A stretch of 64,000 nucleotides of DNA from the IMG/VR virus record IMGVR_UViG_3300044213_000107, positions 124,001 through 188,000 of that record. One strand, 5' to 3'. The first letter of the stretch is position 1. Each line of letters starts with the position of its first letter. A program made the translations under genes and the position numbers. Of this stretch, positions 1 through 64,000 are shown piece after piece. A model generated the notes under the pieces. It worked only from the letters and a program-made list of their open reading frames with translations, made no database searches and was not told the DNA's origin.

Positions 1-144
1 AAAAATAGTTTTAAGAGATTCAACTACAAATTCCATGGTTGTTTGGTTATCATTTAGATAAATGACATTAAACAATTTTGGAGGTGCAAGATCTAATTTT
101 GGTTCAATACAAGTACGAGTCAAAGTTTCTGTGTTAGTTGTCAT
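1..144 (-). CDS. clpS: ClpS N-degron adaptor; 5' part only, runs off the window edge; not in the ORF track
   Basis: Manual translation MTTNTETLTRTCIEPKLDLAPPKLFNVIYLNDNQTTMEFVVESLKTIF matches the ClpS P-x-x-(F/Y)-x-V-x-x-x-NDxxT-x-x-EFV motif. Confidence 0.85.
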   Translation of the reverse strand, partial: MTTNTETLTRTCIEPKLDLAPPKLFNVIYLNDNQTTMEFVVESLKTIF

Positions 145-163
145 AATTTGTCTTTAAGTTAGA

Positions 164-183
164 AAGGGGAGTTGCCTCCCCTT
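164..183 (-). terminator. Hairpin after hsp20 (terminator or stability element)
   Basis: aaggggag-ttgc-ctcccctt, a perfect 8-bp stem, followed by a short U tract on the minus strand. Confidence 0.5.
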
Positions 184-201
184 ATTATACTGCAACCTAG
201 A

Positions 202-642
202 TTATTTTGCAAATGTTATTGCAATTTTTTTAGGTTTGTCTTCTTCTGGAACTACTTGTTCAAGAGCAATAGCCAAAATACCATTTTTAACTGTTGCACC
301 ACGAACTTCAATGTGTTCGGCTAAAGGGAATGTGCGCACAAAATTGCGAGCCGAAATACCTTTGTGTAGATATTCTACATCATCGCGTTTTGCTTGCTCA
401 CCTTTAACTGTAAGCACATTTTCTTTGAGTTCTACGTCAATTTCACTTTCGTTAAAACCAGCGACTGCAACTTCGATTACATAATGTGTGTCATCAATTT
501 TGACTACATTATGTGGTGGATAATTGCCGTCTGTTTTGCTGTTTGCAAAAGTGCGATTTAACTGCTCAAACAAGTTGTCAAAGCCAATGGCATGACGGTG
601 TAAAGAGGGTAAATCAATCGTGTGAAGTGTAAAATTTGTCAT
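202..642 (-). CDS. Small heat-shock protein Hsp20 (IbpA-like)
   Basis: YPPHNVVK, EVAVAGF, YLHKGISARNF, NGILAI alpha-crystallin motifs; start reset to MTNFTL at 642, which has an AGGAG RBS. Confidence 0.95.
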   Translation of the reverse strand: MTNFTLHTIDLPSLHRHAIGFDNLFEQLNRTFANSKTDGNYPPHNVVKIDDTHYVIEVAVAGFNESEIDVELKENVLTVKGEQAKRDDVEYLHKGISARNFVRTFPLAEHIEVRGATVKNGILAIALEQVVPEEDKPKKIAITFAK

Positions 643-715
643 TTTTGTTTCTCCTTTATAAGCAAGTTTTATGACTAAGTTGTGTAGCCCACTATTGGCA
701 CTACACATTTATTTA
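643..715 (-). promoter_or_regulatory. ROSE-like RNA thermometer 5' UTR of hsp20
   Basis: CUUGCUU-AUA-AAGGAG (666-651) pairs over the SD with a bulged G; 5' hairpin at 707-681; TAAATA/TATAAT at 720-710. Confidence 0.55.
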
Positions 716-733
716 TTATACACAGAAAAAATC

Positions 734-973
734 TTAATACAATCTTTTTGGTAAACTATCTGCTTCGATTTTCTTTTGCCAGCGACGCTTGGCTTGACTA
801 CGTGCTTTTTTACGAGCAGTAGTGGGTTTTTCGTAAAATTCTTTTTCACGAAGTTCTTGTATTAATCCAGTTTCTTGGATTTTCTTTTTAAATTTGCGCA
901 GGGCTTTTTCTACGTTATCGTAGCTAACGTAAACTGTTAGACCTCGTTTGCGACTTCTATTATCGTATGTCAT
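734..973 (-). CDS. rpsU: Ribosomal protein bS21
   Basis: NVEKALRKFKKK...ELREKEFYEKPTTARKK signature; 79 aa, basic. Confidence 0.92.
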   Translation of the reverse strand: MTYDNRSRKRGLTVYVSYDNVEKALRKFKKKIQETGLIQELREKEFYEKPTTARKKARSQAKRRWQKKIEADSLPKRLY

Positions 974-974
974 A

Positions 975-2177
975 TTATGTGTAAATTGGTTCAGTTTTAT
1001 ATTTAACTGTTTCAGCAGTTATTTGTATTTTTTTATAGCCGGCTTGTTTAATTTCGGATATTTTATACAAAAATGGTTGTAAAGTTCTCTCTATGATGCT
1101 TTTTAATGCTCTAGCACCTATTTTCATGCTTGCAGCTTCTTCCGCAATGGTTTTTACAGCTTCTGGTGTAAATTCTAATGCAACCGAGTCTGCTTCAAAA
1201 TAAAACTGCATTTGTTTAATTAAATTGTTTTTTGGTTTAATCAGTATACTAACAAAATCATCTAGAGTTAATTTATTTACAGAAACCAAAACAGGAAATC
1301 TACCTACAAATTCAGGAATCATTCCATACTGTATAAAATCTTCCCAGTCAGCGGTGTCAGAAGTTTTTATGTTATTAGTAGTTGATCTAAACCCTATGCC
1401 GGTTCCGCGGCATCGTTGTTCTATAATTCGATCTAGATCACTAAATGCTCCACTGGCTATAAACAGTATGTTTGTTGTATCTATATCAATTTGGTCCAAG
1501 CTAGGATGTTTTTTGTTATTGCCAATTGGTACTCTGCATACTGTACCTTCAACTAGTTTTAATAGTGCCTGTTGTACACCCTCACCACTAACATCTCGAG
1601 TAATACTAGGCCCTTCGCTTTTACGGCCAATTTTATCTATTTCATCTAAAAATACAATTCCGCGTTGGCATGCTTCTACATCGTAATCTGCTTCAGCAAA
1701 TAAACGAGCAATCATGGTATCTACATCATCGCCAACATACCCCGACTCGGTTAATGTTGTTGCATCGGCAATAACAAACGGTACATTCAAGTATCGTGCA
1801 ATAGTTCGTGCTAATAATGTTTTCCCTGATCCAGTTGAACCAAATAACAATATATTACTTTTTTCTAATTCTACACGACTGTTAAAAAATACACGTTTAT
1901 AATGATTTGTGACCCCGACACTCAATGCTATTTTTGCAGCATCTTGGCCAATTACGTATAAATCTAAAAACTGTTTTATCTTAACAGGATCTAATGCTCG
2001 GTTTATTTTTTTGTCTGCTCTAAAGGTATCGTTGCGTTCTTTGTTTAATATCCCAGAACACAAATCTATACATTCATCGCAAATACCTGCATCGTTGGCA
2101 ACAATAAGTTTGTTTACATCGTTACGGGTTTTACCGCAAAAATTACAATGTATCAGCAGCGTGTTGTTGTCTTTCAT
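975..2177 (-). CDS. clpX: ATP-dependent Clp protease ATP-binding subunit ClpX
   Basis: C4 zinc domain (CNFC...CDEC), Walker A GSTGSGKT, GYVG pore loop, DEID, RDVSGEGVQQ, IGF loop, GARAL. Confidence 0.95.
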   Translation of the reverse strand: MKDNNTLLIHCNFCGKTRNDVNKLIVANDAGICDECIDLCSGILNKERNDTFRADKKINRALDPVKIKQFLDLYVIGQDAAKIALSVGVTNHYKRVFFNSRVELEKSNILLFGSTGSGKTLLARTIARYLNVPFVIADATTLTESGYVGDDVDTMIARLFAEADYDVEACQRGIVFLDEIDKIGRKSEGPSITRDVSGEGVQQALLKLVEGTVCRVPIGNNKKHPSLDQIDIDTTNILFIASGAFSDLDRIIEQRCRGTGIGFRSTTNNIKTSDTADWEDFIQYGMIPEFVGRFPVLVSVNKLTLDDFVSILIKPKNNLIKQMQFYFEADSVALEFTPEAVKTIAEEAASMKIGARALKSIIERTLQPFLYKISEIKQAGYKKIQITAETVKYKTEPIYT

Positions 2178-2526
2178 TGGCTCGTTGAGAAAAATAATCG
2201 AGTATATTGTTGATCTTATTTGCGTTTGCTAAAAAATTCTTAGGCCCATAATAATATGCCTGCGGTAGCGCAGCCAATCTATCTTTAACGGAACTAATTG
2301 TAGTTTCTTCGGTGTTTACAATCAACACATGGCTACGTGCAACTGCGGCATCTAACCATTCTAGATTGTCTAAATCGTATTTGTATAGATATACATTAAA
2401 TGATTCGTCATTGCCCGAACATAATATTGCTAGAGTTTCTACATCAACTGGACTAGCATCAATGATAGTCACTGTATGTTGTTCATCGTCAACAAAATCC
2501 GGGGGTGTAATAAAATTACTGGTCAT
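2143..2526 (-). CDS. Hypothetical protein
   Basis: 127-aa ORF on the majority strand that fills the gap. Confidence 0.65.
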   Translation of the reverse strand: MTSNFITPPDFVDDEQHTVTIIDASPVDVETLAILCSGNDESFNVYLYKYDLDNLEWLDAAVARSHVLIVNTEETTISSVKDRLAALPQAYYYGPKNFLANANKINNILDYFSQRANERQQHAADTL

Positions 2527-4075
2527 GTTTTACCTTTGCTAGATATGCTTCAATTTGGTCATGCTCGACATCAGTTAATAAGTCTGCATCGTATTTACCT
2601 GCGGCCAGTTGTTCTATTAACCAAGGAATATATGCTTCGTTGTAGGCATAACTGTCAGAATTGTTTCTATCCACTTCTACCCATTTTACTTTGTTCCACT
2701 TAAACAATCGAGGCGGTAAGTAATCAACTCGTAGGTACATATCACCTTTAGCAGGGCTTATCGGAAATGCAGTTCCAAATCCTGCAGAAATCTGCTGGTG
2801 CATTTCGTTGTCAGCTAACGCTGTTAAAAATGGCAGTTGCGATACATTTTTTTCTGCTATTTGATTGGGCTTTTCTATATTGCTGTCAAGCATGTCATCA
2901 ACTGCCGCCTGTTCCTCTTTGGTTAGCTCAGCAGACATCAAAGGAACATTGTCTTCGGGTTGACTGTTGGTAACCACCAAAGGTGGTTCTACCACAGGTT
3001 CTTCGGGCGTGTATACCAATGGTTTAACTTCAGTGCCTAGTCCTGTCCAAGGACGGTCCAAATAAGGATGTTTTTCAAACACTGACTTTTCGGGTTCTGG
3101 TTTAACAGGTTCATTAAACATCCATCCAGGCGGGTGCGGGTCAGAAAATGGTTCTGGCTCTACAGGATATTCTTCCTCCGATGCTGCCTGTGCTGCCTTG
3201 ATGTCTACTACATCCATTTGCTGGGACGGATCTTCTATTTCAGCTTTTTCTTCTGCGGTAGGAGGTTCTCCAACTTCTGCTACCCAAGAGTCGTGTTCAA
3301 CTTCTTGGGGTTCTTGTTCTTCGCGAATCCAAGCAAATGTCATTTGGCTGGCCAGTAACATCACAACTGCCAATGGGTCAAACACAATAACAATCAAAAT
3401 AATAACCCAAGTTACTGCTCGCTCCAGGATTGATGCATCTGGATTGTCCCCATACACAAATGCCGCAATGTATTTTATAGGACCAACTTCCGCTTCGACC
3501 TTTCGTACTTCGGCGGCAATAGGCGCACGGGCATCTGTAAGTTCCGCAATAGACTTCTGCGACTGTGATATTTCATTTTGAAGTCTAACACGTTCTTTCT
3601 GCTGGGACTTACGCAAAGCCACAGCTTTGTCGGCACCCTTTTCATCTGTTGAGCGGCCCAGTACTTGGTCCACTCCTTCATCCATCTGTTTAAGTGCCCG
3701 ACGGTCTGCTTCAATATTTTCCTTTTCGGTTTTAATTTTTTCATCATATATTGCTATTTTACTTTGAACATCACCTGATACTAATGTTTGGTCACTGTGT
3801 GCTTTCGAAAGGAAGCCAAATATACCTAAACTGGTAATAAACATTAGAATTGCCACTGCCGTAACTGCATAGGTTTTCATTAGTATGGGCAGTCGTGGCC
3901 AGTGTGCTTTAACCCAACTTGCGGTTACAAGTTTGCCAACTTCCAGGCTAATGCCCATAATAGCAATTGGTATGGCGGCGGCAGAGAAAATGGCCATTAG
4001 ACCCATTACCGAGTAGTAAATGGCCACGCCACTAATGGTTAAACCAGAAAGTAATAATAAGACTGCAAGTATCAT
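2516..4075 (-). CDS. Membrane-anchored coiled-coil protein with acidic/Pro-rich linker
   Basis: Three N-terminal hydrophobic helices, a coiled coil, a further TM segment and a PEPE-rich region; TAAATA 6 nt upstream of the ATG. Confidence 0.8.
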   Translation of the reverse strand: MILAVLLLLSGLTISGVAIYYSVMGLMAIFSAAAIPIAIMGISLEVGKLVTASWVKAHWPRLPILMKTYAVTAVAILMFITSLGIFGFLSKAHSDQTLVSGDVQSKIAIYDEKIKTEKENIEADRRALKQMDEGVDQVLGRSTDEKGADKAVALRKSQQKERVRLQNEISQSQKSIAELTDARAPIAAEVRKVEAEVGPIKYIAAFVYGDNPDASILERAVTWVIILIVIVFDPLAVVMLLASQMTFAWIREEQEPQEVEHDSWVAEVGEPPTAEEKAEIEDPSQQMDVVDIKAAQAASEEEYPVEPEPFSDPHPPGWMFNEPVKPEPEKSVFEKHPYLDRPWTGLGTEVKPLVYTPEEPVVEPPLVVTNSQPEDNVPLMSAELTKEEQAAVDDMLDSNIEKPNQIAEKNVSQLPFLTALADNEMHQQISAGFGTAFPISPAKGDMYLRVDYLPPRLFKWNKVKWVEVDRNNSDSYAYNEAYIPWLIEQLAAGKYDADLLTDVEHDQIEAYLAKVKHDQ

Positions 4076-4123
4076 AGAGTGTATTTATTGGTATTACTCT
4101 AACAGTTTACACAGAGTTTTTGA

Positions 4124-6334
4124 TTATGTCAAGACTTGCCAGCCGATTTCGCCCAAAACATCGGCATTATTTGATGTTGATGTGATTACTAAGGTAAGTG
4201 TATCCGAAACGTTGGCCAGTGTGCGACCAAGTTGGTATTGGAATATACCTTGACTTTCGAGTGTAATGGCAGTTCTGGCATCGGCATAGCCCGCGGCAAC
4301 TTCGGTGCCGCCCGAGACTGCGGTAGCGGCCGAGTCTACATCTACTGCACCAGTAGCAGTAGTACCGGTCCAGGTAGCACCAGTTAAGGTAGCATTCAAT
4401 AATAACGCCCACCGATAGTAGTTTACTGAAGGACTCAGGATGTCTACCTGTGTAGGGTTAACCACAGAATCTAATCTACTGCTATTCATTCTAATGCTGA
4501 CCAAAGGTATATATGTTCCTGCTGATGTAACACGTTTGGTAGTAACACCAGTGCCGGCTGTTTCGGTATAGCCAATTTCGTTGTAGCCGGCTTCGCTCAT
4601 TACACTACAACAAATCTGTTTCATTGTACTGGCCTGTGCGGTTGCACCAGTATTGGTTATTTCATAGCGTATGGGCAGAGTTGCTGTCTGCATATAGGTT
4701 GTGGTATAGTTAGTGCTGTTAGCGTGATGAAACTTGTGGCAACACACATATTGTCCATTGATCACAAAACCTGTGCGTACTGTGCCCACACCTAACCACT
4801 CAATGTCGCACCAGAATATTTGTGGTGCGGCTGTGTTAAGTGTAATGCCGCTAGGACCTGTGCCGTCTAATCGGTCATAGTTCCACGAACTCTGTGCTAT
4901 TCTTTCTTCGGCTAATGTTCCAGAACTTGAACTGCGAATAACCATATTCAGTGTACTGTTGGCCTGTTCAAAGTAAATGCCATTTGAGGCACCAAAGTAG
5001 CCCACACGCTGACGTAGGTTGTTTTGTGCTGGTGCCATAACAAAGGTACACAGGATAAGTAAACTCTTACCTGGCTGATAGTTGAACACACGCTTGGATT
5101 CACGTATGACCTCTGATCCTGAACTTGTGGTAACATTAAGATTACGTACATCGGCGTTGAAGTCGTAGGTAACAGTTCCGCCGGTGCTGACAGCATTACT
5201 AAACTGTCCTCGGGAGATATAACGCAAGGCACTATCAAATATAGTAACTGGTTCACTAACACGTAGTCGACCAAAAGCATCATAGGCAGTTGGTGTAAAT
5301 GTTACTGTTGGTGTGCCATTAATCGATACATTTGCATTAGAAGGAAATGTTGTAGTAATATTACCTGCAACTTGCCAAGGTGTTGTGCCTTGATTTACTG
5401 TAATAGGTTGGTCTGACCCACCAATGTTGCCGTAGATGTGTACGTTGCCAGTAATAGTAGGTAGTTGTGTTATTGATACATTACTTGGAAAGTTATTAAC
5501 ATTTACATTACCAGCAATAGTAGGTAGTTGTGTAATTGATACATTACCTGATACTCCTACACTACCTGTAACAGGTGGCATCTGTGTTATCGATACATTA
5601 CCTAAGGCAGGTAACTGTGTTATGCTTACATTACCACTTACACTAACTCCAGGTAGTTGTGTTATTGATATGTTACCTGATACACCAACATTACCTGTAA
5701 CAGCAGGCATCTGTGTAATGCTAACATTACTTGGGAAATTATCTACATTAACATTACCACGAACAGCAGGTAACTGTGTTATGCTTACGTTGCCAAGTGC
5801 TGGTAATTGAGAAATTGAAACGTTACCACTCACACCAACATTGCCACTTACTCCAACGTTGCCTGTGATAGACGGCATTGTGGTTATCGATACATTACTT
5901 GGAAATACAGGAAAATTATTTACATTAACATTACCAGTTATTGTTGGTAGTTGTGTGATACTTATATTACCAGGAAAGTTAGTAACCGCAACACCTGGCA
6001 TTTGTGTAATGCTAACATTACTGGGAAATGCTGGAAAGTTAGTTACAGCGACATTGCCAGCGACACGAACATTGGCGTTACCATCTAAACTTACTGGTAA
6101 CCAAGGTACTGTTAGTATACCAGATGTACCAATTTCATCAAGATGAACGTGTACTGCATTATCTGGAGTTGAATCAACTTGAACTACACCAGGAATATTT
6201 ACATTGCCACTAATGTTAATGTTGCCAGCAAAGCCTGTGCGTACAGTTACATCACCACCGTCATTTAGATAAAGAGCGTTGGTTAAATTTTGTAGTAACG
6301 GATTTACACCTGGGCCTTTGTTGCTGGTGCTCAT
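4124..6334 (-). CDS. Repeat-rich putative virion structural protein
   Basis: About 11 (G/S)N(V/I)SITQ(L/M)P units followed by a beta-rich C-terminal domain starting DAFGRLRVSEP. Confidence 0.75.
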   Translation of the reverse strand: MSTSNKGPGVNPLLQNLTNALYLNDGGDVTVRTGFAGNINISGNVNIPGVVQVDSTPDNAVHVHLDEIGTSGILTVPWLPVSLDGNANVRVAGNVAVTNFPAFPSNVSITQMPGVAVTNFPGNISITQLPTITGNVNVNNFPVFPSNVSITTMPSITGNVGVSGNVGVSGNVSISQLPALGNVSITQLPAVRGNVNVDNFPSNVSITQMPAVTGNVGVSGNISITQLPGVSVSGNVSITQLPALGNVSITQMPPVTGSVGVSGNVSITQLPTIAGNVNVNNFPSNVSITQLPTITGNVHIYGNIGGSDQPITVNQGTTPWQVAGNITTTFPSNANVSINGTPTVTFTPTAYDAFGRLRVSEPVTIFDSALRYISRGQFSNAVSTGGTVTYDFNADVRNLNVTTSSGSEVIRESKRVFNYQPGKSLLILCTFVMAPAQNNLRQRVGYFGASNGIYFEQANSTLNMVIRSSSSGTLAEERIAQSSWNYDRLDGTGPSGITLNTAAPQIFWCDIEWLGVGTVRTGFVINGQYVCCHKFHHANSTNYTTTYMQTATLPIRYEITNTGATAQASTMKQICCSVMSEAGYNEIGYTETAGTGVTTKRVTSAGTYIPLVSIRMNSSRLDSVVNPTQVDILSPSVNYYRWALLLNATLTGATWTGTTATGAVDVDSAATAVSGGTEVAAGYADARTAITLESQGIFQYQLGRTLANVSDTLTLVITSTSNNADVLGEIGWQVLT
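5380..6070 (-). repeat. Degenerate tandem coding repeat (GNVSITQLP family)
   Basis: Recurrent tgtgttat(c/g)...acattac DNA units that match the peptide repeat. Confidence 0.85.
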
Positions 6335-6335
6335 G

Positions 6336-7877
6336 TTATACTGCCACGTTGGCCCACTTGTTACGCAAGTACTTTTCTACAGAAATAATACTTGATGGGC
6401 TGAGTGCGGAGTTATACATAATAACTTCGCCTATGTTTAGACCTTGGGTTGAAGCTGTAGCATTAGTTAGATTTTTGCCACTTTGTGGAGGACGACCACT
6501 AAAAAATAAATTTGGTATTGGTGTGCCGGCAATAGTACCTTTAGTTGTTACACTACTTAATGTACCAGAAACACTAAATGATATACTGTTTGCGTTACAT
6601 GCCGTAACCGTTTGCGTACCATTTAATACCGCGGTCCCAACTGTAGTCCAGCTAGCTAATGTAATGTTTTGTCCTACTAAGTAAGGTGCCGTACCTTGGC
6701 TTGCTGACAGCATAACTGTACAAGTTCCACCGGAAACTGTAGTAGAGCTAACTGTAGAGCTAGCCAATGTAAATGTAGACGGTGGATTAGTTGTTGTGCC
6801 AACTGTGCCGGTAAATGTTAATGGGCAAGCATTACCGTCTAATCGTGCTTGGAAACGTGTGGCATTAGTTGCCTGTGTGCCATCAAACTTTAATACATGT
6901 ACGTGCCAACCTGTGGTACTTGCGGCATTACCTGTTGCAGTAGCACCGGATACAGTATAGTTATAGACACTGGCATTTGTACCAAAACTGATATCAACAC
7001 CTGCGTGGTCACTGCCTGTGATTGCTACGTTACCAGTAACTGATCCTACCTTGTATGCTATAGCCATAGTATAACCACTCAATGTACTGGCATTACCTAA
7101 CGGAACACGAAAAGCGTCGCCCGAGTTAAATCCCACATAAGGCATGTTAGCAGTAATGACACCTGATGTTTTTGTTTGACTTATACTTACATAATAAGTA
7201 CCAACGCCACCTACACCTGTGCCTAGTGCGGTAATATATGTTGCGGCGGTTACGCCTGTACCAACGATCATATTGTTTACACTGATTGTACCAGCGGATA
7301 TAGCAGATACTGTTAATACAATAGGAGTAACTGTTAATGTTTGGCTTGCTTGAGCGGGAATTGCTGTACCGGCCAAGTTGGTAATTGTCCAAGCACCGGT
7401 TGAGTTTGCTGTACCAGATTGATTAGCACTAATAATAGTGTTTGCAGGAATTGTACCACCACTTAATACATAGCCAATGACCACGCCACTGTTAGTTGGT
7501 GCTGTAGTAACGGTTAGAGTTGTTCCCGAAACTGAGCCAGTGAATGTACTTGCTGTGCCTGGAGCAATCGATCCTGTAAATGCTGCGGTACCTGGGACGG
7601 CAGTACCTGAGTTAAAATAAAAGTTTGGCAAGTTATACTGTGTTGTACCTAAGGCACCAAATCCATAGGTGCCCATTGGTGTACCGGAGTAGAACTTACT
7701 TAGCCAGCCTTGTACGGTATCGCCTGACTGAATTGGTGTGTGTGCAGCACCAGTAAAGTAACTTACCGAGCTGGCGTCATACCAGAAGTTAGCTTGTCCA
7801 AAACTGAACAAGTTACTACCAGTGGTGCTAACCGTAGGTGCGGCAATAACGTTCTTATGACGATGTAAGTTTAGCAT
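6336..7877 (-). CDS. Thr/Gly/Ser-rich putative fibre/decoration protein with a split LamG-like domain
   Basis: FWYDAS at the N-terminus and [12 protein letters not shown]...VEKYLRNKW at the C-terminus are typical of LamG/ConA-like phage proteins. Confidence 0.65.
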
Positions 7878-8842
7878 TAAGCAAATCCTGTAACCAAACT
7901 AGCAAGATATCCAATAGTACTATTAACGTATGTTACTGTTAATAAGTCTGTGGCATTGGCTGCAGTACTCAATGTTTTGTTTCCGCCAGCAAATTTCATA
8001 GAGCTTGTTAACAAGTAAGGACCGCCTGACGATGGTTGTGTTACTGCAAAGGTGACTGTTTGTCCACTCTGTGGATTATTAAACGCATTAAATGTAATGC
8101 TACCAGTTAATGTTAGTACTTGTAAGTCGCCGTTGGCTGGGTCTGGTGTGATAGTTCCTGTTGTTGTACCAGAGCCACTGGCAATAGTGTAAACTGTATC
8201 GCGAACATCACGAACTTGTAAAGTGTTGCCCATAATAACTGGAGTAATGTTAGTGAAAATCACATAACCACTTCCGTCTGGGTTTAGTGTAATGTTACCG
8301 TTAGTACCGCTAGGAGTTGTAATTTGTCCTGTGGCAGTTTGGATAATGTTAGCGGCCAATACGTTACCAGAATATACAGGCAAGTAACTTGCTACGTTAG
8401 CATTACTATAAGTAGATCCGCCGCCACCTAAGTTTACGTTGGCCCAGGTCTCGTATGCACCTACGTTAGCACTTAATGTTTGGATATTGGTAGCATTAGT
8501 AGCAATGTTGGTATTAGCACCAGTGATTTGATTTTGTAGTGATGTAACACTAGCATTAGCCCAGGTCTCGTATGCACCTACGTTAGCACTTAATGTTTGG
8601 ATATTGGTAGCATTAGTAGCAATGTTGGTATTAGCACCAGTGATTTGATTTTGTAGTGATGTAACACTAGCATTAGCCCAGGTCTCGTATGCACCTAAGT
8701 TGGCACTGATTGCCTGTGTAGCATAAGTCTTAACTGCTAATGCTGTTGTTTTTTGTGTTGTTCCACCATCTACTACTGGTAGTACTGTAGAGTCACTAAC
8801 ACTTGATAGTGATGATAGTGCTGAAATTTTTACATTTGCCAT
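7877..8842 (-). CDS. Short fibre-like structural protein with a 39-aa tandem repeat
   Basis: [10 protein letters not shown]...[16 protein letters not shown]-terminus, coiled repeats, and modules shared with the 1607-aa fibre. Confidence 0.7.
8442..8697. repeat. Exact 117-bp tandem repeat (2 full copies plus a partial)
   Basis: gcccaggtctcgtatgcacc recurs at 8442, 8559 and 8676. Confidence 0.95.
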
Positions 8843-8846
8843 TTTG

Positions 8847-9164
8847 TTATTCCGGTATTAAAATTAATCCGCTTTCTGTTGTTAATAGATCGCCTGTTTC
8901 TGCTTGTATGCCGTTGATAGGTGATAGTACACCTGCAATCCAAGGACGACCCAGAACAAGCCCCCCGGTGTTTGCGTTATCAACAATTGAGTTACCACTA
9001 TACTGTGTTGGCAACTCGGTAATGTCATATGTACTACGCAAATCTGCGTTAGTTGGGTTATCTCTATGTGCAAGATCAGCTGCACGTTTAGTAGCCGCTA
9101 GATCTAGTTTAGCTTTTTGCCGAGCTTCTCTAGTAGATAAATGTGCAATACCATTTGCTGACAT
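8847..9164 (-). CDS. Hypothetical (likely virion) protein
   Basis: 105-aa ORF coupled to its neighbours. Confidence 0.7.
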   Translation of the reverse strand: MSANGIAHLSTREARQKAKLDLAATKRAADLAHRDNPTNADLRSTYDITELPTQYSGNSIVDNANTGGLVLGRPWIAGVLSPINGIQAETGDLLTTESGLILIPE

Positions 9165-9478
9165 TATGGTTTCTCCGCTTGATATCCTGGATACATGCTA
9201 GGAGCATTAGTTCTTATATCTGCAGGATTTTTTCTATGGTGCATATCGTCGCCTCCAGGAAAGGCCGCCGAAAGTGGGGCAACAATTTCATTTGGTTTGT
9301 TCGCATATTCAAGCTCGTTTGTCATACCAGATAGTTGTTTAATGATTGTAAGTTCGTCGGTTGTTGAATCAGGAGGATTTATAACTAAGTCAACTGTTGC
9401 AATTTCTTGTTCTTGTTGCTCGGCTGAATTTTGATCAACTAGATCAATAACTGTTCTTATAATGTCTGTAATCTTCAT
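9164..9478 (-). CDS. Hypothetical late protein
   Basis: 104-aa ORF with TAAATA 4 nt upstream of the ATG. Confidence 0.7.
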   Translation of the reverse strand: MKITDIIRTVIDLVDQNSAEQQEQEIATVDLVINPPDSTTDELTIIKQLSGMTNELEYANKPNEIVAPLSAAFPGGDDMHHRKNPADIRTNAPSMYPGYQAEKP

Positions 9479-9513
9479 ATCGTATTTATGGATATTGCAG
9501 AGTATTTATAGTC

Positions 9514-9539
9514 AAAAGAAAACCCGCTTTTAGCGGGTT
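9514..9539 (-). terminator. Intrinsic terminator
   Basis: aacccgc-taaaa-gcgggtt followed by ttcttttg on the minus strand. Confidence 0.75.
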
Positions 9540-9558
9540 GATGATAAGTGTGCAAAAT

Positions 9559-9750
9559 TTAAAGATTTTTAATATAATTGATAACTGCTTTGGCTTCTTG
9601 ATATCCCGATTCTGTTAACATGGCTTCGTTTATTTCGTTTAGTAAAGCCTGCTCTTGAGCATAATTGTGCATTACAAATGTCTGTCGATCAGTCATGCGT
9701 ATGTTATACAACACCGAGAACTGCTTAAATTGGTTATCTTTATTTTCCAT
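9559..9750 (-). CDS. Hypothetical early protein
   Basis: 63 aa with an AAGGAA RBS. Confidence 0.65.
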   Translation of the reverse strand: MENKDNQFKQFSVLYNIRMTDRQTFVMHNYAQEQALLNEINEAMLTESGYQEAKAVINYIKNL

Positions 9751-9770
9751 AATAGCGTTCCTTTTTGCAA

Positions 9771-10121
9771 TTAATCTAAGCGTGATCCGGAGTAGGCCTT
9801 AAAGCCGTACTTTTCAAACACTTTGGCGGCCGCTTCTGCACCTGCTTCCAGTGTATCTACATTCTGTACAGCCAATCCGCTGGGATTCCATACGCTGAAT
9901 GCTCGGGTGTAGTCTTGACGCACACCTGCGGCCTTGAGCATTTTACCAAGTTTAGTATTGCCTTTGATACCCCAAATATTAACCCAAGCAAAGCCGCACA
10001 TGCCTTGATCAACACCATTAAGACGAGTGCGAAAGAACGTGTCTGCGGCTACATAAGCAGCCTGTCGAGCTTCTGCCACAATGGCGTCTATTTGATTTTG
10101 TGTAAAATTGAGTGCGGTCAT
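9771..10121 (-). CDS. Hypothetical early protein
   Basis: Start reset to MTALNF (AGGAG RBS); contains GMCGFAWV. Confidence 0.75.
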   Translation of the reverse strand: MTALNFTQNQIDAIVAEARQAAYVAADTFFRTRLNGVDQGMCGFAWVNIWGIKGNTKLGKMLKAAGVRQDYTRAFSVWNPSGLAVQNVDTLEAGAEAAAKVFEKYGFKAYSGSRLD

Positions 10122-10131
10122 TTTTTGCTCC

Positions 10132-10338
10132 TTAGTTATCACTTACTTGTAAAACGTCTTTGTGCTCAACAATAACAGATTCACGTACTGCACCGTAGAC
10201 TTGAATTGGGATATCCAAGTCAACATGATGTGCAACTGTTCCACCTAACTGAACACGACTTAGTCGTACTCGGCCTGACACAGGGAAATCTCCGAGATAC
10301 GTACCTTTGATTTTTAATCCTTCTAGATTCCAAGTCAT
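10132..10338 (-). CDS. Hypothetical early protein (small beta-barrel-like)
   Basis: 68 aa with an AGGAG RBS. Confidence 0.7.
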   Translation of the reverse strand: MTWNLEGLKIKGTYLGDFPVSGRVRLSRVQLGGTVAHHVDLDIPIQVYGAVRESVIVEHKDVLQVSDN

Positions 10339-10351
10339 AACGAACTCCTTT

Positions 10352-10627
10352 TTATGCAGCTTGCTTGCGATCTTCCATCATTTCGCCGAGTATGAATTTT
10401 GCACGGTTCAGCTCTTTGCGAGCTTGTTCGGTATCGCCAAAAGACATTAGTTCTTGAGCATCTGACAAAATGCTCATTACAACCATTTCCAAACCAGTCA
10501 TACGAGCGGTAAAGCTTTCCATGTATTGTTTGCGGATATCAGATTCAGACATACCGTAGCAGTTTTTTTCAAATTCAGTAATACTAGGATCTTTGCCAGT
10601 ATCTAACATGAGAGCTTCAATAGACAT
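10352..10627 (-). CDS. Hypothetical early protein
   Basis: 91 aa with an RBS and an upstream sigma70 promoter. Confidence 0.75.
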   Translation of the reverse strand: MSIEALMLDTGKDPSITEFEKNCYGMSESDIRKQYMESFTARMTGLEMVVMSILSDAQELMSFGDTEQARKELNRAKFILGEMMEDRKQAA

Positions 10628-10657
10628 ATTGTGTTCCTTTTTGTTTACTATGTGTTT

Positions 10658-10686
10658 ATTATACTAAAATGGGTGTTTTTGGTCAA
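10658..10686 (-). promoter_or_regulatory. Sigma70-type early promoter
   Basis: TTGACC-17 nt-TATAAT. Confidence 0.85.
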
Positions 10687-10703
10687 CCAAACGGTGTTGT
10701 ATT

Positions 10704-11018
10704 TTAGTGACTGTTCAACGCAGGGTTAAATCCATTGATTAACTCACGCTCTACGGCATGTGCGGGTTTGCGTCCACGCACAATGTCAACTAAAAGTACC
10801 GCAAAAGCTTCTGCACCATGCTCACGAATACTGCGGCATAAAGCCCACGATTTGTTTTCAGTTACTGCACGACGAACGTGCTTTTGAAAACGAACTTTTA
10901 GAGCTTTATTGATTTGTGCACCGCATACAGTAATACCAATATAACTTTCGTTAGTGTTAGTGTTCACTAACATGTATACTGCATGTTTTGTATCTTGGCG
11001 TCTTTTGCGTTTTATCAT
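10704..11018 (-). CDS. Small GIY-YIG nuclease-domain protein
   Basis: AVYML...YIGIT...RFQKH...E motif order; TATAAT 6 nt upstream of the ATG (leaderless). Confidence 0.75.
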   Translation of the reverse strand: MIKRKRRQDTKHAVYMLVNTNTNESYIGITVCGAQINKALKVRFQKHVRRAVTENKSWALCRSIREHGAEAFAVLLVDIVRGRKPAHAVERELINGFNPALNSH

Positions 11019-11053
11019 GTATTAATTATAACAGATTTTGGGCTCAAAAACGC

Positions 11054-11080
11054 AAAAACCCGCCAAAAAAGCGGGTTTTT
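11054..11080 (-). terminator. Intrinsic terminator
   Basis: aaaaacccgc-loop-gcgggttttt. Confidence 0.75.
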
Positions 11081-11120
11081 GTGGTAAAAATACTACAAAA
11101 AATGTAGTACTTTAGTACTA

Positions 11121-11252
11121 CTATCTTACAGTTTCTGTGTGTTTGTGTTTAATACTTTTTTTGAGTATTTTGAACCAGAATTTCTTCACACGTTCCATGT
11201 TGTGATCAAACTCGGCTCTATTCAGTTTCTGTATTAATTTTTTAAGTTTCAT
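11121..11252 (-). CDS. Small basic protein (43 aa), not in the ORF track
   Basis: MKLKKLIQKLNRAEFDHNMERVKKFWFKILKKSIKHKHTETVR with an AGGAA RBS. Confidence 0.55.
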   Translation of the reverse strand: MKLKKLIQKLNRAEFDHNMERVKKFWFKILKKSIKHKHTETVR

Positions 11253-11267
11253 GACGGGATTCCTTGG

Positions 11268-11675
11268 TTATTGTATCACTTGAGTAAACACACGACCTTG
11301 ATAACTAAAGGTGACAGTTTCACCTTGTTGTACTGTCACTGGCACCAGACGACACACCTGACGAGCTTCTGCTCTAGCCGAATCGTGCCCCACATTGTTG
11401 CCAATGGCTCCACCTATGAGTGCACCCACTACACCTCCGGCCAATCTATCACGGTTGTTGCCCCCAATGGTACTGCCAATGGCTGCACCGGCCAAGGCAC
11501 CAATGGTGCTGTCGGTTTGACTGTTGTCTTGTATCACTGACTGTACCGAACACTGTTGCTGGTATGTGGTCAGGTAGCGTGGCTGGCGAGCAATCACCAT
11601 GGCAACATCTGCAGCCTGTTGAGCATGAGATGCCACTGCAGACCATAATAAAAAGAATGTGATTAATGTTTTCAT
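11268..11675 (-). CDS. Glycine-zipper 2TM exported protein
   Basis: Signal peptide plus GALAGAAIGSTIGG...GGVVGALIGGAIG. Confidence 0.85.
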   Translation of the reverse strand: MKTLITFFLLWSAVASHAQQAADVAMVIARQPRYLTTYQQQCSVQSVIQDNSQTDSTIGALAGAAIGSTIGGNNRDRLAGGVVGALIGGAIGNNVGHDSARAEARQVCRLVPVTVQQGETVTFSYQGRVFTQVIQ

Positions 11676-11676
11676 A

Positions 11677-11985
11677 TTAATTTGGTACCGCTACAATTTT
11701 ATGCACACCAGTTTGTGGGTCAACCATTTCTTGCCAGTGGTATCCAACAGGTGGTGCTTGCACAACTGTTTGTGGCTGTTGAACAACAACACTTGGTTGC
11801 TCAACCACAACAGTATTCGGACGTGCTAGTTCATATCCAACTACCCCTCCGATCACTGCAGGTGCTACCCAGCATCCGCCACATCCATAATATCCGCTGT
11901 GCCACCCGCCAAAACGATATGGCCCATGTGCCTGGGTTAGACCAAATGATGTTAGTAGTAAAAATAAAGCAACAACTTTTTTCAT
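11677..11985 (-). CDS. Exported Gly/Tyr/Pro-rich protein
   Basis: Start reset to MKKVV (AGGAG RBS); signal peptide; PAVIGGVVGY. Confidence 0.75.
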   Translation of the reverse strand: MKKVVALFLLLTSFGLTQAHGPYRFGGWHSGYYGCGGCWVAPAVIGGVVGYELARPNTVVVEQPSVVVQQPQTVVQAPPVGYHWQEMVDPQTGVHKIVAVPN

Positions 11986-11995
11986 AAGATTCTCC

Positions 11996-12205
11996 TTAGT
12001 GTAGAACTCTTGTATTGCTAATGTCCTCAACATCATCAATACCGTATATATTTAGTATTTTACATACTTCGGCTGGATTTGTCAATGAAGTGGGCAAATA
12101 ACAACTTTTTAGTTCTCCGGTTTGCCCAATTACAAATACATAATCCGTTGGTTCTACTGTTGTTTGTTTTTCTTTAATCATAATATTATCTCTTGTAAAA
12201 GACAT
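11996..12205 (-). CDS. Hypothetical protein
   Basis: 69-aa ORF in the operon. Confidence 0.6.
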   Translation of the reverse strand: MSFTRDNIMIKEKQTTVEPTDYVFVIGQTGELKSCYLPTSLTNPAEVCKILNIYGIDDVEDISNTRVLH

Positions 12206-12794
12206 GATTGTCTATAACAGCAACTGGTGTAATTTTGTATCCAGTTTGCAAACTTTTTTCATGGAAGTATGTTGCACCACCAGTGATGTCAACTTGTGAT
12301 TTTTTGTCAACACTTAACAATGCATATGCTATGTCAACACTTTGTTTCCATGAACTACTTTTCATATTAATAGGCAACAAATTTTCTTCGCAGACCCATG
12401 AAAATTGACAAACGTTGTCTTGTGATTGGTGCACAACTCCGCAGACGCTGTGTGGAAATAATCTACTGCTCATGCGATTAAGAACAACATAGCCAACTGC
12501 CATTTTTCCTGCAGGGCTTTGTGTGCCGGCTTCTCTATAAATGTTTTCAGCCATGCATTGTAGTTCTTGATTGTTTACCGGTTTCTTAACTTCCTCTGCA
12601 ACTACCGGTTTTATGGATCCTGCCTTAAGCGGAGGAATCACCGTAGAAATAAATTCTGTTGTAGAATTTGTGACGGCTCTTAGGTCATTCAAATCTACAC
12701 TCAGTTTCAAAATAAAACTAACACTACACATCAACAATACAAATAACAAAATGATTGTTGGTGTTGGCAGAAGTTGATTTTGGTTTATGATCAT
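12186..12794 (-). CDS. Cell wall hydrolase, SleB family, with N-terminal membrane anchor
   Basis: CMAENIYREA, VVLNR, VCGVV, CQFSW, GATYFH, IDNHVFY. Confidence 0.9.
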   Translation of the reverse strand: MIINQNQLLPTPTIILLFVLLMCSVSFILKLSVDLNDLRAVTNSTTEFISTVIPPLKAGSIKPVVAEEVKKPVNNQELQCMAENIYREAGTQSPAGKMAVGYVVLNRMSSRLFPHSVCGVVHQSQDNVCQFSWVCEENLLPINMKSSSWKQSVDIAYALLSVDKKSQVDITGGATYFHEKSLQTGYKITPVAVIDNHVFYKR

Positions 12795-12911
12795 TGAGAT
12801 CTCCTTTCATCTATCCTGTAAGATATTTACAGACAGGTTTAGCCAGTTATAATACTATATAACAGGTTTTTTGGTGGTTATAGTGGGTTTTTATCGCCGT
12901 TAACTGCGTAG

Positions 12912-13217
12912 TTAACCAGCAATCACATCTGACGATCCGCCGACAATACTGCCCGAATCACAACTGTCTCCAATTCTTGCAAGCGCCTTGCCACCAACAA
13001 TTACAGTGCCAGAACCGGCATTGATTGCGGCAGTATGATGTGCAGAACAATTTTTTCCACCATAGGCATGATCCTGTGTTGGATCGCCTACGCACTCAAC
13101 TGCTATGCCATTAACATATACATGAGCAGACTCGCCGGTAGGGCCAGTTAAGGTTGTGGTAGAATCACAACCGTGACCTGTTGAAACTGAATCACCTTGT
13201 CTTGCTACTCCGGGCAT
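12912..13217 (-). CDS. PAAR-motif spike tip protein (T4 gp5.4-like)
   Basis: ARQGD...GH, VYVNG, IVGGKALARIGDSCD. Confidence 0.88.
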   Translation of the reverse strand: MPGVARQGDSVSTGHGCDSTTTLTGPTGESAHVYVNGIAVECVGDPTQDHAYGGKNCSAHHTAAINAGSGTVIVGGKALARIGDSCDSGSIVGGSSDVIAG

Positions 13218-13531
13218 TATCCAAATACTCCTCCGGCACTGACTGGTTGGATACCAGTTGTGGTTTGAATGTAATGATTTTTCATCTCGTCAATCACTGC
13301 CGCGGCCATCATCACATGTTGTTTGCTGATGGAGATATTTTGTTTGAGATCAGATGTCAACAAACTCTGCATGAGACCAATGCCCTTGGGACTGGGCATG
13401 ACTGTACAGGGTCGGCTCACTGTGTAGGCCATCATTTCATCTGCCACCACCTGTGCCACCACTTCATCACCATTCACCAGTTTCATGGCAATGATATCAC
13501 CTTTGTCAAATTTTTGTGTGTTTATCAGCAT
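13217..13531 (-). CDS. Conserved hypothetical protein (possible Sm-like barrel)
   Basis: DIIAMKLVNGDEVVA pattern; coupled to its neighbours. Confidence 0.65.
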   Translation of the reverse strand: MLINTQKFDKGDIIAMKLVNGDEVVAQVVADEMMAYTVSRPCTVMPSPKGIGLMQSLLTSDLKQNISISKQHVMMAAAVIDEMKNHYIQTTTGIQPVSAGGVFG

Positions 13532-13770
13532 TATGCATCCTTGAGTTGTTCTTCAGTGAGTCGGCGGAGACCGTTGAATCCACCTTCCACAAACAGTTTT
13601 CCATCTTTGTAGATCTGCGGAACTGTTCGATGGCCTTCGGCTAATATAAATTCTCTAGCTTCAGGAACTTCATCAATTTTAATTTCTTCAAAGGCCACGC
13701 CTCGATTTTTTAATAATGCTTTTGCTTGATCACAAAAGCCACAATGATTTTTTGAATATACAGTTAACAT
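13531..13770 (-). CDS. Glutaredoxin
   Basis: CGFC active site, TVPQI, GGF; lies next to nrdAB. Confidence 0.93.
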   Translation of the reverse strand: MLTVYSKNHCGFCDQAKALLKNRGVAFEEIKIDEVPEAREFILAEGHRTVPQIYKDGKLFVEGGFNGLRRLTEEQLKDA

Positions 13771-14081
13771 TATTCTCTTTCTTCTCGCACAGTAAAAATT
13801 GTCTGTGTCTCTAGTATATATCTATCAAAGAAGGCCTTCCATTCCAAATCTGTCCGTTTATTGCGTTCAGCAGTGGCTTCATCACGCCATACATACGTAT
13901 CAGGTCCAGCTATATCCATTAGACCTTCTGCGATTGCTTCTGCACGATACGCACGTTGTCTACGCTCTGATTCGTAGAACCGATCTTGTTCTTCTTTGCT
14001 GAGTGTTGCTACCCAATCATGTAATAACATGGGCCGAACACCTTCGGGCCATGCGTATTCAAAATGATGGCGAACCTGCAT
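13770..14081 (-). CDS. Hypothetical protein inserted between nrdB and glutaredoxin
   Basis: 103-aa ORF abutting both neighbours. Confidence 0.65.
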   Translation of the reverse strand: MQVRHHFEYAWPEGVRPMLLHDWVATLSKEEQDRFYESERRQRAYRAEAIAEGLMDIAGPDTYVWRDEATAERNKRTDLEWKAFFDRYILETQTIFTVREERE

Positions 14082-15209
14082 TTACAAACTAAATCCTTTA
14101 AATGTATTGGTGTCTACGTCTTGTTTTGTGCCACCAATAACATAACTACTAATTTCAGTTTCTTGTGGTGCAACCTGCACTTCACTGCCAGCAATCCATT
14201 TTTGTGTCCAAGGCAATGGATTACTGCCAGGTTTTAATCCGCAGTCTAAGCCTACTGCAGTCATTCGTTTGCAGGTCAACCAATCAACATAATCACACAA
14301 CAATTGTCTATTAAGACCGATCATCGATCCATCTTTAAACAAATACTCTGCCCATGCTTTTTCTTGTGCAGCAGCCTGTAAAAACATTGCTTCACATTCT
14401 GCCTTGGTTTCTTCTCTGATTTTGACGAAATCTGCATCGTCGCCGGGCAACAATTTAATAAGCATTTGAGTGCTTCCTAGATGCACATTCTCGTCGCGGC
14501 AGATCAATTTAATGATCTTGGCGTTGCCTTCCATCTTCTTTAACTCTGCAAATGCCCAACTACATGCAAAACTAACATAAAAACGAATACCTTCAAGTGC
14601 ATTTACCGAGTTAATCGCCAGCCATAGTTTCTTTTTTAGTTCGTAGGTGTCAACAACAACTTCTTTGCCGTTGACAGAGTGAGTCCCGGCACCTAATAAA
14701 TTATAATAGTTGCCATACTCAATAACATCATCGTAGTATCGACTGATGTCTCGAGCACAATTTGCAATTTCTTCAATGTCCAGTAGACCATCAAAGATTT
14801 CGCTAGGGTTGCTGTACACATTGCGAATAATATGTGTATAGCTTCTACTGTGGATAGTTTCGTTAAACGTCCACGTGTTGATCCAAGTTTCCAATTCAGG
14901 AATACTAACAAGTGGTAGCAAGGCCAAACTTGGACTACGGCCTTGTACGCTGTCTAATAATATTTGTCTTTTTAAATTACTAGTAAAAATGTGTTGTTCA
15001 AACGGTGTTAGTTCTTTAAAGTCCTTGGCATCACGAAGAACATCAACTTCCTCGGGACGCCAGAAGAAACCTAATTGTTTATCTGTTAGTTTATCAAATT
15101 GCCTGTATTTTAATGTTTCATAACGTTGTAGTGTTGTTGGGCCTGACGGGTCCAGAAACATAAGTGCTTCTGTATGTTTTGTTTTATTATTGATGTTAAA
15201 AACGCTCAT
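14082..15209 (-). CDS. nrdB: Ribonucleotide reductase class Ia beta subunit
   Basis: FFWRPEE, LLDSVQGR, ETIHSRSY, EGIRFYVSF, RDENVH, VAPQETE. Confidence 0.97.
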   Translation of the reverse strand: MSVFNINNKTKHTEALMFLDPSGPTTLQRYETLKYRQFDKLTDKQLGFFWRPEEVDVLRDAKDFKELTPFEQHIFTSNLKRQILLDSVQGRSPSLALLPLVSIPELETWINTWTFNETIHSRSYTHIIRNVYSNPSEIFDGLLDIEEIANCARDISRYYDDVIEYGNYYNLLGAGTHSVNGKEVVVDTYELKKKLWLAINSVNALEGIRFYVSFACSWAFAELKKMEGNAKIIKLICRDENVHLGSTQMLIKLLPGDDADFVKIREETKAECEAMFLQAAAQEKAWAEYLFKDGSMIGLNRQLLCDYVDWLTCKRMTAVGLDCGLKPGSNPLPWTQKWIAGSEVQVAPQETEISSYVIGGTKQDVDTNTFKGFSL

Positions 15210-15222
15210 TGTATTTTTGCCT

Positions 15223-17529
15223 TTAGATTACACAACTGTCGCAGTCTGCTTGATCTTCAACTGATGCAGTTAATTCTTGAATTGCTTTTGTTGCCATTCG
15301 GTCAACGTCTATTTCGCCTTGCTGATCGTTTGTTTGGAAATAATATAATTGTTTAAATCCATATTTGTAGCACATGATCAAATGCTTGAGCATCTCACTC
15401 ATTGGGATTTTTTCATCTTCGTAGAATTTGGGATTATACGAAGTGTTGACACTAATGCCTTGATCAACATATTTTTGCAATATTGCACATAATTTCAAAT
15501 AGCCTTCTGGTGATCGTTGGTCCCATAATAATTCATATTTGTTTTTAAGTCTACGGAATTCTGGTACTACCTGTCTCAATGCTCCATGTTTACTTTGTTT
15601 TACGCTTACATAACTTCTTGGTGGTTCAATTCCATTTGTACTGTTGCTGATTTGTGCAGATGTTTCTGCTGGCATAATTGCCATAAGTGTTGCATTGCGA
15701 ATGCCAGTGTCTAGAATCTGTTCACGGAGAGCACGCCAAGGCATACGCTCTTGGTGTTCAACTAATTCGTCTACTTCACGTTTGTATGTATCAACAGGCA
15801 AACGACCATCTGCATATTTTAGATCATGCCAACGTGTGCAAGGACCTTGTTCTCGAGCCAAATCTGCTGATGCTTTGATCAAGTAATAACTCCATGCTTC
15901 GGCATATTCATCAACCAATGACAATGCAGCAGGATCACTATAGCTAACGCCGTTTTTAGCCAGGAAGTAAGCAAAGTTGATGATACCAATACCCAGTGGA
16001 CGGAATTCTTGTGTGGCTAATTCGGCAGCACGAATAGGATAGTTTTGATAGCTTAACAATGCATCTAATCCGCGAACTGCTAGTCTACACATCTTTTCAA
16101 AGTCTGCGGGACCGCGAACATTACCCCAGTTGATTGCGCTTAATGTACATAATGCAATGCGGCCATTTTCGTCGTTAACATCGGTTAATGGTACAGTAGG
16201 TAAATCAATTTCACTGCACAAATTACTCATTTTGATTGGAGCAATTTCTTCTTTAAAAGGACTGTGGGTGTTGGCGTGATCAACATTCTGCAGATAGATA
16301 CGCCCAGTGTCTTTGCGTTCTTGCATAAATCTACTAAACAAATCAACTGCTTTAACAGTCTTTTTGCGTAGCTTGGTATTACGTTCTGCACGTTCATAAA
16401 GTTCTTTAAAACGCCCTTGGTCGTTAAAGAATGCTTCATACATTTCTGGTACATCATGGGGGCTAAAACAGGTAATATCGCCACCTGTAATTAGTCTTTC
16501 GTACATTAATTTGTTAAATTGGACGCCATAATCCATGTGACGTACACGATTATCCTCTGTGCCTTTATTGTTCTTTAAAACCAATAAATCGTCAATTTCC
16601 AAGTGCCAAATAGGATAGTAAATTGTTGCAGCACCATTACGCACACCACCTTGACTACAACTGCGTGTTGCTGCTTGAAATAATTTAAAGAATGGTGTTA
16701 CACCCGTGTGGTAGGCATCGCCGTTCCTGATAGGCGATCCCAAAGCCCGAATTCGTCCTGCACCGATTCCGATACCAGCCTTTTGGGATACATACTTGAC
16801 AATGCTACTAGCAGTAGCGTTAATACTATCGAGGCTGTCATCGCTCTCAATAAGAACACAACTACTGAACTGCTTTTGCGGAGTACGCACACCAGCCATG
16901 ACCGGAGTAGGTAAACTGATGTCGTGATTGCTGATAGCATCATAGTACTCTCTAATATAATGTAGTCTTTGATTTGTGGGATATTTTTGAAATAGTGTAG
17001 CTGCAATCAACACATAAGCAACTTGAGGAGTTTCCATGATAGTACCAGTTACACGATTTTGTACTAGATACTTTCCTCTCCATTGTTCCATTGCAACATA
17101 AGTAAAATTTTCATCACGTTCATGTTTAACAAAACTGTTAATTTGCTTCCATTCATCTTCTGAATAGGCATTGACTAGATCTTGATCATAAAATCCAACA
17201 GCGGCATTTTTACGAACAATATCTATTAACGGCCAAGGTTGATAGTTGTTGTATACTTCTTTACGTAGATGATAGTTAATTAAACGACCAGCTACATATT
17301 GATAATTAGGAGTTTCTTCACTGATAAGGTCTGCGGCACTTTTGATTAGTGTTTCCTGAATATCTGTAGTTTTAATTCCATTATAAAATTGTAAATGACT
17401 TTTTATCTCAACTTCACTAGCACTAACTCCTGTGATACCTTCTGTAGCCCAGAATACCACCTGGTGTAATTTTTCTAAATTTAAATTTTCTCGTGTTCCA
17501 TTGCGTTTGAGAACTTGTATTTCGCTCAT
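15223..17529 (-). CDS. nrdA: Ribonucleotide reductase class Ia alpha subunit with ATP cone
   Basis: ATP cone, QFSSCVL, SNLCSEI, MPAETSA, KQLYY, C-terminal CxxC. Confidence 0.97.
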   Translation of the reverse strand: MSEIQVLKRNGTRENLNLEKLHQVVFWATEGITGVSASEVEIKSHLQFYNGIKTTDIQETLIKSAADLISEETPNYQYVAGRLINYHLRKEVYNNYQPWPLIDIVRKNAAVGFYDQDLVNAYSEDEWKQINSFVKHERDENFTYVAMEQWRGKYLVQNRVTGTIMETPQVAYVLIAATLFQKYPTNQRLHYIREYYDAISNHDISLPTPVMAGVRTPQKQFSSCVLIESDDSLDSINATASSIVKYVSQKAGIGIGAGRIRALGSPIRNGDAYHTGVTPFFKLFQAATRSCSQGGVRNGAATIYYPIWHLEIDDLLVLKNNKGTEDNRVRHMDYGVQFNKLMYERLITGGDITCFSPHDVPEMYEAFFNDQGRFKELYERAERNTKLRKKTVKAVDLFSRFMQERKDTGRIYLQNVDHANTHSPFKEEIAPIKMSNLCSEIDLPTVPLTDVNDENGRIALCTLSAINWGNVRGPADFEKMCRLAVRGLDALLSYQNYPIRAAELATQEFRPLGIGIINFAYFLAKNGVSYSDPAALSLVDEYAEAWSYYLIKASADLAREQGPCTRWHDLKYADGRLPVDTYKREVDELVEHQERMPWRALREQILDTGIRNATLMAIMPAETSAQISNSTNGIEPPRSYVSVKQSKHGALRQVVPEFRRLKNKYELLWDQRSPEGYLKLCAILQKYVDQGISVNTSYNPKFYEDEKIPMSEMLKHLIMCYKYGFKQLYYFQTNDQQGEIDVDRMATKAIQELTASVEDQADCDSCVI

Positions 17530-17538
17530 TGATACCTC

Positions 17539-17991
17539 TTAATATTGTTCTAATTTTATGTCATTGCTGTTGTACGAATACTTCAGTACAAATTCTGTGT
17601 CTAATTGTTTTTTATTTACGATTTCCGTGTCAGTCAAATTAAGTATATATTTTCCCTCACGCAACCAAACTAAATTGTAATCATATCCCGTGGAACTGTC
17701 AAAATATATTTTTAACTCGGGTTTTAAGTCTTGGTTATGTTTTGTAAAAGCAATAGTATACACAATACCTAATGCTTTTGCAATATCACAGTAATAATTA
17801 TCAGAAATTAATTGCCATGGATCTGGCCATCCCTGCGGTGCCTTGGGATCAAGATAATATGGAACATAAGGGCAGGCAGCCCAAAACTGCTGTACTTGTT
17901 GTAAAGCAGTTAAGGTGTCAAGTTTATCTAGGCCGTCTCGAAAATGTTTCCAATGACTTATTCGTTCACTGGGTTTTAATTTGAACATCAA
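17539..17991 (-). CDS. Hypothetical protein
   Basis: 150-aa ORF coupled by an ATGA overlap. Confidence 0.7.
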   Translation of the reverse strand: MMFKLKPSERISHWKHFRDGLDKLDTLTALQQVQQFWAACPYVPYYLDPKAPQGWPDPWQLISDNYYCDIAKALGIVYTIAFTKHNQDLKPELKIYFDSSTGYDYNLVWLREGKYILNLTDTEIVNKKQLDTEFVLKYSYNSNDIKLEQY

Positions 17992-19304
17992 ACAAAAGTT
18001 TTTATGTTGTATTTAATTGTTGTATTAGTTGTGGTAGAATAACATGTTATTGTACCATTTTGTAAAAATAGGTTAGCAGATAATCCAGTACCAGTTTCAT
18101 TATAATTGTCACTGAACAAAACAGTTGTACCATCATAGGTATAATTTACTGTTCCGTATCTATAACTAACGCCGTTGGTTATAGAATAACTAATTTCGCC
18201 TCCGCCATTTGATACAGTGCCTAAGGTTGTAGTAGTGTTCTGCGGTAATCCTAGAGTTTTACCATTGCTGATTTTATAATCACCAGCATAAAATCCATGT
18301 TCTTTACTATAATATGTGTCACCAACACTGACATTGTTTGCATTAAATGTACGGTTAATGGGAATAGTTACATTCCCATAATAGTTGCTGACACTAGAAA
18401 AACCAACGGTAACGTTTGAAAGAACTGCGCCAGTTGTTAGATAATCAAACTCGGAATTTATAACACGTACACTACTTACATTATTGCCATTTAAATTAAT
18501 ACCGGTGGCACCATTTGAAAACACGCAATGATTGAACGTAACTGCTCGAGTGACGGTAGTAGAATCAATGTTTGCTAAAACTATGTTTGCAGCTGCTGCA
18601 AAACTGCAATTAAAAAATAACGCAGAATTAACAGAATCAATTTCTAAAACTGATTTAGTTGTGCTTACCGATGAATTATAAAGACCTATGCCTTCAACTG
18701 TGATGTTATTAGCAGGACCAGTTGTAGCAGTAAATCCAGCATTAACTGTTGACAATACTGGATATGATCCACCAGATTGTATTATTACTGTATTTAAAGG
18801 ACCTTCACCGTATAAAGTTGCATATGGCGGAACATTAACTGCACCAGAAATTAAATATTTTCCTGCGGGAAAATAAATTGCTCTTCTAGATCTATAGTTA
18901 ACAGGTGTTACGCTTGAATTATATATTTGTGTCAGTGCTTGATTGATAGCTGCAGTATCGTCGGCTACTCCATCGCCGATTGCACCAAAATCTCTGATAT
19001 TTACAAAATCATCTAACTTACTTTGTAGAGTTCTCGTTACTCCGCCTAATCCCGGGGAAGTTGCTACTGTATAACCAGTATCAGGTCCGACATATGAATA
19101 AGATTTAACAACACCTGCAATATTTGTATACTGAGTTAGAATTTCAGTAACACCTTCACTAGGTGCGCCTTCTTGAATGGTGCCATTGCCAATAAACAAT
19201 CTACGTTGGTCAAGACTCCACCCTAATTCTGCACTTGCTAACTGTGGTAAATCTTGTTGGTACCCACGTCTGTGTTGAATGCGTGATATTTGTACTACCG
19301 CCAT
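17988..19304 (-). CDS. Tailspike/fibre with a pectate-lyase-like beta-helix
   Basis: N-terminus QISRIQHRRG...ELGW; VNIRDFGAIGDGVADDTAAI...IYFPAGKYLI. Confidence 0.88.
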   Translation of the reverse strand: MAVVQISRIQHRRGYQQDLPQLASAELGWSLDQRRLFIGNGTIQEGAPSEGVTEILTQYTNIAGVVKSYSYVGPDTGYTVATSPGLGGVTRTLQSKLDDFVNIRDFGAIGDGVADDTAAINQALTQIYNSSVTPVNYRSRRAIYFPAGKYLISGAVNVPPYATLYGEGPLNTVIIQSGGSYPVLSTVNAGFTATTGPANNITVEGIGLYNSSVSTTKSVLEIDSVNSALFFNCSFAAAANIVLANIDSTTVTRAVTFNHCVFSNGATGINLNGNNVSSVRVINSEFDYLTTGAVLSNVTVGFSSVSNYYGNVTIPINRTFNANNVSVGDTYYSKEHGFYAGDYKISNGKTLGLPQNTTTTLGTVSNGGGEISYSITNGVSYRYGTVNYTYDGTTVLFSDNYNETGTGLSANLFLQNGTITCYSTTTNTTIKYNIKTFV

Positions 19305-19327
19305 GTCTAATCCTTGCTATTTTGTAT

Positions 19328-20326
19328 TTAGTCAGAATTTTGCAAGGGCTTGATCTTAAAATTGGACTTGGGTAAATGCCCTTGCATAGGCAGTCTAGCA
19401 TCTAATTTGTCAGGAGTTAAATAAAATCCGCATTGATTACAGGTATTCTCGGGCAATCTTTGTGTTTCAAACCAAGCATCTATTTCATTATCTTGGGAGT
19501 TAATGCCCACCGTTTTATAATCTGTGTAATAAGGTGCCCAGTCAGGATCTTCTGTTAAGTTATAACGCTCAAGTGTATCACCTATAGTTGCACGTACTGG
19601 ACATTTGTAAACATCTCCACGATAAATTTGTACATAGTTTTTAATATGACACATTGAATGATTTTGATTTTTTGCTTCTGTGTCAGTGTAAGGCCAAACA
19701 GGTTTTAAGGTGCTTCCGTATCCAGTATAATGCGGCACAAAAGGACTGTCGTGTTGAGCAGTTAAATTTAAAATAACATAATGATTATCATCGTTGGGCT
19801 TGCTCAGTATACTAAATTTTTTATAATCAGCATCCCAGGGTATATCTGTTTTCCAATACCAACCTTTTCCAGGCCATTTTGCTTCGTACGCGGCTATGAT
19901 CATGTCTTTTAATTTGGCATAGTTTGTAACTACTAAACTACTATATGGTTCAATATCACTGTGTTTAGTAACACTTAATGCCATGTTAACACCATTAGGA
20001 TCAACAAAACATTCATCAATTCGATCAAACAATTTTTCTAAATAATAGCCATTTGTATTAACCCATACATGACCATTTCGTGGCCATGTACGACGTGCGG
20101 CCAAATACCAATCTACCACCTGCGGATGCATCAGTGGTTCACCACCAAAGAGATTAACACGCTCAGGATTAATTCGTTTGCCCCAGAACGCCAACCACTC
20201 TTCAGCATCTTCTAATCGTACAGTGCCTTTTACACGATCATGATCACTAAATGTGCAACACCCTTCACATGCCAATTGGCAACTGCGTATAATAACTAAG
20301 TCTAAATGTTTTACTGGATGCTTCAT
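19328..20326 (-). CDS. Radical SAM protein with a C-terminal SPASM/twitch-like region
   Basis: CQLACEGC, FGGEPL, NTNG, C..YKCP..CNQC; start reset to MKHPV (ATGA overlap). Confidence 0.9.
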   Translation of the reverse strand: MKHPVKHLDLVIIRSCQLACEGCCTFSDHDRVKGTVRLEDAEEWLAFWGKRINPERVNLFGGEPLMHPQVVDWYLAARRTWPRNGHVWVNTNGYYLEKLFDRIDECFVDPNGVNMALSVTKHSDIEPYSSLVVTNYAKLKDMIIAAYEAKWPGKGWYWKTDIPWDADYKKFSILSKPNDDNHYVILNLTAQHDSPFVPHYTGYGSTLKPVWPYTDTEAKNQNHSMCHIKNYVQIYRGDVYKCPVRATIGDTLERYNLTEDPDWAPYYTDYKTVGINSQDNEIDAWFETQRLPENTCNQCGFYLTPDKLDARLPMQGHLPKSNFKIKPLQNSD

Positions 20327-21033
20327 GCGGTTAGATAATATAATTGTACACGTTTCAACCACTCGTCTGACCAGTGTTTAAATTCTTCTGTGTCTACCAC
20401 AAACTCTAGATATTCAGGAGTTGAATACGATCCATCTTCTAGTTGTTTAGGTTGTACACACATCATAATAACACCTTGGTCGATGTTGGTACCGTGTGTT
20501 TCGTTGTGTGCGGCTGCATAGGCTGCTAGTTGTAAAAAGTAATCGCCGATGTATTCACGCCGTTTAACTTTGTTACTTTGCTTGAAGTCTATGATCGCAG
20601 GACGACCTTTGTATACACCAATGCAGTCTGTGGTGCCGGCGTATAGTCCCGAATAATACACAGGAACTTCAACACCCCAGAATTCACTGACATTTTCTAG
20701 TCCTTGTAGAATAACCTGTGCAGCCATAAACCACGACGGGTGGGCATAAGGATTTGAAGGGAACTGCATCATCTGCTCACTTAGTATATACTGTTCTAAG
20801 TAGGCATGCATTCGTGTTCCACGATTTGCGGCTTCTGTGACAATTTGTTGTGCACGTTGTTCTCCCACAGCCTTTTTCCAATTGGCCAATGCTTGCCGAG
20901 ATTCTTCACTTTTGGTTTTATCTAAGATTGTTGTTACAGACGGAACTTTACTGCCATCTGGCAAACAATAATGTCTTTTACCCTCTATAGTTGTTCTACT
21001 AAGAGGGGCATAATTATATGGAGATTTTATCAT
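20323..21033 (-). CDS. PD-(D/E)XK exonuclease (Cas4/MGME1-like)
   Basis: PSVTTIL, RGTRMH, YAGTTDC, IIDFKQS, QLAAYA. Confidence 0.88.
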   Translation of the reverse strand: MIKSPYNYAPLSRTTIEGKRHYCLPDGSKVPSVTTILDKTKSEESRQALANWKKAVGEQRAQQIVTEAANRGTRMHAYLEQYILSEQMMQFPSNPYAHPSWFMAAQVILQGLENVSEFWGVEVPVYYSGLYAGTTDCIGVYKGRPAIIDFKQSNKVKRREYIGDYFLQLAAYAAAHNETHGTNIDQGVIMMCVQPKQLEDGSYSTPEYLEFVVDTEEFKHWSDEWLKRVQLYYLTA

Positions 21034-21036
21034 TCT

Positions 21037-21357
21037 TTATATTCGGAAACTTTGACCGCAACCGCATTTATCACGTTCATTTGGATTTTGAAATTCAAAG
21101 CCTTCATTTAGGCCATTTTTAACATAGTCTACAGTCATGCCTTGTAAGTATACACAACTTTTTGGATCTACAAATATTTTACAACCTGCACAGTCGATAA
21201 CTTGATCTTCAACAGTGGGTGTATCTACATATTCGAACACATACGCAAGACCACTACAACCAGTTGTTTTTACACCTAGCCGAATACCTTCACCATGTCC
21301 TCGGCGACTAATAACTTGTTTAATTTTACTGGCAGCGGTATCAGTTAATGTTATCAT
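21037..21357 (-). CDS. iscA: A-type Fe-S carrier IscA
   Basis: MITLTDTAA, GCSGLAY, F.NPNE..KCGCGQSF. Confidence 0.95.
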   Translation of the reverse strand: MITLTDTAASKIKQVISRRGHGEGIRLGVKTTGCSGLAYVFEYVDTPTVEDQVIDCAGCKIFVDPKSCVYLQGMTVDYVKNGLNEGFEFQNPNERDKCGCGQSFRI

Positions 21358-21740
21358 GTTTCTTTTTATAATCTTCTACTGCAGCTTTAATAGCGTCTTC
21401 GGCTAGAATTGAACAATGGATCTTTACTGGTGGTAGCGCAAGTTCTTGAGCGATATCTGAATTTTTGATCTGTGTTGCCTTATCAATGTGCATACCTTTG
21501 ACCCATTCGGTAATCAATGAACTTGATGCGATTGCACTGCCGCATCCATAGGTTTTAAATCTCGCATCTGTTATTGTTCCAGTTGCAGAGTCAACCTTAA
21601 TTTGGAGTCTCATTACATCTCCGTTAACCGCAAGCTGGGGCACCGACTAAGCCGGTCCCAACTTGCGCATCTCCTTTATCAAAAGTTCCCACATTACGTG
21701 GATTTTCAAAATGATCTATTACATCTTTACTGTAAGCCAT
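21341..21740 (-). CDS. iscU: Fe-S scaffold IscU interrupted by 7 extra nt (in-frame TAA plus frameshift) at APAC-G|D; recoded, split or pseudogene
   Basis: MAYSKDVIDHFENPRNVGTFDKGDAQVGTGLVGAPACG* (21740-21624), then GDVMRLQIK...GCGSAIAS...PPVKIHCS in the +1 frame. Confidence 0.9.
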
Positions 21741-21801
21741 AACTATCTCCCGTGTGAAATGTAGTATATAATATTTACATACTACAAGTCAAAATTTTTG
21801 A

Positions 21802-22248
21802 TTAACTAGCGGCTGCACGGCTGGCCATTGCAGCTACCGTTTTGTTTTCTTTATCAGCATCACCTAAACCAGCATTGGCAGCATCTAAATCTGATCCTGT
21901 TTCTGTTGGTTCATCTTCATATGGTTCCAAATATACATATTCTTCACCGTTTTCATCTGGTTCAATATTTTTGATTAGGTTTTTAACCGTATCATTTTGA
22001 CTATATGCATCTTTAAGCACTCGAGCATTGAACATTTCCGCGCCGGCATTACGAACTTGGTTAATAAGAGTTTTAACACTAACACGTGGAACACTATGGC
22101 CCATTTCGTTTGCACGATTTTGTAAGTATACCAATTGATCAACTAATATATTATCACCGCGCACATCAGCATGATCTTCAATACCATCAGTGTCATCTAG
22201 GCCAAGACCCAGATCATCGTCTTCAACAATAAAGTCGCGTGCTCTCAT
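21802..22248 (-). CDS. Acidic hypothetical protein, possible head-internal protein
   Basis: N-terminus MRARDFIVE. Confidence 0.7.
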   Translation of the reverse strand: MRARDFIVEDDDLGLGLDDTDGIEDHADVRGDNILVDQLVYLQNRANEMGHSVPRVSVKTLINQVRNAGAEMFNARVLKDAYSQNDTVKNLIKNIEPDENGEEYVYLEPYEDEPTETGSDLDAANAGLGDADKENKTVAAMASRAAAS

Positions 22249-22946
22249 TAGCGTTTGTCTCTTCCTAATTCTGCAGTCCCGCCTGCAGCAGCATCTGTTG
22301 CGGCAAATTCGTCTGAATCTAAATCACTGCCCATGTCCATGCCTTGATCTGCAGCACCTGGTACTGGACCTAGATCTGGAGCTGCGGGTTCGCCGCCCAT
22401 TGCCATTGGTTGTCCAACTTGTTCGCCAGCTAACGATCTAGCAGCTGTATCGGCTGCATCACGACCCGAATTCATGGCCTGATACAGAGTATCTAGTGTA
22501 GGACGAATAGCCGTTTTAAATGCTTCAGCTTGATCGGCACTGATCTGATCACGTATGGTATCAACCAATGCAGGAACTTGTTCGTTCTGCATTTTGCTGA
22601 GTTTTTCTATCATGTCTTGTATGGTGTCAACAATGTCTTTGGCTGCTAAAACTGCTTGGCTCTTGCCCATTTCACTTTCGGCAATCATTTGTTGACGATT
22701 ATCTATCATCCAGCGATGTAGATTTTCACGTACCATTAATAGTTCCATGTACTGGGGATTACGTTCTGCGGTATGTATACCATGTGTATGTTTGATTTTT
22801 TCTAGGCTTTCACTGAGATTTCTAGCTAAACTGTATGCTTTCTTAAAGCTCAAATTTGTATAATCAATAGCAAAACCAAAGCGGCTTTCCATGACTTTGT
22901 TGGCTTTTTTAGCATTAAACTTTGTGTTCATTTCTGATAATTTCAT
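22248..22946 (-). CDS. Helical hypothetical protein (head core/scaffold-like)
   Basis: Start reset to MKLSEM (ATGA overlap); acidic/Pro-rich tail. Confidence 0.7.
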   Translation of the reverse strand: MKLSEMNTKFNAKKANKVMESRFGFAIDYTNLSFKKAYSLARNLSESLEKIKHTHGIHTAERNPQYMELLMVRENLHRWMIDNRQQMIAESEMGKSQAVLAAKDIVDTIQDMIEKLSKMQNEQVPALVDTIRDQISADQAEAFKTAIRPTLDTLYQAMNSGRDAADTAARSLAGEQVGQPMAMGGEPAAPDLGPVPGAADQGMDMGSDLDSDEFAATDAAAGGTAELGRDKR

Positions 22947-23488
22947 GACGGTTCGTCCCATATTTTATAGTATTTAGCCAATCTCAAACTTTTCTCTAGT
23001 AGAGATTTTGCAGTATCCAATTGGAGTTGATGCTCAATTAATTTATTATTTAACACATCTACCTTGAAATAATCCTTTTTCTTTCGAGCACGTTCAATAG
23101 TTTTAATGGTGCACAACATGTTTGATTGTGCTCTATGTACCAATGTGTCGTTGTTAGATATGTCTCTAGCTAGATTATAATATCTTTTTATATCACACAA
23201 ACAATAATAAATTGCAGATTGTTTATTATTAAAATTTTTAACAACATCTCCATTATGATGATGAACTGACCATAATAAACTTTCTTTAGATTTTTGTATT
23301 TTATAATGGCCAACTAAAAACCCGTGATTATTAATTGGTATAACCACGGGTTGTTTTGCATATTTGTTTAATTGTTGTTGTGTCCAGCGTTTTATATAGG
23401 TTGTTGCTAAATCTATAGATAAATCTTTTACTAAATCTTTTGCGACTTTATTATATCTTTTTTCTGTAATTGATGTGCCCGTTTTCAT
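22943..23488 (-). CDS. Hypothetical protein
   Basis: 181-aa ORF. Confidence 0.7.
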   Translation of the reverse strand: MKTGTSITEKRYNKVAKDLVKDLSIDLATTYIKRWTQQQLNKYAKQPVVIPINNHGFLVGHYKIQKSKESLLWSVHHHNGDVVKNFNNKQSAIYYCLCDIKRYYNLARDISNNDTLVHRAQSNMLCTIKTIERARKKKDYFKVDVLNNKLIEHQLQLDTAKSLLEKSLRLAKYYKIWDEPS

Positions 23489-23657
23489 GTCGTCTGTATA
23501 GTACGTCTTTATTGACTAATTGATTTGCTATTACTTGTTCTCGTTCTGACAATTTAAGTTTATCAATTATGGGTGATTCTTCAAACTTACCTAGTACATC
23601 TGCTTCTTCATTGGTAATAGGTAGTTGTAATTTATTTAATAGTTCTACTATTTTCAT
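23451..23657 (-). CDS. Hypothetical late protein
   Basis: 68 aa with TAAATA 5 nt upstream of the ATG. Confidence 0.7.
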   Translation of the reverse strand: MKIVELLNKLQLPITNEEADVLGKFEESPIIDKLKLSEREQVIANQLVNKDVLYRRHENGHINYRKKI

Positions 23658-23661
23658 ATTT

Positions 23662-23922
23662 TTATTTAGTGGCTATGTGAACACCTAAAGTAATTAATCC
23701 TGTTATTAATACACCTATAATAGTAGTTCCGATTGCTACCAATGTTTTATATTGTCCGCTGTCGGCCGCAGATAAAGTATTTTTAATATCAACTAAATGA
23801 TCTTCAACTTTATCCATTCTTTCTTCAAGATTGCAAAGTTTTGTTTCCAAGTTACTATACCTTTCAGCGCATAACTCAACGTGCGCCTCTAGGCTTTTCT
23901 TTTCAATGTCTGTACCGGCCAT
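23662..23922 (-). CDS. Coiled-coil protein with C-terminal TM (holin/XhlA-like topology)
   Basis: Start reset to MAGTD (AGGAA RBS); heptads followed by one hydrophobic helix. Confidence 0.65.
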   Translation of the reverse strand: MAGTDIEKKSLEAHVELCAERYSNLETKLCNLEERMDKVEDHLVDIKNTLSAADSGQYKTLVAIGTTIIGVLITGLITLGVHIATK

Positions 23923-23949
23923 TTTCCTGTATCTTTCTATAGTGGGCAA

Positions 23950-24017
23950 GATGCTGTCTAAATAGTATGCCTTAATAATGTGCCGTAAAGAGTGAGCCTA
24001 AGTGGTGCCTGAGCATC
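23950..24017 (-). ncRNA. Candidate structured leader/small RNA with four GGC(A/U) repeats in a closing stem
   Basis: GAUGCU...AGCAUC stem enclosing UCAGGCAC, UUAGGCUC, UUACGGCAC and UUAAGGCAU; TAAATA just upstream. Confidence 0.4.
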
Positions 24018-24456
24018 AAATACTATTTAAGTCAAAGTGTCCAGGTTTAAAGTATGTATTTTTTATAGCACCATGGCAATAAAATATTGGCAACATAAAA
24101 CGTGCAGTTTCTTCCAGTCCTGTTATAACTGGAACTTGATTAAAATCTTCATGCAATAATGCTAAAGAGTCATTGTCTTTTAAATAAACATCTGCGTGTT
24201 CTATAGCAAAACTCCATACCCATACACGATGCTCACCAGCATACATTTCGCCAAACCCGCTATCAGCGTCTAGCTCAAATATATTATTAACAGGTTCGTT
24301 TAATATAACAGGTTGTGCACGTAGACTAACTGCTTGTATCGCAGTTTCCCAGTTACGTTGTTGATTGCGTGCAAGTATGTCGCCATTGTTTCGTGTGACT
24401 CCTGTGGCAGTTATATCCACTAAAGTAAATCCTGTATAAAACTGTAAGGTAGTCAT
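24016..24456 (-). CDS. Hypothetical late/virion protein
   Basis: Start reset to MTTLQ, 5 nt after TAAATA; TLVDITATG. Confidence 0.7.
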   Translation of the reverse strand: MTTLQFYTGFTLVDITATGVTRNNGDILARNQQRNWETAIQAVSLRAQPVILNEPVNNIFELDADSGFGEMYAGEHRVWVWSFAIEHADVYLKDNDSLALLHEDFNQVPVITGLEETARFMLPIFYCHGAIKNTYFKPGHFDLNSI

Positions 24457-24522
24457 GCAAGTATTTAGCGGCCAAGAAAAAAGGCACAAAAATGTGCCTT
24501 CTTTGTTGCGTACAATTAACTA

Positions 24523-24930
24523 TTAAGCTAGTTTGAAACCGCTTGTTGTAACTGTAACACCAGGACCTGCCCAAACGTTACCTGCAACGCCAATATTAGC
24601 GCCTACTGCAGCAATACGTGTAGCAATAGTTGTAGCTATTGGAGTAGCTGCACCTGTAGCTTCTAACATAACGCTCAATTGTGTACCATCATTTTGATAC
24701 ATAACGATTGTGCTGTCTTGGCCGATAAGACGTAAAATTGTCTCAACTGCACCACCAACTGCGCTTTCACCTGTAAAGCTTTGTGTGTTGCCTGGAACGA
24801 TCTTTAGGAACGTTGGGGCTTTTGTATTACCGCTATTTACAACGATACCAGCAGCTGTTCCGTGAACGCCTGTGTCTACATCTACTACGCCGGCTACATC
24901 GCCGTTAACTCTGATTTGTCCGATTGCCAT
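24523..24930 (-). CDS. Small Gly/Ala/Thr-rich virion protein
   Basis: Strong AAGGAG RBS, late promoter and a GUAA-tetraloop leader hairpin. Confidence 0.7.
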   Translation of the reverse strand: MAIGQIRVNGDVAGVVDVDTGVHGTAAGIVVNSGNTKAPTFLKIVPGNTQSFTGESAVGGAVETILRLIGQDSTIVMYQNDGTQLSVMLEATGAATPIATTIATRIAAVGANIGVAGNVWAGPGVTVTTSGFKLA

Positions 24931-24990
24931 TTTATTTCTCCTTAAATGTGTGCGTTACCGCATGTAAATATTTATCATCTTGTACAAAAA

Positions 24991-26943
24991 TCAAGGATTG
25001 TGTGCAAAGTTGGCTGCACTAAAAACTCCCCGATTAACTAGTTTTATTTGTCCAGCTGGAGTATTTACCACAAAACCTTCGCCTTCGGGTTTTCCGTTAA
25101 CCTGTTGATGTATACCAACAACTTGTCGGTTTAACTGTTGAACAAGATTTTCTTTTAATTGATATATTGCTGACCAAATTGATAATACCGCCATAGCCCC
25201 AGCGGACTGATATTTTACATAACCTGCTGCAGTTTCGTGTCCATTATTCTGCAACCAAGGCAATAAATCTTCTTGTGCTTGGCCGGTAATGCGTTTATTT
25301 GTATAGGTTTTTATCGCTTGTATAGTGTCAGTATCAGCAGATTTTAAGAATCCGTTAGCAGCCGAACCGTGTGTTTTAATTGCAGCCGCGGTGGCTTTTA
25401 ACAATTGCACAGGCTCATTTACACGGAATCGCAGGCCTGCGTTTGCAGTAAGTATTGCAACAGAATCATTCTTATTAAGGCCTTGCCCATTCCAAGGAAC
25501 TGACTTACTGCCGGGTTCGGCAAAATATTGATGTACAACTACTCCACCTGTGTGCGTGGCTATTTGTTTACCTAATGGACTATTAGCATCTACACTATAT
25601 TCTACTGTGTTAGGACGAAAATGATATTGTCCATTTGTGGGCGTTAATGCGCCGGCCCACAACAGATCACCCCAAAAATATCCTGGATTATTGCCAACTG
25701 CAGCTTCGAGGCCGGGCCATATGTGTCCTAATTTACGATATAAATCAGGTCTTAGATGCGCAGAAGATTTTTGTTGATCGTACTGTTCCCAGGCTCGTGG
25801 ACTATCTGCAAGTACACCCTTGTCAAACATGTACTTGTCGCTAACAGACAATTTTCCGTTGGCATCACGACCAAATACTAGTGCAGGTTTTCCGTCCCAT
25901 TTAATAGTAATACGATTTGGTTCTTGGACTGTTAACATTAATTCTTTTAATGCAGTAGTTGCAGAATCTACTCCTTCGAATATGCTGTCCTCGGGATGAG
26001 GGATTTCTCCGGGACGCATAATGCTTTCTATCATCTCACGAACTTGTCCGGCACGTGCTTGGCGTTCTGCAGCTTTGTGCGCTTTAAATTCGCTGGTTGT
26101 TACTTTAACCAAACGTCCATTAATGTTTAAAACTAAACCTTCAATGTTGGGTCCCAGTTTAAACTTGTCTAATATATTAGGATGCGTAAGTATGTACTCA
26201 GCTAGTTCATCTTTTACGGATTGTATAATTTGTTTTAAGTTTTCTTTTGCTGCTGCATCATCACGTTTACGACTTTGTAATGTAGCTGTAGCTTCAGGAC
26301 CGAGACTCATAATAGGATCAATAAAACCCGATATATCAATAGGACCTGCGGTTTTTAAATCAGCATTTACAAACTTTATGCTGTCATTGCTTTGTTTGAA
26401 CAAACTAACTAAAATAGCGTTAGAATCAGGATGCGATTCCCCAGTACTTGCAACCAGCACATCAAACGGCACTATAGTCATTACACGACCTAGTTTTTCT
26501 TGGTCGTAGTTAATGGTAACAAATTTAATGCCTTCACCGGATACCTCGCCCATGGGGTTATAAAATAATTCGCAGACTATTTTTGTATCAGGTGGTAGTG
26601 TTTGTACGAACTGTGATGAAGTTATTATACGCCATATTTCGTCATAATGCCCGGCACGCAATACAATCTCATCACTGCTACCGCGACTACGTGCATGTGC
26701 TGTAAATGCCCCAGGCTCAAATATAGGACCTGTACGTGATCCTTCAAAGAAAGGTCGACCATCGGAACTTACACCAAATCGTGCTCCAGCACCATCTACT
26801 TTTAAACTAACTTCTAGATTGCTGAGTTGTCCGTGTAGTGTTCGGCCAATGTGTTGAATAAACTGTACAAATTCGACATCGGGCATTTTCTGCAGATGCA
26901 GCATTCCTGTGCGAGCAGTTGTTTGCACTTCTTCATCGATCAT
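24991..26943 (-). CDS. Protein with two tandem ATP-dependent ligase/capping-type nucleotidyltransferase-like domains (DUF6267-like, from memory)
   Basis: LKVDG...CELF...PFDV...EGLVL..VKV and IKWDG...WGDLL...EGFVV..IKLV; the two KxDG motifs are 300 aa apart. Confidence 0.65.
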   Translation of the reverse strand: MIDEEVQTTARTGMLHLQKMPDVEFVQFIQHIGRTLHGQLSNLEVSLKVDGAGARFGVSSDGRPFFEGSRTGPIFEPGAFTAHARSRGSSDEIVLRAGHYDEIWRIITSSQFVQTLPPDTKIVCELFYNPMGEVSGEGIKFVTINYDQEKLGRVMTIVPFDVLVASTGESHPDSNAILVSLFKQSNDSIKFVNADLKTAGPIDISGFIDPIMSLGPEATATLQSRKRDDAAAKENLKQIIQSVKDELAEYILTHPNILDKFKLGPNIEGLVLNINGRLVKVTTSEFKAHKAAERQARAGQVREMIESIMRPGEIPHPEDSIFEGVDSATTALKELMLTVQEPNRITIKWDGKPALVFGRDANGKLSVSDKYMFDKGVLADSPRAWEQYDQQKSSAHLRPDLYRKLGHIWPGLEAAVGNNPGYFWGDLLWAGALTPTNGQYHFRPNTVEYSVDANSPLGKQIATHTGGVVVHQYFAEPGSKSVPWNGQGLNKNDSVAILTANAGLRFRVNEPVQLLKATAAAIKTHGSAANGFLKSADTDTIQAIKTYTNKRITGQAQEDLLPWLQNNGHETAAGYVKYQSAGAMAVLSIWSAIYQLKENLVQQLNRQVVGIHQQVNGKPEGEGFVVNTPAGQIKLVNRGVFSAANFAHNP

Positions 26944-28025
26944 TTTTTGTAGTAACTAGCGTGTAATTGTTGTATAGCAGCTTTATCATAAGGAACGGCT
27001 AATACACGTGTCATAAAGTTAAAGGCCGCAGTCTTTTCTTCATTGTCTCGTGTAGGATCATCTCGATAAAGTTCTTGCCCTTGTGGACCATATAATGTAT
27101 ATGCAAATCCTAGTATAACGCTGGCCTGTTGTTTGGCATTAAAATATTTTTTAACCAGTTCTAATGTTCCGACAAAACTCCAAAACTTGTTTACATCAGC
27201 AGGATCAAACTCATTGCCAAAGAATATGCGGCACATAGCCAACAAGTTTGTTTCGTATGTGCTTTCTTTAGTAGGAACTTCTTTAAACACAGGCAAGCCA
27301 TCTATTTCACGTTGTTGACCATTATCTACTACTGGTTTTAATTTATAGCGTAGGCCACGAGTTACTGCAAAAGCAAGATCAGTGGTTTTAACTTGTTTAG
27401 GTGTTTCTCGTTTGCCAGATAACACCACAACATCGCGCAGACTAGGTGTACTCAATGCTCGTAACAGGTATTTGTGGAATACACCTTTTACTCCCTGTTC
27501 TAGATCTTCCCAGGCACTGCTGTGACTAAAACGAGACCACTCAGTCGGTGCACCTTTTTCATATTGCACCTGCTCTAGATCAATCTGTACATTTTGGCCA
27601 AATTCTGTTAAATGCCATAGTGTAATAAACTGTTCAGCTGAAGTTTTATATCCAATGAATCTTGCTGGACCAATGGTTTTTCCTGCAGCAGAATCAAGGA
27701 ATTTTTGTATTGTTTCGGCGTTAGTTTCATCTACTTGTGTGTCTATGTCCCCGGCTTTGGTTTTCTTTGCACGTCTAAATGCATCGTCGGGCAACTCAAG
27801 ATTAAACCAATGTAAACTCGATCCACTTAAAAATTCTTGGCTCTTTAACAGTTTAGGATTCCATAGTGGATGTCCAGCAAATTTATGATATGCAGAATTT
27901 ACAGCGGCCAGTAATTGTTGTAACGTAGGTACCATTTGCTGACGTAGCTCAAGTTGCATTGCTTGTGCTTCTTGATCGCCAATTTGTACATTGCCACCTT
28001 CAATTAAAAATTCACGTGCTCTCAT
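26940..28025 (-). CDS. Pol-beta-superfamily nucleotidyltransferase-like protein
   Basis: LSGSS...AGDIDTQVD...VQIDL (GS, DxD and third Asp); N-terminus MRAREFLIE. Confidence 0.65.
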   Translation of the reverse strand: MRAREFLIEGGNVQIGDQEAQAMQLELRQQMVPTLQQLLAAVNSAYHKFAGHPLWNPKLLKSQEFLSGSSLHWFNLELPDDAFRRAKKTKAGDIDTQVDETNAETIQKFLDSAAGKTIGPARFIGYKTSAEQFITLWHLTEFGQNVQIDLEQVQYEKGAPTEWSRFSHSSAWEDLEQGVKGVFHKYLLRALSTPSLRDVVVLSGKRETPKQVKTTDLAFAVTRGLRYKLKPVVDNGQQREIDGLPVFKEVPTKESTYETNLLAMCRIFFGNEFDPADVNKFWSFVGTLELVKKYFNAKQQASVILGFAYTLYGPQGQELYRDDPTRDNEEKTAAFNFMTRVLAVPYDKAAIQQLHASYYKK

Positions 28026-29089
28026 TAACGGCTTTTCATCCTACGCCACAATGCTTCGGCTATGTCAACGGTTTCTTCGACTGGCACTTTTTCTAACGAT
28101 TGCATATAATTGCGTTGTTGTGGAGTCAAATTTGGTGCAGCAGGTGCCGCCGCAGCTATTGGAGATGCATATGGATTATTCATACTATAAGCACCTCTTG
28201 CTGTTGTTGCTTGTGGGAGTTTAGGCGTCTGAGGTTTTTTAGCTAACATACCTGTGTATGTTATATTAGGCTGTTGGCTAGACGCTGGAGTTGTTTGTGC
28301 TGTTGGCTCTACGGTAATAGAAGGTTCTGGTGTTGCTTGTTTAGTTCTTGAGCCGGTACCAGTACGTGCTCGTAGTGCATCACCAAATCTCCGATCTAGT
28401 CCCAAGGCATCTGCAGTACTGGCTGCATAACTTACTGGTGCTGATAACGTTCCCGGTGCTGCAGTTGGTGTATTGGCAGCAGCTGGTGTTGTTGCAGTTG
28501 GTGTATTTATAGCAGTCGGTTCTTCAATAGGTGCGCCACCAACTGCTTGTACTCCGGTGTTATAACCTTTCCTTGCAGCACGGCCTATGCCTTGTGGTAT
28601 ACCAGCTACCGCACCAACTGCTCCAGCAGCACCACCTAGAGCATTTGCTGCCCCTTTACCTACTGAGGTAACTGCTTTTCCTAAGTTAGTGCCTTTAGCA
28701 CCTAAATATTGTCCTGCTTGACCAACATCTTTTTCGACTGCGTCGTAAGCACCTGCACCTTTTTGAGCAATGTTTTTACCTGCATTGTATACACTTGAAA
28801 CAGGCCTTGCAACAGCTTGTCGAAATGTTTCTGCACCGGCATTGCCAAGTGCATTTGCGGCACCAGCAACTGCATTGCCAGTTTGTTGTAATCCTTTTGA
28901 GTACGCATTGGCTCCGCGCTCAATAGATTTTGCTCCGCGTTGTATGGCACCGGGCATTTTAGATAGTTTTTGGCCTGCCCATTTCGCACTTTTTCCTACA
29001 TTGTTTACCGCAGATTTTGCACCACGCCTAACATCATTCCAACTTAATTCATCTATTTGTTGTTCAGTTAAAACTTCATTTACTTTCAT
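28025..29089 (-). CDS. Ala/Gly/Thr-rich low-complexity protein, possible internal virion protein
   Basis: N-terminus MKVNEVLTE; amphipathic Gly/Ala repeats; PT-rich tail. Confidence 0.7.
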   Translation of the reverse strand: MKVNEVLTEQQIDELSWNDVRRGAKSAVNNVGKSAKWAGQKLSKMPGAIQRGAKSIERGANAYSKGLQQTGNAVAGAANALGNAGAETFRQAVARPVSSVYNAGKNIAQKGAGAYDAVEKDVGQAGQYLGAKGTNLGKAVTSVGKGAANALGGAAGAVGAVAGIPQGIGRAARKGYNTGVQAVGGAPIEEPTAINTPTATTPAAANTPTAAPGTLSAPVSYAASTADALGLDRRFGDALRARTGTGSRTKQATPEPSITVEPTAQTTPASSQQPNITYTGMLAKKPQTPKLPQATTARGAYSMNNPYASPIAAAAPAAPNLTPQQRNYMQSLEKVPVEETVDIAEALWRRMKSR

Positions 29090-29346
29090 TATTTCGTTTC
29101 GTGTCTACGCACGCCTCTAACAAATTTTTTGGGATCTTGGCTTTTAATGCTGTTAAGCAATCTGCGCTCTAGATCTAGTGCTTGCTGGTCGCCATAGTTT
29201 TCGCGAATAAAATTGATAAGATTTACAGCACTTTGTATAACATGCTGGGCGCGACTTTCAACTAAGTTTGCCGGATCTTTAACGGTTGGCATGCTGGCCA
29301 ATTCATCAAGAATACTACGGGTATGCTTCTGCAAGATAAACTCCAA
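29089..29346 (-). CDS. Hypothetical late protein
   Basis: 85 aa with TAAATA upstream. Confidence 0.7.
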   Translation of the reverse strand: MEFILQKHTRSILDELASMPTVKDPANLVESRAQHVIQSAVNLINFIRENYGDQQALDLERRLLNSIKSQDPKKFVRGVRRHETK

Positions 29347-29419
29347 TTTATTGTTATTTATGAGTGTTTATTAAAGATATCGGAATAGTAAATTGGCTAT
29401 ATTTTTAAACATAACATTG

Positions 29420-30874
29420 TTATACTCCATTTTTTAACCCAGCCAACATCTGTTTAAGTTTAGTGCTTTTTGCTTCGCCTGTGACCTTAGGTGCACCACC
29501 GGGAGCAATATCAAGTGGATCAGCAATACCTTCTTTTAACTTTGGGATTTCCCATTTAGTAGCTGGTTTAGTCTCGGCAGTAGGGTTCTTTATTTGATTC
29601 ATGATATTCATTGATTTTACCGGGCCACCTCCTGCTTCGTTAGCATCTACACCGGGATCAGTGATACGCATAGTTTCAACGTTGTATTCTAGATCAATCT
29701 TTTGTCCTACACCAGTACTATTACGTGATTTCATACATTGTATTTGATAGCGTCCACGTTCACGCATTGCTCTAGATGTAAAAATACCAAACACATTATC
29801 TGCTGTGTTAATTTTACTGATACCACCGGCAATATGGCTGTGATCAAACTCAGGTTCATCTACTGCACTACGATTTAACTGACTTGCAGTTACCATTAAC
29901 ACGCCTAGTTCTTTGGCCAAGTTACGTAATTCTTCTGACACATACTTGTCCTTGATAAACTGATCATTGGGATTGACTTTGACACTCACTGGCATCAACA
30001 AATCCAAGTAGTCAATCATCATAAAGTCAACTTGACGTCCTGTTTGTATTTGATACTCTTTTAAGAAACTGCGAATGTCGTTGATGTTGCTTTGTGCCGG
30101 CAATGCTTTGATCTGATATGTTCCAGACTTTTTACCCACCATACGAACTTTGAGTTCTGTGGTTTCAATGTCCTTGCGAATATCTTTAGTACTCATACTT
30201 GCTAACATTGCATCTGTTCTAAGTGCGGTCATTTCTTCTGACAATTCTAGACTGATGTATACACCATGCAGTCCTGCTTGCACCCAGCTCAGTGCTATGT
30301 TCATCATAACCAATGACTTGCCTGAACCTGAACCACCAGCAAAAATATTAAGTTCGCCGCGGCTAAAGCCACCGTATAACAATCTATCAAGTTGTGGCCA
30401 ACCTGTGCTGACTTGTCCACCAGAATTAAAGTACCGGTTAATACGCCCACTGGGATCTGCAAAGTAGTCTGTGCCCATGTCCTTGGTTAGACTAATTTGT
30501 ACAGCGTCTTTGATAAGTTTCTCCACAGGCTCATATTCGCCTTTTTCCAACAGGTCTGCGGACTTTAAAATTGCACGCTCCAGCTCTTGACGACGTGTGA
30601 ATTGTTCAAATTCATCCAAAAACCAATTGCTGTTTGCAGCTGATACAGGAACTGCTCGAAGTTCAACGTTTGTGGTTGCTTTGATTTGATCATATGTAGG
30701 CAGAGTCTTGTATTTGTCTGAATACTCAATGATGAACTTTGCAGTTTCTCTAAGACTGCGATCAAAGTTTTCTGGATTGTAAATATTCTGCACTCGCACA
30801 AAATCCTGTGCATCAGACAGCATGGTTTCTAATAATAATTTTTGTAATTCTGTTGTGTATTCTTTAGTCATCAA
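29420..30874 (-). CDS. Replicative DNA helicase (DnaB/T4 gp41-like)
   Basis: GGSGSGKS, ISLELSEE, IDYLDL, TASQLNR, SHIAGGI..INTAD, MKSR. Confidence 0.93.
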   Translation of the reverse strand: MMTKEYTTELQKLLLETMLSDAQDFVRVQNIYNPENFDRSLRETAKFIIEYSDKYKTLPTYDQIKATTNVELRAVPVSAANSNWFLDEFEQFTRRQELERAILKSADLLEKGEYEPVEKLIKDAVQISLTKDMGTDYFADPSGRINRYFNSGGQVSTGWPQLDRLLYGGFSRGELNIFAGGSGSGKSLVMMNIALSWVQAGLHGVYISLELSEEMTALRTDAMLASMSTKDIRKDIETTELKVRMVGKKSGTYQIKALPAQSNINDIRSFLKEYQIQTGRQVDFMMIDYLDLLMPVSVKVNPNDQFIKDKYVSEELRNLAKELGVLMVTASQLNRSAVDEPEFDHSHIAGGISKINTADNVFGIFTSRAMRERGRYQIQCMKSRNSTGVGQKIDLEYNVETMRITDPGVDANEAGGGPVKSMNIMNQIKNPTAETKPATKWEIPKLKEGIADPLDIAPGGAPKVTGEAKSTKLKQMLAGLKNGV

Positions 30875-31923
30875 TGTTCCTGTAAATTACTATATAGTTT
30901 CTTTTTCTTTAGTTCAATCTTTAAGCGGCTCGTTTCTTTAGCGGCTAAAATACTTTTTAGCACAAACAATTTTCCATAGCGATCAACTGCGGCCGATACA
31001 TCTTTAATGTCGGCTTCCCATTCGGGGAAACTAACCGACCAGCCGTACTCTATAGCGGCATCAATAAGTTTTACGCCAGCACGGTCTCGATCTGGTACAA
31101 CAATAACCTCACGAGTTAAACTGTCAATAACGTCGGCTTGAATTTCACTACATTCATTGCCTAGTATAGCAACACCGTCAATGGCCATTGCGTCAAACGG
31201 GCCTTCAACTACAACAACAAATTTAGCGTCTGGCAGTTGTAGATCTGTGTTAAACACATAGTTAGACTCGTAATTAGAATGATATTTGGGCTTAACATTA
31301 TCTTCAATGGCTCTGGCAGTGTATCCAATTATTTCTTTTTTCCAAGTGAACGGAACAATAACACGCTTGTGTAAGTTGTATGCAGTAGTTTCTGTCGTAT
31401 AAAACTCGTACTTTTTGAAATCAATGTTTCGTTTGTAGATATAGTCAAATGCTTGAACAAACTGTGGGTGAACCAGTTCGTCTTCGTCTTGAAGCGTCAA
31501 AAACGTTTTCCACTGACTAAAACTAACACTGCTGTCGGGTAATGCCCTGGGTTTAAAATCAATTTCCTGTTGTGCTTCTTCCGCAAACGTTTCTGGGGGT
31601 GCTACTAGATCTTTTACGCGGATTGCTTCGATTACCAGTCGTTTGACTTCGTTCTCTGACGCACCAAACCATGATAATAGTTTTCGAAATTTATAAGTTA
31701 AGTGCCGGCCAGGAATATAACTAGCTTTGAAATTGCAGTTAAAGCAATGATATGAAACACCACCATCTGAGTTTATAACAATACCACCACGCCCACGAGT
31801 GTCCGCAGATTCACCGTTATGGTGACAACAGGGTGCGTTAAAACTAGTCCATCCCGAAATAGCATTAGTTTTACGTTTTACTGGCAATAATAGTTGTACT
31901 GCGTCTTGTATAGGCGTAAGCAT
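30871..31923 (-). CDS. DNA primase (zinc finger plus TOPRIM)
   Basis: PCC..YHCFNC, IIGYTAR, VEGPFDA, PDRDRAG, KDVS; leaderless TATAAT-6 nt-ATG. Confidence 0.9.
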   Translation of the reverse strand: MLTPIQDAVQLLLPVKRKTNAISGWTSFNAPCCHHNGESADTRGRGGIVINSDGGVSYHCFNCNFKASYIPGRHLTYKFRKLLSWFGASENEVKRLVIEAIRVKDLVAPPETFAEEAQQEIDFKPRALPDSSVSFSQWKTFLTLQDEDELVHPQFVQAFDYIYKRNIDFKKYEFYTTETTAYNLHKRVIVPFTWKKEIIGYTARAIEDNVKPKYHSNYESNYVFNTDLQLPDAKFVVVVEGPFDAMAIDGVAILGNECSEIQADVIDSLTREVIVVPDRDRAGVKLIDAAIEYGWSVSFPEWEADIKDVSAAVDRYGKLFVLKSILAAKETSRLKIELKKKKLYSNLQEH

Positions 31924-31962
31924 ACTATGATTATACAGTAAATTTTGAAAAAATCAAATTAT

Positions 31963-32694
31963 TTAAATGCCGTATCTGCCGCGAATTGAATTATGATTGC
32001 TGGCCATTTCGGTAGCGGATAACACTCTACTGTATATAGCCGCAACACCCACATTACCATTCCAATAGTTATCGGCCGCCCCAACATTTTCACTAGTAGC
32101 TGATTGATATTGATAAAATGTTACGCCAGATGTTGATGTACCTAGTTGTTGTCCATTGAAATAATAAGTTTGTACTCCGGCAGTAGTATGTGTAACAGCA
32201 CATGTAAACCAGTTGCCTGTGGTATAAGGAAGGTTAGCACTAAGGGTACCTGACCAACCGTTGCTAGGTCCTGTACTCCAATGTAGTTGATAGGCTGAAC
32301 CAGAATTGTAGGCATAAAGACTAAAGTTTCTATTATTACCTCCATTATCTGTACCTATCATATTACGATAAGTACCCGATGATAATGAAGCTATTGTGCC
32401 AGCAAAAAATACTGTCTTGCCAGTATATGTTTTATTAAATTTACTACTAGCAGAACTTGAGTACTGATTGGTTCCATTTAGGGTAAAATATCCGCCGGTA
32501 CTGGCGCTGTAGGAGGGTGAATTTTGTAGAGTACCATTGGCACCGTTACCGCTTAGGTCATACCAAGTTGAGCCGGTGCCGGGATAACTTGTGATATTAC
32601 CAGCATCAAGATATAACAATGTCGAACTGTCTTTAATAAAGTGTGCGTCGTTAACGAATCCAACGTTACGTAATGTTACGCCTTGAATAATCAT
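31963..32694 (-). CDS. LamG/Concanavalin-A-like lectin domain virion protein
   Basis: LYLDAGNITSYPGTGSTWYDLSGNG...YSRVLSATE...RYGI. Confidence 0.85.
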   Translation of the reverse strand: MIIQGVTLRNVGFVNDAHFIKDSSTLLYLDAGNITSYPGTGSTWYDLSGNGANGTLQNSPSYSASTGGYFTLNGTNQYSSSASSKFNKTYTGKTVFFAGTIASLSSGTYRNMIGTDNGGNNRNFSLYAYNSGSAYQLHWSTGPSNGWSGTLSANLPYTTGNWFTCAVTHTTAGVQTYYFNGQQLGTSTSGVTFYQYQSATSENVGAADNYWNGNVGVAAIYSRVLSATEMASNHNSIRGRYGI

Positions 32695-35600
32695 TACAAT
32701 CTCTCGATGGTTACAAAGTTGCCGTATGGACTTGAAGCACTAGTTGTCATCCAAGTGATGCGATACATTTTGTTAGCAGTTGTATCTGTGAGTACAGTTG
32801 TAGCAGATGACCCTGCTGCACTAAACCACCATCCAGCGACTCCTAACAGAGCAGGAGTTGTAGTTGCTGACATAGTGCTATTCGTACCTTGAGCGTTAGC
32901 AACTGTGCCACTACCAAGTTGATAAGTTATAGCATAAGCATAAGTGGTAGTACCACTTACTGTGCCAGCATAAATCCATACACCGCTACCTGATGTTTTG
33001 ATTTGTATCGCTAAGTTGTCTAATGACAATGTAGTGTTAAGTGCTAAGTTTGCTGCTGAAGCCTTGGCAATCCTTCCGCCACCAGGAACAACAACATCGC
33101 CGCCCACTGGATTTAGCACAATAGCGTATGGTGTGGCATTGCCACCATAACCACTTTGTATCCATTGAGCATAACTAACACTAGTGCCGTTTAATGTAGC
33201 ACCCGACGGATACTGACCAAAGGTCAAGTAGTTGCCACCAGCACCACCTAACACTATACCAGCACCTGTTTGAATAGCACTGGCAGTTGGAGCAACTTGA
33301 ACCCCGCTTAAAATACTATGTTGTTGTACAAGATTGTTATTGCCAACAGTTAAGTTGCCAGCAACACTAACAGTATTGCCAAACCAAGCTGGAGTAATAC
33401 TAGTAACTACAAACTGTCCTATGCCATCTGGATTAACAGTAATATTACCGTTGGTACCACTGGTACTAGTAAGTGTGGTATTGCCACCAAACACAAGATC
33501 ACTGTTTGTTGGCATTGTCAAGTTGCCGGTGTTATCAAATGTAAATGCGTAACTACCAGCCACCAAGGTAACGTTAGAACTTGATCCTGTAATGTTTCCG
33601 GTACTGTTGTAGTTTAAGTTAGTCAGGTATTGACCACTACCAACAAAGTTAGCGGCCGTGACGTTACCGGAGTAAGTTGATGTGGTGCCAATACTGTTGC
33701 CGTATTGTGTGCCCGAAATATTACCCGCTGTGATATTGCCTAGTAAGTAAGCGGCTACTTGTGTATTACCGTAACTGATCGATGTAAATGGAGTTCCATT
33801 AGCATAGAAAAATCCAGAAGCCAACACATTGCCTGCTGTGATGTTGCCGGTTGTCGAGACTGTGTTGCTACCAAAGCCGGACAATAGTGCTGTAACATTG
33901 GCATTACCATAGATTGTCTGCGGTGCAGCCAGTTCAATAAACTCCCATTGTGGTCCACCAGCTTCACCGAATGTAAATGACCCACTCCAGGCGCCAACAC
34001 TACGAACTGTGTATGTATGTGAGCCTGCTGCGGGAGTATCAATGGTTGAAATGTTGTAACTGACATTCATACCACTTACACCGCTTTCAAGCCAGAATTG
34101 ATTTCCTATTGCAGTGCCATCTCTGTAAAACTGTATTTTACCGTATTGGCTTGATCCGCCAGGATTAGCATCACCGTTCAAACTAATATAAACAGGGAAT
34201 CCATATGTGGTAAATGTTGCTGTGGCAATAGTTTGACCAGTAGCTGTAATACTTCCACTAATGCTGTTAGTCTGAATACTATAGTTCATTGGCACTTGAA
34301 TATTGCCAGTGTTTAAGGGACCAAATGTACCGTTAGCATACAACACATTTGTTGCACTACCTGTCAAGTTGATTGCACTGATATTACCCAAATTAGTTGC
34401 TGAGATATTACCAACTGAGATGTTGCCCGATAGGTAAGCCGCTACGTTAGTGTTGCTGTATGTACCTGTTTGTGGATTAGCAACAAGGTAGGCAGCTACT
34501 TGTGTGTTGCCATAGTTACTTGACGCAAACGGAGTTCCGTTGGCCCAGAAGTAACCAGATGCCAGAATATTTCCAGCCGATACATTACCAGAATATGTTG
34601 GCAAATAACTTGCTACGTTAGCGTTGCCGTATGTTCCACCAATACCAGACAATATTGAAACGCCATTTGCAGCCCAATAGTAACCGCTGCCATAAAAACT
34701 TTGTGCATTGCTGTTTTGGCCTACACTAATATTGCTGTTAAATTGTGCATTACTAGACACTGTTAGTCCCAGATTCACCGCCGAGCCATTAACGTTAATT
34801 CGGTTGTTGAAACTAATGCCACTTCCGTTGTCAGTAGTAATAGTATTATCTAAACTGTGGAACTGCATATGACCTATAGTCAAATTGCCAGTAGATACAT
34901 TTCCAGATAACAAAGCATTTACATTGGTATTACTATATGTTGAGCCAGTAGCAAAGTTTGTATTAGCCCAAGTATAAAAACTACCAACGTTGGCATTTAA
35001 TGTCTGAATACTTGTGTTGGCTGCAGTTACGTTAGAGTTAATGCCTGTGATGATACTGCTTGTTGGCAAATAACTTGCTACATTACTATCATTATAGTTA
35101 CCGGTAGAACCAGACAATGCGGTTCCGTTAGCATAAAAATAACCCGAGGCAAATACATTACCAGAGTAAATATTGCCCATAATCACCGAACCATTAGCCT
35201 GAACTGCAATAGGTGCAGTGGCTGCGGCTGCATTAGCATCAAATGTAATTAGTGCACGAGTCACACCTGACCCTGGTGCACCATTGTATCTGTATAATCC
35301 AAATGTATTGTGTACGGTACTGCTGTTGTTGGTATGACCAACCCCGGCTGCGTCCCACCAATCCCAATCCCAGAGTACGGTATTCTTAAATCCCGATGCA
35401 GGATTACCAAAACTAACTGCAAGATTTCCGGTGTTAACCCCATCACTCCAGTTGCCAATTTCTAACCAGGTGCTAGGGTTTGTGTTGTTTATACCAGTAT
35501 AACTTTGTATATGTATTTTACCAGCACCGCCACTATTTAAATTAATACCTACGCCCGAGTCCAGACTACTAATTGTATCGCCCGAAAAAGTAATGTTTCC

Positions 35601-37517
35601 AGTGTTGCCTGCAACAATAATTTGTGAGTCAACATAGCTCTTCATTGCAGTGTTAGCTGATATAATAGCCGCATTAGCTGCTGTCACATTAGCGTTGATG
35701 CCTGTTATGATACTACTTGTTGGCAAGTATGCCGCAACCTGTGTATTTCCATAGTTACTTGACGCAAACGGAGTTCCATTGGCCCAGAAGTAGCCAGTTG
35801 CACTAACATTACCTGTTGTAATATTACCTGTTAGGTATGCCGCAACGTTAGTGTTGCTATATGTAGAATTACTAAAATGTGCATTAGCCCAAGTTTCATA
35901 TGCTCCAATGTTGGCATCTAATGTATTAACGTGGTTGAATACACTACCTAAGTTTGCATTAATTGTATTTTCATATGCACCAACGTTGGCATTTAATGTT
36001 TGTATGCTTGCGTTGGCTGCCGTAACGTTTGCATTAATTGAGGTAATGCTATTTGTAATCGAGCCAATGGCTCCGGCTTCTGCGGCTAAGTTTGCAGCAA
36101 TCTCAGAAAGAGTATCCAATGTACCTGGAGCAGAGTTAATTAAATTATTAATTGCCGTACTAATCTGATAATCAGTATACCCTTTTAATGCGGTGTTAGC
36201 CGTAGTAACTTGATTATTAACATAGTTAGTCATCACTGTATTACCACTGTCAACATAACTCTTCATTGCTGTATTAGCAGTTACAATTGAGGTATTGGCA
36301 CTTGTGATTCCTGATTGTAGTAAAACATCTTGAGCATTGACATAACTAACTACTGCGGCATTGGCAGTAATAATTGCGGCGTTGATTGCTGTAATGTTGG
36401 CACGTAAGCCGGTGATTTCTGACTCTTGTAATGCGGCATTACTTTGTAGTCCGGCGATAACTGAACTGGTAGGTAAGTAACTGGCTACATTTGAGTTACT
36501 GTATGTACCAGCATATGGTTGACCATTTGCATATGTAAATGAACTAGCCGAAATGTTATTAATAACAATAATATTTCCGCTGCCAATATTACCAGTTGTT
36601 GTAATTACTCCGTTGTTTGGAATTTGAATATTAGTTAATAAACCACCATCACCAACAAATTGATTGGCATTTACAGTAGCAAATGTAACTGTGTCACTAG
36701 TGCCCAGTGTTTGATTAATACCAGAGCCGGCTCCAAGATAAGCGGTGTATTGACTTGAATTATCACTGTAGTTGATGCCCATAGTGGTCAAGGAGCCCAG
36801 GCCGGTGATCACTGCAGGACTACCAACAAAATTTATGGTTCCGTCATAATTGCCCAAATATGTGGCCACATTGACATTGGCGTAGGTGCTGGCCACGAGA
36901 GAATTAATTTGTGTCTGTTGTGCGGATACATTGGAAGCAACAGAAACCAGACTGTCATTTTGTGTCACTGCATTGGACCACAAATTTGATATCTGCAAGT
37001 TAGCTGCAGTTTGTCCGCCAAGTATAGTCCCGATACTATTTTCATCATTTTGAATAGCAGTAGCAATCTGACCTAGTGTGTCTAAAATTGCAGGTGCATT
37101 GGCCAACAAAGCAATCTTATTATTAACATAAGATACCACCGCGGTATTAGCAGTCACAATGCTAGATTCAATTCCGGTAATTGTTGGGTCAGATGGCAAG
37201 TATGCGGCTACATTGGCGTTAGTATAAACCAATGATTGCAGACTAGAGATATTAGCATTGATTCCAGTTACATCTGTCTGGTGTATGTTAGCCACTGTTG
37301 CTGTTAATGCGGCTACGTTTGCTGCAATAGTTGACAATTGTGCAACCTGAGCTGTAGTAGCCAAAGGAAATCCGCCAGGGGTTAATCCATCTTGTAACCG
37401 CAGGGTGTTTAATCCTGTATCAATGACTACTTCACCTATTGGGCCAGTATATGCGGCCACATTAGCGGTTGGTCCACGCTTTAATAAAATTTGAGTCAAG
37501 CGAATATTGCCCGCCAT
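32694..37517 (-). CDS. Long tail fibre (1607 aa) with an Mtd-N-like N-terminus
   Basis: ILLKRG..YTGPIGEVVIDT..LRLQDG.T.GG; about 12 Y-x-N-x-(N/Q)V-(A/T)-x-(Y/L)L units; APGTLDTL.EIA linkers. Confidence 0.85.
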   Translation of the reverse strand: MAGNIRLTQILLKRGPTANVAAYTGPIGEVVIDTGLNTLRLQDGLTPGGFPLATTAQVAQLSTIAANVAALTATVANIHQTDVTGINANISSLQSLVYTNANVAAYLPSDPTITGIESSIVTANTAVVSYVNNKIALLANAPAILDTLGQIATAIQNDENSIGTILGGQTAANLQISNLWSNAVTQNDSLVSVASNVSAQQTQINSLVASTYANVNVATYLGNYDGTINFVGSPAVITGLGSLTTMGINYSDNSSQYTAYLGAGSGINQTLGTSDTVTFATVNANQFVGDGGLLTNIQIPNNGVITTTGNIGSGNIIVINNISASSFTYANGQPYAGTYSNSNVASYLPTSSVIAGLQSNAALQESEITGLRANITAINAAIITANAAVVSYVNAQDVLLQSGITSANTSIVTANTAMKSYVDSGNTVMTNYVNNQVTTANTALKGYTDYQISTAINNLINSAPGTLDTLSEIAANLAAEAGAIGSITNSITSINANVTAANASIQTLNANVGAYENTINANLGSVFNHVNTLDANIGAYETWANAHFSNSTYSNTNVAAYLTGNITTGNVSATGYFWANGTPFASSNYGNTQVAAYLPTSSIITGINANVTAANAAIISANTAMKSYVDSQIIVAGNTGNITFSGDTISSLDSGVGINLNSGGAGKIHIQSYTGINNTNPSTWLEIGNWSDGVNTGNLAVSFGNPASGFKNTVLWDWDWWDAAGVGHTNNSSTVHNTFGLYRYNGAPGSGVTRALITFDANAAAATAPIAVQANGSVIMGNIYSGNVFASGYFYANGTALSGSTGNYNDSNVASYLPTSSIITGINSNVTAANTSIQTLNANVGSFYTWANTNFATGSTYSNTNVNALLSGNVSTGNLTIGHMQFHSLDNTITTDNGSGISFNNRINVNGSAVNLGLTVSSNAQFNSNISVGQNSNAQSFYGSGYYWAANGVSILSGIGGTYGNANVASYLPTYSGNVSAGNILASGYFWANGTPFASSNYGNTQVAAYLVANPQTGTYSNTNVAAYLSGNISVGNISATNLGNISAINLTGSATNVLYANGTFGPLNTGNIQVPMNYSIQTNSISGSITATGQTIATATFTTYGFPVYISLNGDANPGGSSQYGKIQFYRDGTAIGNQFWLESGVSGMNVSYNISTIDTPAAGSHTYTVRSVGAWSGSFTFGEAGGPQWEFIELAAPQTIYGNANVTALLSGFGSNTVSTTGNITAGNVLASGFFYANGTPFTSISYGNTQVAAYLLGNITAGNISGTQYGNSIGTTSTYSGNVTAANFVGSGQYLTNLNYNSTGNITGSSSNVTLVAGSYAFTFDNTGNLTMPTNSDLVFGGNTTLTSTSGTNGNITVNPDGIGQFVVTSITPAWFGNTVSVAGNLTVGNNNLVQQHSILSGVQVAPTASAIQTGAGIVLGGAGGNYLTFGQYPSGATLNGTSVSYAQWIQSGYGGNATPYAIVLNPVGGDVVVPGGGRIAKASAANLALNTTLSLDNLAIQIKTSGSGVWIYAGTVSGTTTYAYAITYQLGSGTVANAQGTNSTMSATTTPALLGVAGWWFSAAGSSATTVLTDTTANKMYRITWMTTSASSPYGNFVTIERL

Positions 37518-38017
37518 TATAGTGTTCCCCCGTCAACAACGATTTCAGTACCAACAGTTGGTGCCGGTGCTTGTGTGGCATAATAAGCAGGTAAAACCAT
37601 TAAATCTAATGGAACCCCGTAGTTATCATCAATATACACCGGACTTGCTACGTTGGTTCCGGTGTTTATTTGTTTTACTGTAAGTTTGTATAGTCTTTGT
37701 TCTAAACTGTCGATTGTGGTTTGATCTAACACTATTGACCCTTGTCCTTTTGTGATAGTACTAAATGAAACTGCATAACTGCCAACGGTTAATTGATTTG
37801 TGGGATCTTGTATGTCTACTTGAAGTGCATAACCAGTTAAATCAACCGATTTTTGGTCTTGATTTAGGCAAACGATTTGTATAGGATTATCTATACCCTG
37901 ATATACTTTTATTGTTCTGTTATACACGACTCTGTTTCTCCCACCCGTGAACAATGTTGGGTCCAAAAATTGAACCATCAATGAATTCGGATATAAATAT
38001 GTTTTGATGCATTGCAT
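37517..38017 (-). CDS. Baseplate/fibre attachment-type protein (BppU-N-like)
   Basis: IKVYQGIDNPIQI..NQDQKSVDLTG; start reset to MQCIK downstream of TAAATA. Confidence 0.6.
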   Translation of the reverse strand: MQCIKTYLYPNSLMVQFLDPTLFTGGRNRVVYNRTIKVYQGIDNPIQIVCLNQDQKSVDLTGYALQVDIQDPTNQLTVGSYAVSFSTITKGQGSIVLDQTTIDSLEQRLYKLTVKQINTGTNVASPVYIDDNYGVPLDLMVLPAYYATQAPAPTVGTEIVVDGGTL

Positions 38018-38052
38018 AATTTGCGATCTTAATAACATATTTATCGTATACA

Positions 38053-38424
38053 GTGGAAGAAATAAAACAGCTTTTAGAACGTTATCCCTACTTAACTTAC
38101 CTTACGTACGGTGGTAATGATTATGTAGGTATCGTGCAAAATGTAGATGATATTATCACCACGATCTATGATTATTCTATACTGCGAACTGCAGAGGAAA
38201 AGGCAAGATTCTTAGAATTAGGTGATGTTTGGTGGTGGGAAAGCAATCGCGGAATACCTATTAATCTATTTTTAAAACAAGATTGGACACCATTTAAAGC
38301 TGTTTTACGCACAATGAACAGCAAAGACGTAGAAATAAAATTAGGCCCTTATGTGAGCCTAAAAGAAATGAGTGCAAAACGCAGCAAACGTCGAAGTATT
38401 ACTTTGATTAGGAAGCTGACGTAA
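38053..38424 (+). CDS. Conserved hypothetical protein; lone plus-strand gene (GTG start)
   Basis: 123 aa, globular composition (YPYLT, YVGIVQN, WWWESNR.IPI); converges on mini-dnaE. Confidence 0.75.
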   Translation: MEEIKQLLERYPYLTYLTYGGNDYVGIVQNVDDIITTIYDYSILRTAEEKARFLELGDVWWWESNRGIPINLFLKQDWTPFKAVLRTMNSKDVEIKLGPYVSLKEMSAKRSKRRSITLIRKLT

Positions 38425-38983
38425 TCAAGTTCATATGAACAACTACAAGATGTGCATATCCTACTGCATGTGCTTTTTTAAATACATAGCCATCTTCAGT
38501 TTTATCCCATATAGTTTTAGCCGCTTCTGTCCAAGGCAATCCAATTAAATGACGTTTACCCGGACGTATAATAGCTAAAAACATAGCCATGCGCGGTATA
38601 GTGTTTACTGCTTCAGGCATTTTTAGTAATGTATCATAGTGATTGCCAATATGTATCAGTTTACTGCAAAATTCAGGATCATATAGTTTATCCCATGCAG
38701 GCTCAGTGTTCATTAACTTGATTAAATGTTCTTCGTTCTTTATCTGTGTATATAATGACACATTTAAAAAGTCTAACTTTGTATAACCTAAATCTTCTGC
38801 ACGTTTGTAATCTATACTAGCCGCACCTAAAAATGGATCTGTGGCTATGTCTGTGGGATACACTCCAGTATTGTGTTTAATTAGCGCACCGTCACGCAAT
38901 ATACTCGCAGGAGTTAGATCAAGCAGTTCTATTGCTTGTGTTCTATCTCCAAAGTCTATGTCAATATCTGATTTAAATTTCAT
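38408..38983 (-). CDS. dnaE: Miniature DNA polymerase III alpha (DnaE) palm-like protein
   Basis: SDIDIDF, HNTGV, KLDFL, AIIRPG, YVFKKAHAVGY in 191 aa. Confidence 0.8.
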   Translation of the reverse strand: MKFKSDIDIDFGDRTQAIELLDLTPASILRDGALIKHNTGVYPTDIATDPFLGAASIDYKRAEDLGYTKLDFLNVSLYTQIKNEEHLIKLMNTEPAWDKLYDPEFCSKLIHIGNHYDTLLKMPEAVNTIPRMAMFLAIIRPGKRHLIGLPWTEAAKTIWDKTEDGYVFKKAHAVGYAHLVVVHMNLITSAS

Positions 38984-39221
38984 TTCCTGCCCATTTTAAT
39001 GCAAACATAGTTGAATAGCTTTCTTTATTCCCAAAAAAACGAAAATGTATTTCTTTTTTACCAGTCATGAATGTCCAGTCGTAATCGGTGTTTCGTTCTA
39101 ATCCCATATCCCTACACCACTGGCTCATTGCGATGGCTTCTCCCGCAGCGTCTCTTTGATTATTATATGGGACCACAATTAATTTCACAGGCCGGCCTTT
39201 GCCAAAATATCCTTGACCCAT
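38973..39221 (-). CDS. Hypothetical protein
   Basis: 82-aa ORF coupled to its neighbours. Confidence 0.6.
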   Translation of the reverse strand: MGQGYFGKGRPVKLIVVPYNNQRDAAGEAIAMSQWCRDMGLERNTDYDWTFMTGKKEIHFRFFGNKESYSTMFALKWAGNEI

Positions 39222-39895
39222 TCAGTGTCTGCTAGGTAATCTTGAAACTTCTTTTGCCAAAAGTCTGGATCTATGTATTTGATGATCATTCCAATCTGTG
39301 TTTCATCTAGTCGTTCAAGCAAATCCCTGCCACTGGCACAATTGAATATCACCCAAGGACTGATCCTGCCATTTACAATATGATGACAAATGCGATTTGT
39401 GTTACCAAATCTAAAATAGTCCCGAAAACCGTTTCGTAGATCTGGATGTGCGTCTGCATAATCCTGCATTTCTTTTAGTGCTCGTTCTAATGCATCTTGT
39501 ACCGATTCTCGTTTGAGGTATTCAAATAACCACTCATCATACAAACTATCTTTACACCAATAGTCTAGTTTTTTATTATTCTTCAATAACCAATCTGCAA
39601 AACTTGAAAAGTTAATGCAACGTATACTAACACAATACCTGCCAAACTTAACAAACGCATTATAGTAAGGACTTGCCGCAAAATCTGTATAGCTCTTTAG
39701 TTTTGCCGATCCTTGAGTAACTTCGTAAAATCGCAGATATGATCTTAATCCAAACTGTACGCCAGTTTCATTTTCCTGTTGCCAACGACGTTTTTGCTCG
39801 CAGAGATGCGCACTAAGTGTAGATTCCCGGCCGTATTCTTTTTCGCAGTATTTACACTTATAACTCTTTTTTAATTCGTTCGTCTGTGAATCCAT
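39185..39895 (-). CDS. C2H2-type zinc-finger protein
   Basis: YKCKYCEKEY..ESTLSAHLC; start reset to MDSQT. Confidence 0.7.
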   Translation of the reverse strand: MDSQTNELKKSYKCKYCEKEYGRESTLSAHLCEQKRRWQQENETGVQFGLRSYLRFYEVTQGSAKLKSYTDFAASPYYNAFVKFGRYCVSIRCINFSSFADWLLKNNKKLDYWCKDSLYDEWLFEYLKRESVQDALERALKEMQDYADAHPDLRNGFRDYFRFGNTNRICHHIVNGRISPWVIFNCASGRDLLERLDETQIGMIIKYIDPDFWQKKFQDYLADTEWVKDILAKAGL

Positions 39896-40340
39896 GTTCT
39901 CTAGCCAACTGCTTAAGACTGCTTGTATCGTTGAGTTCTCGGAGTAAGTCAATTTCGTCTTCTTTTAAATGTGGATAAATTTCTCGTAAAAACTTTGAAG
40001 CTTTGCTGTCACTGCCTTCTTTCTTTTTCATACCAATCCATTTATGGTATTGTTTTCCGAGCCCGGGACTTACTGTTGTTGCCGATAACCATTGTAGTTT
40101 AGGATGCTTTGCAATAGCAAAAAAGTTTTTGTTTAATTGTTCATTGGTGCACATAAGATAATATTCCTGCAAATCAATCTTGCCTTGCACACTACTGCCC
40201 CACCGTATCATAAGATAGTTGCTGAACTTTTTCTTTTCTTCGTCAGTTAAGCTATCATAAAAGTCTCTGTTCTTACGATCAAACTGCAACATTTCATTGG
40301 CTATGTTTAGTTTGTCCGATTTATCTATACTGGATGCCAT
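39858..40340 (-). CDS. Clamp-loader small subunit (T4 gp62-like), tentative
   Basis: FYDSLTDEEKK.FSNYLMIRW.S...N..F...HPKLQW pattern. Confidence 0.55.
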   Translation of the reverse strand: MASSIDKSDKLNIANEMLQFDRKNRDFYDSLTDEEKKKFSNYLMIRWGSSVQGKIDLQEYYLMCTNEQLNKNFFAIAKHPKLQWLSATTVSPGLGKQYHKWIGMKKKEGSDSKASKFLREIYPHLKEDEIDLLRELNDTSSLKQLAREHGFTDERIKKEL

Positions 40341-40651
40341 AACAATCCTTTTTTGTCATCATTGTTATTTTCTTTGCTTAAATGATATACTATTATAGCA
40401 CGTTCTAGTGCATCTTGTACAGCAGGATTTGTCCGGGCTTCTCGACGTATATCGGCCCATAGTTGATCTTCTTTCATCCTTTTAAGCCGATCTTCTGCAG
40501 GTTCATCTATGGGCCGGCGGTGCCCGTTAATGGGATTGTAGTCCCAGCCTATTGCAACTCTAGTGTTGGGATCTGCACCCATTTCACGTGCATAAGTTAC
40601 GTCACCATCTCGTTCATATATGTATGTTGCGCCTGGTTTAAGTTGACTCAT
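40325..40651 (-). CDS. Hypothetical protein
   Basis: 108 aa, LKPGATYIYER. Confidence 0.7.
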   Translation of the reverse strand: MSQLKPGATYIYERDGDVTYAREMGADPNTRVAIGWDYNPINGHRRPIDEPAEDRLKRMKEDQLWADIRREARTNPAVQDALERAIIVYHLSKENNNDDKKGLLWHPV

Positions 40652-40652
40652 A

Positions 40653-41159
40653 TTACCATGCCTTTGAATAATCTATAACCTCACTGTGTCGACTGATATC
40701 TTTTATAAAATACGCACACAAGGGTTTTTCTACTCCGGATTCTAACGGCACCGCCAGTAATTGCCCGGGTTTGAGTTTGGGGAAATACCATTTTACATCT
40801 GAGTAAATGTCTGTGATTTCTACTTTTAAAAATTCTGGCCTAAAACTTGATAGTGGATTAAAACAAAATACACTAAATCCACGGTCATTAATACTGGTAA
40901 GTGGAACTACTTCTAGGTCTCCGAGATCAGGTTCTCCAATCAGCACACTCCAATCCACTGGCATATTGATTGTGTGTTCTCCGACTTTTAATACTAGCGC
41001 CGGACTGTTAAACGACTCTAAAAATATAAGAGGAATGTAAAAGTAATCGGGATTTTTAGGATCGCTGTTATCAAGAACAGCAAATCTCATGTCATCTATT
41101 TCTTCTGGGATGTCGTTTAACTCATACGCACTGTTGTTATCTAGTGTTAATATTCTCAT
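40653..41159 (-). CDS. Conserved hypothetical protein
   Basis: 168 aa, YFYIPLIFLESF. Confidence 0.75.
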   Translation of the reverse strand: MRILTLDNNSAYELNDIPEEIDDMRFAVLDNSDPKNPDYFYIPLIFLESFNSPALVLKVGEHTINMPVDWSVLIGEPDLGDLEVVPLTSINDRGFSVFCFNPLSSFRPEFLKVEITDIYSDVKWYFPKLKPGQLLAVPLESGVEKPLCAYFIKDISRHSEVIDYSKAW

Positions 41160-41770
41160 TTTAATATTTCTTCTTTTAATATTTTTGCTGCCAATTCTTG
41201 TGTGGCTGTGTCTGTGTGAAAACTTGGGAAATCAATATTATTTCCGTTAACAAAAAATTCATAATATATGCAAAAATCTCTTGGCAGTACTTTATACCTA
41301 ATATTATTTTTTTCTATTTGATTAGTCCAATAACCAATTAACCAATTATTTTTTATTTCATCTATTTCTTGTATATGTATATGACTGATATACATTTTCA
41401 TAGCATCAACAACTTGATTAGACAGTTTAAATTCAGTTTTTCTATCTAATAGACTTACAATATTCCTAGAAATAAAATGCTTATCTTTGCCTGGTCTAAA
41501 ATTCTTTAATGATATATCAGATGATAATTGAAAAGGTGATGAAGCAGGATCTATAATTTCTACCCTGGGACCGTGTGTTGGCCCTATTATGATATAATCA
41601 ACTTTTTGTAGAATTGCTTCTTCAATTTGCAGGCAAATGTCAAATGTGCTGACCCCAGGTAATGCTAAATTTATTATATCAAATTGATTTGTCAATAATT
41701 CACTGAAATGTTTCCCAGGAAGGCGATGGTCAACAGCCATAAAACTATCGCCACATACTGCTATTTTCAT
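41156..41770 (-). CDS. SGNH/GDSL-like protein
   Basis: IAVCGDSF, NLALPG, C-terminal FH. Confidence 0.6.
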   Translation of the reverse strand: MKIAVCGDSFMAVDHRLPGKHFSELLTNQFDIINLALPGVSTFDICLQIEEAILQKVDYIIIGPTHGPRVEIIDPASSPFQLSSDISLKNFRPGKDKHFISRNIVSLLDRKTEFKLSNQVVDAMKMYISHIHIQEIDEIKNNWLIGYWTNQIEKNNIRYKVLPRDFCIYYEFFVNGNNIDFPSFHTDTATQELAAKILKEEILK

Positions 41771-42373
41771 TTATTTTATTCTCCAGGTTGTGTAATACGC
41801 AAATCTTTTTTTTCGGTCTAATGGAGTTGGGTCAAATACACTAGTAATATCAAAATCTCCAATTTTTTCGTAGCCCAGGCTATCCATTGCAAAGTTAAGA
41901 TGATTTTGACCATATGACATAACTATATTAGAAGTTTTATAATCACTGTATCTCATACCAGGGCCATTTGGTAGTTCATAAGCTGCAATTATTCGGTCTT
42001 CTGAGTCAATACCTAAAAGATTTTCTAATAAAATATACTTTGGTTTTATAAAATTTACAACATGTTCTATGATATTCAGCGGAGATGGACTATGGTATAA
42101 AATACCATAAAGTACTACCGCATCAAATTCTCCCACAGAATTTAAACAATGGTTAAAATCATCTACTATAACATTAACAGTGGGAAAATTATTTTTTAAT
42201 CGTTGAGCAGCATCACGATTTAATTCAATTACCGTTAGATTATTGGTATATTTTAATATATGTTTTGTAAAAGCACCTTCAAATGGACCGAGTTCCAACA
42301 CTTTTAAATCAGTTAAAATAGGGAAATTTCTTTCGCTGATGACTCGAAAACGTTCTATATCATCTTGTTGCAT
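41771..42373 (-). CDS. Class I SAM-dependent methyltransferase
   Basis: VLELGPFEG, FDAVVLYGILYH..P. Confidence 0.85.
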   Translation of the reverse strand: MQQDDIERFRVISERNFPILTDLKVLELGPFEGAFTKHILKYTNNLTVIELNRDAAQRLKNNFPTVNVIVDDFNHCLNSVGEFDAVVLYGILYHSPSPLNIIEHVVNFIKPKYILLENLLGIDSEDRIIAAYELPNGPGMRYSDYKTSNIVMSYGQNHLNFAMDSLGYEKIGDFDITSVFDPTPLDRKKRFAYYTTWRIK

Positions 42374-42383
42374 AATATTGTTC

Positions 42384-43841
42384 TCATTGCCACTCGGCTT
42401 TTTCTACAGTAAACGGATATTCGGCTTCCGTATAAAATTTCTTGCGTGCAGTCAGATGTCTCTTCGCAAATTTGCAAGTACTTGTGATATCCCAGATTTG
42501 TACAAAGTCCTTGTCCTCCGCTTTCCTAATACCTCGCCCAATTGATTGTATAACCCTGACAAAGCTTTTTCCGGGCTCCACAAGAACCAAATTAAAAATC
42601 CTAGGGATATTAATACCCACAGCGGCCACACCATAAGTCGCCACAATAATCTTATCAGATGACACTGCCACTTCGTCATATTCTTCCTTTCGATCTTTTG
42701 CTTTAGTTGAACCACTTACAAATACTGCTCGATCACCCAGGCGTTCTACTAATAACTTTCCTGTAGCAATACGATCCACCAGAACAAGCGTGTTGCCAGT
42801 TTCATTTACACGGGTGATTAGATTACGCATATAATCTAGTCTGCCATCGGTTTCTAGTAGGTATTTTAATTCTGTTTGATAGTCTCGATATTCAACGTGA
42901 TCGACTAATTGTACTATATTTACATGGCAGTTAGCAAGATGGCCGGCATCCTGAAGATCACTAGCACTTAGTTTTCCCACTACCGGGCCAAGGCTACAAA
43001 ATATACTAACTCGAGCATATTCTTCTTTGGGAATAGTTCCTGTTAGTCCCCAACGTATTGGCACGTGGGCGAACACTCCGGTAAGCAAAACTTTTAATGC
43101 ATCTGCCTTGGCCATGTGCACTTCATCAACAATAACACAAACCACATCTTCAATAAAGTCCCCGATAGTAACATCTGCTTCGTAGTTCTTTGTATTTTTT
43201 AATAATACATTTAGGCTTTGCCAAGTACATATTGTATGAGTATGCCCAAACTCTTTACGGTCTCCGAAATAAACACCGGTGTCAAGACCTAGATTACGAT
43301 AGTCATCTTCAGTTTGTGTTACTAGACTTTTGTTTGGTACGATAACAATGCTACGCCCATATGTTTCTACGCTCCTACTCAGTGCTGCCGTCATAATTGT
43401 TTTACCTGCACCTGTGGCAACTTCCTGGAGGCTCTGGGGATTAGTAAAAAAGTTATTTAGAATAGGAACTTGGTAATCCCTGAGCCAAATAGGTTCCCCG
43501 GCTCGGGGGTGCCCTTTAGGCCAAGTACGGTCAGCAAACATATCTTCTGAGGCTTCAGGGAATTCAAATTTGGTAGAGTATTCACGTAGGTCCTCTACTT
43601 CAATGTCGTAGCCTTCGCTGTCTAGAAAAGTGAGAATGTCCGGGAGTAAGTTAATGTAGGTACTACCACCAAGTTGAAAGAACGCAACTTTACCATCCCA
43701 ACGTCCTAATCGCACACTTGGCTGATATCGCGCTCCAGGGATTTCGTACTTGAATTTGTCCACTAGTTTTTTTCTAGTTGACAATTCTAAGCCTTCTATC
43801 TTTACGTTTACTTCATCTCGTATAATTAGTTTTGCAGTCAT
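42384..43841 (-). CDS. uvsW: SF2 DNA helicase, UvsW-like
   Basis: LRDYQ, ATGAGKT, IVDEVH, GLTGT, ATYGVAAVGINIP, QSIGRGIR. Confidence 0.9.
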   Translation of the reverse strand: MTAKLIIRDEVNVKIEGLELSTRKKLVDKFKYEIPGARYQPSVRLGRWDGKVAFFQLGGSTYINLLPDILTFLDSEGYDIEVEDLREYSTKFEFPEASEDMFADRTWPKGHPRAGEPIWLRDYQVPILNNFFTNPQSLQEVATGAGKTIMTAALSRSVETYGRSIVIVPNKSLVTQTEDDYRNLGLDTGVYFGDRKEFGHTHTICTWQSLNVLLKNTKNYEADVTIGDFIEDVVCVIVDEVHMAKADALKVLLTGVFAHVPIRWGLTGTIPKEEYARVSIFCSLGPVVGKLSASDLQDAGHLANCHVNIVQLVDHVEYRDYQTELKYLLETDGRLDYMRNLITRVNETGNTLVLVDRIATGKLLVERLGDRAVFVSGSTKAKDRKEEYDEVAVSSDKIIVATYGVAAVGINIPRIFNLVLVEPGKSFVRVIQSIGRGIRKAEDKDFVQIWDITSTCKFAKRHLTARKKFYTEAEYPFTVEKAEWQ

Positions 43842-43847
43842 TGATTA

Positions 43848-45008
43848 TTATTTTTTCTTACTAGTATACACATCTTCTGCAAAGAATACAACCTTCTCGG
43901 CACGTTGGAGTAGCAGAGATTTTTCGCCGCCAAACATCATTCCTTGTGTGCTTACCAGCAACGGTATTGTATTTTCCATGTTTACATTATACTTATTCAT
44001 AAACACCAGCTTTTTTTCACCTTTTGGTAAAAATTCTACGACGTCTTTACCCATTCCTGCATCAATAATTTGATCCTGCGGCAACAACGACAATACTGTT
44101 TTCTTAAATGAATCTCTCAGGCTAGGATCATATACATAAATTGGCCAACGGTCAGTAAGGTCAGCATACTCTACGATTTCTTCTAACACAATATTTTCAA
44201 TTTTTGATTTTGTCTTTATATGTCTGTCTACTAGATATCCACTTAGAGATCTGCGTTCTGTTTCTATAGCGTTGTAGATTTCACTGCTAACTGTATAACC
44301 TAGCACACTTGAGTAATCCACTAAACGATATAGATTATCATGAGCAAATCCACCAAGATATTCGTTGATGTATTCGGTCATTGTCACAGGTGCATTTGTA
44401 ATCACACAACCTTGATCTGTTAACTGTAACTCAATTGCATACGGTTCTGCTTCTGCGGTCTGTACTAGTTTATACAAATCCAGAACTTCTTGATCTATAG
44501 TAAACCCATGTCTTTGTGCAATGTCAACAGCAATTATAAGTATAGGTTCTGTTAGGCCAGCAAGCCAGACCTTAAGATTACTGTTCCATTTTAGTGTTCC
44601 ATTTGCTATTTTAGCTGCTTCTTTAAGATCTGTGATTATTTGGTTATTGTAGGAAAATCGTAGATGTAAAAAATTATCTTTTAAGTACAGACTGCGAGTA
44701 CGATCTATTTCCCTGAGTGGCAATCTGTATATTGGACGATTAACAGGTTCAACATCTATGCCTTTTTTTGCCAATTGACGACTATATTTTAATAAAATCT
44801 TGCAGGTTAATTCAGCTTGTCGATCAGTTAGTGGTTGATTGGCTATGGTAGTTTGAGAAACCGTATCGACAAAATTAACATCGTACCTGGCTAGGTTAAC
44901 GATCGGTTCACTGGCAAACATCCATCCCGATTTAACATTGCCCGATACTACGTCCCTGAGTCCGGCTAATACTTCTAAATACTCTTCAACAGTACTAAAT
45001 TGTTTCAT
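43848..45008 (-). CDS. Hypothetical protein (leaderless)
   Basis: 386-aa ORF; TTGACT...TAATAT promoter immediately upstream and no SD. Confidence 0.75.
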   Translation of the reverse strand: MKQFSTVEEYLEVLAGLRDVVSGNVKSGWMFASEPIVNLARYDVNFVDTVSQTTIANQPLTDRQAELTCKILLKYSRQLAKKGIDVEPVNRPIYRLPLREIDRTRSLYLKDNFLHLRFSYNNQIITDLKEAAKIANGTLKWNSNLKVWLAGLTEPILIIAVDIAQRHGFTIDQEVLDLYKLVQTAEAEPYAIELQLTDQGCVITNAPVTMTEYINEYLGGFAHDNLYRLVDYSSVLGYTVSSEIYNAIETERRSLSGYLVDRHIKTKSKIENIVLEEIVEYADLTDRWPIYVYDPSLRDSFKKTVLSLLPQDQIIDAGMGKDVVEFLPKGEKKLVFMNKYNVNMENTIPLLVSTQGMMFGGEKSLLLQRAEKVVFFAEDVYTSKKK

Positions 45009-45042
45009 AGGTGTATATTAACACATTTGTTAAATGCAAGTC

Positions 45043-45068
45043 AAAAAAATCCCTGCCGAAGCAGGGAT
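45043..45068 (-). terminator. Intrinsic terminator with UUCG loop
   Basis: ATCCCTGC-TTCG-GCAGGGAT-TTTTTT. Confidence 0.9.
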
Positions 45069-45071
45069 AAA

Positions 45072-45112
45072 ATATCGCCCAAAGAAAGGAGCTAGAAAAA
45101 CACGGGCGATAT
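45072..45112 (-). ncRNA. Hairpin with an anti-Shine-Dalgarno loop; candidate 3'-UTR sRNA
   Basis: AUAUCGCCC-GUGUUUUUCUAGCUCCUUUCUUU-GGGCGAUAU. Confidence 0.45.
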
Positions 45113-45117
45113 AAAAA

Positions 45118-46149
45118 TTATACTTTCATACAGGTTGTTTGAGCCATTAGTTTCCATTTAATTGGAAAGCTCTTACGCAATTGTGCAACCTTGATTGCCA
45201 TGCGCAAACTCATTTCACGCAATTTATTTTGATTGACTTCCATAAACTCAATCACTTCATCTTGTGCAATCTGCTCTAGGTCCATGTCTGCAAACAATGC
45301 ACCGTCTTGCGCAATCTGCTTGATACGCAAAATCTTATCACGCATTGTATCCAATGTCAAATCAAGATAGTGACAACGGCTTTGTAACGCATCTAAATGA
45401 TCACGAAGTTTTTGACTCTTGAGTCCATCAAACTTGAGATTAGTGATAAAAATCACACTTCCTTTAAACTCAAAACTATCAGGGATGCCTTCTCTACGCA
45501 GGGTAGAGCTTTCTGACAACCAACTAATTTTGCGTTTCTTACCAGAGTCCAATGCACCTTTAAGCAAGTTAAGTGACACGTCATCTAATAAAATGCTATC
45601 ACAGTCGTCAAACACAACTACACAATTGGGATCCGAATACTTGTACAAAGTTTGATACAAACCAATCGGTGTAGCACTACCTTTAACAACTTCTGCACGT
45701 AAACGCTTGCCAGCAATTTGGTCAAACAAACATGCTTTCTCGATGATTTGCTCTACACCAAAACTCTTACCTACTCCAGGAGGACCCGACACAATCATAG
45801 CACGAATTTCGCCATTGGTTGCGGCTTTTGTCATTTCGTCTAGGATCTCAAAACGCTCACGGATACGTGCAATAACTTCTTCGTCGGTTTCAACAGGAGC
45901 AGCCGTATGTGTAGGAGCAACTGCGACTGACGCAGGTACATCGGCACCAGCGACAAACTCATAGTCTGCAGGACTAGAAACTTTAACACGAATCTGCTCA
46001 GGAAAGCCCGGAAAGATACCGCCATTCATAACAGTAACATATCCACCTTTGGCAGTAGATTTGTACTGCTCAACAAGTTGGAATACTAACCCGGAAACAT
46101 CTGTTGTGCGATATGCACCTGAAGTAATACGAATAAATGCGTTTGACAT
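45118..46149 (-). CDS. AAA-family ATPase
   Basis: SGPPGVGKS, VFDDCD, FITN, ALQSR; start reset to MSNAF (AGGAG RBS). Confidence 0.88.
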   Translation of the reverse strand: MSNAFIRITSGAYRTTDVSGLVFQLVEQYKSTAKGGYVTVMNGGIFPGFPEQIRVKVSSPADYEFVAGADVPASVAVAPTHTAAPVETDEEVIARIRERFEILDEMTKAATNGEIRAMIVSGPPGVGKSFGVEQIIEKACLFDQIAGKRLRAEVVKGSATPIGLYQTLYKYSDPNCVVVFDDCDSILLDDVSLNLLKGALDSGKKRKISWLSESSTLRREGIPDSFEFKGSVIFITNLKFDGLKSQKLRDHLDALQSRCHYLDLTLDTMRDKILRIKQIAQDGALFADMDLEQIAQDEVIEFMEVNQNKLREMSLRMAIKVAQLRKSFPIKWKLMAQTTCMKV

Positions 46150-46242
46150 TTCAGCTCCTGTTTTGTTTAATATGTGTATATTATAACATGATTTAAAAAC
46201 CCGAGCAAGCATCGGGTTTTTGAGTGTTGCATTTTTGCAACA
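46150..46242 (-). promoter_or_regulatory. Early regulatory cassette, copy A (palindrome, terminator, sigma70 promoter, leader)
   Basis: TGTTG-N8-CAACA 46225-46242; hairpin 46195-46221; TTGCTC-17-TATAAT. Confidence 0.85.
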
Positions 46243-46455
46243 TTATTTTTCTGTGGGTTTTTCAGTTTCTAGCGTAAAAAGTACCAATTTGTAAAGGTAA
46301 AAAATAACCAGGCCCAGAAAAAAATTGTTTACAAGGTGGTGCATTGTTTCCGGGGAAACATTATCCGTTATAAAATTAAGAATGTATGCTACCGCTGTAA
46401 GTAGAATTAACATTCCTGCAGTGATAATTGCGGCTTTAAGTTTAAGGTTTCTCAT
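46243..46455 (-). CDS. Small 2-TM membrane protein
   Basis: Two hydrophobic helices; GGAG RBS; TTGCCC-17-TATAAT promoter upstream. Confidence 0.7.
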   Translation of the reverse strand: MRNLKLKAAIITAGMLILLTAVAYILNFITDNVSPETMHHLVNNFFLGLVIFYLYKLVLFTLETEKPTEK

Positions 46456-46530
46456 GTGGTTCTCCAAAGTTAAGTATGATTTAATTCCTGTACGTGTATT
46501 ATAGCAAAATGCCCATTGCAGGGCAAATTG

Positions 46531-46911
46531 TTATACTTCTAAGTTGTAGTCTTTTCGCAACACTTCTAGGCATTGCTCGCGGGTGCGCTTGGTTACAACA
46601 ACTTTTCCACCAAAAAATCCCACGTAAAGATTACGGTGCTCAACAAACTTCACTTCGCCATCTGCGCCTGTGTGTTTTTGACGCACAGGCGCTTTTTTGA
46701 CTGCAGCTTTGGCTTGTGGGATTTTTGCAACTTTTTCCATGGGTTTGGAAGGTAATACTTTGGTATTAGTTTTTGTTTCAGTTTTGAACCCGTGTTTTTT
46801 GTCGTACTTGGCAATAAATGCTTCGTCTTTGCCCCATGTTGCCAAAAGACGACGAACTTCAGTACCGGGCAGTTGATTCCAATGAATAACAGGGTCTGTC
46901 CAATTTGTCAT
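46531..46911 (-). CDS. Basic early protein
   Basis: 126 aa with a strong RBS and promoter. Confidence 0.75.
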   Translation of the reverse strand: MTNWTDPVIHWNQLPGTEVRRLLATWGKDEAFIAKYDKKHGFKTETKTNTKVLPSKPMEKVAKIPQAKAAVKKAPVRQKHTGADGEVKFVEHRNLYVGFFGGKVVVTKRTREQCLEVLRKDYNLEV

Positions 46912-47004
46912 TTAGGGCTCCTTTTTGTTTCGTATGTGTGTATTATAGCACCAGAAAGAAACCCGCACAATCTGCGGGTTTTTGAGTGTTGTTTTTAGAC
47001 AACA
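46912..47004 (-). promoter_or_regulatory. Early regulatory cassette, copy B
   Basis: TGTTG-N8-CAACA 46987-47004; hairpin; TTGTGC-17-TATAAT. Confidence 0.85.
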
Positions 47005-47005
47005 A

Positions 47006-47227
47006 TTAAAATTTGTTATCCATGTCTATTTTATAGACTTTGGCTAACGCGGCCGTTAACTGTCGATAATTTTCTTGAGCCGCTCGATACCCATCGTCGT
47101 ATCCTTCTTGGTATCGTGGGTCAGTGGTTAATTTTTCCTCGTCTTCGTTTAGACTTCGAAGTAGTGCACGGAGTTGTCCTGCTCCGCCTCGAGGCATTTG
47201 TGGAAAATTATTACTATCAAGGGACAT
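47006..47227 (-). CDS. Hypothetical protein
   Basis: 73 aa with an AGGAG RBS. Confidence 0.65.
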   Translation of the reverse strand: MSLDSNNFPQMPRGGAGQLRALLRSLNEDEEKLTTDPRYQEGYDDGYRAAQENYRQLTAALAKVYKIDMDNKF

Positions 47228-47465
47228 TTTTAATCTCCTCTACACGTATGCCTTTCATTATAAGCAGAATGGCTTCTTGCTCATCAACAATGCGTTCCTT
47301 TTGGAATTTTTTAGCATTTAAAATAATTACACGGTGAGTGATATCTCCGTTAATGTCCGTTTCTTTTTTGTGAACAATAAAACGTTCTTCATTGTCGTGT
47401 TTTATTTCACAATCGGGGTCATTACGGTATCGATTCCTGTCATCAACAACTCGATATTGTTTCAT
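47217..47465 (-). CDS. Hypothetical protein
   Basis: Start reset to MKQYR (AAAGGA RBS). Confidence 0.6.
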   Translation of the reverse strand: MKQYRVVDDRNRYRNDPDCEIKHDNEERFIVHKKETDINGDITHRVIILNAKKFQKERIVDEQEAILLIMKGIRVEEIKNVP

Positions 47466-47489
47466 TTTGAAACATCCTTTTATAAATGT

Positions 47490-47635
47490 TGCTGATTTGC
47501 CGTTGATCTTGTACCGGCCTATCCGGCCAAGACCTACCATTGATACGATCGCTGGACTCGCTGTATGTTCGCATCTGACATTGCATCAGGGGCCAGCGAG
47601 TGACTCCAATCAGCCTGGAGTTATTTGTATTATTT
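47490..47635. ncRNA. Candidate structured RNA in a GC-richer intergenic gap
   Basis: ctcgctg/cagcgag stem enclosing atg-ttcg-cat and ctga-cattgca-tcag hairpins; flanking hairpins. Confidence 0.35.
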
Positions 47636-47645
47636 GCTACTTTTA

Positions 47646-48374
47646 TCAGGTATTTGATTGAACCTGTGGGGCAACGATTGTTTTATCTTTTCGTTTAGTG
47701 CCCGGTCTTTGGAATTTTTTGGGCTTACTGGTTTTGATTTCATTTTCGAGTCCTTCTCCTGTAAATACAGATAGATTTGGTTTAAGTTTTTCTTTAGGTT
47801 TTTTTGGCTCTGCCGAAGTTATCTTGTTAATAATAACTCCAAGTTTCTTAAGAGTTGCGGTTAATTCCTTTTCTCTTAATTTCTTCTTTTCTTCTTTTAA
47901 TCGTTTTTCTTTTGCTTTTGTTTCTTTTTTTCTTCTTCTTTCTTCTTTTAATTTTCGTTTTTTGTCCATTTGATTAAACTTATAATCAAATTTTAATGCA
48001 TCAGCACAGTATATATTCTGTTCTACAATCGGGCGTAAATCTTCTCTACCACATAGCAATCGTTCTCTGCATAAGTCCACATTGTCCTGCATAAGGTCAA
48101 CACCGTAGATGGTAGATAATGCTTCTTCAAAGGTAGCACCATTCTCCATTTTACGGATTAACACTTCGCCAAGGAACTGTCCATCACCACAACTAGGATC
48201 TAAATATGTTTTTGTAGAATCTGTAAACAATTCAGTAGGTAATTGATCTAATATTTCTTGCACAAGCAGAGTGGGGGTAAAGACTTCTCCTGTTGCCTTT
48301 ACCCTTGTTTGTTCTCGCTCAACACCGCCCATGTAAGTGCGATTGCGGATATAGTCAATTACCTTACTTAACAT
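47646..48374 (-). CDS. N6-adenine DNA methyltransferase SAM-binding half with a Lys-rich tail
   Basis: RVKATGEVFTP (motif X), LDPSCGDGQF (motif I), YGVD, ADAL; no NPPY. Confidence 0.8.
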   Translation of the reverse strand: MLSKVIDYIRNRTYMGGVEREQTRVKATGEVFTPTLLVQEILDQLPTELFTDSTKTYLDPSCGDGQFLGEVLIRKMENGATFEEALSTIYGVDLMQDNVDLCRERLLCGREDLRPIVEQNIYCADALKFDYKFNQMDKKRKLKEERRRKKETKAKEKRLKEEKKKLREKELTATLKKLGVIINKITSAEPKKPKEKLKPNLSVFTGEGLENEIKTSKPKKFQRPGTKRKDKTIVAPQVQSNT

Positions 48375-51300
48375 TTGCTTCAATGTAATCAATTTCTTCT
48401 TGTGTTAGGCCAAAGTGAGTATATAGTTCTGCGTCAGTCCAGATCTTACTAGCGAGTTTAGGCAATGATGACAACACTTTTCCATTAAGGAAACCGCTCC
48501 ATTTACCTGTGTTTACGACAAATTTGTAAAGTTTGCTATTAAGATAACTTAGAATATGTTGCGATTCTGCTGAGTTTGTTAAAATATATTGGCATACTTC
48601 TGAGGTTCCTAGATGGCCTTCACTATAGAAAGGTTTAAAATAACCACTTGTAGTCCAAATAATCTTAGACTTTAAAAAGTCTTTTGATTGTTTTTTACAA
48701 AATTTTGTTTGAGCATTAGTATGGAATGTTTCATACTTGTAAGTCGAGTCTTTAGTGTCAGAAAAATTCTTATGCTTATGGTCGCTATGGCACGATGTAT
48801 CGCAAAGAATATCTAACTTGGAGTGAGCTGAGTTAATTACTTTATCATGTATAGGAAATGTTTTAGAGAAATTTCTCGGAAGATATTGGAGTTTAGCAAG
48901 GTCAACTTCTAGTCCGTCAATTAATGCCGTTGAGGTATTCTTATTTTTTTGCATAACCCATGCTGTAAAACTACTACCAACTGTAAAATATTTTCCAACT
49001 TCAGTATCGACCCAAATCAAAGAGTTATCTTTAAACATTTTAAGGACTTGACTGTTTGGGCTCATCCAACTGTCGGGGGTAACAAATGCAATATACCCAT
49101 TTGTGTTGAGTAGTTCGACCCCTTTGTCAACAAACTTACTCCACAAATTATGACTCTTGGGTTGTTTTGTCCCCTTGTCATTGTTACCTTGATAAGGAGG
49201 ATTACCTACTACTACATCAAATTTCATATCAAACTCCAATTCTGTAAAATCGCCTTTCACTACTGTGATGCTAGGGTATTTGCGTTTAATCTGATTGCAG
49301 AAAAAACTGTATTTGTCATTATACACAATCTTGTCTACAATATCAACGCCAAACATATCCACAAGCACGTCAATCTCCGATCCGTGACCACCGGCCGCTA
49401 CAAGTATCTTTTTGCAATGTTTACTTTTAATAAAACGCTTTAGTTCTTTATTATCAAAAATATCAAACCAAAGTTTAGTATCATCTTTAAGAATGGCCAA
49501 GGCATTATTCTCAATATGCTTCTGTTTATTATTATATTTACTCATCCGCACAATCATATCCAGAGTAGAAATTTCTAGTCTAGGTGACAGTCGTTTGATA
49601 GACGCAGGCTTAATTCCGTAAAGTTCTGCAAACTCTCTGCTCATTTCTGCATCAGCATCAATGATGTCCACACACTCAAGGAAACTCTCACCTTGATAAT
49701 TACTCAAAGCCAAGACAGTTGTGGCACTTCCGTTGATCATACGGATTGCTTTTTCTACGATTGCTTTAAGAGGATTTTTTTTTGGACGGCCCGATGCTGT
49801 ATTGCCCGAATCAAAAGTCTTGCCAGTGGCAACGACTTTGTCAATTTTAGATTTCTCTGCCTTGCTTCCAGATGATCGTTTAGCCAATTCGCTAAGGTCT
49901 TCTATCTCTTCCGAAGTCAAATCTTCAATAGTAAGACGAGTATGTGCATTAGCAATTTCTAACAGTTTATTGTTGTCTTCAAACTGATTAATAACTTCTT
50001 CAGCATCAATCCATTGCCCGGAAATCATGTCCTTGATGTTGACGCTATTCATTACTGTCCGTACAGCATCAGGGTAGGTCATACCCTTTTGCCGAATTAG
50101 CAATGCCGCTTCTACTGCTACGCTCATAACAGTATTACGAGTCTTACTTTGATCAAATGCAAAGTCAAAGATGTGACCAAACTTCTTGCCAAAGCCAGGT
50201 GTAAGGCAACGGCTATATTTTTGCATGTAAGGATAGACATCGCCGCCTTCTTGCATAAACAAACAGGCTTGGATCTCAGGAATACTATAACTACGAGTAC
50301 CCATCATATTAGTAATCACTAACAGTTTATCACGTCCCGGATAGTATCCGTTTTGCAAACGCACCAATTCTTCTTTGGTAAGACCTTCGGCTTCTTTGTT
50401 ATCTGTATAATCGCCGTTAAGAATCAACACCTTGTGTTCTGCACAATGCTTCTCAATGATTTCTGCCAAAGCCTCCATTGCCTTTTTAGAGATGTTAACA
50501 AACAACATAAGATTGTTAATAATCTCACCTGCGGCTTGGCTCAGGTTCATTCCGTAGATAGGCTGATACCCTAACAAGTCTTGGAAAACTGCGGCAATAA
50601 ATTTTTCTTGCGAACGAGCCTTTTCGAGGATTTTATTAATGTTTGGCAACACATCCTTGTCAAAGTCTTCCAATAGTTTGTTCATCTTTGGATTAAACAA
50701 CATATTGTAGAATCGACGCACTACTACATTAGGAATGCTCGGATCTTGTTCTACCATACAGTAAGGAACACTAATAATTTCGTCAATGGCATTCTTACCA
50801 AATGCCTTTGCTAGTCGACCAATATTAGTACCACTAGCATTGATCCGTGTTACAGTCTTGTTTGCTAGAATGTATTCAACTTTTTCGACTTGGCTGTCAG
50901 TATGAGTACCAAAGTCTGTTTCCTCTAGCAAGGCAATATGGGTGCCTTGTAGTTGATTAATCCATTCATATTTTTCTTCTACTTCGGGGTTAAGGCTGAT
51001 AAACACAACGGGCATCTTACCATCTGCGATAGCCTGTTGATACTGTTGTTCTGCGTCCGATTCAGCGGCATCGATAAATGTCACGTCAGCGAAGTCAACG
51101 TATTTAGAAACTTCGTCTTTGTATGATGTTTTAACACTAAGACCGACACCGTAGGCCATGATAAACATAGACTCGTGGCCAAATTCTTCTCGCATGTTTT
51201 TTGCAAGAGACAGGAACAAGATAGTTTTACCAATTCGGGCAGCAAGTTCGCAGACAAAATTAGTTACAACTCCATTTTGTCGAAGAGCAGACAATACCTT

Positions 51301-51786
51301 TTTAATAACAAGAATCTGAATATCTCGTAAATTTACAGCCTGCTTTTCATGATCGGGGTTAAGTTTTGCGGCACACCTGCGGATTTTCTCATTGAGCCAA
51401 ACACGTATGGGTTCAAAATCTTTTGACTTAACAAAATCCTCAATAAAATATTTTTCTACTGCAATCTTAAACAATTCTGAATGGCGATTAGAATCAGGGC
51501 GAGGCAATTGAGCGGCAATAGATTGACGAACTATTTCATGCAAAGCATGATCACGATATCCGGGTTCAGGAATCGTATCTAGCAAATACTTTTGCCAAGA
51601 AACATTTTTAGAACTAGAAAGACTTAATTGTCGTTCGGCAATAGTGCCTTCAACTGTATCACCGATACCAAACTGTAAGAAACCAGTAGACACCATCGCG
51701 TCAATCCAAGTTTCTTCAGTCATTACGTAGATACCTGTAGTGTCAGTTGCAAGACCAAATTCTACAGGACTTTTAACGTAACTCAT
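48364..51786 (-). CDS. SF2-helicase-like plus N6-adenine methyltransferase plus target-recognition fusion (Type IIG/ISP-like)
   Basis: AARIGKT, LLEETD, MQKYSR; VKGDF, DVVVGNPPY; Eco57I-like C-terminus ending FGLTQEEIDYI; start reset to MSYVK. Confidence 0.8.
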   Translation of the reverse strand: MSYVKSPVEFGLATDTTGIYVMTEETWIDAMVSTGFLQFGIGDTVEGTIAERQLSLSSSKNVSWQKYLLDTIPEPGYRDHALHEIVRQSIAAQLPRPDSNRHSELFKIAVEKYFIEDFVKSKDFEPIRVWLNEKIRRCAAKLNPDHEKQAVNLRDIQILVIKKVLSALRQNGVVTNFVCELAARIGKTILFLSLAKNMREEFGHESMFIMAYGVGLSVKTSYKDEVSKYVDFADVTFIDAAESDAEQQYQQAIADGKMPVVFISLNPEVEEKYEWINQLQGTHIALLEETDFGTHTDSQVEKVEYILANKTVTRINASGTNIGRLAKAFGKNAIDEIISVPYCMVEQDPSIPNVVVRRFYNMLFNPKMNKLLEDFDKDVLPNINKILEKARSQEKFIAAVFQDLLGYQPIYGMNLSQAAGEIINNLMLFVNISKKAMEALAEIIEKHCAEHKVLILNGDYTDNKEAEGLTKEELVRLQNGYYPGRDKLLVITNMMGTRSYSIPEIQACLFMQEGGDVYPYMQKYSRCLTPGFGKKFGHIFDFAFDQSKTRNTVMSVAVEAALLIRQKGMTYPDAVRTVMNSVNIKDMISGQWIDAEEVINQFEDNNKLLEIANAHTRLTIEDLTSEEIEDLSELAKRSSGSKAEKSKIDKVVATGKTFDSGNTASGRPKKNPLKAIVEKAIRMINGSATTVLALSNYQGESFLECVDIIDADAEMSREFAELYGIKPASIKRLSPRLEISTLDMIVRMSKYNNKQKHIENNALAILKDDTKLWFDIFDNKELKRFIKSKHCKKILVAAGGHGSEIDVLVDMFGVDIVDKIVYNDKYSFFCNQIKRKYPSITVVKGDFTELEFDMKFDVVVGNPPYQGNNDKGTKQPKSHNLWSKFVDKGVELLNTNGYIAFVTPDSWMSPNSQVLKMFKDNSLIWVDTEVGKYFTVGSSFTAWVMQKNKNTSTALIDGLEVDLAKLQYLPRNFSKTFPIHDKVINSAHSKLDILCDTSCHSDHKHKNFSDTKDSTYKYETFHTNAQTKFCKKQSKDFLKSKIIWTTSGYFKPFYSEGHLGTSEVCQYILTNSAESQHILSYLNSKLYKFVVNTGKWSGFLNGKVLSSLPKLASKIWTDAELYTHFGLTQEEIDYIEANVK

Positions 51787-51958
51787 CTTCATCTCCAAAA
51801 TCTGCAGAATCAATTTGATCTTGCCAGTATACACGAGCCTCGGCTTCATTGTCAAAGGTTTCCAACACCTTCATTCCACCAAGAGGATGCGGAAACCACA
51901 CCAAGAATTTTCCGCTGTCCTCATCTTGTGTACAGTACAATTCTACCGGTTCGTTCAT
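51773..51958 (-). CDS. Small acidic early protein
   Basis: 61 aa directly downstream of a consensus promoter. Confidence 0.65.
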   Translation of the reverse strand: MNEPVELYCTQDEDSGKFLVWFPHPLGGMKVLETFDNEAEARVYWQDQIDSADFGDEDELR

Positions 51959-52050
51959 ACAACCACCGCTTTCGTTAATATGTGTATATTATAACACCAA
52001 AAGAAAACCCTGTCAAACACAGGGTTTTTGGGTGTTGTACAAAAACAACA
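51959..52050 (-). promoter_or_regulatory. Early regulatory cassette, copy C
   Basis: TGTTG-N8-CAACA 52033-52050; hairpin; perfect TTGACA-17-TATAAT. Confidence 0.9.
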
Positions 52051-52821
52051 CTAGAAATACTGGCAATTTGTGCGTGGAAAAAAGCACTCATTTTGGCGCA
52101 AAGGCTTTCCCTTCCAAGTTTCGCAAATTGCGGCTTTTCCAAGTCCCATGGCCAAACTATAAACAAAATTTTGATTTGCCATTACCAAATTTGCACCTGC
52201 AACAATGCCAGCAAGTTCTAAAAAGTCTGCTACCGGGCGATACTCAATCGCCACACCCACGGTCTGGACAAACTCTGCATGCTCGGCCGGGCTGCCTACA
52301 AATATGCCGTTGGCGCCAAGATCACCATCGGCCACAATTTCACGCCATAGAGCATCACCGTTTGGATCTCGATAACGTGCAGTTCTTGAGACCACAATTG
52401 GTTGAGTTTCAATTGGGTCTGCTTCCAACCAAGGTGTATCATAGTCCTGCATGGCAAATGGCAAACCAAAAGTACGGTGATATGCCTCCACATAGTTGCC
52501 TTCAAAGCCTCGCCACAGCACACCTCTAAAACGATCCAGATCCACATCGGGTTCTGACATGCCGGTTCTCCAATCGCCAAAGCTCTGAATATATGATTGT
52601 CGCCGCAACAAAGGTACTAACTGATAGTAATCTTGTTCTGTGAGACGTCCTCGATGTGCTGGATCAACTTCGTCGGGACGATATCCATACTGGCTTACAC
52701 AATTTTCAATGTTGTTTAATGCCACTAGAAACATGGCATTGTTTTCTGCTGCCATTTTTTTTACTACAGAGAGAGAATAAATCAAGTCTCCCAAGGTTCC
52801 TGAGTGCCGATAAGTTGTCAT
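52051..52821 (-). CDS. GT9 (heptosyltransferase)-like glycosyltransferase
   Basis: HSGTLGDLIYSL, DFLELAGIVAGANLVMANQ..YSLA.GLGK; start reset (ATGA overlap). Confidence 0.6.
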   Translation of the reverse strand: MTTYRHSGTLGDLIYSLSVVKKMAAENNAMFLVALNNIENCVSQYGYRPDEVDPAHRGRLTEQDYYQLVPLLRRQSYIQSFGDWRTGMSEPDVDLDRFRGVLWRGFEGNYVEAYHRTFGLPFAMQDYDTPWLEADPIETQPIVVSRTARYRDPNGDALWREIVADGDLGANGIFVGSPAEHAEFVQTVGVAIEYRPVADFLELAGIVAGANLVMANQNFVYSLAMGLGKAAICETWKGKPLRQNECFFPRTNCQYF

Positions 52822-53372
52822 GGTTTTGTATACTTCCAAAGTCCAAGATGTGGGTTGATGTCTGCATCAGGCAACAGTTCTGCAACTGCTTGTTTCACTC
52901 CAGGCCATGCCCAATCATCACCGGCCAACATACTGCCAGGTTTGACTTTCTGGAGCCACTTTGTGATGTCGTTGACAACATCTTCATACTCGTGACTGCC
53001 GTCAATCAATACAAAGTCTAAACTATTGTCGGCGTATTGTTCGACTGCTGCCATGCTAGATAAACGAACAGGATGCAGAATATGGCTTAGGCTTCGTGTG
53101 TTAGTTAAAAACTCATCATAAAGCGTATCATTGACCACTGCAGGATCTTGTTGATGAACATCTTCTGCCAAGCTGCCTTTCCATGTATCTACACAATCAA
53201 CACGAATGTTTTTTCCACTATTAGCAATTACTACTCCAAGATAACAACTGCTTCGTCCGCGCCAGGATCCTATTTCAACAAAGTGTGCTGTGTCTGGCGC
53301 TAGTTGTACCGCAGCGTCGTATATAGATTCGTAGTTAAACCAGCCTTGTATGTTTTGATAAAAATGTTCCAT
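52818..53372 (-). CDS. Class I SAM methyltransferase (Methyltransf_24-like)
   Basis: VEIGSWRGRS, FVLIDGSH.Y..V..DI..W..KVKPG..LAGDD. Confidence 0.88.
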   Translation of the reverse strand: MEHFYQNIQGWFNYESIYDAAVQLAPDTAHFVEIGSWRGRSSCYLGVVIANSGKNIRVDCVDTWKGSLAEDVHQQDPAVVNDTLYDEFLTNTRSLSHILHPVRLSSMAAVEQYADNSLDFVLIDGSHEYEDVVNDITKWLQKVKPGSMLAGDDWAWPGVKQAVAELLPDADINPHLGLWKYTKP

Positions 53373-54247
53373 TATAGTACCTTTAAAATTTCTTCGGTTA
53401 TTTTTGCAGTATCAAAGTTATTATTGCAAGGTGTGTTGCCTTTACTGCATACTAAATGACTCACTGGACGCTGTTGATGATCATTACAACCACGACAATC
53501 TTCTAGCGTTTGTACGGCAACACCACGGGATCCTGGAGGTAGTATTACTTCGGGGCGCAGATGTGTAAGTAGTGCAATAATCTGTGTACCACTGGCAGCT
53601 GCACACCAGTATGGTCCCGAGTCTATACCCGCAAAGGCTCGGGCACCGTTGCATAGCCACATTAGTTCTTGATTGTTAAATCGTGCACGTGCATCAACAA
53701 ATAAAGGATGATCAACAAAATTATCAGTCTGACCGCCAACACACACAACCTTAAAGTCAGCACGTTCTTCAAACAGTTTTGTAAATACATCTAACCAAAC
53801 CGCCATTGTAATGTTTTTAGCAGTCCAGTGCCAGTTACGCATGTGCACAACAATATATCTATCAAGTTCATTTTCATAACAAAAATTCAATACACGTGTT
53901 TTATCTTCGTCGCCGGGAAACAACTCAATCTGTGGAATTAAAGTGTTTGCGCCAAACGCACGGAACATATAGCTCGAAAGATAATTTTCAGTTGGATTTA
54001 ACTCATAGGCATTATCTAAATTTATAAACAAGTCCCAGCGATCAACGTCAGGCACCTGGTTAACAGGGAAAATATTTCTAATATGTGGGTTGTTGCGATA
54101 TACTTCAGCAAAGTCTGTAGCAATATCAATATTTGCGTTAGATCCATATCTGGTTTTTAATTCACGTACAACCGCCGTGCTCATAATAACATCACCGATA
54201 GCGGCACGTCGTTGTACTAATATATTAATAGGTTGTTCTAATTTCAT
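53372..54247 (-). CDS. Glycosyltransferase family 9-like
   Basis: RRAAIGDVIMST, FAGIDSGP..CAAA. Confidence 0.85.
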   Translation of the reverse strand: MKLEQPINILVQRRAAIGDVIMSTAVVRELKTRYGSNANIDIATDFAEVYRNNPHIRNIFPVNQVPDVDRWDLFINLDNAYELNPTENYLSSYMFRAFGANTLIPQIELFPGDEDKTRVLNFCYENELDRYIVVHMRNWHWTAKNITMAVWLDVFTKLFEERADFKVVCVGGQTDNFVDHPLFVDARARFNNQELMWLCNGARAFAGIDSGPYWCAAASGTQIIALLTHLRPEVILPPGSRGVAVQTLEDCRGCNDHQQRPVSHLVCSKGNTPCNNNFDTAKITEEILKVL

Positions 54248-55296
54248 CTGTCAAGTGCTTGTGCAATTAAATTGGTAAATTCGTGATCGGGTCTTTGCCG
54301 TAATAATAAATTCTTGTTATGTTGCAGAATAGGCATTGATTGTTGATACGCAGACTTTATAACAGATTTTGGTTGTTGTAAAAACGCTAACATACTTTGT
54401 GTAAATCTAAATAATCGTTCAGCATTGTCTTCAATGTCATCATAACTTTCGTCAATTATACTACTAAATGTAATATAACCCAAACTTCTTAGATACCGTA
54501 ATGAATAAGCAGGGCCCAGATACATAAACAATTGGTAATAGTGAATGGCATTAAAAACTTTTTCACTTAAAAATACACCAGTGTCGTAGAATGTATCTGT
54601 AATTATGCCTAGATAACTGTCAAGATAAAACTTTCTAGGAGTTTGGTAAAACTCAATGGTATCATCTAATGGTGGTAATGGCACACGATTTTGTATGGTG
54701 TTGCAGGTTTCAATGATATGGCTGTGTGCAGACTCGGGAAAACGAGCAATTAAAAAATCACTGGGTATACGACTGACCACGCATTTGTAATTTACTAGAT
54801 TGTCTTTTATCAAATCATTTTTTATAAGATTGGCTAAAATATATCTGCGTGGATAAAGATCTTTGCTGCTGGCCCAATAAAACTTGTGCGGTCTTTCTAC
54901 AGGAAAGTCTTGCCAATTGGTATATGATGATTGATTAACATACTCTTGCCAGTGTAGTGTACTAACATAATCAAATATCAACATTCTGTAGTAAGGAAAT
55001 TTTGGTTTGACGGTTATGCGAAAATCATCACCAGTTAATCTTCCGTTGAATACGATTATGGGATTTGGTCTTGCAGAATAAAAATCATTTATTGGCTTAA
55101 ACCAATGATCGTATTCTTCTAGATTTTGAAACAGGCCCATGAACACAATCAGTGTGTGATCGTTGGCAATTGACGCTTCAACTTCGGGCATAAAATCCCA
55201 CATGTATTCGGTGTGTTGTGTAAAGAATTTATGTACAACAAAATTATCTGTGGGTATTTCTAATCTAAGTTCATACTCACCAGTATTGTAAATCAT
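54244..55296 (-). CDS. Putative glycosyltransferase (GT10-like SEK motif)
   Basis: IITDT..FLSEKV..AI...LRSLGY.TF..IDESYD. Confidence 0.5.
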   Translation of the reverse strand: MIYNTGEYELRLEIPTDNFVVHKFFTQHTEYMWDFMPEVEASIANDHTLIVFMGLFQNLEEYDHWFKPINDFYSARPNPIIVFNGRLTGDDFRITVKPKFPYYRMLIFDYVSTLHWQEYVNQSSYTNWQDFPVERPHKFYWASSKDLYPRRYILANLIKNDLIKDNLVNYKCVVSRIPSDFLIARFPESAHSHIIETCNTIQNRVPLPPLDDTIEFYQTPRKFYLDSYLGIITDTFYDTGVFLSEKVFNAIHYYQLFMYLGPAYSLRYLRSLGYITFSSIIDESYDDIEDNAERLFRFTQSMLAFLQQPKSVIKSAYQQSMPILQHNKNLLLRQRPDHEFTNLIAQALDR

Positions 55297-55652
55297 TGGC
55301 TTGCGTGGTCCTGTTTTATTTCACGCACAGGGTCATTGAGTATTTCAGCGATGGCATTTTTATATCTAACACGATAATTATTAATATCTCTTATTTCTAG
55401 CGCACGGCGTCCTATCTCAGCAAGATCAACTCCGTCTAAACGACATTTTTTAAAATCGTCTTCGAGATTCCAAATACTAAAATGAATACGTTCTAGTTCA
55501 TATAAATTATCTTGTATTAGCTCTATTGGCAATTTATCGATTTCAGTTTGATAAAAATCCAATTCTGCTTGATTTGCTCCATTGGTTTTTGTGTGCTTTA
55601 CACGAGCAATGGTATACCTATCAACTAATTCAATTACCGGGAACTTGAACAT
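55293..55652 (-). CDS. Helical hypothetical protein typical of glycan loci (DUF6165-like, from memory)
   Basis: ELVDRYTI...IWNLED...A..I...N..R...KN pattern. Confidence 0.55.
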   Translation of the reverse strand: MFKFPVIELVDRYTIARVKHTKTNGANQAELDFYQTEIDKLPIELIQDNLYELERIHFSIWNLEDDFKKCRLDGVDLAEIGRRALEIRDINNYRVRYKNAIAEILNDPVREIKQDHASQ

Positions 55653-56856
55653 CTATAGTGGCCTTTGGAAAATATTTTACAAATACATCATTTGCATTGT
55701 TTCTACGTTCTAGAATCCTGCGTTTAATTTCTGTATAAAAATTCCAAGCAAGTGGCACAAATGCTATTCGATCATTATTTGTAAAACTATCTAGGTATTC
55801 TGATCCCACAATAAGACATTTTTGTCCCGGAGTATAGTGTCCTTGTTTAAGTGGATTATCGTCGACAACACAGTCTAATGGAAATTTAATATAGTTCAAT
55901 ACAGTATTGCCTTTGGCAGCTGCGCCATAACCAACTAGATGATAGCCCTGCGACTTTAAATCTTGTAAAGTGTTTGTTAATACCGTCATGTTTTCTTTGA
56001 CTTCTTGGGCCCATTGATGATAGTAGTCTGCAGATAACAACCCTAGTTCACATTCGCGAGCAATTAAGTTTTCGATGCGAGCAGGATTTCCACGTTCGTG
56101 GCTTATAACAAATATATAACTTGTTCCATGTATTGGTGTTTTTTGCACATCAACTAGGTGCATACCTGCTCTTTTACAAAGCTCATGCATGCTGTTGATA
56201 TTGTAAAAATTTACATGCTCATGGTATATTGTATCAAATTCACCGTTTGGTACCATATCTGCTTGGCTTGTCTGTACAAAAAACAAGCCGCCGGGTGCTA
56301 GTAAAGGTCGAAGTGCTTGCAAATACTCCAACGGAGCAGGATTATGTGCAAAACTGTTTTGTGCGACAATTATGTCAAACTTTTGATCAATTGTTTTTGC
56401 TAGATCTGGGCCAAAAAAATCACACCAGACCTGATGGTTTGCACTACTCGACGGGTAAAGATTTTCAGCAGGGTCTATGCCATATGTGTTTAAGCCTAAT
56501 TTTTTAAAAGCATTTAACTGGCTACCATCGTTGCAGCCAATATCAAGCACATTACCGGGCCAATGGTGAATGTATTCACGAGCAAATCTAGCAAACCATT
56601 CCATGTAGTCAAGATATGTTTTGGTTGTACCACTAACATACAGATAATTTTTGTAGATAATCTCGGGATCAACTACATGTGTTAGTTGTAGATGAAAGCA
56701 ATGACTGCACCTATTAACTGCCAGTGGATAAGAGCTTTCAGTGTCATCTTTGTTGACGTAATTATTTGCTAATGGTTGGTCTGTTAGATCTAATGTTAAT
56801 TCTAAATCTTCTGAGCCACAAGCAAGACATTCATTTAATTCCGTTAATGTGTTCAT
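55630..56856 (-). CDS. NDP-hexose C-methyltransferase family protein
   Basis: Zn-binding CLACG..C..C, LDIGCNDG, YHEHVNFY, GYGAAAKG; start reset to MNTLT. Confidence 0.88.
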   Translation of the reverse strand: MNTLTELNECLACGSEDLELTLDLTDQPLANNYVNKDDTESSYPLAVNRCSHCFHLQLTHVVDPEIIYKNYLYVSGTTKTYLDYMEWFARFAREYIHHWPGNVLDIGCNDGSQLNAFKKLGLNTYGIDPAENLYPSSSANHQVWCDFFGPDLAKTIDQKFDIIVAQNSFAHNPAPLEYLQALRPLLAPGGLFFVQTSQADMVPNGEFDTIYHEHVNFYNINSMHELCKRAGMHLVDVQKTPIHGTSYIFVISHERGNPARIENLIARECELGLLSADYYHQWAQEVKENMTVLTNTLQDLKSQGYHLVGYGAAAKGNTVLNYIKFPLDCVVDDNPLKQGHYTPGQKCLIVGSEYLDSFTNNDRIAFVPLAWNFYTEIKRRILERRNNANDVFVKYFPKATIDVQVPGN

Positions 56857-56857
56857 A

Positions 56858-57568
56858 TTAGTTTTTAATAGCAGCTCCGTTGGGAGCAATGGCACCTTCT
56901 ACGCCAAGTAAAGGTACTTCTTGTACATGTTCGGCGTTTAAAAAACGATATAGTACATGTTCAATGTCAGTGTATCCACCTTGCGCAACACGTTCGGCAA
57001 AAAAGTTTAAACTATCATCATATACTTGAATGATTTCTTCTGTTAGTGCAGTGGGCCATGACCAAAGTCTAGCCATATACTGTGCTGCAGTTTGTGTTAC
57101 TTCAAAAGGAAACTGGCTTTTATATTTTGGCCCAATAACTATTTTTGAGTTATCGTCATACAAGGACAAATTAAAATCACTGTTTAACAAGTATCTACCA
57201 GACATTTTGTGTATGCGGTCAACATCTGCAAAATCGCCGTCATCTTGACATTGCCTAATGGTCCTACCAAAACACATAATCTCAGTGGAGTTTTTTACTA
57301 CATCCCAGTTGTCTGTTCCGTTATAGATTGATTGCACTGCAGCATCTGTAGTATAGTCAATGAACACATCACTGTTATCTTCTAATATTTGGCTTTGTTC
57401 GTCGGTTAACGGTACTCCAGTGCATTCCATAATCACTATCTTGCTACCAGGAGCATGTTGATGTATGCTCTGAATAGTTGCCAGTGTTTGTACCAAACGT
57501 TCTTCGGGCGTGTATACCCCAAATCTGCTGTTAATAGCAGAAGTTACAATAAAACAATGTCGTGTCAT
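56858..57568 (-). CDS. Putative glycan-related protein (GT-like)
   Basis: FIVTSAI..., HKMSGRY; located in the cluster. Confidence 0.55.
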   Translation of the reverse strand: MTRHCFIVTSAINSRFGVYTPEERLVQTLATIQSIHQHAPGSKIVIMECTGVPLTDEQSQILEDNSDVFIDYTTDAAVQSIYNGTDNWDVVKNSTEIMCFGRTIRQCQDDGDFADVDRIHKMSGRYLLNSDFNLSLYDDNSKIVIGPKYKSQFPFEVTQTAAQYMARLWSWPTALTEEIIQVYDDSLNFFAERVAQGGYTDIEHVLYRFLNAEHVQEVPLLGVEGAIAPNGAAIKN

Positions 57569-58599
57569 TTGCTTAACCACCTATCATTAGCAAGAGTCCA
57601 ACGAACTACTTCTTCGATTCTATCGCTGAGTTTAATCTTTGGCTCCCACCCTAGCGATTTTAACAGTCCGCCATCTAACGCATATCGTAAATCATGCCCG
57701 GGACGTGATCCGTGGAAGTCTACCATTTCATAGTTTAACACACGGTCCTGCGCACGAGCAATCATTTGTGCTAGGGTTAGGTTATCAATTTCTTCTGTGC
57801 CTACTAGGTTAAATTTAGGACAATGTGCATGCCCATAATCACCTTGGTGTTTGTAGTCTTTAAGACTTAAAATAAACATTAAACCTTCAGCAACATCCCG
57901 AGCATGAATATACATGCGTGTGCCAGCGTGTCTACGTGTAGGATCGGCATGAATAAACACCTTTTCGCCGTCTCTTGCACGTTGGATAACCATTGGGATA
58001 AATTTTTCTGGATGTTGACGTTCGCCAAACACATTCATTGTATGTGTTACCACAATTGGCATCTTGTATGTGTTTTCGTAGGCTACACAAAATTCCTCTG
58101 CGGCTGCTTTACTTGCTGAATAAGGGTTTGTGCTGTTATAGCGATCGTATTCTTTATACGAAACACCCGGAGGTGCTACACCAAAGATCTCATCTGTAGA
58201 GAAATATACAAATCGTTCTAGGTCAGGCAAATGTCGACGTGCGTAATCTAACATGTTTACAGTACCAACTACGTTGTCTTGCACAAACTCCATAGGGTAT
58301 TGGATGCTACGATCAACGTGCGATCCTGCAGCTAGATGTAAAATAATATCAACTGCACCAATTTGTTTTACAATCATTTCATTAAGCTCGGCTTTGAGAT
58401 CATGAAATACAATCCGTAGTCTACCAGCAACTTCTGCAGGGTCATGTTCTTGTAGCATGTCGTGTAGTCGGTTTAGGTTTCCGCTGATATCTAATCGATC
58501 CAAACATACAATATTCCAGTCTGTGTCTCTTAAGATCTTATCAATAACATGGTGCGCAATAAAACCGGCACCGCCAGTAATCAATACATTTTTTGTCAT
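57565..58599 (-). CDS. NDP-glucose 4,6-dehydratase (RmlB-like)
   Basis: GGAGFI, HLAAGSHVDRS, STDE, YSASK, RPGHDLRYA. Confidence 0.92.
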   Translation of the reverse strand: MTKNVLITGGAGFIAHHVIDKILRDTDWNIVCLDRLDISGNLNRLHDMLQEHDPAEVAGRLRIVFHDLKAELNEMIVKQIGAVDIILHLAAGSHVDRSIQYPMEFVQDNVVGTVNMLDYARRHLPDLERFVYFSTDEIFGVAPPGVSYKEYDRYNSTNPYSASKAAAEEFCVAYENTYKMPIVVTHTMNVFGERQHPEKFIPMVIQRARDGEKVFIHADPTRRHAGTRMYIHARDVAEGLMFILSLKDYKHQGDYGHAHCPKFNLVGTEEIDNLTLAQMIARAQDRVLNYEMVDFHGSRPGHDLRYALDGGLLKSLGWEPKIKLSDRIEEVVRWTLANDRWLSK

Positions 58600-58614
58600 A
58601 GTTTCTTTCAATTG

Positions 58615-59472
58615 TTAATTATAGCAATAGGGCGGCAATAGGTCAACTGCTGTAGTATCAGCTGATTCAATTACCCATTTACTAAATTTTGGGTCCTGCA
58701 TGGCTCGGGGAAAATAACTGTCTAACTGCACAGGTTGGTAGCTGTCGTTGGCAGTACGTGCCCAACTCTTGCCTTCTCGAACACTGGCTTCGGGATCAAT
58801 TTGTGCAATAAATTCTGGATAGTTTACTTCTTGGTGTGCAAAACTCTGTGCTTTGTTTACTAGCCAATCCCGATCGCCCATGTAGCCAAAATGCCACCCC
58901 GCATGTTCAACCACGGCAATACCGTCTCGACGATACTGATAAGGATGATCAAAAAACTGAAAACGCATCTGTCTAAATGAATCTGGCAACAAGGTATCAA
59001 ACACTGCACGACGCCCGGCCATGGACCAAATGCCATATCTGTCAGGATCAAGTTTCATGTTGTTGAATTTAAAATTATACAGTGGCATGCGCAGTGCATA
59101 CACAGTTTCCGGAGTATTGATCATGTATCGTACTGCGTCAGCACGTACGATTTCATCACAGTCAGAAATCATAATAAGATCATTTGGATTAGCTTGTTCA
59201 ATGCCACGAAAGATTTGGTTGCGTTGATATATGTCATTGACCCAAGCATCGGGGTTCCTTGGCATATCCTCAACTTGTATATAAATGATTTTATCAGCCC
59301 AGGGTTTATACCGATCGGCATTTTCTTGGTAATAAAAAGGTTTGTCCCGACTAGTGAATGTAGTATTGGATTCAACCAAAACAAAATGGTCAACCACATC
59401 ATATAGTTCACGTAGTCTAATTTCAAGTAAATCAAATTCGTTGTGGAATGGAAAACAGTCGTAGATTTTCAT
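58615..59472 (-). CDS. Glycosyltransferase family 17 (beta-1,4-GlcNAc transferase-like)
   Basis: YDCFPFHNEFDLLEIRL.EL...VD.FVLVES; ISDCDEI; GWHFGY. Confidence 0.88.
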   Translation of the reverse strand: MKIYDCFPFHNEFDLLEIRLRELYDVVDHFVLVESNTTFTSRDKPFYYQENADRYKPWADKIIYIQVEDMPRNPDAWVNDIYQRNQIFRGIEQANPNDLIMISDCDEIVRADAVRYMINTPETVYALRMPLYNFKFNNMKLDPDRYGIWSMAGRRAVFDTLLPDSFRQMRFQFFDHPYQYRRDGIAVVEHAGWHFGYMGDRDWLVNKAQSFAHQEVNYPEFIAQIDPEASVREGKSWARTANDSYQPVQLDSYFPRAMQDPKFSKWVIESADTTAVDLLPPYCYN

Positions 59473-59477
59473 ATACA

Positions 59478-59496
59478 TATTTAACTATAATAAATA
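59478..59496. promoter_or_regulatory. Back-to-back TAAATA late-type promoter motifs at a strand switch
   Basis: Minus-strand TAAATA at 59483-59478; plus-strand TATAATAAATA at 59486-59496. Confidence 0.55.
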
Positions 59497-59522
59497 CTTG
59501 ATGTCAAATTTTCAAGGATCAT

Positions 59523-60164
59523 ATGCACGCCGTAGCTTCAATTAATACCAGTGATTACCAAGTTTTAGCCGATCTAACAGATGCTCCAAAACGTGAGTTT
59601 TGCGACCGTTATGGCTACGAATTCTTTGTGTTAAAAGAATTAAAATACAGCCCAATTATGGGTTTTAATAAAGTTGCTTATGTACTTGATATTTTTCAGC
59701 AACGTCCGGACATTGAATGGTTGTTGTTTAGTGAGTGCGATGCTACAATAACAAATCTAACTATTAGCATTGATGACAAGATCGACGATGATTACCATTT
59801 TATTATTCCTGTGGATCGTTTGAACCTAAATGCCGGAAACTTTTTGGCTCGCAACACTGAGCAGGGTCGTGCGTATCTGCAGATGATTGTGGACTCAGAA
59901 GACCAATACAAATCTGCAGAATGGGCCGAGCAACAGGTAATAATTGATACTATAGATCAATACACTGACATAGTTAAAATTGTAGCACAAAGAGAAATGA
60001 ACAGTTATGAACCGGCGATTTACGATTATTGTGATGCTCGCTTTGATATATTGGGCAACAGCGGTGCCTGGGAACCCGGAGACTGGATCGTACACTGGCC
60101 AGGAACTTACTTACCAACTAGGCTTGCACGAGCACAAGCAATTGCTCAGGAGATCGTTCGATGA
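59523..60164 (+). CDS. Glycosyltransferase family 34 (GMA12/MNN10-like)
   Basis: K.EFCDRYGY.F, WLLFSECDA.ITN, NAGNFL.RN, WAEQQ, DWIVHWPG. Confidence 0.8.
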   Translation: MHAVASINTSDYQVLADLTDAPKREFCDRYGYEFFVLKELKYSPIMGFNKVAYVLDIFQQRPDIEWLLFSECDATITNLTISIDDKIDDDYHFIIPVDRLNLNAGNFLARNTEQGRAYLQMIVDSEDQYKSAEWAEQQVIIDTIDQYTDIVKIVAQREMNSYEPAIYDYCDARFDILGNSGAWEPGDWIVHWPGTYLPTRLARAQAIAQEIVR

Positions 60165-60988
60165 AAATACTTATTACCGGAGTAACAGGATTTTTGGGTC
60201 GTAGCCTACAAGAGTTTTATGACCATAAAAAACACGATATTTGTCTTGTGTATAGAGGTTTTAATTTAACAAATACACTCAACAGTTATAAACCAGATTT
60301 GATCTTACATTGTGCTGGAGAAATTTACAAACCCGATTTGATGTACCGTACTAACATTGGCATGGTGGAAGAAATATTAGAATGGGTTAGACGCAATCCT
60401 GCTGCAAGAATGGTACAAATAGGATCAAGCAGCGAATATGGTACTGTTAAGCGTGCCACACGAGAAACCGATGCTATTGCTCCTGTTGATGTGTATTCTG
60501 CTACCAAAGGAGCCGCAACACTGCTGTGTCAAGGATACAGTCGCCAATTTGATTTACAAGTTGCAGTGGCTCGTATATACTCAGGGTATGGTGCGCATGA
60601 ACGTCCACACAGATTATTTCCACGTTTATATCGTGCATTTTTTCAAGATGAACCAATGACGTTATTTGATGGGGTACATGATTTTATCTACATAGATGAT
60701 TTTTTACGTGGCATTGATCTGTTGGTAAACGCAGAACGTTGGCCATCGGGAGAAATAGTAAACTTTGGGTCAGGCACACAATATCGTAATATTACTGTAT
60801 TAAAACTTTGGGAAAATATTACAGGACGTACTGCCCCCGTTGAATACATCAATAGATTTAGCAAGCCGTTTGAAACTGATTTTTGGCAATGCGATACCAC
60901 TTATGCTAAACAGCAATATGGATTTGTAACCGAATACAGTTTAGAACAAGGCATAGAAGATTTTATAAAGAAAATGGAAGTTAAGTAA
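60161..60988 (+). CDS. NAD-dependent sugar epimerase/reductase
   Basis: GVTGFLG, GSSSEYG, YSATK, HDFIYIDD. Confidence 0.9.
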   Translation: MKILITGVTGFLGRSLQEFYDHKKHDICLVYRGFNLTNTLNSYKPDLILHCAGEIYKPDLMYRTNIGMVEEILEWVRRNPAARMVQIGSSSEYGTVKRATRETDAIAPVDVYSATKGAATLLCQGYSRQFDLQVAVARIYSGYGAHERPHRLFPRLYRAFFQDEPMTLFDGVHDFIYIDDFLRGIDLLVNAERWPSGEIVNFGSGTQYRNITVLKLWENITGRTAPVEYINRFSKPFETDFWQCDTTYAKQQYGFVTEYSLEQGIEDFIKKMEVK

Positions 60989-61548
60989 TGTTTTGCCAAC
61001 CAGGATATAATTTTTTTGCAAGAGAACTAGCATCGAGTACATACAACTATTTAGAAATTGGGGTGTTCAACGGTGATAGCATAGCAGGTCTAGCTAAAAT
61101 TCACCCAAATAAAATTGTATTTGGAGTAGACCCTTTTATCGAAGATGGATGCACAACCGAACACACACAAGTCAGTGAAAATGAAACAATGACCACCCAA
61201 CGTGAAAACACCTATGCTAACACCAACGGATTAGAAAATATTGTTTTATTTGAAATGTTAAGTTCAGATTTTGCAAATATGTTAACTGATGAAATGATCG
61301 CCGACATGAATGTAGCATGGGTGTTAATTGATGGCAGTCATCATTATCCAGATGTAATTAGTGATGTGCACTTGGCTATGAGACTTATCGGGGATCGAGA
61401 AGGCGGAATAGTTTTTGACGATTTAAATTTAGAAGGTGTTGCTCAAGCGCACAAAGAATTTTTAAACACATACCAAGATCGTATATCAAGTGCACGTGAT
61501 ATTTACGATACTCATCCCGGACACATCATTGCATATAAAATAAATTAA
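60988..61548 (+). CDS. Class I SAM methyltransferase
   Basis: YLEIGVFNG, LIDGSH.Y..V..D, IVFDD. Confidence 0.85.
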   Translation: MFCQPGYNFFARELASSTYNYLEIGVFNGDSIAGLAKIHPNKIVFGVDPFIEDGCTTEHTQVSENETMTTQRENTYANTNGLENIVLFEMLSSDFANMLTDEMIADMNVAWVLIDGSHHYPDVISDVHLAMRLIGDREGGIVFDDLNLEGVAQAHKEFLNTYQDRISSARDIYDTHPGHIIAYKIN

Positions 61549-61549
61549 C

Positions 61550-62167
61550 ATGACTGCACTAGAACGAAGAATTATTGATATAACGTATCAAGAACGCCTA
61601 AGTCATTTGAGCAGTACGCTAAGTGCGGCACCAATACTTGAAGAAATATATAACATCCGTAAACCCGATGAAGTTTTTGTACTTAGTAACGGGCATGCAG
61701 GATTGGCATTATATTGTGTACTCGAACAAAGATTTACCACTGTAAACGCAGTGGAACTACTGCACCGACATGGAATACACCCAAGTCGCGACATAGACCA
61801 TCATTTGTATTGTTCAACTGGCAGTTTAGGGTCGGGACTGCCTATTGCTGTTGGGCATGCACTAGCAACTCCAGATAAAAAAGTATACTGTATGATCAGC
61901 GACGGAGAATGTGCCGAAGGATCAATTTGGGAATCATTACGTTTTGTCTACGAGCATAAAATTGACAATTTAGAAATATACGCAAATATAAATGGCTTAG
62001 GTGCATACGATGCCATTAACATAGATTATCTTGTGCGTAGACTACAAAGTTTTTTACCACGCATAAACATTAGGATCAGCAAACCATTAAAATGGTCGTT
62101 TGCCCAGGATCTTCTTACACATTATTATGTGCTTAAAAAACAAGACTACCAGGAGATCATGGCATGA
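61550..62167 (+). CDS. Transketolase-like N-terminal (ThDP-binding) subunit
   Basis: SHLSS, LSNGHA, TGSLGSGL..AVG, SDGEC.EG..WE..N. Confidence 0.9.
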   Translation: MTALERRIIDITYQERLSHLSSTLSAAPILEEIYNIRKPDEVFVLSNGHAGLALYCVLEQRFTTVNAVELLHRHGIHPSRDIDHHLYCSTGSLGSGLPIAVGHALATPDKKVYCMISDGECAEGSIWESLRFVYEHKIDNLEIYANINGLGAYDAINIDYLVRRLQSFLPRINIRISKPLKWSFAQDLLTHYYVLKKQDYQEIMA

Positions 62168-62646
62168 GAAAAGAATGTGCTCAACTGTTGTTAGAAGAAA
62201 TGTCAGTAAATGATAAAATTCGTGTGATCACTGCTGATCTCGGGTTTGGCATTCTAGACCACATACGAAATGCTTACCCAGATCGTTTTTATAATGTGGG
62301 TGCTGCAGAACAACTAATGATTGGTGTTGGCATAGGAATGGCCGAAGAAGGTCTTGTACCTGTTTGCTATTCAATGAGTAGTTTTTTATTGTATAGGCCT
62401 TTTGAGTTTTTGCGTAACTATGTCAACTACGAGCACATACCAGTTAAGTTATTAGGGTCTGGTCGCGATCAAGATTATAGTCACGATGGTGTTAGTCACT
62501 GGGCACACGACGACGAGCTAGTATTAAACGCATTACCAAATATTAAAATGTATAAGCCTAATAATTTAGATGAGTTAAACATTAATTTTAATGAATACAT
62601 TAATAGTTCCAATCCTGCTTATTTAAATCTAAGGAGAGCAATTTGA
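62164..62646 (+). CDS. Transketolase-like pyrimidine-binding subunit
   Basis: TADLG, NVGAAEQ.MIG...G.A..G, RPFEF.R, DG.SH. Confidence 0.9.
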   Translation: MRKECAQLLLEEMSVNDKIRVITADLGFGILDHIRNAYPDRFYNVGAAEQLMIGVGIGMAEEGLVPVCYSMSSFLLYRPFEFLRNYVNYEHIPVKLLGSGRDQDYSHDGVSHWAHDDELVLNALPNIKMYKPNNLDELNINFNEYINSSNPAYLNLRRAI

Positions 62647-63572
62647 GTACTAAAGTAGTTTATGTAACAGGATGTCTTGGATTTATTGGATATCATGTAA
62701 CTGTTGCTTGTTTAGAACGTGGTTGGTATGTTAGAGGCATTGACAATATAACTTATGCAAGTAATATTGATTTTTTGCCTAAATTACAAGCATACCCAAG
62801 ATTTTATTTTGAGCAAACAGATATAAACAACATTGAAAAGTTATACGAGTGCGATTATATTATAAACACCGCCGCAGAAACTCACGTCGACAATAGTATT
62901 GTTAGCAGTGATGTATTCTTGCGTAGCAATATTAATGGCGTACACCGACTATTAGAATTAATTAAAGCCAGTAAACAAAAACCTACTTTATTGCATTTTA
63001 GCACAGATGAAGTCTACGGAGACATTGTCGAAGGTGCACACACAGAAACAGATTTGCTAAAACCAAGTAATCCATACTCAGCAACCAAAGCTGCAGCTGA
63101 TATGTTGATTAGTGCCTGGGCCAGAACATTTGATGTACCATATGTTATGGTTCGGCCAACAAATAACTATGGTATAGGACAATACACAGAAAAGTTCATT
63201 CCTCATAGTATCAAATACTATATGCTAGGTCGAGCTATTCCTTTACACAATGCCGGTACTCCTAGACGAACATGGCTGCACGTAAGCGATACCGCTAGTG
63301 CAATTATTGCTATTATCGATGCCGGCGTAAAAAATGAAATTTATAACATCTCAGGAAACTACGAAACTGATAATTTAACTGTTGCTCAACGTATTGTTGA
63401 ACTAGCAGGCGGTGCAGGAGAATTTGATTTGAGCATTACTCGCCCTGGCCAAGATGTGCGTTACGCTGTTGATGACACCAAAATAAAAGCCCTAGGTTGG
63501 CAACCTAGAGCTGATTTTGACACTGAACTTGCATTAATTGTAGATTACTACAAAAACAAGTTTGTTTGGTAA
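62643..63572 (+). CDS. Second NDP-glucose 4,6-dehydratase (RmlB-like), TTG start
   Basis: GCLGFIG, AAETHVDNS, STDEVYG, YSATK, RPGQDVRYA. Confidence 0.92.
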   Translation: MSTKVVYVTGCLGFIGYHVTVACLERGWYVRGIDNITYASNIDFLPKLQAYPRFYFEQTDINNIEKLYECDYIINTAAETHVDNSIVSSDVFLRSNINGVHRLLELIKASKQKPTLLHFSTDEVYGDIVEGAHTETDLLKPSNPYSATKAAADMLISAWARTFDVPYVMVRPTNNYGIGQYTEKFIPHSIKYYMLGRAIPLHNAGTPRRTWLHVSDTASAIIAIIDAGVKNEIYNISGNYETDNLTVAQRIVELAGGAGEFDLSITRPGQDVRYAVDDTKIKALGWQPRADFDTELALIVDYYKNKFVW

Positions 63573-63737
63573 TTAATCAACAATTTCGTCTTTGCTGACT
63601 TTTTCACCTAAGTATTGTTTAATAACTCTGATTAACTTACGCTCAGTATCATAAACAAACTCATTTGCGTCATCTTCGGTATTTACTACAAGAATAAAGC
63701 CATTTGCGGCTCTGCGTATTTCGATAGATTCAAACAT
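63573..63737 (-). CDS. Small hypothetical protein (54 aa), not in the ORF track
   Basis: MFESIEIRRAANGFILVV...; AGGAG RBS. Confidence 0.7.
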   Translation of the reverse strand: MFESIEIRRAANGFILVVNTEDDANEFVYDTERKLIRVIKQYLGEKVSKDEIVD

Positions 63738-63781
63738 TGAAAAACTCCTGGATTATTGATAGTATAAGTATAGCAGATTTT

Positions 63782-64000
63782 TTATTCTGTGTCTACAGGA
63801 TATTCTTTTAAATCTAATAAATGGTAATCGAATTTAACAATTTGATTTTCGTAATTGTCGTAATTCTTAATAAGGTTGCCCATATATTTTGCGAATCGTG
63901 TATGATTTGCTTCTTCCAGGTGGCCTTTTCTATCATCCATACAAGGCATAGGATCAGTTGCCGAATTTTCATTATTAGTTATGGTTTCAAATGCAAAATC
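63782..64000 (-). CDS. 3' end of a gene running in from beyond the window
   Basis: Open frame DFAFE...MDDRKGHLEEANH...YPVDTE*. Confidence 0.55.
   Translation of the reverse strand, partial: DFAFETITNNENSATDPMPCMDDRKGHLEEANHTRFAKYMGNLIKNYDNYENQIVKFDYHLLDLKEYPVDTE

What the first reader, a model, noticed from the sequence alone, without database searches (positions are those of the whole stretch)
45043..45117. Candidate 3'-UTR sRNA exposing an anti-Shine-Dalgarno loop
Seen: between the ATPase stop and a UUCG terminator lies a 9-bp stem whose 23-nt loop contains CUAGCUCCUUUCUUU. This is complementary to RBSs in the window: AGGAGCU of the ATPase gene itself, AAAGGAGC (46911), AAGGAGC (10121) and GAAAGGAG (12794). 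It also resembles a 16S 3' end. Known: sRNAs such as CyaR repress targets through an anti-SD loop. Inference: a broad translational silencer of early or host SD-led mRNAs that spares leaderless ones, or an autoregulator.
Basis: partly seen in the sequence, partly recalled or inferred. Interest (0 to 1): 0.62.

Follow-up and report, generated by a model that had tools for sequence, protein, structure and literature searches.

The report
Phage mRNA tail masks own start
At the end of an ATPase operon in a freshwater jumbo phage sits a conserved RNA hairpin whose loop is the exact complement of that operon's own ribosome-binding site, so the finished message can probably fold back and shut off its own translation; a similar trick has been described only in a few bacterial genes.

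Summary
On the minus strand, a 9-10 bp hairpin (45112-45072) with a 23-nt loop holding UAGCUCCU lies between the ATPase stop and a UUCG terminator (45068-45043). It is strongly conserved. In 114 distinct related IMG/VR loci the loop core GCUCC is invariant, and U at -3 is in 108 of 114. The stems have 84 different arm sequences and compensatory changes in 8 of 9 pairs.

The loop is not a general anti-SD. Its conserved extension matches the unusual RBS of the ATPase gene itself (AGGAGCU(A), true start 46149). RBS and loop change together across clades:
- GGAGCUAG with CUAGCUCC
- GGAGCCA with UGGCUCC
- GGAGCCAACC with GGUUGGCUCC (30 of 30 concordant)

Loci that lost the element mostly lost the C after GGAG (7 of 21 keep it, against 116 of 118 with the element). 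The element always sits just before the operon's terminator, even when up to 4 kb of extra genes follow the ATPase. It has no promoter of its own and occurs once in the 260-kb record.

Best reading: a dedicated 3'-end anti-RBS element that represses ATPase translation, like the icaR 3'UTR in S. aureus. Whether it acts in cis or as a released sRNA is unresolved, because no RNA data exist. The "broad silencer" reading is not supported.

The parts
46191..46225 (-). Intrinsic terminator of the upstream unit (AAAAACCCGA-UGCUUGC-UCGGGUUUUU). It isolates the ATPase transcription unit at its 5' side. The spurious ATG 46212 lies inside it.
46180..46208 (-). Predicted sigma-70-type promoter of the ATPase operon: -35 TTGCTC (46208-46203), 17 nt, extended -10 TGtTATAAT (-10 hexamer 46185-46180). 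Expected start of transcription is near 46173.
   Evidence: Sequence. Relatives carry TTGACC-N17-TATAAT at the same place, with promoter scores of 9-12 out of 12 in 64 loci. Predicted, not mapped.
46149..46159 (-). Target: RBS of the ATPase gene, AGGAGCU (46159-46153) plus GAAA up to the A of the AUG. It is complementary to loop AGCUCCU and, with a one-base bulge, to UUUC.
   Evidence: duplex -14.2 kcal/mol, best site in the 1.1-kb mRNA; pair probability 0.89 in the full-length mRNA ensemble.
45118..46149 (-). AAA+ ATPase gene (343 aa), the first and here the only gene of the operon.
   Evidence: Pfam AAA PF00004 E 3.9e-6. PHROG 1250 E 5.9e-81, with weak matches to clamp loader and DnaC-like loader. 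Relatives in PA5oct-like, Vibrio and Acinetobacter phages.
45072..45112 (-). Conserved hairpin: 9-bp stem (10 with a G-U pair) and 23-nt loop.
   Evidence: Stem covariation in relatives.
45087..45094 (-). Loop core UAGCUCCU, the anti-RBS sequence.
   Evidence: Among 67 unique elements the core bases U, A, G, C, U, C, C, U are kept in 64, 62, 66, 67, 67, 67, 67 and 65. GCUCC is invariant in 114.
45043..45068 (-). Intrinsic terminator of the ATPase operon (8-bp GC-rich stem, UUCG loop, U7). It starts 3 nt after the hairpin.
   Evidence: It is present after the element in all related loci used.
45015..45044 (-). Promoter of the next gene: -35 TTGACT, formed in part by the terminator's U-run (45044-45039), 18 nt, -10 TAATAT (45020-45015). 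It lies 6 nt before the ATG, so the mRNA should be leaderless.
   Evidence: Across relatives, 0 of 64 have an SD and the -10 ends 6 nt before the ATG in 45 of 62.
43848..45008 (-). Gene B (386 aa, hypothetical viral protein), leaderless. It is the neighbour of the element in most clades but not part of it.
   Evidence: no family. Absent downstream of the element in the GGUUGGCUCC clade, and separated from it by about 650 nt in L079 and L080.

Best explanation
This is a dedicated anti-RBS element at the 3' end of the ATPase operon's mRNA. Transcription starts at the promoter near 46180-46208, runs through the AAA+ ATPase gene (plus up to about 4 kb of extra small genes in relatives) and ends at the terminator at 45068-45043. 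The last thing transcribed before the terminator is a hairpin whose loop (UAGCUCCU) is complementary to the ribosome-binding site of the operon's first gene (AGGAGCU(A), up to the AUG). Loop and RBS pair over 7-11 bp and occlude the SD. This lowers initiation on the ATPase gene and probably exposes the mRNA to decay. Because the element is made last, a transcript should be translatable while nascent and closed once complete. That would act as a dose limiter or timer for a replication-type ATPase. Shown here: the structure, its conservation, the complementarity and its co-variation, its position at the transcript end, and its uniqueness. Inferred: that the pairing forms in vivo, that it represses, and that it acts in cis. 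The same pairing by a released 3' fragment in trans is equally compatible with the sequence data.
For: 1. Structure. Fold z = -4.0. Among 114 distinct elements there are 84 different 5' arms, all with stems of 6-14 bp. Stems of 7 bp or more occur in 97% of elements against 25% of control CTCC sites. In 19 aligned sequences, 8 of 9 pairs have compensatory changes, with 97.6% of cells paired against 24-44% when the partner is slid.
2. Loop. GCUCC is invariant in 114 of 114, and U at -3 is in 108 of 114.
3. Partner. The ATPase RBS has C after GGAG in 116 of 118 unique loci with the element and in 7 of 21 without it. In the first set the counts were 65 of 67 against 3 of 16, Fisher P = 1e-10, uncorrected for ancestry. 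GGAGCU is found in 44 of 67 ATPase RBSs, against 3 of 93 GGAG-RBSs of this genome and 3 of 53 in a control gene family.
4. Co-variation. All 30 loops with G at -2 have RBS C at +5. Loops with A at -2 have U 59, C 14, A 3, G 2. One clade pairs GGAGCCAACC(AUG) with GGUUGGCUCC, 10-11 bp perfect. At RBS +7 against loop -4, 64 of 78 are concordant, with A-U, G-C and U-A types. In L044 the match is 13 bp with one bulge.
5. Register. Anchored flank pairing is 74.3%, against 65.9 +/- 1.1 when loops are permuted among loci (0 of 1000 reach the observed value) and 20-46% in slid registers.
6. Specificity within the transcript. The ATPase RBS is the best duplex site for the loop in the whole operon mRNA in 42 of 54 loci. 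In full-length mRNA ensembles the RBS:loop pairs have probability 0.6-1.0 in 11 of 14 loci, and 0.89 in the window.
7. Position. The element always sits directly before the operon's terminator: within 60 nt of the ATPase stop in 48 loci, more than 500 nt downstream in 36, and up to 3979 nt away. There is mostly no terminator in between and no promoter of its own.
8. Established knowledge. 3'UTR-SD pairing blocks initiation and creates an RNase III substrate in icaR (PMC3868564). aSD-like 8-mers hundreds of nt downstream pair with the RBS, inhibit initiation and promote decay, and are otherwise depleted from genes (PMC12697547).
Against: There is no RNA evidence at all: no RNA run holds this phage. 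Phylogenetically independent contrasts are few and no single test reaches significance. For element against RBS C, 2.7 go the same way and 0 the opposite way, of 4 contrasts. For RBS +7 against loop -4, 5.0 go the same way and 0.4 the opposite way, of 9 (median p 0.125). For loop -2 against RBS +5, 1.8 and 0, of 2. The permutation tests ignore shared ancestry. The loop's UAG is more conserved than its proposed partner CUA (RBS +5 is U in 61 and C in 48 of 118; 14 loci have a C.A mismatch). The loop may therefore have a further constraint, such as a protein or a second target. L193 keeps GGAGCUAG without an element. L069 has a strong terminator and promoter between the ATPase and the element, so pairing there would have to be in trans or depend on read-through. 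Genome-wide, about 25 other sites give equal or better predicted duplex energy with the whole 23-nt loop. Nested-fold probabilities pit the loop pairing against the hairpin itself, so they do not model a loop-to-RBS kissing contact.
Confidence: 0.6

Rival explanations
1. The element is a 3'UTR-derived small RNA acting in trans as a broad anti-SD silencer. The hairpin plus terminator (about 70 nt) accumulates after processing or decay. Its CUCCU loop titrates SD sequences of many phage or host mRNAs, while leaderless genes such as the neighbouring gene B escape.
For: CUCCU is invariant and sits in a loop. A hairpin, AU-rich linker and terminator with U-tail is the usual build of stable, chaperone-bound 3' sRNAs (established knowledge of 3'UTR sRNAs such as CpxQ and SroC, from memory). 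In most clades the element is followed directly by a conserved leaderless gene (0 of 64 with an SD). In L069 the element and the ATPase RBS are on different predicted transcripts. The loop is more conserved than the ATPase RBS extension.
Against: The conserved loop bases outside the SD complement (U-A/G-G) match the ATPase RBS and co-vary with it. A general anti-SD would not need them. Other GGAG-led genes pair over a mean of 5.9 nt against 8.5. The only other 8-nt match in the genome (holin-like gene, genome 40925) is not conserved in relatives. About 14 candidate leaderless genes are scattered over the genome without such an element nearby. In the GGUUGGCUCC clade no leaderless gene B follows.
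Confidence: 0.08
2. The same specific pairing with the ATPase RBS occurs in trans only. A stable 3' fragment released from decaying operon mRNA feeds back on new ATPase transcripts, giving delayed negative feedback rather than intramolecular fold-back.
For: All the pairing evidence of the main explanation applies equally. The L069 architecture (terminator and promoter between the ATPase and the element) and the distances of up to 4 kb are easier to reconcile with trans action. The terminator with U-tail suits a stable fragment.
Against: Nothing in the sequence requires release of a fragment. There is no conserved processing signal or promoter before the hairpin. Strict placement at the end of the same operon in 114 loci is what a cis element needs, whereas a trans-acting gene could sit anywhere. 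The precedents icaR and the aSD-like 8-mers act within one molecule (PMC3868564, PMC12697547).
Confidence: 0.2
3. The hairpin is a protein-binding, processing or 3'-end-stabilising signal whose loop is read by a phage or host protein. Its likeness to the complement of the ATPase RBS is incidental.
For: The loop core is more conserved than the RBS partner. A hairpin right before a terminator can protect against 3' exonucleases. The neighbouring gene B has no known function.
Against: This does not explain why the ATPase RBS carries a non-canonical extension that changes with the loop (GGAGCUAG, GGAGCCA, GGAGCCAACC). It also does not explain why that extension decays when the element is lost. A protein site would keep one sequence, yet three loop classes exist, each matched by its RBS.
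Confidence: 0.07
4. The element belongs to the downstream leaderless gene B. It would act as an insulator or upstream signal for B's promoter, or at the DNA level, rather than for the ATPase operon.
For: In 67 of 73 loci where B is found, the CTCC lies 60-150 nt before B's ATG whatever the distance to the ATPase. The terminator's U-run forms part of B's -35.
Against: The GGUUGGCUCC clade (30 unique loci) keeps the hairpin and terminator after the ATPase operon with no B homologue or B-type promoter behind it. In L079 and L080 a 193-aa ORF separates the element from B. Covarying stems with unrelated sequences argue for RNA structure, not a duplex-DNA site. B has no SD to pair with.
Confidence: 0.05

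Closest known systems
icaR mRNA 3'UTR anti-SD motif (UCCCCUG) of Staphylococcus aureus (Ruiz de los Mozos et al. 2013, PMC3868564)
   Same: A pyrimidine-rich motif in the 3'UTR is complementary to the SD region of the same mRNA. The pairing interferes with the initiation complex and gives an RNase III substrate. The regulation is dedicated to one gene.
   Different: There is no sequence or structural homology. Here the motif (UAGCUCCU) sits in the loop of a covarying hairpin 3 nt before the terminator, in a 109-nt intergenic region rather than in a 3'UTR longer than 100 nt. It works across whole operons of 1.1-4.4 kb, in dsDNA jumbo phages. The function here is inferred from comparative data only.
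Long-range aSD-like sequences that pair with the RBS in Bacillus subtilis (Gill et al. 2025 preprint, PMC12697547); hbs 5'/3'-UTR interaction (PMC5737220)
   Same: An aSD-like sequence far downstream pairs with the RBS within one mRNA, blocks initiation and promotes decay.
   Different: Those sequences are synthetic substitutions, and natural genes are depleted of them. Here such a sequence is positively conserved, extended beyond the SD complement, and displayed in a dedicated hairpin. The hbs interaction stabilises the mRNA rather than repressing it.
hok mRNA fold-back inhibition (fbi) element of plasmid R1 (recalled from memory, not checked here)
   Same: The 3' end of a full-length mRNA pairs with its 5' end and keeps it translationally inert. 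Nascent and complete transcripts differ in activity.
   Different: hok pairing is between the terminal sequences, not a loop and an SD. It is relieved by 3' processing and belongs to a toxin-antitoxin system. None of these features was seen here.
SD-targeting loops of trans sRNAs (CyaR, RF00112; C-rich loops of S. aureus RNAIII and RsaE, PMC6158497)
   Same: A CU-rich loop pairs with SD regions to block initiation, and a Rho-independent terminator follows.
   Different: Those are independently transcribed genes with several targets. This element has no promoter, one supported target, and no Rfam match.

Membership tests
3'UTR-to-own-SD pairing elements (icaR type; a functional class, not a homology family) | The motif lies downstream of the coding region on the same transcript as the target SD | tested here: met
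   The element lies between the last stop and the operon terminator in 114 loci. There is no promoter before it and mostly no terminator between the ATPase and the element. Transcript ends are predicted, not mapped.
3'UTR-to-own-SD pairing elements (icaR type) | Complementarity to the SD region of its own mRNA, beyond what any SD would give | tested here: met
   7-11 bp including the non-canonical bases after GGAG. Co-variation across three RBS/loop classes. The ATPase RBS is the best site in the operon mRNA in 42 of 54 loci.
3'UTR-to-own-SD pairing elements (icaR type) | The pairing lowers translation initiation and/or triggers RNase cleavage | not testable with these tools
   This needs reporters, toeprinting or RNase assays. 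No RNA runs exist for this phage.
3'UTR-to-own-SD pairing elements (icaR type) | Sequence homology to the icaR 3'UTR (UCCCCUG motif) | tested here: not met
   The loop core is UAGCUCCU or UGGCUCC. There is no Rfam or other similarity. The likeness is one of mechanism only.
3'UTR-derived trans-acting sRNA | A stable short RNA species accumulates | not testable with these tools
   There is no RNA run. The contigs laid are DNA.
3'UTR-derived trans-acting sRNA | Conserved targets on other transcripts | tested here: not met
   The only other 8-nt RBS match in the genome (holin-like gene) is not conserved: GGAGCU in 3 of 53 relatives. Other GGAG-RBSs pair over a mean of 5.9 nt. Only the phage's own genes were tested; host targets are unknown.
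Any curated RNA family (Rfam 15, including CyaR, RyhB, MicA) | Score at or above the family's gathering threshold | tested here: not met
   There were 0 matches in the window and in 8 related loci. The best sub-threshold hits were 16-22 bits against thresholds of 41-100.
Intrinsic (Rho-independent) terminator | GC-rich stem directly followed by a U-run | tested here: met
   This is met only by the second hairpin, 45068-45043. The first, loop-bearing hairpin is followed by UUUUAUCC and is not a terminator by itself.

The most novel reading that the evidence does not exclude
The hairpin plus terminator is released as a stable phage sRNA whose invariant CUCCU loop mimics the 16S anti-SD. Besides shutting its own ATPase mRNA, it would globally damp SD-dependent initiation late in infection and shift ribosomes to the phage's leaderless genes, such as the conserved leaderless gene placed right behind it. 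This would be a virus-encoded switch between two modes of translation initiation.
Probability: 0.07. Interest if true: 0.85.

Novelty: new member of a known kind. Interest (0 to 1): 0.62.

Why it matters
Regulation of a bacterial-type mRNA by pairing of its 3' end with its own ribosome-binding site has few worked examples. The icaR paper calls its case a 'singular example'. A 2025 study shows that such sequences are potent and normally selected against. Here is a natural element in which the sequence is positively conserved. It spans more than a hundred distinct uncultivated jumbo-phage lineages, carries three co-varying RBS/loop 'key and lock' versions, and works over 1-4.4 kb. This gives comparative support for a long-range 5'-3' contact in a dsDNA phage mRNA. 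It also defines an RNA motif absent from Rfam and offers a compact part (about 40 nt plus an 8-11 nt RBS tag) that could be tested as a translation limiter that can be matched to its own RBS tag. It also suggests that the dose or timing of this AAA+ replication-type ATPase matters to these phages.

Tried and rejected
- Rfam at gathering and at permissive thresholds: nothing.
- Megablast of the region against GenBank phages: no near relative.
- The cultured distant relatives PA5oct and Vibrio phage VAP7 have the ATPase but neither the GGAGCU RBS nor the element, so their RNA-seq cannot help.
- Sequencing runs: 12 freshwater DNA holders and no RNA. Contigs from four other samples show 6 differences in 45003-45037 and none listed in 45038-45182. 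That is weak support for constraint and says nothing about expression.
- A separate sRNA gene was rejected. Promoter scores before the hairpin are 0-9 of 12, against 8-11 before gene B and 9-12 before the ATPase. The TATAAT overlapping the window's stop codon is not conserved.
- A repeated terminator-associated motif was rejected. TAGCTCC in a hairpin occurs once in 260 kb.
- A second conserved target (holin-like gene, genome 40925) was rejected.
- A genome-wide duplex scan with the whole loop is unspecific. The ATPase RBS ranks about 25th, so target prediction in a single genome would not have found the partner.
- A DNA-level site or inverted repeats flanking the ATPase were considered and set aside, because the stems covary with unrelated sequences.
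- RNAalifold on the UUUUG(U/A)UAGCUCCUUUU class failed because MAFFT put the arms out of register. Stems for that class were counted by script instead.
- Independent-contrast tests are underpowered even with 139 rows.
- Gene B has no Pfam or PHROG match, and the Atlas gives only 'hypothetical viral protein'. No solved-structure relative of the ATPase was found by sequence.
- The large protein searches, structure prediction and complex prediction were not used, because the question did not rest on them.

Full report
**What is there**

The window is bases 124001-188000 of a 260,723-bp IMG/VR virus record, estimated 74% complete and 38.5% G+C. It is a freshwater jumbo phage. Its closest cultured relatives at this locus are PA5oct-like Pseudomonas phages, at only about 40% protein identity.

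Genes around the finding run on the minus strand. Reading that strand:
- The AAA+ ATPase gene ends with TAA at 45120-45118.
- A hairpin follows: arms AUAUCGCCC and GGGCGAUAU (45112-45104 and 45080-45072), with the 23-nt loop GUGUUUUUCUAGCUCCUUUCUUU.
- After UUUA comes a canonical terminator, AUCCCUGC-UUCG-GCAGGGAU plus U7 (45068-45043).
- The last U's of the terminator form the -35 (TTGACT) of a promoter whose -10 (TAATAT, 45020-45015) ends 6 nt before the ATG of the next gene, B (45008). That mRNA should therefore be leaderless.

The two hairpins are the MFE and the centroid, with z = -4.0 against shuffles. The ATPase does not start at the ORF lister's ATG 46212, which lies inside the upstream terminator. 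It starts at ATG 46149, preceded by ACAGGAGCUGAA.

**Conservation**

Seven scans of IMG/VR with ATPase proteins from different clades gave 401 loci. After removing duplicates, 139 distinct combinations of ATPase RBS and downstream element remained. Of these, 118 carry the element, 114 of them as a hairpin.

In the 114 hairpins GCUCC is invariant and U at -3 is present in 108. The base at -2 is A in 78 and G in 30. The stems are unrelated in sequence, with 84 different 5' arms, but always pair over 6-14 bp.

The same stem-search procedure found stems of 7 bp or more at 25% of 1018 control CTCC sites, against 97% of elements. In a register-consistent subset of 19 sequences, 8 of 9 stem pairs show changes on both sides. 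There, 97.6% of cells pair, against 24-44% when the partner is slid and 81.7% when shuffled.

The element has no Rfam family. It occurs once in the 260-kb record. PA5oct and VAP7 lack it.

**Where it sits**

The element is always followed within a few bases by an intrinsic terminator. Relative to the ATPase stop it lies within 60 nt in 48 loci, at 61-500 nt in 30 loci and more than 500 nt away (up to 3979 nt) in 36 loci. The space between is filled with small SD-led ORFs.

In 11 of the 13 such loci examined, no terminator is predicted between the ATPase and the element. The ATPase is the first gene behind a strong TTGACC-N17-TATAAT promoter. The element has no promoter of its own: scores are 0-9 of 12, against 8-11 for gene B and 9-12 for the ATPase. 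It therefore marks the 3' end of the operon that begins with the ATPase.

In most clades the next gene is the leaderless gene B, with the CTCC 60-150 nt before its ATG in 67 of 73 loci. However, in a clade of 30 unique loci the hairpin and terminator are kept with no B homologue or B-type promoter behind them. In L079 and L080 another ORF separates the element from B. The element goes with the ATPase operon, not with B.

**The partner**

The loop's conserved bases extend beyond an SD complement, so I asked what carries GGAGCUA. The ATPase RBS does. In unique loci with the element, the base after GGAG is C in 116 of 118, and the next is U in 61 or C in 48.

This is not the phage's general RBS:
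- In this genome only 3 of 93 GGAG-led ORFs read GGAGCU.
- AGGAGCU occurs three times on the whole minus strand.
- In a control gene family of the same phage group (holin-like) it occurs in 3 of 53.

Anchoring RBS GGAG on loop CUCC, positions -1 to +4 pair in 96-100% of the first 64 loci. Positions +5 to +8 pair in 70-77%, and pairing then falls to a background of about 42%. Slid registers give 30-47%. In the larger set the flank positions pair in 74.3%. That compares with 65.9 +/- 1.1 when loops are dealt to other loci (0 of 1000 permutations reach the observed value) and 20-46% in slid registers. Other GGAG-led genes of the same loci give a mean contiguous duplex of 5.9 nt, against 8.5 for the ATPase RBS.

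**Co-variation**

Three key-and-lock versions exist:
- RBS AGGAGCUA(G/A) with loop (C/U)UAGCUCCU. At RBS +7 against loop -4, 64 of 78 are concordant, with A-U, G-C, U-A and G-U types. The sister loci L033 and L062 differ and both match their own partner.
- RBS GGAGCCA with loop UGGCUCC (L002, L016, L027, L035).
- RBS GGAGCCAACC-AUG with loop GGUUGGCUCC, 10-11 bp perfect (for example L195).

All 30 loops with G at -2 have C at RBS +5. Loops with A at -2 have U 59, C 14, A 3, G 2. L044 reaches 13 bp with one bulge.

Where the element is absent upstream of B (21 unique loci, at least 4-8 changes on the tree), the RBS reads GGAGU, GGAGA or GGAA in 14 loci. C is kept in only 7. L193, which has no element but still reads GGAGCUAG, sits beside L095 and L190 (GGAAGC). 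This fits decay of the RBS extension after loss of the element.

**Limits of the statistics**

Phylogenetically independent contrasts are few:
- Element against RBS C: 2.7 go the same way and 0 the opposite way, of 4.
- RBS +7 against loop -4: 5.0 the same way and 0.4 the opposite way, of 9, with median p 0.125.
- Loop -2 against RBS +5: 1.8 the same way and 0 the opposite way, of 2.

The direction is consistent, but no single test reaches 0.05. The permutation and Fisher tests ignore ancestry.

**Thermodynamics**

Within each operon mRNA (1.1-4.4 kb) the ATPase RBS is the best duplex site for the loop in 42 of 54 loci. In the window it gives -14.2 kcal/mol, with the next site at -11.3.

In partition functions of full-length mRNAs the RBS:loop pairs have probability 0.6-1.0 in 11 of 14 loci, and 0.89 in the window. 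In the window the MFE pairs CAAA..AGGAGCU.GAAA with UUUC.AGCUCCU..UUUG. These nested models make the contact compete with the hairpin, so they show the strength of the complementarity, not the geometry. Genome-wide, the whole 23-nt loop has about 25 equal or better sites. The partner is therefore identified by comparative evidence, not by energy.

**Mechanism**

I take the element to be a dedicated anti-RBS at the 3' end of the ATPase operon. The shown steps are the structure, the conservation, the complementarity with co-variation, the position at the transcript's end, and the uniqueness.

The inferred steps rest on established cases. In icaR, 3'UTR-SD pairing blocks the initiation complex and gives an RNase III substrate (PMC3868564). 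In B. subtilis, aSD-like 8-mers several hundred nucleotides downstream pair with the RBS, inhibit initiation and promote decay, and are depleted from natural genes (PMC12697547). A positively conserved aSD-like sequence is therefore expected to repress.

Because the element is transcribed last, nascent transcripts would be open and finished ones closed. This timer idea is my inference.

Cis or trans cannot be decided from sequence. Strict placement on the same operon favours cis. L069, with a terminator and promoter between the ATPase and the element, and the sRNA-like build (hairpin, AU-rich linker, terminator with U-tail) leave trans open.

One unexplained point remains. The loop's UAG is more conserved than the RBS's CUA, so the loop may have a further constraint.

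**Rivals**

- A broad anti-SD silencer is disfavoured by the specificity data above.
- A pure protein or processing site does not explain the matched RBS classes.
- A B-linked or DNA-level role is contradicted by the clade without B and by the covarying stems.

**Context**

The ATPase is an AAA+ protein (Pfam AAA; PHROG 1250, with weak clamp-loader and DnaC-like matches). It lies next to a UvsW-type helicase (42384-43841) and methyltransferases. Dose control of a loader-type ATPase is plausible but speculative.

**Comparison and novelty**

In mechanism the element is closest to the icaR 3'UTR. It is not homologous to it or to any Rfam family. It is a new, well-conserved member of the small class of 3'-end-to-own-RBS regulators, and I did not find one reported for dsDNA phages.

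Read laying was given 1301 bases.

Noticed in passing
window 45006-45044 (minus strand) and the same place in 64 related loci: Gene B (43848-45008) is a conserved leaderless gene. None of 64 relatives has an SD, and the -10 hexamer ends 6 nt before the ATG in 45 of 62. Its -35 TTGACT is built from the last U's of the preceding terminator. B has no recognisable family.
   Followed up: partly
whole record; in the window ATGs at 708, 11018, 31923, 45008, 59478 (all minus strand): About 14 ORFs of 60 aa or more have a TTGnnn-N16-19-TAnnnT promoter ending 4-8 nt before the ATG. They are candidate leaderless genes. Only 93 of 523 crude ORFs have GGAG upstream. Leaderless initiation seems to be a regular feature of this phage.
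   Followed up: no
L019 from 5053, L034 from 5047, L061 about 5060-5130, L063 from 5035, L075 from 5050, L210 about 5510-5580, L250 about 5990-6060 (not in the window): A second conserved non-coding motif of about 60 nt lies just after the ATPase stop, ahead of an inserted small SD-led ORF. Its sequence is CCCC(U)GCCGUGUGCGUAA(C/G)(A/G)GGCAAUG(U/C)CAAUAAGUCC(C/U)GUUUCGAUAA..GGAG. It looks like a structured leader, possibly a pseudoknot. No Rfam family matches it.
   Followed up: partly
between the ATPase stop and the element in related loci (for example L002, L017, L043, L055, L061, L069): The short gap between the ATPase stop and the hairpin is a hot spot for gene insertion. It holds 0 to about 4 kb of small ORFs that differ from lineage to lineage. 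The hairpin, terminator and downstream promoter stay intact.
   Followed up: partly
window 46149-46212 (minus strand): The longest-ORF start of the ATPase (ATG 46212) lies inside the upstream terminator hairpin and adds 21 spurious residues. An automatic annotation would probably miscall the start and so hide the 5'UTR and RBS.
   Followed up: yes
L045, L047, L051, L059 (about 5078-5130); L034 and L075 (about 8470 and 8040): Variant builds of the element exist. In the L045 group the motif (G)UUAGCUCCAG is single-stranded, directly after the stop codon and 5' of a different hairpin. In L034 and L075 a degenerate AUCGCUCCUG precedes a hairpin.
   Followed up: partly
window 45088-45094 (loop) with 46153-46159 (RBS): From memory and untested: UAGCUCC is the 3' strand, and GGGGCUA (here GGAGCUA) the 5' strand, of the acceptor stem of E. 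coli tRNA-Ala. The predicted RBS:loop helix would resemble that stem, with A-U in place of G3.U70. This is probably a coincidence. No tRNA lies in the window, and none of the other TAGCTCC sites in the record looks like a tRNA end.
   Followed up: no
genome 40203-40925 (minus strand; L261 207-926), outside the window: A holin-like gene (PF11351 GTA_holin_3TM, E 4e-6) has the RBS UUAGGAGCUAUAAUG. This is a perfect 8-nt match to the loop in this genome, but it is not conserved in relatives.
   Followed up: yes

What the first reader, a model, noticed from the sequence alone, without database searches (positions are those of the whole stretch)
46150..52050. Repeated ~93-bp regulatory cassette: palindrome, terminator hairpin carrying the -35, -10, conserved leader
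Seen in three copies (46150-46242, 46912-47004, 51959-52050). Each starts at or within 1 nt of the upstream stop codon: TGTTG-N8-CAACA, then exactly 16 nt, then a -35 inside the loop or 3' arm of an AAAAACCC...GGGTTT hairpin, 17 nt, TATAAT, and an ACACAUA...AA leader to the RBS. Degenerate versions lie at 10628-10703, 11019-11120 and 46456-46530. The palindrome centre is near -61. Known: that is the class I activator position (CRP at lac), and promoter-early stem-loop cassettes were described in T4-type phages as mediating module shuffling. Inference: an unidentified dimeric regulator controls a regulon that includes the RM-like enzyme and the ATPase, and the cassettes double as recombination points.
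Basis: partly seen in the sequence, partly recalled or inferred. Interest (0 to 1): 0.65.

Follow-up and report, generated by a model that had tools for sequence, protein, structure and literature searches.

The report
Operator-bearing terminator-promoter cassettes, T4-like phage
The three repeats are real: they are compact terminator-plus-early-promoter units of an uncultured freshwater T4-like giant phage, each preceded by an 18-bp two-half-site binding site that recurs throughout this phage family and probably lets one small phage protein control a handful of early genes.

Summary
On the minus strand, three ~93-nt cassettes start 0-1 nt after the upstream stop codon. Each has TGTTG-N8-CAACA, 16 nt, a -35 inside an A5CCC...GGGT5 hairpin, 17 nt, TATAAT, and an ACACATA leader.

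The host record is a 260.7-kb, ~74%-complete IMG/VR contig of a T4-like jumbo phage from freshwater. The hairpin-promoter-leader part matches the known PeSL cassettes of T4-like phages.

The palindrome is the new part:
- It occurs 12 times in the genome (≤1 expected), 8 of them 29-52 nt upstream of TATAAT promoters.
- It precedes near-consensus σ70 promoters in >119 related viral contigs.
- It behaves as two half-sites (TGTKGY), not as a stem.
- It is kept at orthologous promoters.

The "exact 16 nt" spacing is not conserved. Gaps to the -35 peak at 9-10, 19-20, 29-30 and 39-40 nt, a ~10-bp phasing replicated in an independent set. This implies face-specific action on RNA polymerase.

The best candidate binder is a conserved 90-aa winged-helix protein that is predicted to form a homodimer and usually sits next to such a site. 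This link is circumstantial, and the direction of control (activation or shut-off) is unresolved.

Gene order breaks at the cassettes, which fits module shuffling but does not prove it.

The parts
46150..46242 (-). Cassette 1: operator, terminator hairpin, promoter and leader in front of the AAA ATPase gene
46225..46242 (.). Operator palindrome TGTTGCAAAAATGCAACA, immediately after stop codon TAA 46243-46245
46195..46221 (-). Terminator-like hairpin AAAAACCCG..CGGGTTTTT (-11.8 kcal/mol); holds the -35 TTGCTC at 46203-46208
46180..46185 (-). -10 TATAAT preceded by TGT (extended -10); conserved leader 46150-46179; ATG 46147-46149
45118..46149 (-). AAA ATPase gene (phrog_1250) driven by cassette 1. 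Orthologues in 34 related loci keep the palindrome, but 46 nt from the -10 instead of 39
46912..47004 (-). Cassette 2, in front of the 126-aa gene (46531-46911)
46987..47004 (.). Operator palindrome TGTTGTCTAAAAACAACA, 1 nt after stop codon TAA 47006-47008
46959..46981 (-). Terminator-like hairpin (-14.1 kcal/mol) holding the -35 TTGTGC at 46965-46970; -10 TATAAT at 46942-46947
51959..52050 (-). Cassette 3, in front of a 61-aa ORF and the RM-like operon
52033..52050 (.). Operator palindrome TGTTGTTTTTGTACAACA, immediately after stop codon TAG 52051-52053
52004..52028 (-). Terminator-like hairpin (-13.9 kcal/mol) holding the -35 TTGACA at 52011-52016; -10 TATAAT at 51988-51993 (12/12 consensus plus TG)
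47006..51958 (-). Module between cassettes 3 and 2: 61-aa ORF, 1163-aa Eco57I-type methyltransferase-domain protein, 248-aa N6-methylase-like protein, and 107-aa and 73-aa ORFs. No homologue in any of 119 related loci
46498..46562 (-). Degenerate cassette: one-mismatch palindrome at 46545-46562, small hairpin at 46510-46525, TTGCCC-17-TATAAT, in front of a 70-aa membrane-like ORF
10658..10712 (-). Degenerate copy: one half-site (ACAACAC), 8 nt, TTGACC-17-TATAAT, conserved leader
11025..11121 (-). Degenerate copy: AT-rich palindrome at 11104-11121, two-mismatch site at 11080-11097, hairpin at 11056-11079, TATAAT at 11025-11030, then the ATG of a GIY-YIG gene 7 nt later

Best explanation
The cassettes are PeSL-type composite units of a T4-like jumbo phage. 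An intrinsic terminator ends the upstream transcript. It overlaps a strong host-σ70 early promoter, and a conserved unstructured leader leads to the ribosome-binding site.

In front of a subset of these promoters sits an 18-bp operator made of two inverted half-sites (TGTKGY-N6-RCMACA, with an A/T-rich centre). I infer that a phage-encoded dimeric DNA-binding protein occupies it. The best candidate is the conserved 90-aa winged-helix (HTH_39) protein at genome 82358-82630, which lies outside the window.

From a preferred face of the helix upstream of the -35, this protein would modulate RNA polymerase at 5-12 early promoters per genome. Because the promoters are already near-consensus, I lean towards timing or shut-off control (roughly 55:45) over activation.

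Each module carries its own terminator, promoter and operator. Genes flanked by cassettes can therefore move or be acquired while staying inside the phage's programme.

Shown here: the sequence anatomy, the family-wide conservation, the half-site behaviour, the phasing and the synteny breaks. Inferred: protein binding, the binder's identity, the direction of control and recombination at the cassettes.

T4-like identity:
- A Gp23 capsid protein is present at E=2e-99.
- A T4-type portal is present in the complete 364-kb relative.

PeSL definition:
- PMC2839356 and PMC4122927.

Family-wide conservation:
- More than 119 viral contigs have the palindrome 26-55 nt upstream of TATAAT-NN-ACACAT.
- Palindromes not selected by that pattern also lie 28-65 nt upstream of promoters in 43 of 47 cases.
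- Orthologous genes keep the site while the spacing drifts.

Half-site behaviour:
- Inner-base combinations TT/CT/CC are 30/32/7 against 30.7/30.7/7.7 expected.
- Mixed TGTTG/TGTGG sites and one-sided mismatches occur.

Phasing:
- 95 clusters give R=0.39 at a 10.5-11 bp period, p<0.0005.
- An independent set of 41 clusters gives a period of 10 bp, R=0.32, p~0.02.

Candidate protein:
- It is the only hit among five DNA-binding Pfam families tested.
- It has a winged-helix model with pLDDT 81.5.
- Homodimer score is 0.75 against a best control of 0.00. That mark was reached by 20 of 30 proteins solved as pairs of one chain and 1 of 23 solved as single chains. The runs agree in 100% of contacts and partner pLDDT is at least 91. 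My own alignment was used, so these counts hold only roughly.
- It is single-copy in 8 of 10 large palindrome-bearing records.
- In loci chosen by the protein alone, 61 of 79 hold the exact palindrome (0 in shuffles). 34 of 75 have it within 150 nt after the gene's stop, and many others have the TGTGGC variant there.
- In G001 7 of 7 sites, and in G002 5 of 6, lie within 10 kb of the gene.

Synteny breaks at the cassette.
Against: - No binding, expression or transcript-end data exist. No RNA run holds the region.
- Co-occurrence of the protein and the site is confounded by shared ancestry, because all carriers are relatives.
- The protein's recognition helix is invariant and both half-site variants occur in the same loci, so no specificity covariation could be shown.
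- In G000 the winged-helix gene is not next to a site and its own promoter lacks one.
- G000's own 16-nt class lies off the family's preferred phase, and orthologous promoters differ by 5 or 7 nt. The phasing is therefore a preference, not a rule.
- In the larger set the two half-sites share the same variant more often than expected. In some relatives the palindrome is extended and followed by a T-run, so an RNA-hairpin role in some copies is not excluded.
- The record is only ~74% complete, so other regulators may be missing.
Confidence: 0.5

Rival explanations
1. A dimeric class I-type activator binds at a fixed position near -61 (exactly 16 nt from the -35) and recruits RNA polymerase through the alpha C-terminal domain, turning the regulon on.
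For: - Five G000 copies share the 16-nt gap, including one without the hairpin (genome 75456).
- The family-level ~10-bp phasing fits contact with polymerase from upstream.
- G000's own -35 hexamers at these promoters are often imperfect (TTGCTC, TTGTGC, TTGCCC).
Against: - The spacing is 6, 8 and 29 nt at other G000 copies.
- Orthologous promoters differ by 1-21 nt.
- The preferred family gaps put the centre near -53.5, -64, -74 and -84.5, not -61.
- The promoters are near-consensus, with TTGACA in 104 of 115 and an extended -10 in half.
- The site is 2 bp wider than a CRP site.
Confidence: 0.17
2. The palindrome works as a nucleic-acid hairpin and not as a protein site. It would be a 3'-end stabiliser, a processing site or an auxiliary terminator for the upstream gene, sitting next to the promoter only because the intergenic space is minimal.
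For: - It starts 0-1 nt after the stop codon.
- It folds at -4.5 to -8.2 kcal/mol.
- In relatives it can be extended (GGTGTTGTA-GAAA-TACAACACC) and followed by a T-run.
- There is an excess of same-variant half-sites in the large set.
Against: - C·A and G·A combinations occur at roughly the frequency expected for independent half-sites.
- Degenerate copies carry uncompensated one-sided changes.
- The centre is conserved as an A/T tract.
- Four G000 copies have a separate, much stronger terminator directly behind the palindrome.
- Its distance to the -35 is phased, which an RNA element of the upstream transcript would not need.
Confidence: 0.13
3. The site is bound by a host transcription factor or nucleoid protein, which the phage uses to couple a subset of early genes to host physiology.
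For: - The promoters use host σ70.
- No phage binder is proven.
- The TGT-N12-ACA geometry is shared with several bacterial and phage factor sites (P2 Ogr sites, PMC3931495; TyrR boxes from my own knowledge).
Against: - Of 120 bacterial genome hits to the consensus 18-mer, only one had a promoter context like the phage's, and no genome showed a regulon-like cluster.
- The site is invariant across phages that differ by 30-50% in protein sequence and probably infect different hosts.
- The sites cluster beside a phage DNA-binding gene.
Confidence: 0.12
4. The palindrome is primarily a recombination or mobility signal, for example the target of a site-specific enzyme or of the GIY-YIG endonucleases nearby, and only secondarily transcriptional.
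For: - GIY-YIG genes are the second most frequent neighbours (29 loci).
- Gene order breaks at the cassettes.
- The RM module is unique to this genome and is flanked by cassettes.
Against: - Most sites have no endonuclease gene nearby.
- Phasing with the -35 has no role in this model.
- Cassette identity is only 69-81%, with exact runs of 17-26 nt.
- No joints at cassettes were seen in contigs of other samples, although those contigs were too short to tell.
Confidence: 0.05

Closest known systems
PeSL (promoter-early stem-loop) cassettes of T4-like phages (RB49/phi1, nt-1/KVP40, PST/T4; PMC2839356, PMC4122927)
   Same: [quoted passage not shown]
- It holds a near-consensus σ70 promoter and a stem-loop terminator that overlaps the promoter.
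- The nt-1 type A3-4G3-loop-C3T3-4 is like A5CCC-loop-GGGT5 here.
- It ends with a Shine-Dalgarno sequence and start codon.
- There are many copies flanking small unknown or variable genes in a T4-like genome, with gene-order breaks at the units.
   Different: - PeSLs are described with only an AT-rich stretch upstream of the -35. No conserved dyad operator is reported.
- Here the stem-loop carries the -35, where PeSL stem-loops mostly lie between -35 and -10 or over the -10.
- Copy-to-copy identity (69-81%) may be lower.
- Recombination and mini-circles were shown for RB49/phi1 but not here.
P2 Ogr / P4 Delta-dependent late promoters (TGT-N12-ACA; PMC3931495)
   Same: An 18-bp dyad with TGT and ACA at the outer positions lies upstream of the -35 region of a set of phage promoters and is read by a small phage protein.
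   Different: - No Ogr/Delta zinc-finger gene is present in the record.
- The promoters here have consensus -35 boxes and are early-type, not late.
- The position is variable in ~10-bp steps, not fixed.
Class I CRP-dependent promoters (lac, centre -61.5)
   Same: A dimer site lies upstream of the -35, the G000 copies are centred at about -60.5, and there is periodic position dependence.
   Different: - The half-sites and their spacing differ (TGTKG-N8-CMACA against TGTGA-N6-TCACA).
- The promoter is not weak.
- The preferred centres are near -53.5, -64, -74 and -84.5.
Phage phi29 protein p4 (my own knowledge, not tested here)
   Same: A small phage dimer binds an inverted repeat upstream of strong early promoters and contacts the polymerase alpha subunit. 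It represses strong promoters and activates a weak one from the same kind of site.
   Different: The protein fold and the site are unrelated, the host is Gram-positive, and nothing was tested here.

Membership tests
PeSL cassettes | [quoted passage not shown] | tested here: met
   92-93 nt; starts 0-1 nt after the stop and ends at the ATG
PeSL cassettes | Strong σ70-like early promoter | tested here: met
   By sequence only: TTGNNN-17-TATAAT, with TG extended -10 in all three; copy 3 matches 12/12. Activity was not tested
PeSL cassettes | Stable stem-loop able to terminate, overlapping or adjacent to the promoter | tested here: met
   -11.8 to -14.1 kcal/mol, U-rich tails, overlaps the -35. 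Termination was not tested
PeSL cassettes | Carried by a T4-like phage, in many copies flanking variable genes | tested here: met
   Gp23 capsid; 11-12 promoters of this family in G000; variable neighbours
PeSL cassettes | Recombination between copies (indels, mini-circles) | tested here: inconclusive
   Synteny breaks at the cassette, but contigs of other samples were too short to show joints, and close relatives are withheld from the searches
Class I activator-dependent promoter | Activator site at a fixed helical phase near -61.5 or whole turns further upstream | tested here: inconclusive
   G000 centre is -60.5 in 5 copies, but others lie at -50.5, -53.5 and -73.5. Family peaks are at -53.5, -64, -74 and -84.5
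Class I activator-dependent promoter | Core promoter too weak to work alone | tested here: not met
   TTGACA in 104 of 115 related promoters, TATAAT, and extended -10 in half
P2 Ogr/Delta late promoters | TGT-N12-ACA dyad upstream of the promoter | tested here: met
   TGTTG-N8-CAACA has this geometry
P2 Ogr/Delta late promoters | Ogr/Delta zinc-finger activator encoded by the phage | tested here: not met
   PF04606 has no match at E<=1 in the record, which is 74% complete
HTH_39 winged-helix proteins (candidate binder) | Pfam PF14090 match above the curated cut-off, and a winged-helix fold | tested here: met
   25.8 bits against a cut-off of 21.3; model topology H-H-H-β-β-H, pLDDT 81.5
HTH_39 winged-helix proteins (candidate binder) | Binds the TGTKGY operator | not testable with these tools
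   Only circumstantial evidence: adjacency, co-occurrence and a predicted homodimer

The most novel reading that the evidence does not exclude
T4-like jumbo phages of fresh water, which seem to lack AsiA and MotA, use a small winged-helix dimer and a portable 18-bp operator to time a subset of their σ70 early promoters. The operator travels with the terminator-promoter cassette, so any gene captured between two cassettes is wired at once into the phage's temporal programme. This would be a previously undescribed layer of early-gene control in T4-type phages.
Probability: 0.3. Interest if true: 0.7.

Novelty: new variant of a known kind. Interest (0 to 1): 0.55.

Why it matters
Early transcription of T4-type phages is thought to rest on promoter strength, chemical modification of RNA polymerase, and sigma appropriation by AsiA and MotA. 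Operator-bound regulators of early promoters are not part of that picture.

A conserved, helically phased operator at 5-12 early promoters per genome would add such a layer. It occurs in hundreds of uncultured freshwater T4-like contigs and has a plausible small binder.

It would also give a concrete, testable example of mobile regulatory cassettes that carry their own control site. The regulon includes a large methyltransferase-type (RM- or BREX-like) protein and a widely conserved AAA ATPase, so it may bear on when phages deploy DNA-modification or anti-defence functions.

Tried and rejected
Searches that found nothing useful:
- Megablast of the region against GenBank phages found no match.
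- An 86-nt cassette against the same collection gave only chance-level partial hits.
- The Pfam families Ogr_Delta, HTH_3, Sigma70_r4 and RHH_1 are absent from the record.
- AsiA and MotA_activ are absent from four records, but these families had no positive control.
- No RNA run holds the region.
- A sequence search of solved structures with the winged-helix protein found nothing significant.
- Foldseek gave only weak generic winged-helix matches, E≥7e-3.

Tests that led nowhere:
- The consensus 18-mer in bacterial genomes gave 120+ hits in mixed taxa, with only one in a promoter context like the phage's. This gives no host or host-regulon lead.
- Contigs of four freshwater runs were laid on the region. 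They are short pieces of the same or similar phages and show no joints at the cassettes. Loose ends pile up at the multi-copy leader and -10 core.
- Covariation between the winged-helix recognition helix and the half-site variant was uninformative, because the helix is invariant and both variants occur within single loci.
- The distant homologue in Pelagibacter phage HTVC008M has no such site nearby.
- The genes downstream of palindrome promoters across the family include no DNA-binding protein, so there is no sign of autoregulation.

Candidates considered and set aside on geometry, from my own knowledge and not tested:
- CRP and NtcA sites (TGT-N10-ACA).
- LexA boxes.
- parS (TGTT-N8-AACA).
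- TyrR boxes.
- CytR, Fis and IHF sites.
Full report
**What is there**

Genes in this part of the window run on the minus strand.
- The upstream gene's stop codon comes first. After 0, 1 or 0 nt comes TGTTG-N8-CAACA (46225-46242, 46987-47004, 52033-52050).
- 16 nt follow, including AAAAACCC.
- A -35 hexamer (TTGCTC, TTGTGC, TTGACA) lies in the loop or 3' arm of an A5CCC...GGGT5 hairpin.
- After 17 nt, a TG-extended TATAAT follows.
- A leader ATACACATA..AAACAAAA-GGAG follows, then the ATG.

The hairpins fold at -11.8 to -14.1 kcal/mol and have U-rich tails. An independent terminator scan finds them on both strands. The exact palindrome occurs 5 times in the window against 0.16 expected.

The three "degenerate" copies exist but are heterogeneous:
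- One keeps a single half-site.
- One uses a different AT-rich palindrome and has no -35.

**Whose genome this is**

The window lies in a 260,723-bp IMG/VR viral contig (GC 38.5%, linear, about 74% complete).
- It encodes a T4-type Gp23 capsid protein (E=2e-99).
- The window also holds ribonucleotide reductase, a DnaB-type helicase, a primase and a ClpX-like ATPase.
- A complete relative of 364,404 bp with terminal repeats has a T4-type portal.
- No GenBank phage is close. The best protein identities are about 40%.
- The DNA is found only in freshwater (and, as small shares, wastewater) metagenome runs from several studies.

It is therefore an uncultured T4-like jumbo phage from fresh water.

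**The known part**

The segment from the hairpin to the start codon matches PeSLs. PeSLs are the composite early-promoter and stem-loop terminator cassettes of T4-like phages. They run from stop codon to ATG over about 100 nt, flank variable genes and mediate module shuffling. The nt-1 type stem-loop, A3-4G3-loop-C3T3-4, is very like the one here (PMC2839356, PMC4122927). G000 has 11-12 promoters of this family with the same leader.

**The new part: the palindrome**

Genome-wide there are 12 exact copies against at most 1 expected. Eight lie 29-52 nt upstream of a TTG..-N17/18-TATAAT promoter, and one more lies 80 nt upstream.

A pattern that left the distance free (26-55 nt) found the same arrangement in more than 119 other viral contigs of 5-364 kb. 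In those loci, palindromes that the pattern did not select also sit 28-65 nt upstream of promoters in 43 of 47 unique cases.

Orthologous genes keep the site while everything around it drifts. Distances from the palindrome to the -10:
- AAA ATPase: 39 nt here, 46 nt in relatives.
- 126-aa gene: 39 against 34.
- 73-aa gene: 39 against 35 or 40.
- 103-aa gene: 52 against 31 or 42.

The site is therefore under selection, but its exact position is not.

**Protein site or stem?**

Evidence for a protein site:
- Among 77 unique 18-mers, the base next to the core is T or C in each half independently. TT/CT/CC counts are 30/32/7 against 30.7/30.7/7.7 expected.
- TGTTGC...ACAACA, which would give a C·A mismatch in a stem, is as common as chance predicts.
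- A second half-site form, TGTGGC, appears in relatives and mixes freely with TGTTGY in one site.
- Weakened copies in G000 carry one-sided, uncompensated changes.
- The centre is a conserved A/T tract.

In the larger, non-dereplicated set the two halves do share a variant more often than expected. That may reflect lineage or a secondary hairpin role. In some relatives the palindrome is extended and followed by a T-run.

On balance it is a dimer-binding operator, TGTKGY-N6-RCMACA.

**Spacing**

The 16-nt gap holds for five G000 copies, one of them without the hairpin. Other G000 copies have gaps of 6, 8 and 29 nt.

Across 95 sequence clusters, the gap to the -35 peaks at 6-10 (maximum at 9), 19-20, 29-30 and 39-42 nt. 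The periodicity is significant at about 10.5-11 bp (R=0.39, p<0.0005 against a ±5 nt jitter null). An independent set of 25 loci was chosen through a protein, not through the motif, and shares no 60-mer with the first set. It reproduces peaks at 9-10, 19-20, 29-30 and 39-40 nt (period 10, R=0.32, p~0.02).

This is the signature of a factor that must face RNA polymerase. The preferred centres are about -53.5, -64, -74 and -84.5. G000's -60.5 class lies between these phases. Homologous hairpin cassettes in relatives have gaps of 14 and 17 nt (L024 and L057). The exact 16 nt is therefore best read as shared descent of copied cassettes.

**Activator or repressor?**

In related loci, 104 of 115 early-type promoters have a perfect TTGACA and half have an extended -10. 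Only about a quarter carry the operator. Such promoters should not need recruitment help, so I lean slightly towards timing or shut-off control. Phage phi29 p4 is a precedent from my own knowledge. Activation cannot be excluded, and G000's own operator promoters have weaker -35 boxes.

**Who binds?**

Of five DNA-binding Pfam families searched in the record, only HTH_39 hit. It matched a 90-aa protein at genome 82358-82630. The evidence for this protein as the binder is:
- It is the most conserved small protein near these promoters (17 loci, median 69% identity).
- It models as a winged helix (pLDDT 81.5). Its nearest structures are ArsR/MarR-type dimers and the viral factor Stf76, at weak scores.
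- It passes a homodimer prediction through its C-terminal helix. The score is 0.75 against a best control of 0.00. That mark was reached by 20 of 30 proteins solved as pairs of one chain and 1 of 23 solved as single chains. The runs agree in 100% of contacts and partner pLDDT is at least 91. My own alignment was used, so these counts hold only roughly.
- It is single-copy in 8 of 10 large palindrome-bearing records. The two without it are 36-44% complete fragments.
- 454 viral contigs encode a relative. In the best 80 loci, 61 of 79 hold the exact palindrome (0 in shuffles).
- In most of those loci an operator-promoter follows the gene within about 100 nt.
- In two large relatives nearly all sites lie within 10 kb of the gene.

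Weaknesses:
- All carriers are kin, so co-occurrence is confounded by shared ancestry.
- The recognition helix is invariant, so no covariation with the site could be shown.
- In G000 the gene is not next to a site, and its own promoter is of another type.
- The distant homologue in Pelagibacter phage HTVC008M has no such site.

I put the identity of the binder at roughly 35-40%.

**Recombination**

The helicase-ATPase block is conserved at 68-77% identity in relatives. The gene upstream of the ATPase's cassette differs from genome to genome, and its homologues lie 95-115 kb away in G000.

The 126-aa gene sits beside a GIY-YIG gene in other genomes. The 5-kb RM-like module between cassettes 3 and 2 has no homologue in any of the 119 related loci.

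This fits cassette-bounded modules, but several points limit the conclusion:
- The cassettes share only 69-81% identity, with exact runs of 17-26 nt.
- The module's GC content is ordinary.
- Contigs from other samples were too short to show joints.

Recombination at the cassettes therefore remains an inference.

**Verdict**

This is a real, non-random feature. It is a new variant of a known kind: PeSL cassettes with an added, family-wide, helically phased operator. The mechanism is inferred, not shown.

Noticed in passing
window 10704-11030 (-); also L009, L020, L028, L044, L074, L112, L066, L079: The GIY-YIG homing-endonuclease-like gene starts at an ATG only 7 nt after TATAAT, with no Shine-Dalgarno sequence. 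It is a candidate leaderless mRNA, and homologues across the family have the same layout.
   Followed up: partly
window 11104-11121; genome 80116 and 75116 promoters; L009, L020, L028, L021, L119: A second AT-rich palindrome family (GTAGTAC-N4-GTACTAC, or GTACTACTTTT..AAAAGTAGTAC) is followed by a T-run. These are probably AT-rich terminator hairpins and often lie directly upstream of the TGTTG operator.
   Followed up: partly
L253-L324, between the winged-helix gene's stop and the next operator: A highly conserved ~20-nt element CCGATTCGCTCCCGGGGCG, set inside a larger inverted repeat, occurs in many relatives but not in G000. Its function is unknown.
   Followed up: no
genome 82631-82700 (outside the window) and orthologues in L038, L050, L055, L071: The winged-helix gene has its own promoter type (TTGCAT / TATACT-like) and a conserved leader hairpin GCTGT-N-ACAGC. 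This suggests separate, possibly post-transcriptional, control.
   Followed up: partly
window 51773-51958 and 48364-51855 (-): The 61-aa ORF behind cassette 3 overlaps the 1163-aa Eco57I-type methyltransferase-domain ORF by 83 nt in another frame, and the large ORF has only a TTG start. The true start, or a frameshift, is unresolved.
   Followed up: no
genome 55659-55694 (outside the window): Two overlapping operator-like palindromes lie in tandem (TGTTGCAGATTTACAACA and TGTTGTTTTTAGACTACA) inside or at the end of a coding region, about 110 nt upstream of a TAGACA-17-TATAAT promoter.
   Followed up: no
window 46664-46692 (+): A strong 13-bp hairpin followed by a T-run lies on the strand opposite the 126-aa gene. 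It is a possible terminator for antisense transcription.
   Followed up: no
G000, G001, G003, G005 (whole records): There is no Pfam match to AsiA or MotA in this T4-like lineage, including the complete 364-kb genome. These families also found nothing in the tool's control genomes, so this is weak negative evidence.
   Followed up: partly
NC_020484.1 91433-91768 (L325): The only homologue of the winged-helix protein in an isolated phage is gp110 of Pelagibacter phage HTVC008M (36% identity). It lies beside CobS-type ATPase and peptidase genes, the same neighbourhood as in the freshwater family.
   Followed up: partly
window 975-2177 (-): The phage encodes a ClpX-like AAA+ unfoldase with the C4 zinc finger.
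   Followed up: no

What the first reader, a model, noticed from the sequence alone, without database searches (positions are those of the whole stretch)
47646..51786. Phage RM-like system with an apparently bipartite methyltransferase
Seen: the ~1140-aa protein has degenerate SF2 motifs (AARIGKT, EETD), a degenerate SAM motif I (LVAAGGHG), an intact NPPY and a recognition-domain-like tail. The overlapping downstream ORF has intact motifs X, I, II and III but no NPPY, plus a ~110-aa Lys/Arg-rich tail. Known: gamma-class N6-MTases carry X-I...IV-TRD in one chain, and Type ISP/IIG enzymes fuse motor and MTase. Inference: the two chains complement each other or one regulates the other; the consensus early promoter suggests genome protection, host DNA attack or exclusion of competing phages.
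Basis: partly seen in the sequence, partly recalled or inferred. Interest (0 to 1): 0.6.

Follow-up and report, generated by a model that had tools for sequence, protein, structure and literature searches.

The report
Phage restriction-methylase fusion with half-methylase partner
A large freshwater phage carries a single-chain, motor-driven restriction-modification-like enzyme followed by a tiny, extremely conserved 'front half' of a DNA methyltransferase. In related phages that front half is the separate cofactor-binding subunit of a methylase split into two genes.

Summary
Window 51786-48364 (-) encodes a 1140-aa protein and 48374-47646 (-) a 242-aa protein, overlapping by 11 nt.

The large protein has the Type ISP layout: SF2 ATPase, helical coupler, and a complete M.TaqI-like gamma N6A-methyltransferase plus TRD. 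Its N-terminal domain is not Mrr. It is related to T5orf172, a GIY-YIG-superfamily nuclease domain (hhalign 89%). The 'degenerate' motifs (GKT, EETD, AGGHGSE, NPPY) are conserved in 36 homologues, so they are family variants, not decay.

The small protein is only motifs X-I-II-III, plus a variable Lys-rich tail.
- In about 72 of 80 related viral loci it abuts a methylase gene of the same C-half family.
- In several loci that gene is a C-half-only ORF starting at the Met before NPPY.
- In Aeromonas phage 65.2 the halves are fused in beta-class order.

So the small protein is best read as a trans-acting SAM-binding half.

In this locus the large protein already has its own N-half. I propose an internal start (GGAG, 6 nt, ATG at 49227) that would yield a 287-aa C-half/TRD partner. 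This start is supported statistically but unproven. The complex prediction gave no verdict.

Verdict: a new variant of known kinds.

The parts
51988..52016 (-). Perfect sigma-70-type promoter TTGACA-17-TATAAT with TG extension. A hairpin at 52028-52004 overlaps its -35 element.
   Evidence: It is one of 11 perfect sites in the 260.7-kb genome, all on the - strand, against 0.4 expected.
51773..51958 (-). orf61: a 61-aa acidic leader gene that overlaps the start of the large gene. It is a conserved companion of the nuclease-helicase unit.
   Evidence: Homologues (40-75% identity) occur in 16 related loci, always directly upstream of the nuclease-helicase gene. No PHROG match.
48364..51786 (-). 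Large gene, 1140 aa: T5orf172-like domain, SF2 ATPase, coupler, gamma-class N6A methyltransferase and TRD (a Type ISP-like single chain).
   Evidence: AF2 model pLDDT 82. Foldseek and VIA-align results.
51412..51786 (-). N-terminal domain (aa 1-125). It is T5orf172/GIY-YIG-like, with invariant G18-I-Y20, G42, R52 and E104, and H83 in at least 90% of sequences.
   Evidence: Alignment A3. hhalign against T5orf172 N-domains gives Prob 89%, E 2e-6. Two of 36 members hit Pfam T5orf172 at E 0.006 or weaker. GIY-YIG nucleases appear among weak structural matches at Z 2.8-3.3.
49987..51339 (-). SF2 helicase-like ATPase (aa ~150-600). Walker A AARIGKT is at 51243-51223 and the EETD box at 50925-50914.
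   Evidence: VIA-align Z about 20-21 to RadD and Snf2h and about 19 to RIG-I. GKT and EExD are invariant.
49417..49986 (-). Helical coupler-like region (aa ~601-790).
   Evidence: Helices in the model. LlaGI aligns across model residues 153-1115.
49222..49416 (-). The methylase's own N-half (strands beta1-beta3), with variant motif I LVAAGGHG at 49404-49381.
   Evidence: In distant homologues it is the best-conserved segment of the protein.
48364..49227 (-). C-half (NPPY at 49203-49192) plus TRD. It is a swappable specificity cassette and a proposed nested 287-aa ORF starting at ATG 49227-49225.
   Evidence: Mosaic identity break at this point. C-half-only genes in relatives start at the same Met. 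Sequence.
49234..49237 (-). GGAG located 6 nt upstream of the internal ATG: a putative internal ribosome-binding site.
   Evidence: Enrichment statistics. Codon usage.
47970..48374 (-). Small gene, conserved domain (aa 1-135): motifs X, I (48200-48174), II and III of an N6A methylase. It ends just after motif III.
   Evidence: It is 36% identical to the C-terminal module of the beta-order Aeromonas phage 65.2 protein.
47646..47969 (-). Small gene tail: 108 aa, Lys/Glu/Arg-rich, plus the stop codon.
   Evidence: It varies in length and is absent in relatives.

Best explanation
This is a three-gene early operon, orf61 - large - small, in an uncultured freshwater jumbo myovirus.

The large protein is a single-chain, ATP-driven restriction-modification-type enzyme built like Type ISP enzymes. 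It has four parts:
- a T5orf172 (GIY-YIG superfamily)-like nuclease domain in place of Mrr;
- an SF2 translocase and a coupler;
- a complete M.TaqI-like gamma N6-adenine methyltransferase;
- a TRD.

The segment from the Met just before NPPY to the C-terminus (C-half plus TRD) behaves as an exchangeable specificity cassette.

The small protein is the free-standing SAM-binding half (motifs X-III) of a split amino-methyltransferase. In related phages it is the only N-half available to C-half/TRD polypeptides, and it is arranged in beta-class order (IV-TRD | X-I-III).

In this locus I infer two further steps. Ribosomes also start at the internal GGAG-N6-ATG (49227), giving a 287-aa C-half/TRD polypeptide. 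That polypeptide then assembles with the small protein into a stand-alone modification methylase with the same specificity as the restriction enzyme, which would protect phage DNA.

Shown: domain architecture, motif conservation, synteny, the fused and split relatives, the mosaic breakpoint, and the enrichment of ribosome-binding-site-like sequence.

Inferred: nuclease and ATPase activity, internal initiation, physical assembly, and biological role.
For: Architecture:
- Foldseek's top hits are LlaBIII and LlaGI, E 2.5e-21.
- LlaGI scores Z 18.5 with 638 residues aligned, model 153-1115.
- M.TaqI 20-410 aligns to model 765-1115 at Z 23.9.
- RadD and Snf2 score Z about 20 on residues 150-610.
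- Motifs are invariant in 36 homologues.

N-terminal domain:
- hhalign to T5orf172 domains gives Prob 89%, E 2e-6, with GIY / VGxT / R / H / ExF in register.
- Sister single-chain T5orf172+ResIII+Eco57I proteins of 1154 and 1195 aa exist.
- The same orf61 leader precedes both N-domain types.
- T5orf172 belongs to the GIY-YIG superfamily and is the domain of ICP1 Gp88, which that paper characterises as an origin-directed nuclease (PMC8263062).

Small protein as a split-methylase half:
- The first 135 aa are extremely conserved, and more than 5500 homologues were found.
- About 72 of 80 viral loci have it abutting a methylase gene of the same C-half family.
- C-half-only genes start at the pre-NPPY Met in L034, L063, L081, L083 and L006.
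- Two to four methylase or C-half genes can precede one small gene, as in L042, L053 and L072.
- The fused beta-order Aeromonas phage 65.2 protein ends exactly where the small domain ends.

Cassette: identity drops from about 90% to about 35%/19% exactly at NPPY in P0020 and others, and the reverse pattern is seen in P0007.

Internal start:
- GGAG lies 6 nt before ATG 49227.
- An SD-like motif precedes this Met in 24 of 49 unique contexts, against 162 of 2826 other internal Mets (Fisher 1e-16).
- Synonymous-codon resampling expects 8.3 +/- 2.2.
- GGAG is kept in the ELEF, KMEF and TTEF contexts although GAG, TTG and ACG are minor codons (17%, 19%, 5%).
Against: - The large protein already has a complete Rossmann fold, and its own N-half is the best-conserved segment. 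It may therefore methylate alone.
- L015's methylase has a canonical motif I yet keeps the small gene, so the small protein's role is not simply to replace a dead motif I.
- The N-terminal domain has no significant match in Pfam or the PDB for this protein itself. The GIY-YIG link rests on one profile-profile hit at 89% and on motif register.
- The contexts used for the ribosome-binding-site statistic are phylogenetically related. The motif could also be a relic of an ancestral gene start.
- No expression, proteomic or methylome data exist; no RNA run holds the locus.
Confidence: 0.55

Rival explanations
1. The large protein is a self-sufficient Type ISP-like enzyme. The small protein is an accessory or regulatory subunit that binds the full-length enzyme or DNA, for example as a SAM sensor or a timing switch between modification and restriction. 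It does not complete any catalytic fold.
For: The large protein has a complete M.TaqI-like fold. The small gene persists next to a canonical methylase in L015. SAM-contact motifs are strictly conserved in the small protein. This copy has a basic tail.
Against: Half a Rossmann fold is unlikely to be stable alone. Relatives in which the only N-half is the small protein, and the fused Aeromonas form, show that the module can act as a structural half of a methylase. The tail is not conserved.
Confidence: 0.2
2. The system is not restrictive. The large protein is a translocating 'protective' methylase or anti-defence factor, its N-terminal domain only binds DNA, and the cluster serves to methylate phage DNA against host restriction enzymes.
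For: Relatives carry arrays of 2-4 methylase genes with different TRDs, which is typical of phage self-protection. The N-domain has no direct nuclease-family hit.
Against: The residues invariant or nearly so (Y20, R52, H83, E104) align with those conserved in T5orf172 domains. An SF2 motor fused to a site-specific methylase and a nuclease-type domain is the hallmark of ATP-dependent restriction enzymes (PMC4666363; PMC4738411).
Confidence: 0.15
3. The small gene is a leftover of a truncated second methylase gene, or of a beta-order ancestor, and has no current function in this phage.
For: It lacks motif IV and all later motifs. The large protein looks complete.
Against: The 135-aa domain keeps 59-75% identity to this copy across 22 aligned relatives, and 55 of its columns are invariant. 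More than 5500 homologues of about 155-200 aa exist. It stays more similar than its large partner even where the partner's first ~850 aa are unalignable, as in L013 and L015. Start-stop overlap is maintained.
Confidence: 0.05
4. The small protein is a decoy. As a free methylase N-half it poisons host Type I, BREX or other methylase complexes, or sequesters SAM.
For: All the Atlas's nearest clusters shown are at least 98% viral by their taxon records. SAM-binding motifs are intact. The operon has an early promoter.
Against: This does not explain why the gene sits at the 3' end of a phage methylase gene of one particular C-half family in about 90% of loci. It also does not explain the fused form.
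Confidence: 0.05

Closest known systems
[quoted passage not shown]
   Same: A single polypeptide with nuclease, SF2 helicase-like ATPase, coupler, gamma N6A methyltransferase and TRD in the same order (PMC4666363). It is the best whole-chain structural match.
   Different: The N-terminal domain is T5orf172/GIY-YIG-like, not Mrr/PD-(D/E)xK. The protein is about 430 aa shorter and is 11-14% identical to these chains. The Walker B box is EETD. It is encoded by a lytic-type jumbo phage, not a plasmid defence locus. It has two conserved companions, orf61 and the half-methylase.
M.TaqI / Eco57I-family gamma-class N6-adenine methyltransferases
   Same: Fold and TRD match: Z 23.9 over 328 residues, covering M.TaqI 20-410. 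NPPY is present, and Pfam Eco57I hits at E 2.5e-16.
   Different: Motif I is AGGHGSE rather than the FxGxG type, and motif X is DDP rather than TP. The domain is embedded in a motor protein.
T5orf172-SF2 helicase proteins and T5orf172+ResIII+Eco57I fusions (metagenomic; Pfam PF10544)
   Same: The position in the operon is the same, with the same orf61 leader, the same downstream methylase C-half family and the same small gene. The N-domains align at 89% hhalign probability.
   Different: Pfam's T5orf172 model does not detect the window's domain. The helicase parts are not alignable by HMMER.
Beta-class amino-methyltransferases (order IV-TRD-I), such as Aeromonas phage 65.2 APU01675.1
   Same: The gene order C-half/TRD then X-I-II-III reproduces the beta order (PMC7544214). 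The small protein is 36% identical to the C-terminal module of the 386-aa Aeromonas protein, and both end at motif III.
   Different: Here the two halves are separate polypeptides, and the upstream chain also carries its own gamma-type N-half.
Natural two-polypeptide C5 methyltransferases M.AquI and M.EcoHK31I
   Same: They set a precedent for a DNA methyltransferase assembled from two gene products (PMC3404938).
   Different: Those are cytosine-5 enzymes split near the TRD or motif IX. Here the break is between motifs III and IV of an N6A-type enzyme, at the beta1/beta4 switch point.

Membership tests
Type ISP R-M enzymes | Single chain with an SF2 helicase-like ATPase followed by a coupler, a gamma N6A methylase and a TRD | tested here: met
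   LlaGI aligns over model 153-1115 (Z 18.5, 638 residues). LlaBIII is the Foldseek top hit.
Type ISP R-M enzymes | N-terminal Mrr-family PD-(D/E)xK nuclease | tested here: not met
   No PD-(D/E)xK pattern is evident among the conserved residues (by eye), and no Mrr match was found in Pfam or among the structural hits. The domain aligns to T5orf172 instead.
Type ISP R-M enzymes | ATP-driven translocation and collision-dependent cleavage; hemimethylation of an asymmetric site | not testable with these tools
   This needs biochemistry.
Gamma-class N6A methyltransferase (M.TaqI-like, Pfam Eco57I) | Order X-I-II-III-IV...TRD in one chain with NPPY | tested here: met
   Strands beta1-beta4 precede NPPY. 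Whole-M.TaqI superposition. Pfam Eco57I 60.7 bits against a cut-off of 25.3.
Gamma-class N6A methyltransferase (M.TaqI-like, Pfam Eco57I) | Canonical SAM motif I (FxGxG type) | tested here: inconclusive
   The motif is AGGHGSE: a Gly-rich loop is kept, but the acidic and aromatic positions are changed. It is conserved across the family. SAM binding was not tested.
T5orf172 / GIY-YIG superfamily nuclease domain | GIY...[YIG]...R...H/Y...E motif set on a beta-beta-alpha-alpha-beta-alpha core | tested here: inconclusive
   Motifs are invariant or nearly so and in register with T5orf172 (hhalign 89%, E 2e-6). Two of 36 members hit PF10544 weakly. Structural matches to I-TevI, Slx1 and HIGLE reach only Z 2.8-3.3. 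PF10544 and PF01541 do not hit this protein.
Split (two-chain) beta-order amino-methyltransferase | A free N-half with motifs X, I, II and III and nothing beyond | tested here: met
Split (two-chain) beta-order amino-methyltransferase | A partner polypeptide that starts at beta4/motif IV and lacks its own N-half | tested here: inconclusive
   Such genes exist in relatives (L034, L063, L081, L083, L006). In this window only a nested ORF with GGAG-N6-ATG could supply one. Only one C-half of this family is in the genome.
Split (two-chain) beta-order amino-methyltransferase | Physical assembly and activity of the two chains | not testable with these tools
   This needs co-expression and reconstitution. 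The one complex prediction gave no verdict, so it is not counted.
BREX PglX / Type IIG (MmeI-like) enzymes | Full-length match to PglX or IIG models; no helicase domain | tested here: not met
   NCBIfam BREX_1_MTaseX scores 29.5 bits against a cut-off of 500, over the NPPY region only. PADLOC PglX and IIG hits cover about 60-100 residues.

The most novel reading that the evidence does not exclude
Phages run a modular, natural 'split methyltransferase' system. One nearly invariant SAM-binding half-subunit would serve any number of interchangeable catalytic/TRD cassettes, including one produced by internal translation initiation inside a restriction-enzyme gene. A single swappable cassette would then set the specificity of both the restriction enzyme and its protective methylase at once.
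Probability: 0.35. Interest if true: 0.8.

Novelty: new variant of a known kind. Interest (0 to 1): 0.62.

Why it matters
If the small protein really is a shared, trans-acting cofactor half, it would be a natural two-chain N6-adenine methyltransferase split at the beta1/beta4 switch point. That would be a living intermediate between the gamma and beta motif orders, which have so far been explained by hypothetical circular permutation.

It would also explain a very abundant family of viral 'N6_Mtase fragment' genes (more than 5500 clusters) that are currently annotated as hypothetical or as methylases.

A nested start would couple restriction and modification specificity through one recombining cassette. 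That offers a neat route for phages to change specificity without self-killing.

Practically, a compact SAM half plus exchangeable TRD cassettes is an attractive scaffold for programmable split methylases. The GIY-YIG-type Type ISP-like enzymes would widen the known range of ATP-dependent restriction enzymes, here carried by lytic jumbo phages rather than by hosts.

Tried and rejected
- Complex prediction of large residues 600-1140 with small residues 1-140: no verdict (ipSAE 0.00 in both runs, controls not run). It counts neither for nor against binding.
- Foldseek PDB search with the isolated N-terminal domain: nothing at E below 0.06. The MarR-type rows are noise.
- VIA-align wide search: best Z 4.0, not significant.
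- PDB sequence-profile search with the N-domain: only chance histone H2B rows at E above 0.08.
- Pfam scan of distant N-domain homologues: no nuclease family found.
- Exhaustive profile search with the N-domain: only 21 clusters, all within this family, so there is no bridge to a named family by HMMER alone.
- Megablast of the locus against the phage collection: no match.
- Programmed frameshift fusing large and small: rejected, because the overlap or gap differs among relatives (11, 4 and 23 nt overlaps, small gaps elsewhere).
- 'The small protein compensates a dead motif I': rejected as the sole explanation, because L015's methylase has a canonical DPACGRG motif and still has the small gene.
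- The Lys/Arg tail as a defining feature: rejected.
- Glu-codon bias in the five codons before the internal Met (33% GAG against a 24% background): not convincing on its own.
- Literature searches for a described split N6A phage methylase: nothing specific found. This is not proof of absence.
- Read laying was not used, because no RNA run holds the locus.

Full report
CONTEXT. The window is bases 124001-188000 of a 260,723-bp single-contig virus record with 38.5% GC. CheckV rates the record 74% complete. It encodes a T4-type Gp23 capsid protein. Its RadD-like helicase is closest, at 50-56% identity, to those of the jumbo phages Phosso, Atu_ph07 and PA5oct. The locus occurs in freshwater metagenomes from 12 studies, and no RNA run holds it. 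Almost all genes between 36 and 60 kb of the window lie on the - strand.

OBSERVATION.
- The large ORF is open from a TTG at 51855. The ATG at 51786 has a GGAG 6 nt upstream and matches the 1140-aa form found in databases.
- The small ORF's ATG is at 48374, giving 242 aa, and overlaps the large stop codon by 11 nt.
- Pfam finds Eco57I (E 2.5e-16) and a weak ResIII hit in the large protein. In the small protein it finds only the first third of N6_Mtase.
- One PADLOC Type II methylase model covers large 808-1144 with its positions 64-409, and small 18-82 with its positions 27-91.
- The promoter at 52016-51988 is a perfect extended-10 sigma-70 consensus. It belongs to a set of 11 perfect sites, all on the gene strand, against 0.4 expected. 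'Early, host-polymerase-read' is therefore a fair inference.

THE LARGE PROTEIN. More than 180 full-length homologues exist in metagenomes.
- In 36 homologues spanning 39-91% identity, the following are invariant or nearly so: GKT, EExD, an SGT motif III, arginines in the second RecA lobe, AGGHGSE, the motif II Asp, and NPPY. The 'degenerate' motifs are therefore conserved family variants.
- The AF2 model has pLDDT 82. Its best whole-chain matches are the Type ISP enzymes LlaBIII and LlaGI (Foldseek E 2.5e-21; VIA-align Z 18.5 with 638 residues aligned, model 153-1115 against LlaGI 178-1437).
- Residues 150-610 match RadD, Snf2 and RIG-I-type motors at Z about 20.
- Residues 765-1115 superpose on essentially all of M.TaqI (20-410) at Z 23.9. 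The chain therefore contains a complete gamma-class methylase with its own beta1-beta3 half and a TaqI-like TRD.

THE N-TERMINAL DOMAIN. Type ISP enzymes carry an Mrr nuclease here (PMC4666363), but this protein does not.
- The first 125 residues have invariant G-I-Y20, G42, R52 and E104, and the Gly of F-G-[IV]-G and H83 in at least 90% of sequences.
- HMMER-level searches stay inside the family: 21 clusters among 1.84 billion proteins.
- Fold searches are not significant. Even so, four GIY-YIG nuclease structures (HIGLE, Slx1 twice, I-TevI) appear among the top 50 of 48,161 chains, all starting at model residue 15-16.
- The decisive lead came from synteny. In locus L015 the same operon position holds a 696-aa protein with Pfam T5orf172 plus ResIII. 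Single-chain T5orf172+ResIII+Eco57I proteins of 1154 and 1195 aa also exist.
- A profile-profile comparison of the two N-domain alignments gives 89% probability and E 2e-6 over 139 columns. GIY, VGxT, R (+10), H (+31) and ExF are in register.
- T5orf172 belongs to the GIY-YIG superfamily and is the domain of ICP1 Gp88, which that paper characterises as an origin-directed nuclease (PMC8263062). It is also listed among R-M nuclease domains (PMC4738411).
- I therefore read the domain as a probable GIY-YIG-type nuclease, with membership marked inconclusive.

THE SMALL PROTEIN. Its first 135 residues carry motifs X (GEVFTP), I (DPSCGDGQF), II (YGVDLM) and III (CADAL), and the conserved part stops there.
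- This domain is extraordinarily conserved: 59-75% identity across 22 relatives, with 55 invariant columns. The Lys/Glu/Arg tail varies in length and is absent in close relatives.
- More than 5500 homologues of mostly 155-200 aa exist, and the nearest Atlas clusters shown are at least 98% viral.

THE SMALL PROTEIN'S GENOMIC CONTEXT. I fetched 80 viral loci with the small gene.
- In about 72 of them, a methylase ORF of the same C-half family ends at or overlaps the small gene's start.
- That upstream gene comes in three forms: fused motor-methylases of about 1140-1360 aa, ordinary methylases of about 350-435 aa, and C-half-only genes. The C-half-only genes begin at the Met just before beta4/NPPY and have no N-half at all (L034, L063, L081, L083, and L006 in a 484-kb phage).
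- Some loci have two to four methylase or C-half genes with different TRDs followed by a single small gene (L042, L053, L062, L072).
- In Aeromonas phage 65.2 a 386-aa protein starts at NPPY and ends with an X-I-II-III module. That module is 36% identical to the small protein and stops at the same residue. This is the beta-class order IV-TRD-I (PMC7544214).
- Together, a Rosetta-stone fusion, obligate split pairs and near-universal adjacency make the small protein a trans-acting SAM-binding half of a split methylase.

WHAT THAT MEANS IN THIS LOCUS. The large protein already has an N-half, and that N-half is its best-conserved segment in distant homologues. L015's methylase has a canonical motif I and still keeps the small gene. 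Two observations suggest another solution.
- First, identity between homologues is mosaic, with the break exactly at MKFDVVxGNPPYQ. P0020 is 88-92% identical up to residue 855 and 35%/19% after it, while P0007 shows the reverse pattern. C-half plus TRD is thus an exchangeable cassette with the same boundaries as the free-standing C-half genes.
- Second, the conserved Met at that boundary (ATG 49227-49225) is preceded by GGAG at a 6-nt spacing.
  - Across related loci this Met, when internal, has a Shine-Dalgarno-like motif in 24 of 49 unique contexts, against 162 of 2826 other internal Mets (Fisher 1e-16).
  - Resampling synonymous codons while keeping the amino acids expects 8.3 +/- 2.2.
  - GGAG is kept in the ELEF, KMEF and TTEF contexts using minor codons (GAG 17%, TTG 19%, ACG 5%).
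  - The contexts are related by descent, so the P values are inflated. The signal nevertheless persists after collapsing the fused family to a single observation.

I therefore propose a nested 287-aa C-half/TRD product that pairs with the small protein. This would give a stand-alone modification enzyme with the same specificity as the restriction enzyme. It is an inference: no more than one C-half of this family exists in the genome, and no expression data are available.

COMPANION GENE. A 61-aa acidic ORF (51958-51773) overlaps the large gene's start. Homologues precede the nuclease-helicase gene in 16 related loci, whether that gene is fused, split, or of the sister T5orf172 type. Its function is unknown. 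It has no PHROG match.

ROLE. A site-specific methylase with a TRD cassette that recombines, joined to a motor and a nuclease-type domain and transcribed from a consensus early promoter, fits a phage-borne restriction-modification weapon. Cassette diversification argues for targets that can acquire matching methylation, namely rival phages or mobile elements. It argues less for simple host DNA breakdown. This is inference only. A purely protective methylation role is the main alternative.

NOVELTY. The parts are known kinds: the Type ISP layout, the M.TaqI-like methylase, T5orf172 nuclease domains in R-M contexts, and two-chain C5 methylases (PMC3404938). What I could not find described is twofold. 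One is a natural N6A-type methylase split between motifs III and IV, with a shared and nearly invariant N-half subunit. The other is its coupling to a Type ISP-like phage enzyme through a possible nested start. Hence 'new variant of a known kind'.

Noticed in passing
window 51773-51958 (-): A 61-aa acidic ORF overlaps the large gene's start. Homologues (40-75% identity) sit directly upstream of the nuclease-helicase gene in 16 related loci of three different architectures. It may be a regulator or inhibitor of the nuclease unit.
   Followed up: partly
whole genome G000; in the window at 52016-51988 (-): There are eleven perfect TTGACA-N16-18-TATAAT sites, all on the - strand, against 0.4 expected. 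Three of them share a TTGACAGGG -35 region. At the window copy a hairpin/terminator-like stem (52028-52004) overlaps the -35.
   Followed up: partly
L072 2970-6474; L042, L053, L062: Tandem arrays of 2-4 methylase or C-half genes with different TRDs are followed by a single small N-half gene. L063 also carries short C-half/TRD fragments upstream of its C-half-only gene, which look like spare cassettes.
   Followed up: partly
alignment A1 (homologues of window 48364-51786): Evolution is mosaic. The N-terminal domain, the motor-coupler-N-half block and the C-half/TRD cassette have uncoupled identities between homologues, implying recombination breakpoints near residue 150 and at NPPY.
   Followed up: partly
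window 52818-57580 (-): Directly upstream lies a cluster of sugar-type genes: Methyltransf_24, a GT9-like glycosyltransferase, a C-methyltransferase with a zinc-binding N-domain, and a DapB_N-like reductase. Whether it modifies DNA or a surface glycan is unknown.
   Followed up: no
window 42384-46212 (-): A RadD-like SF2 helicase (485 aa) and an AAA+ clamp-loader-like protein lie downstream. A helicase of the same size (about 483-485 aa, same Pfam families) also follows the methylase module in cyanophage ACG-2014f, L001 and L015.
   Followed up: no
window 10722-10988 (-): A small stand-alone GIY-YIG (PF01541, E 8.8e-6) gene, probably a homing-endonuclease-like element.
   Followed up: no
L001 1874-5937: In a 356-kb relative, three separate N6_N4_Mtase genes lie immediately upstream of the large gene, so that phage stacks several methylases at this locus.
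   Followed up: no
L004 (Synechococcus phage ACG-2014f) 5986-9933: This cultured T4-like cyanophage has the same trio in loose form: a 134-aa half-methylase (gp051), a 393-aa Eco57I-type methylase lacking a GxG motif I (gp053), and a helicase (gp054). gp051 is annotated as hypothetical.
   Followed up: partly
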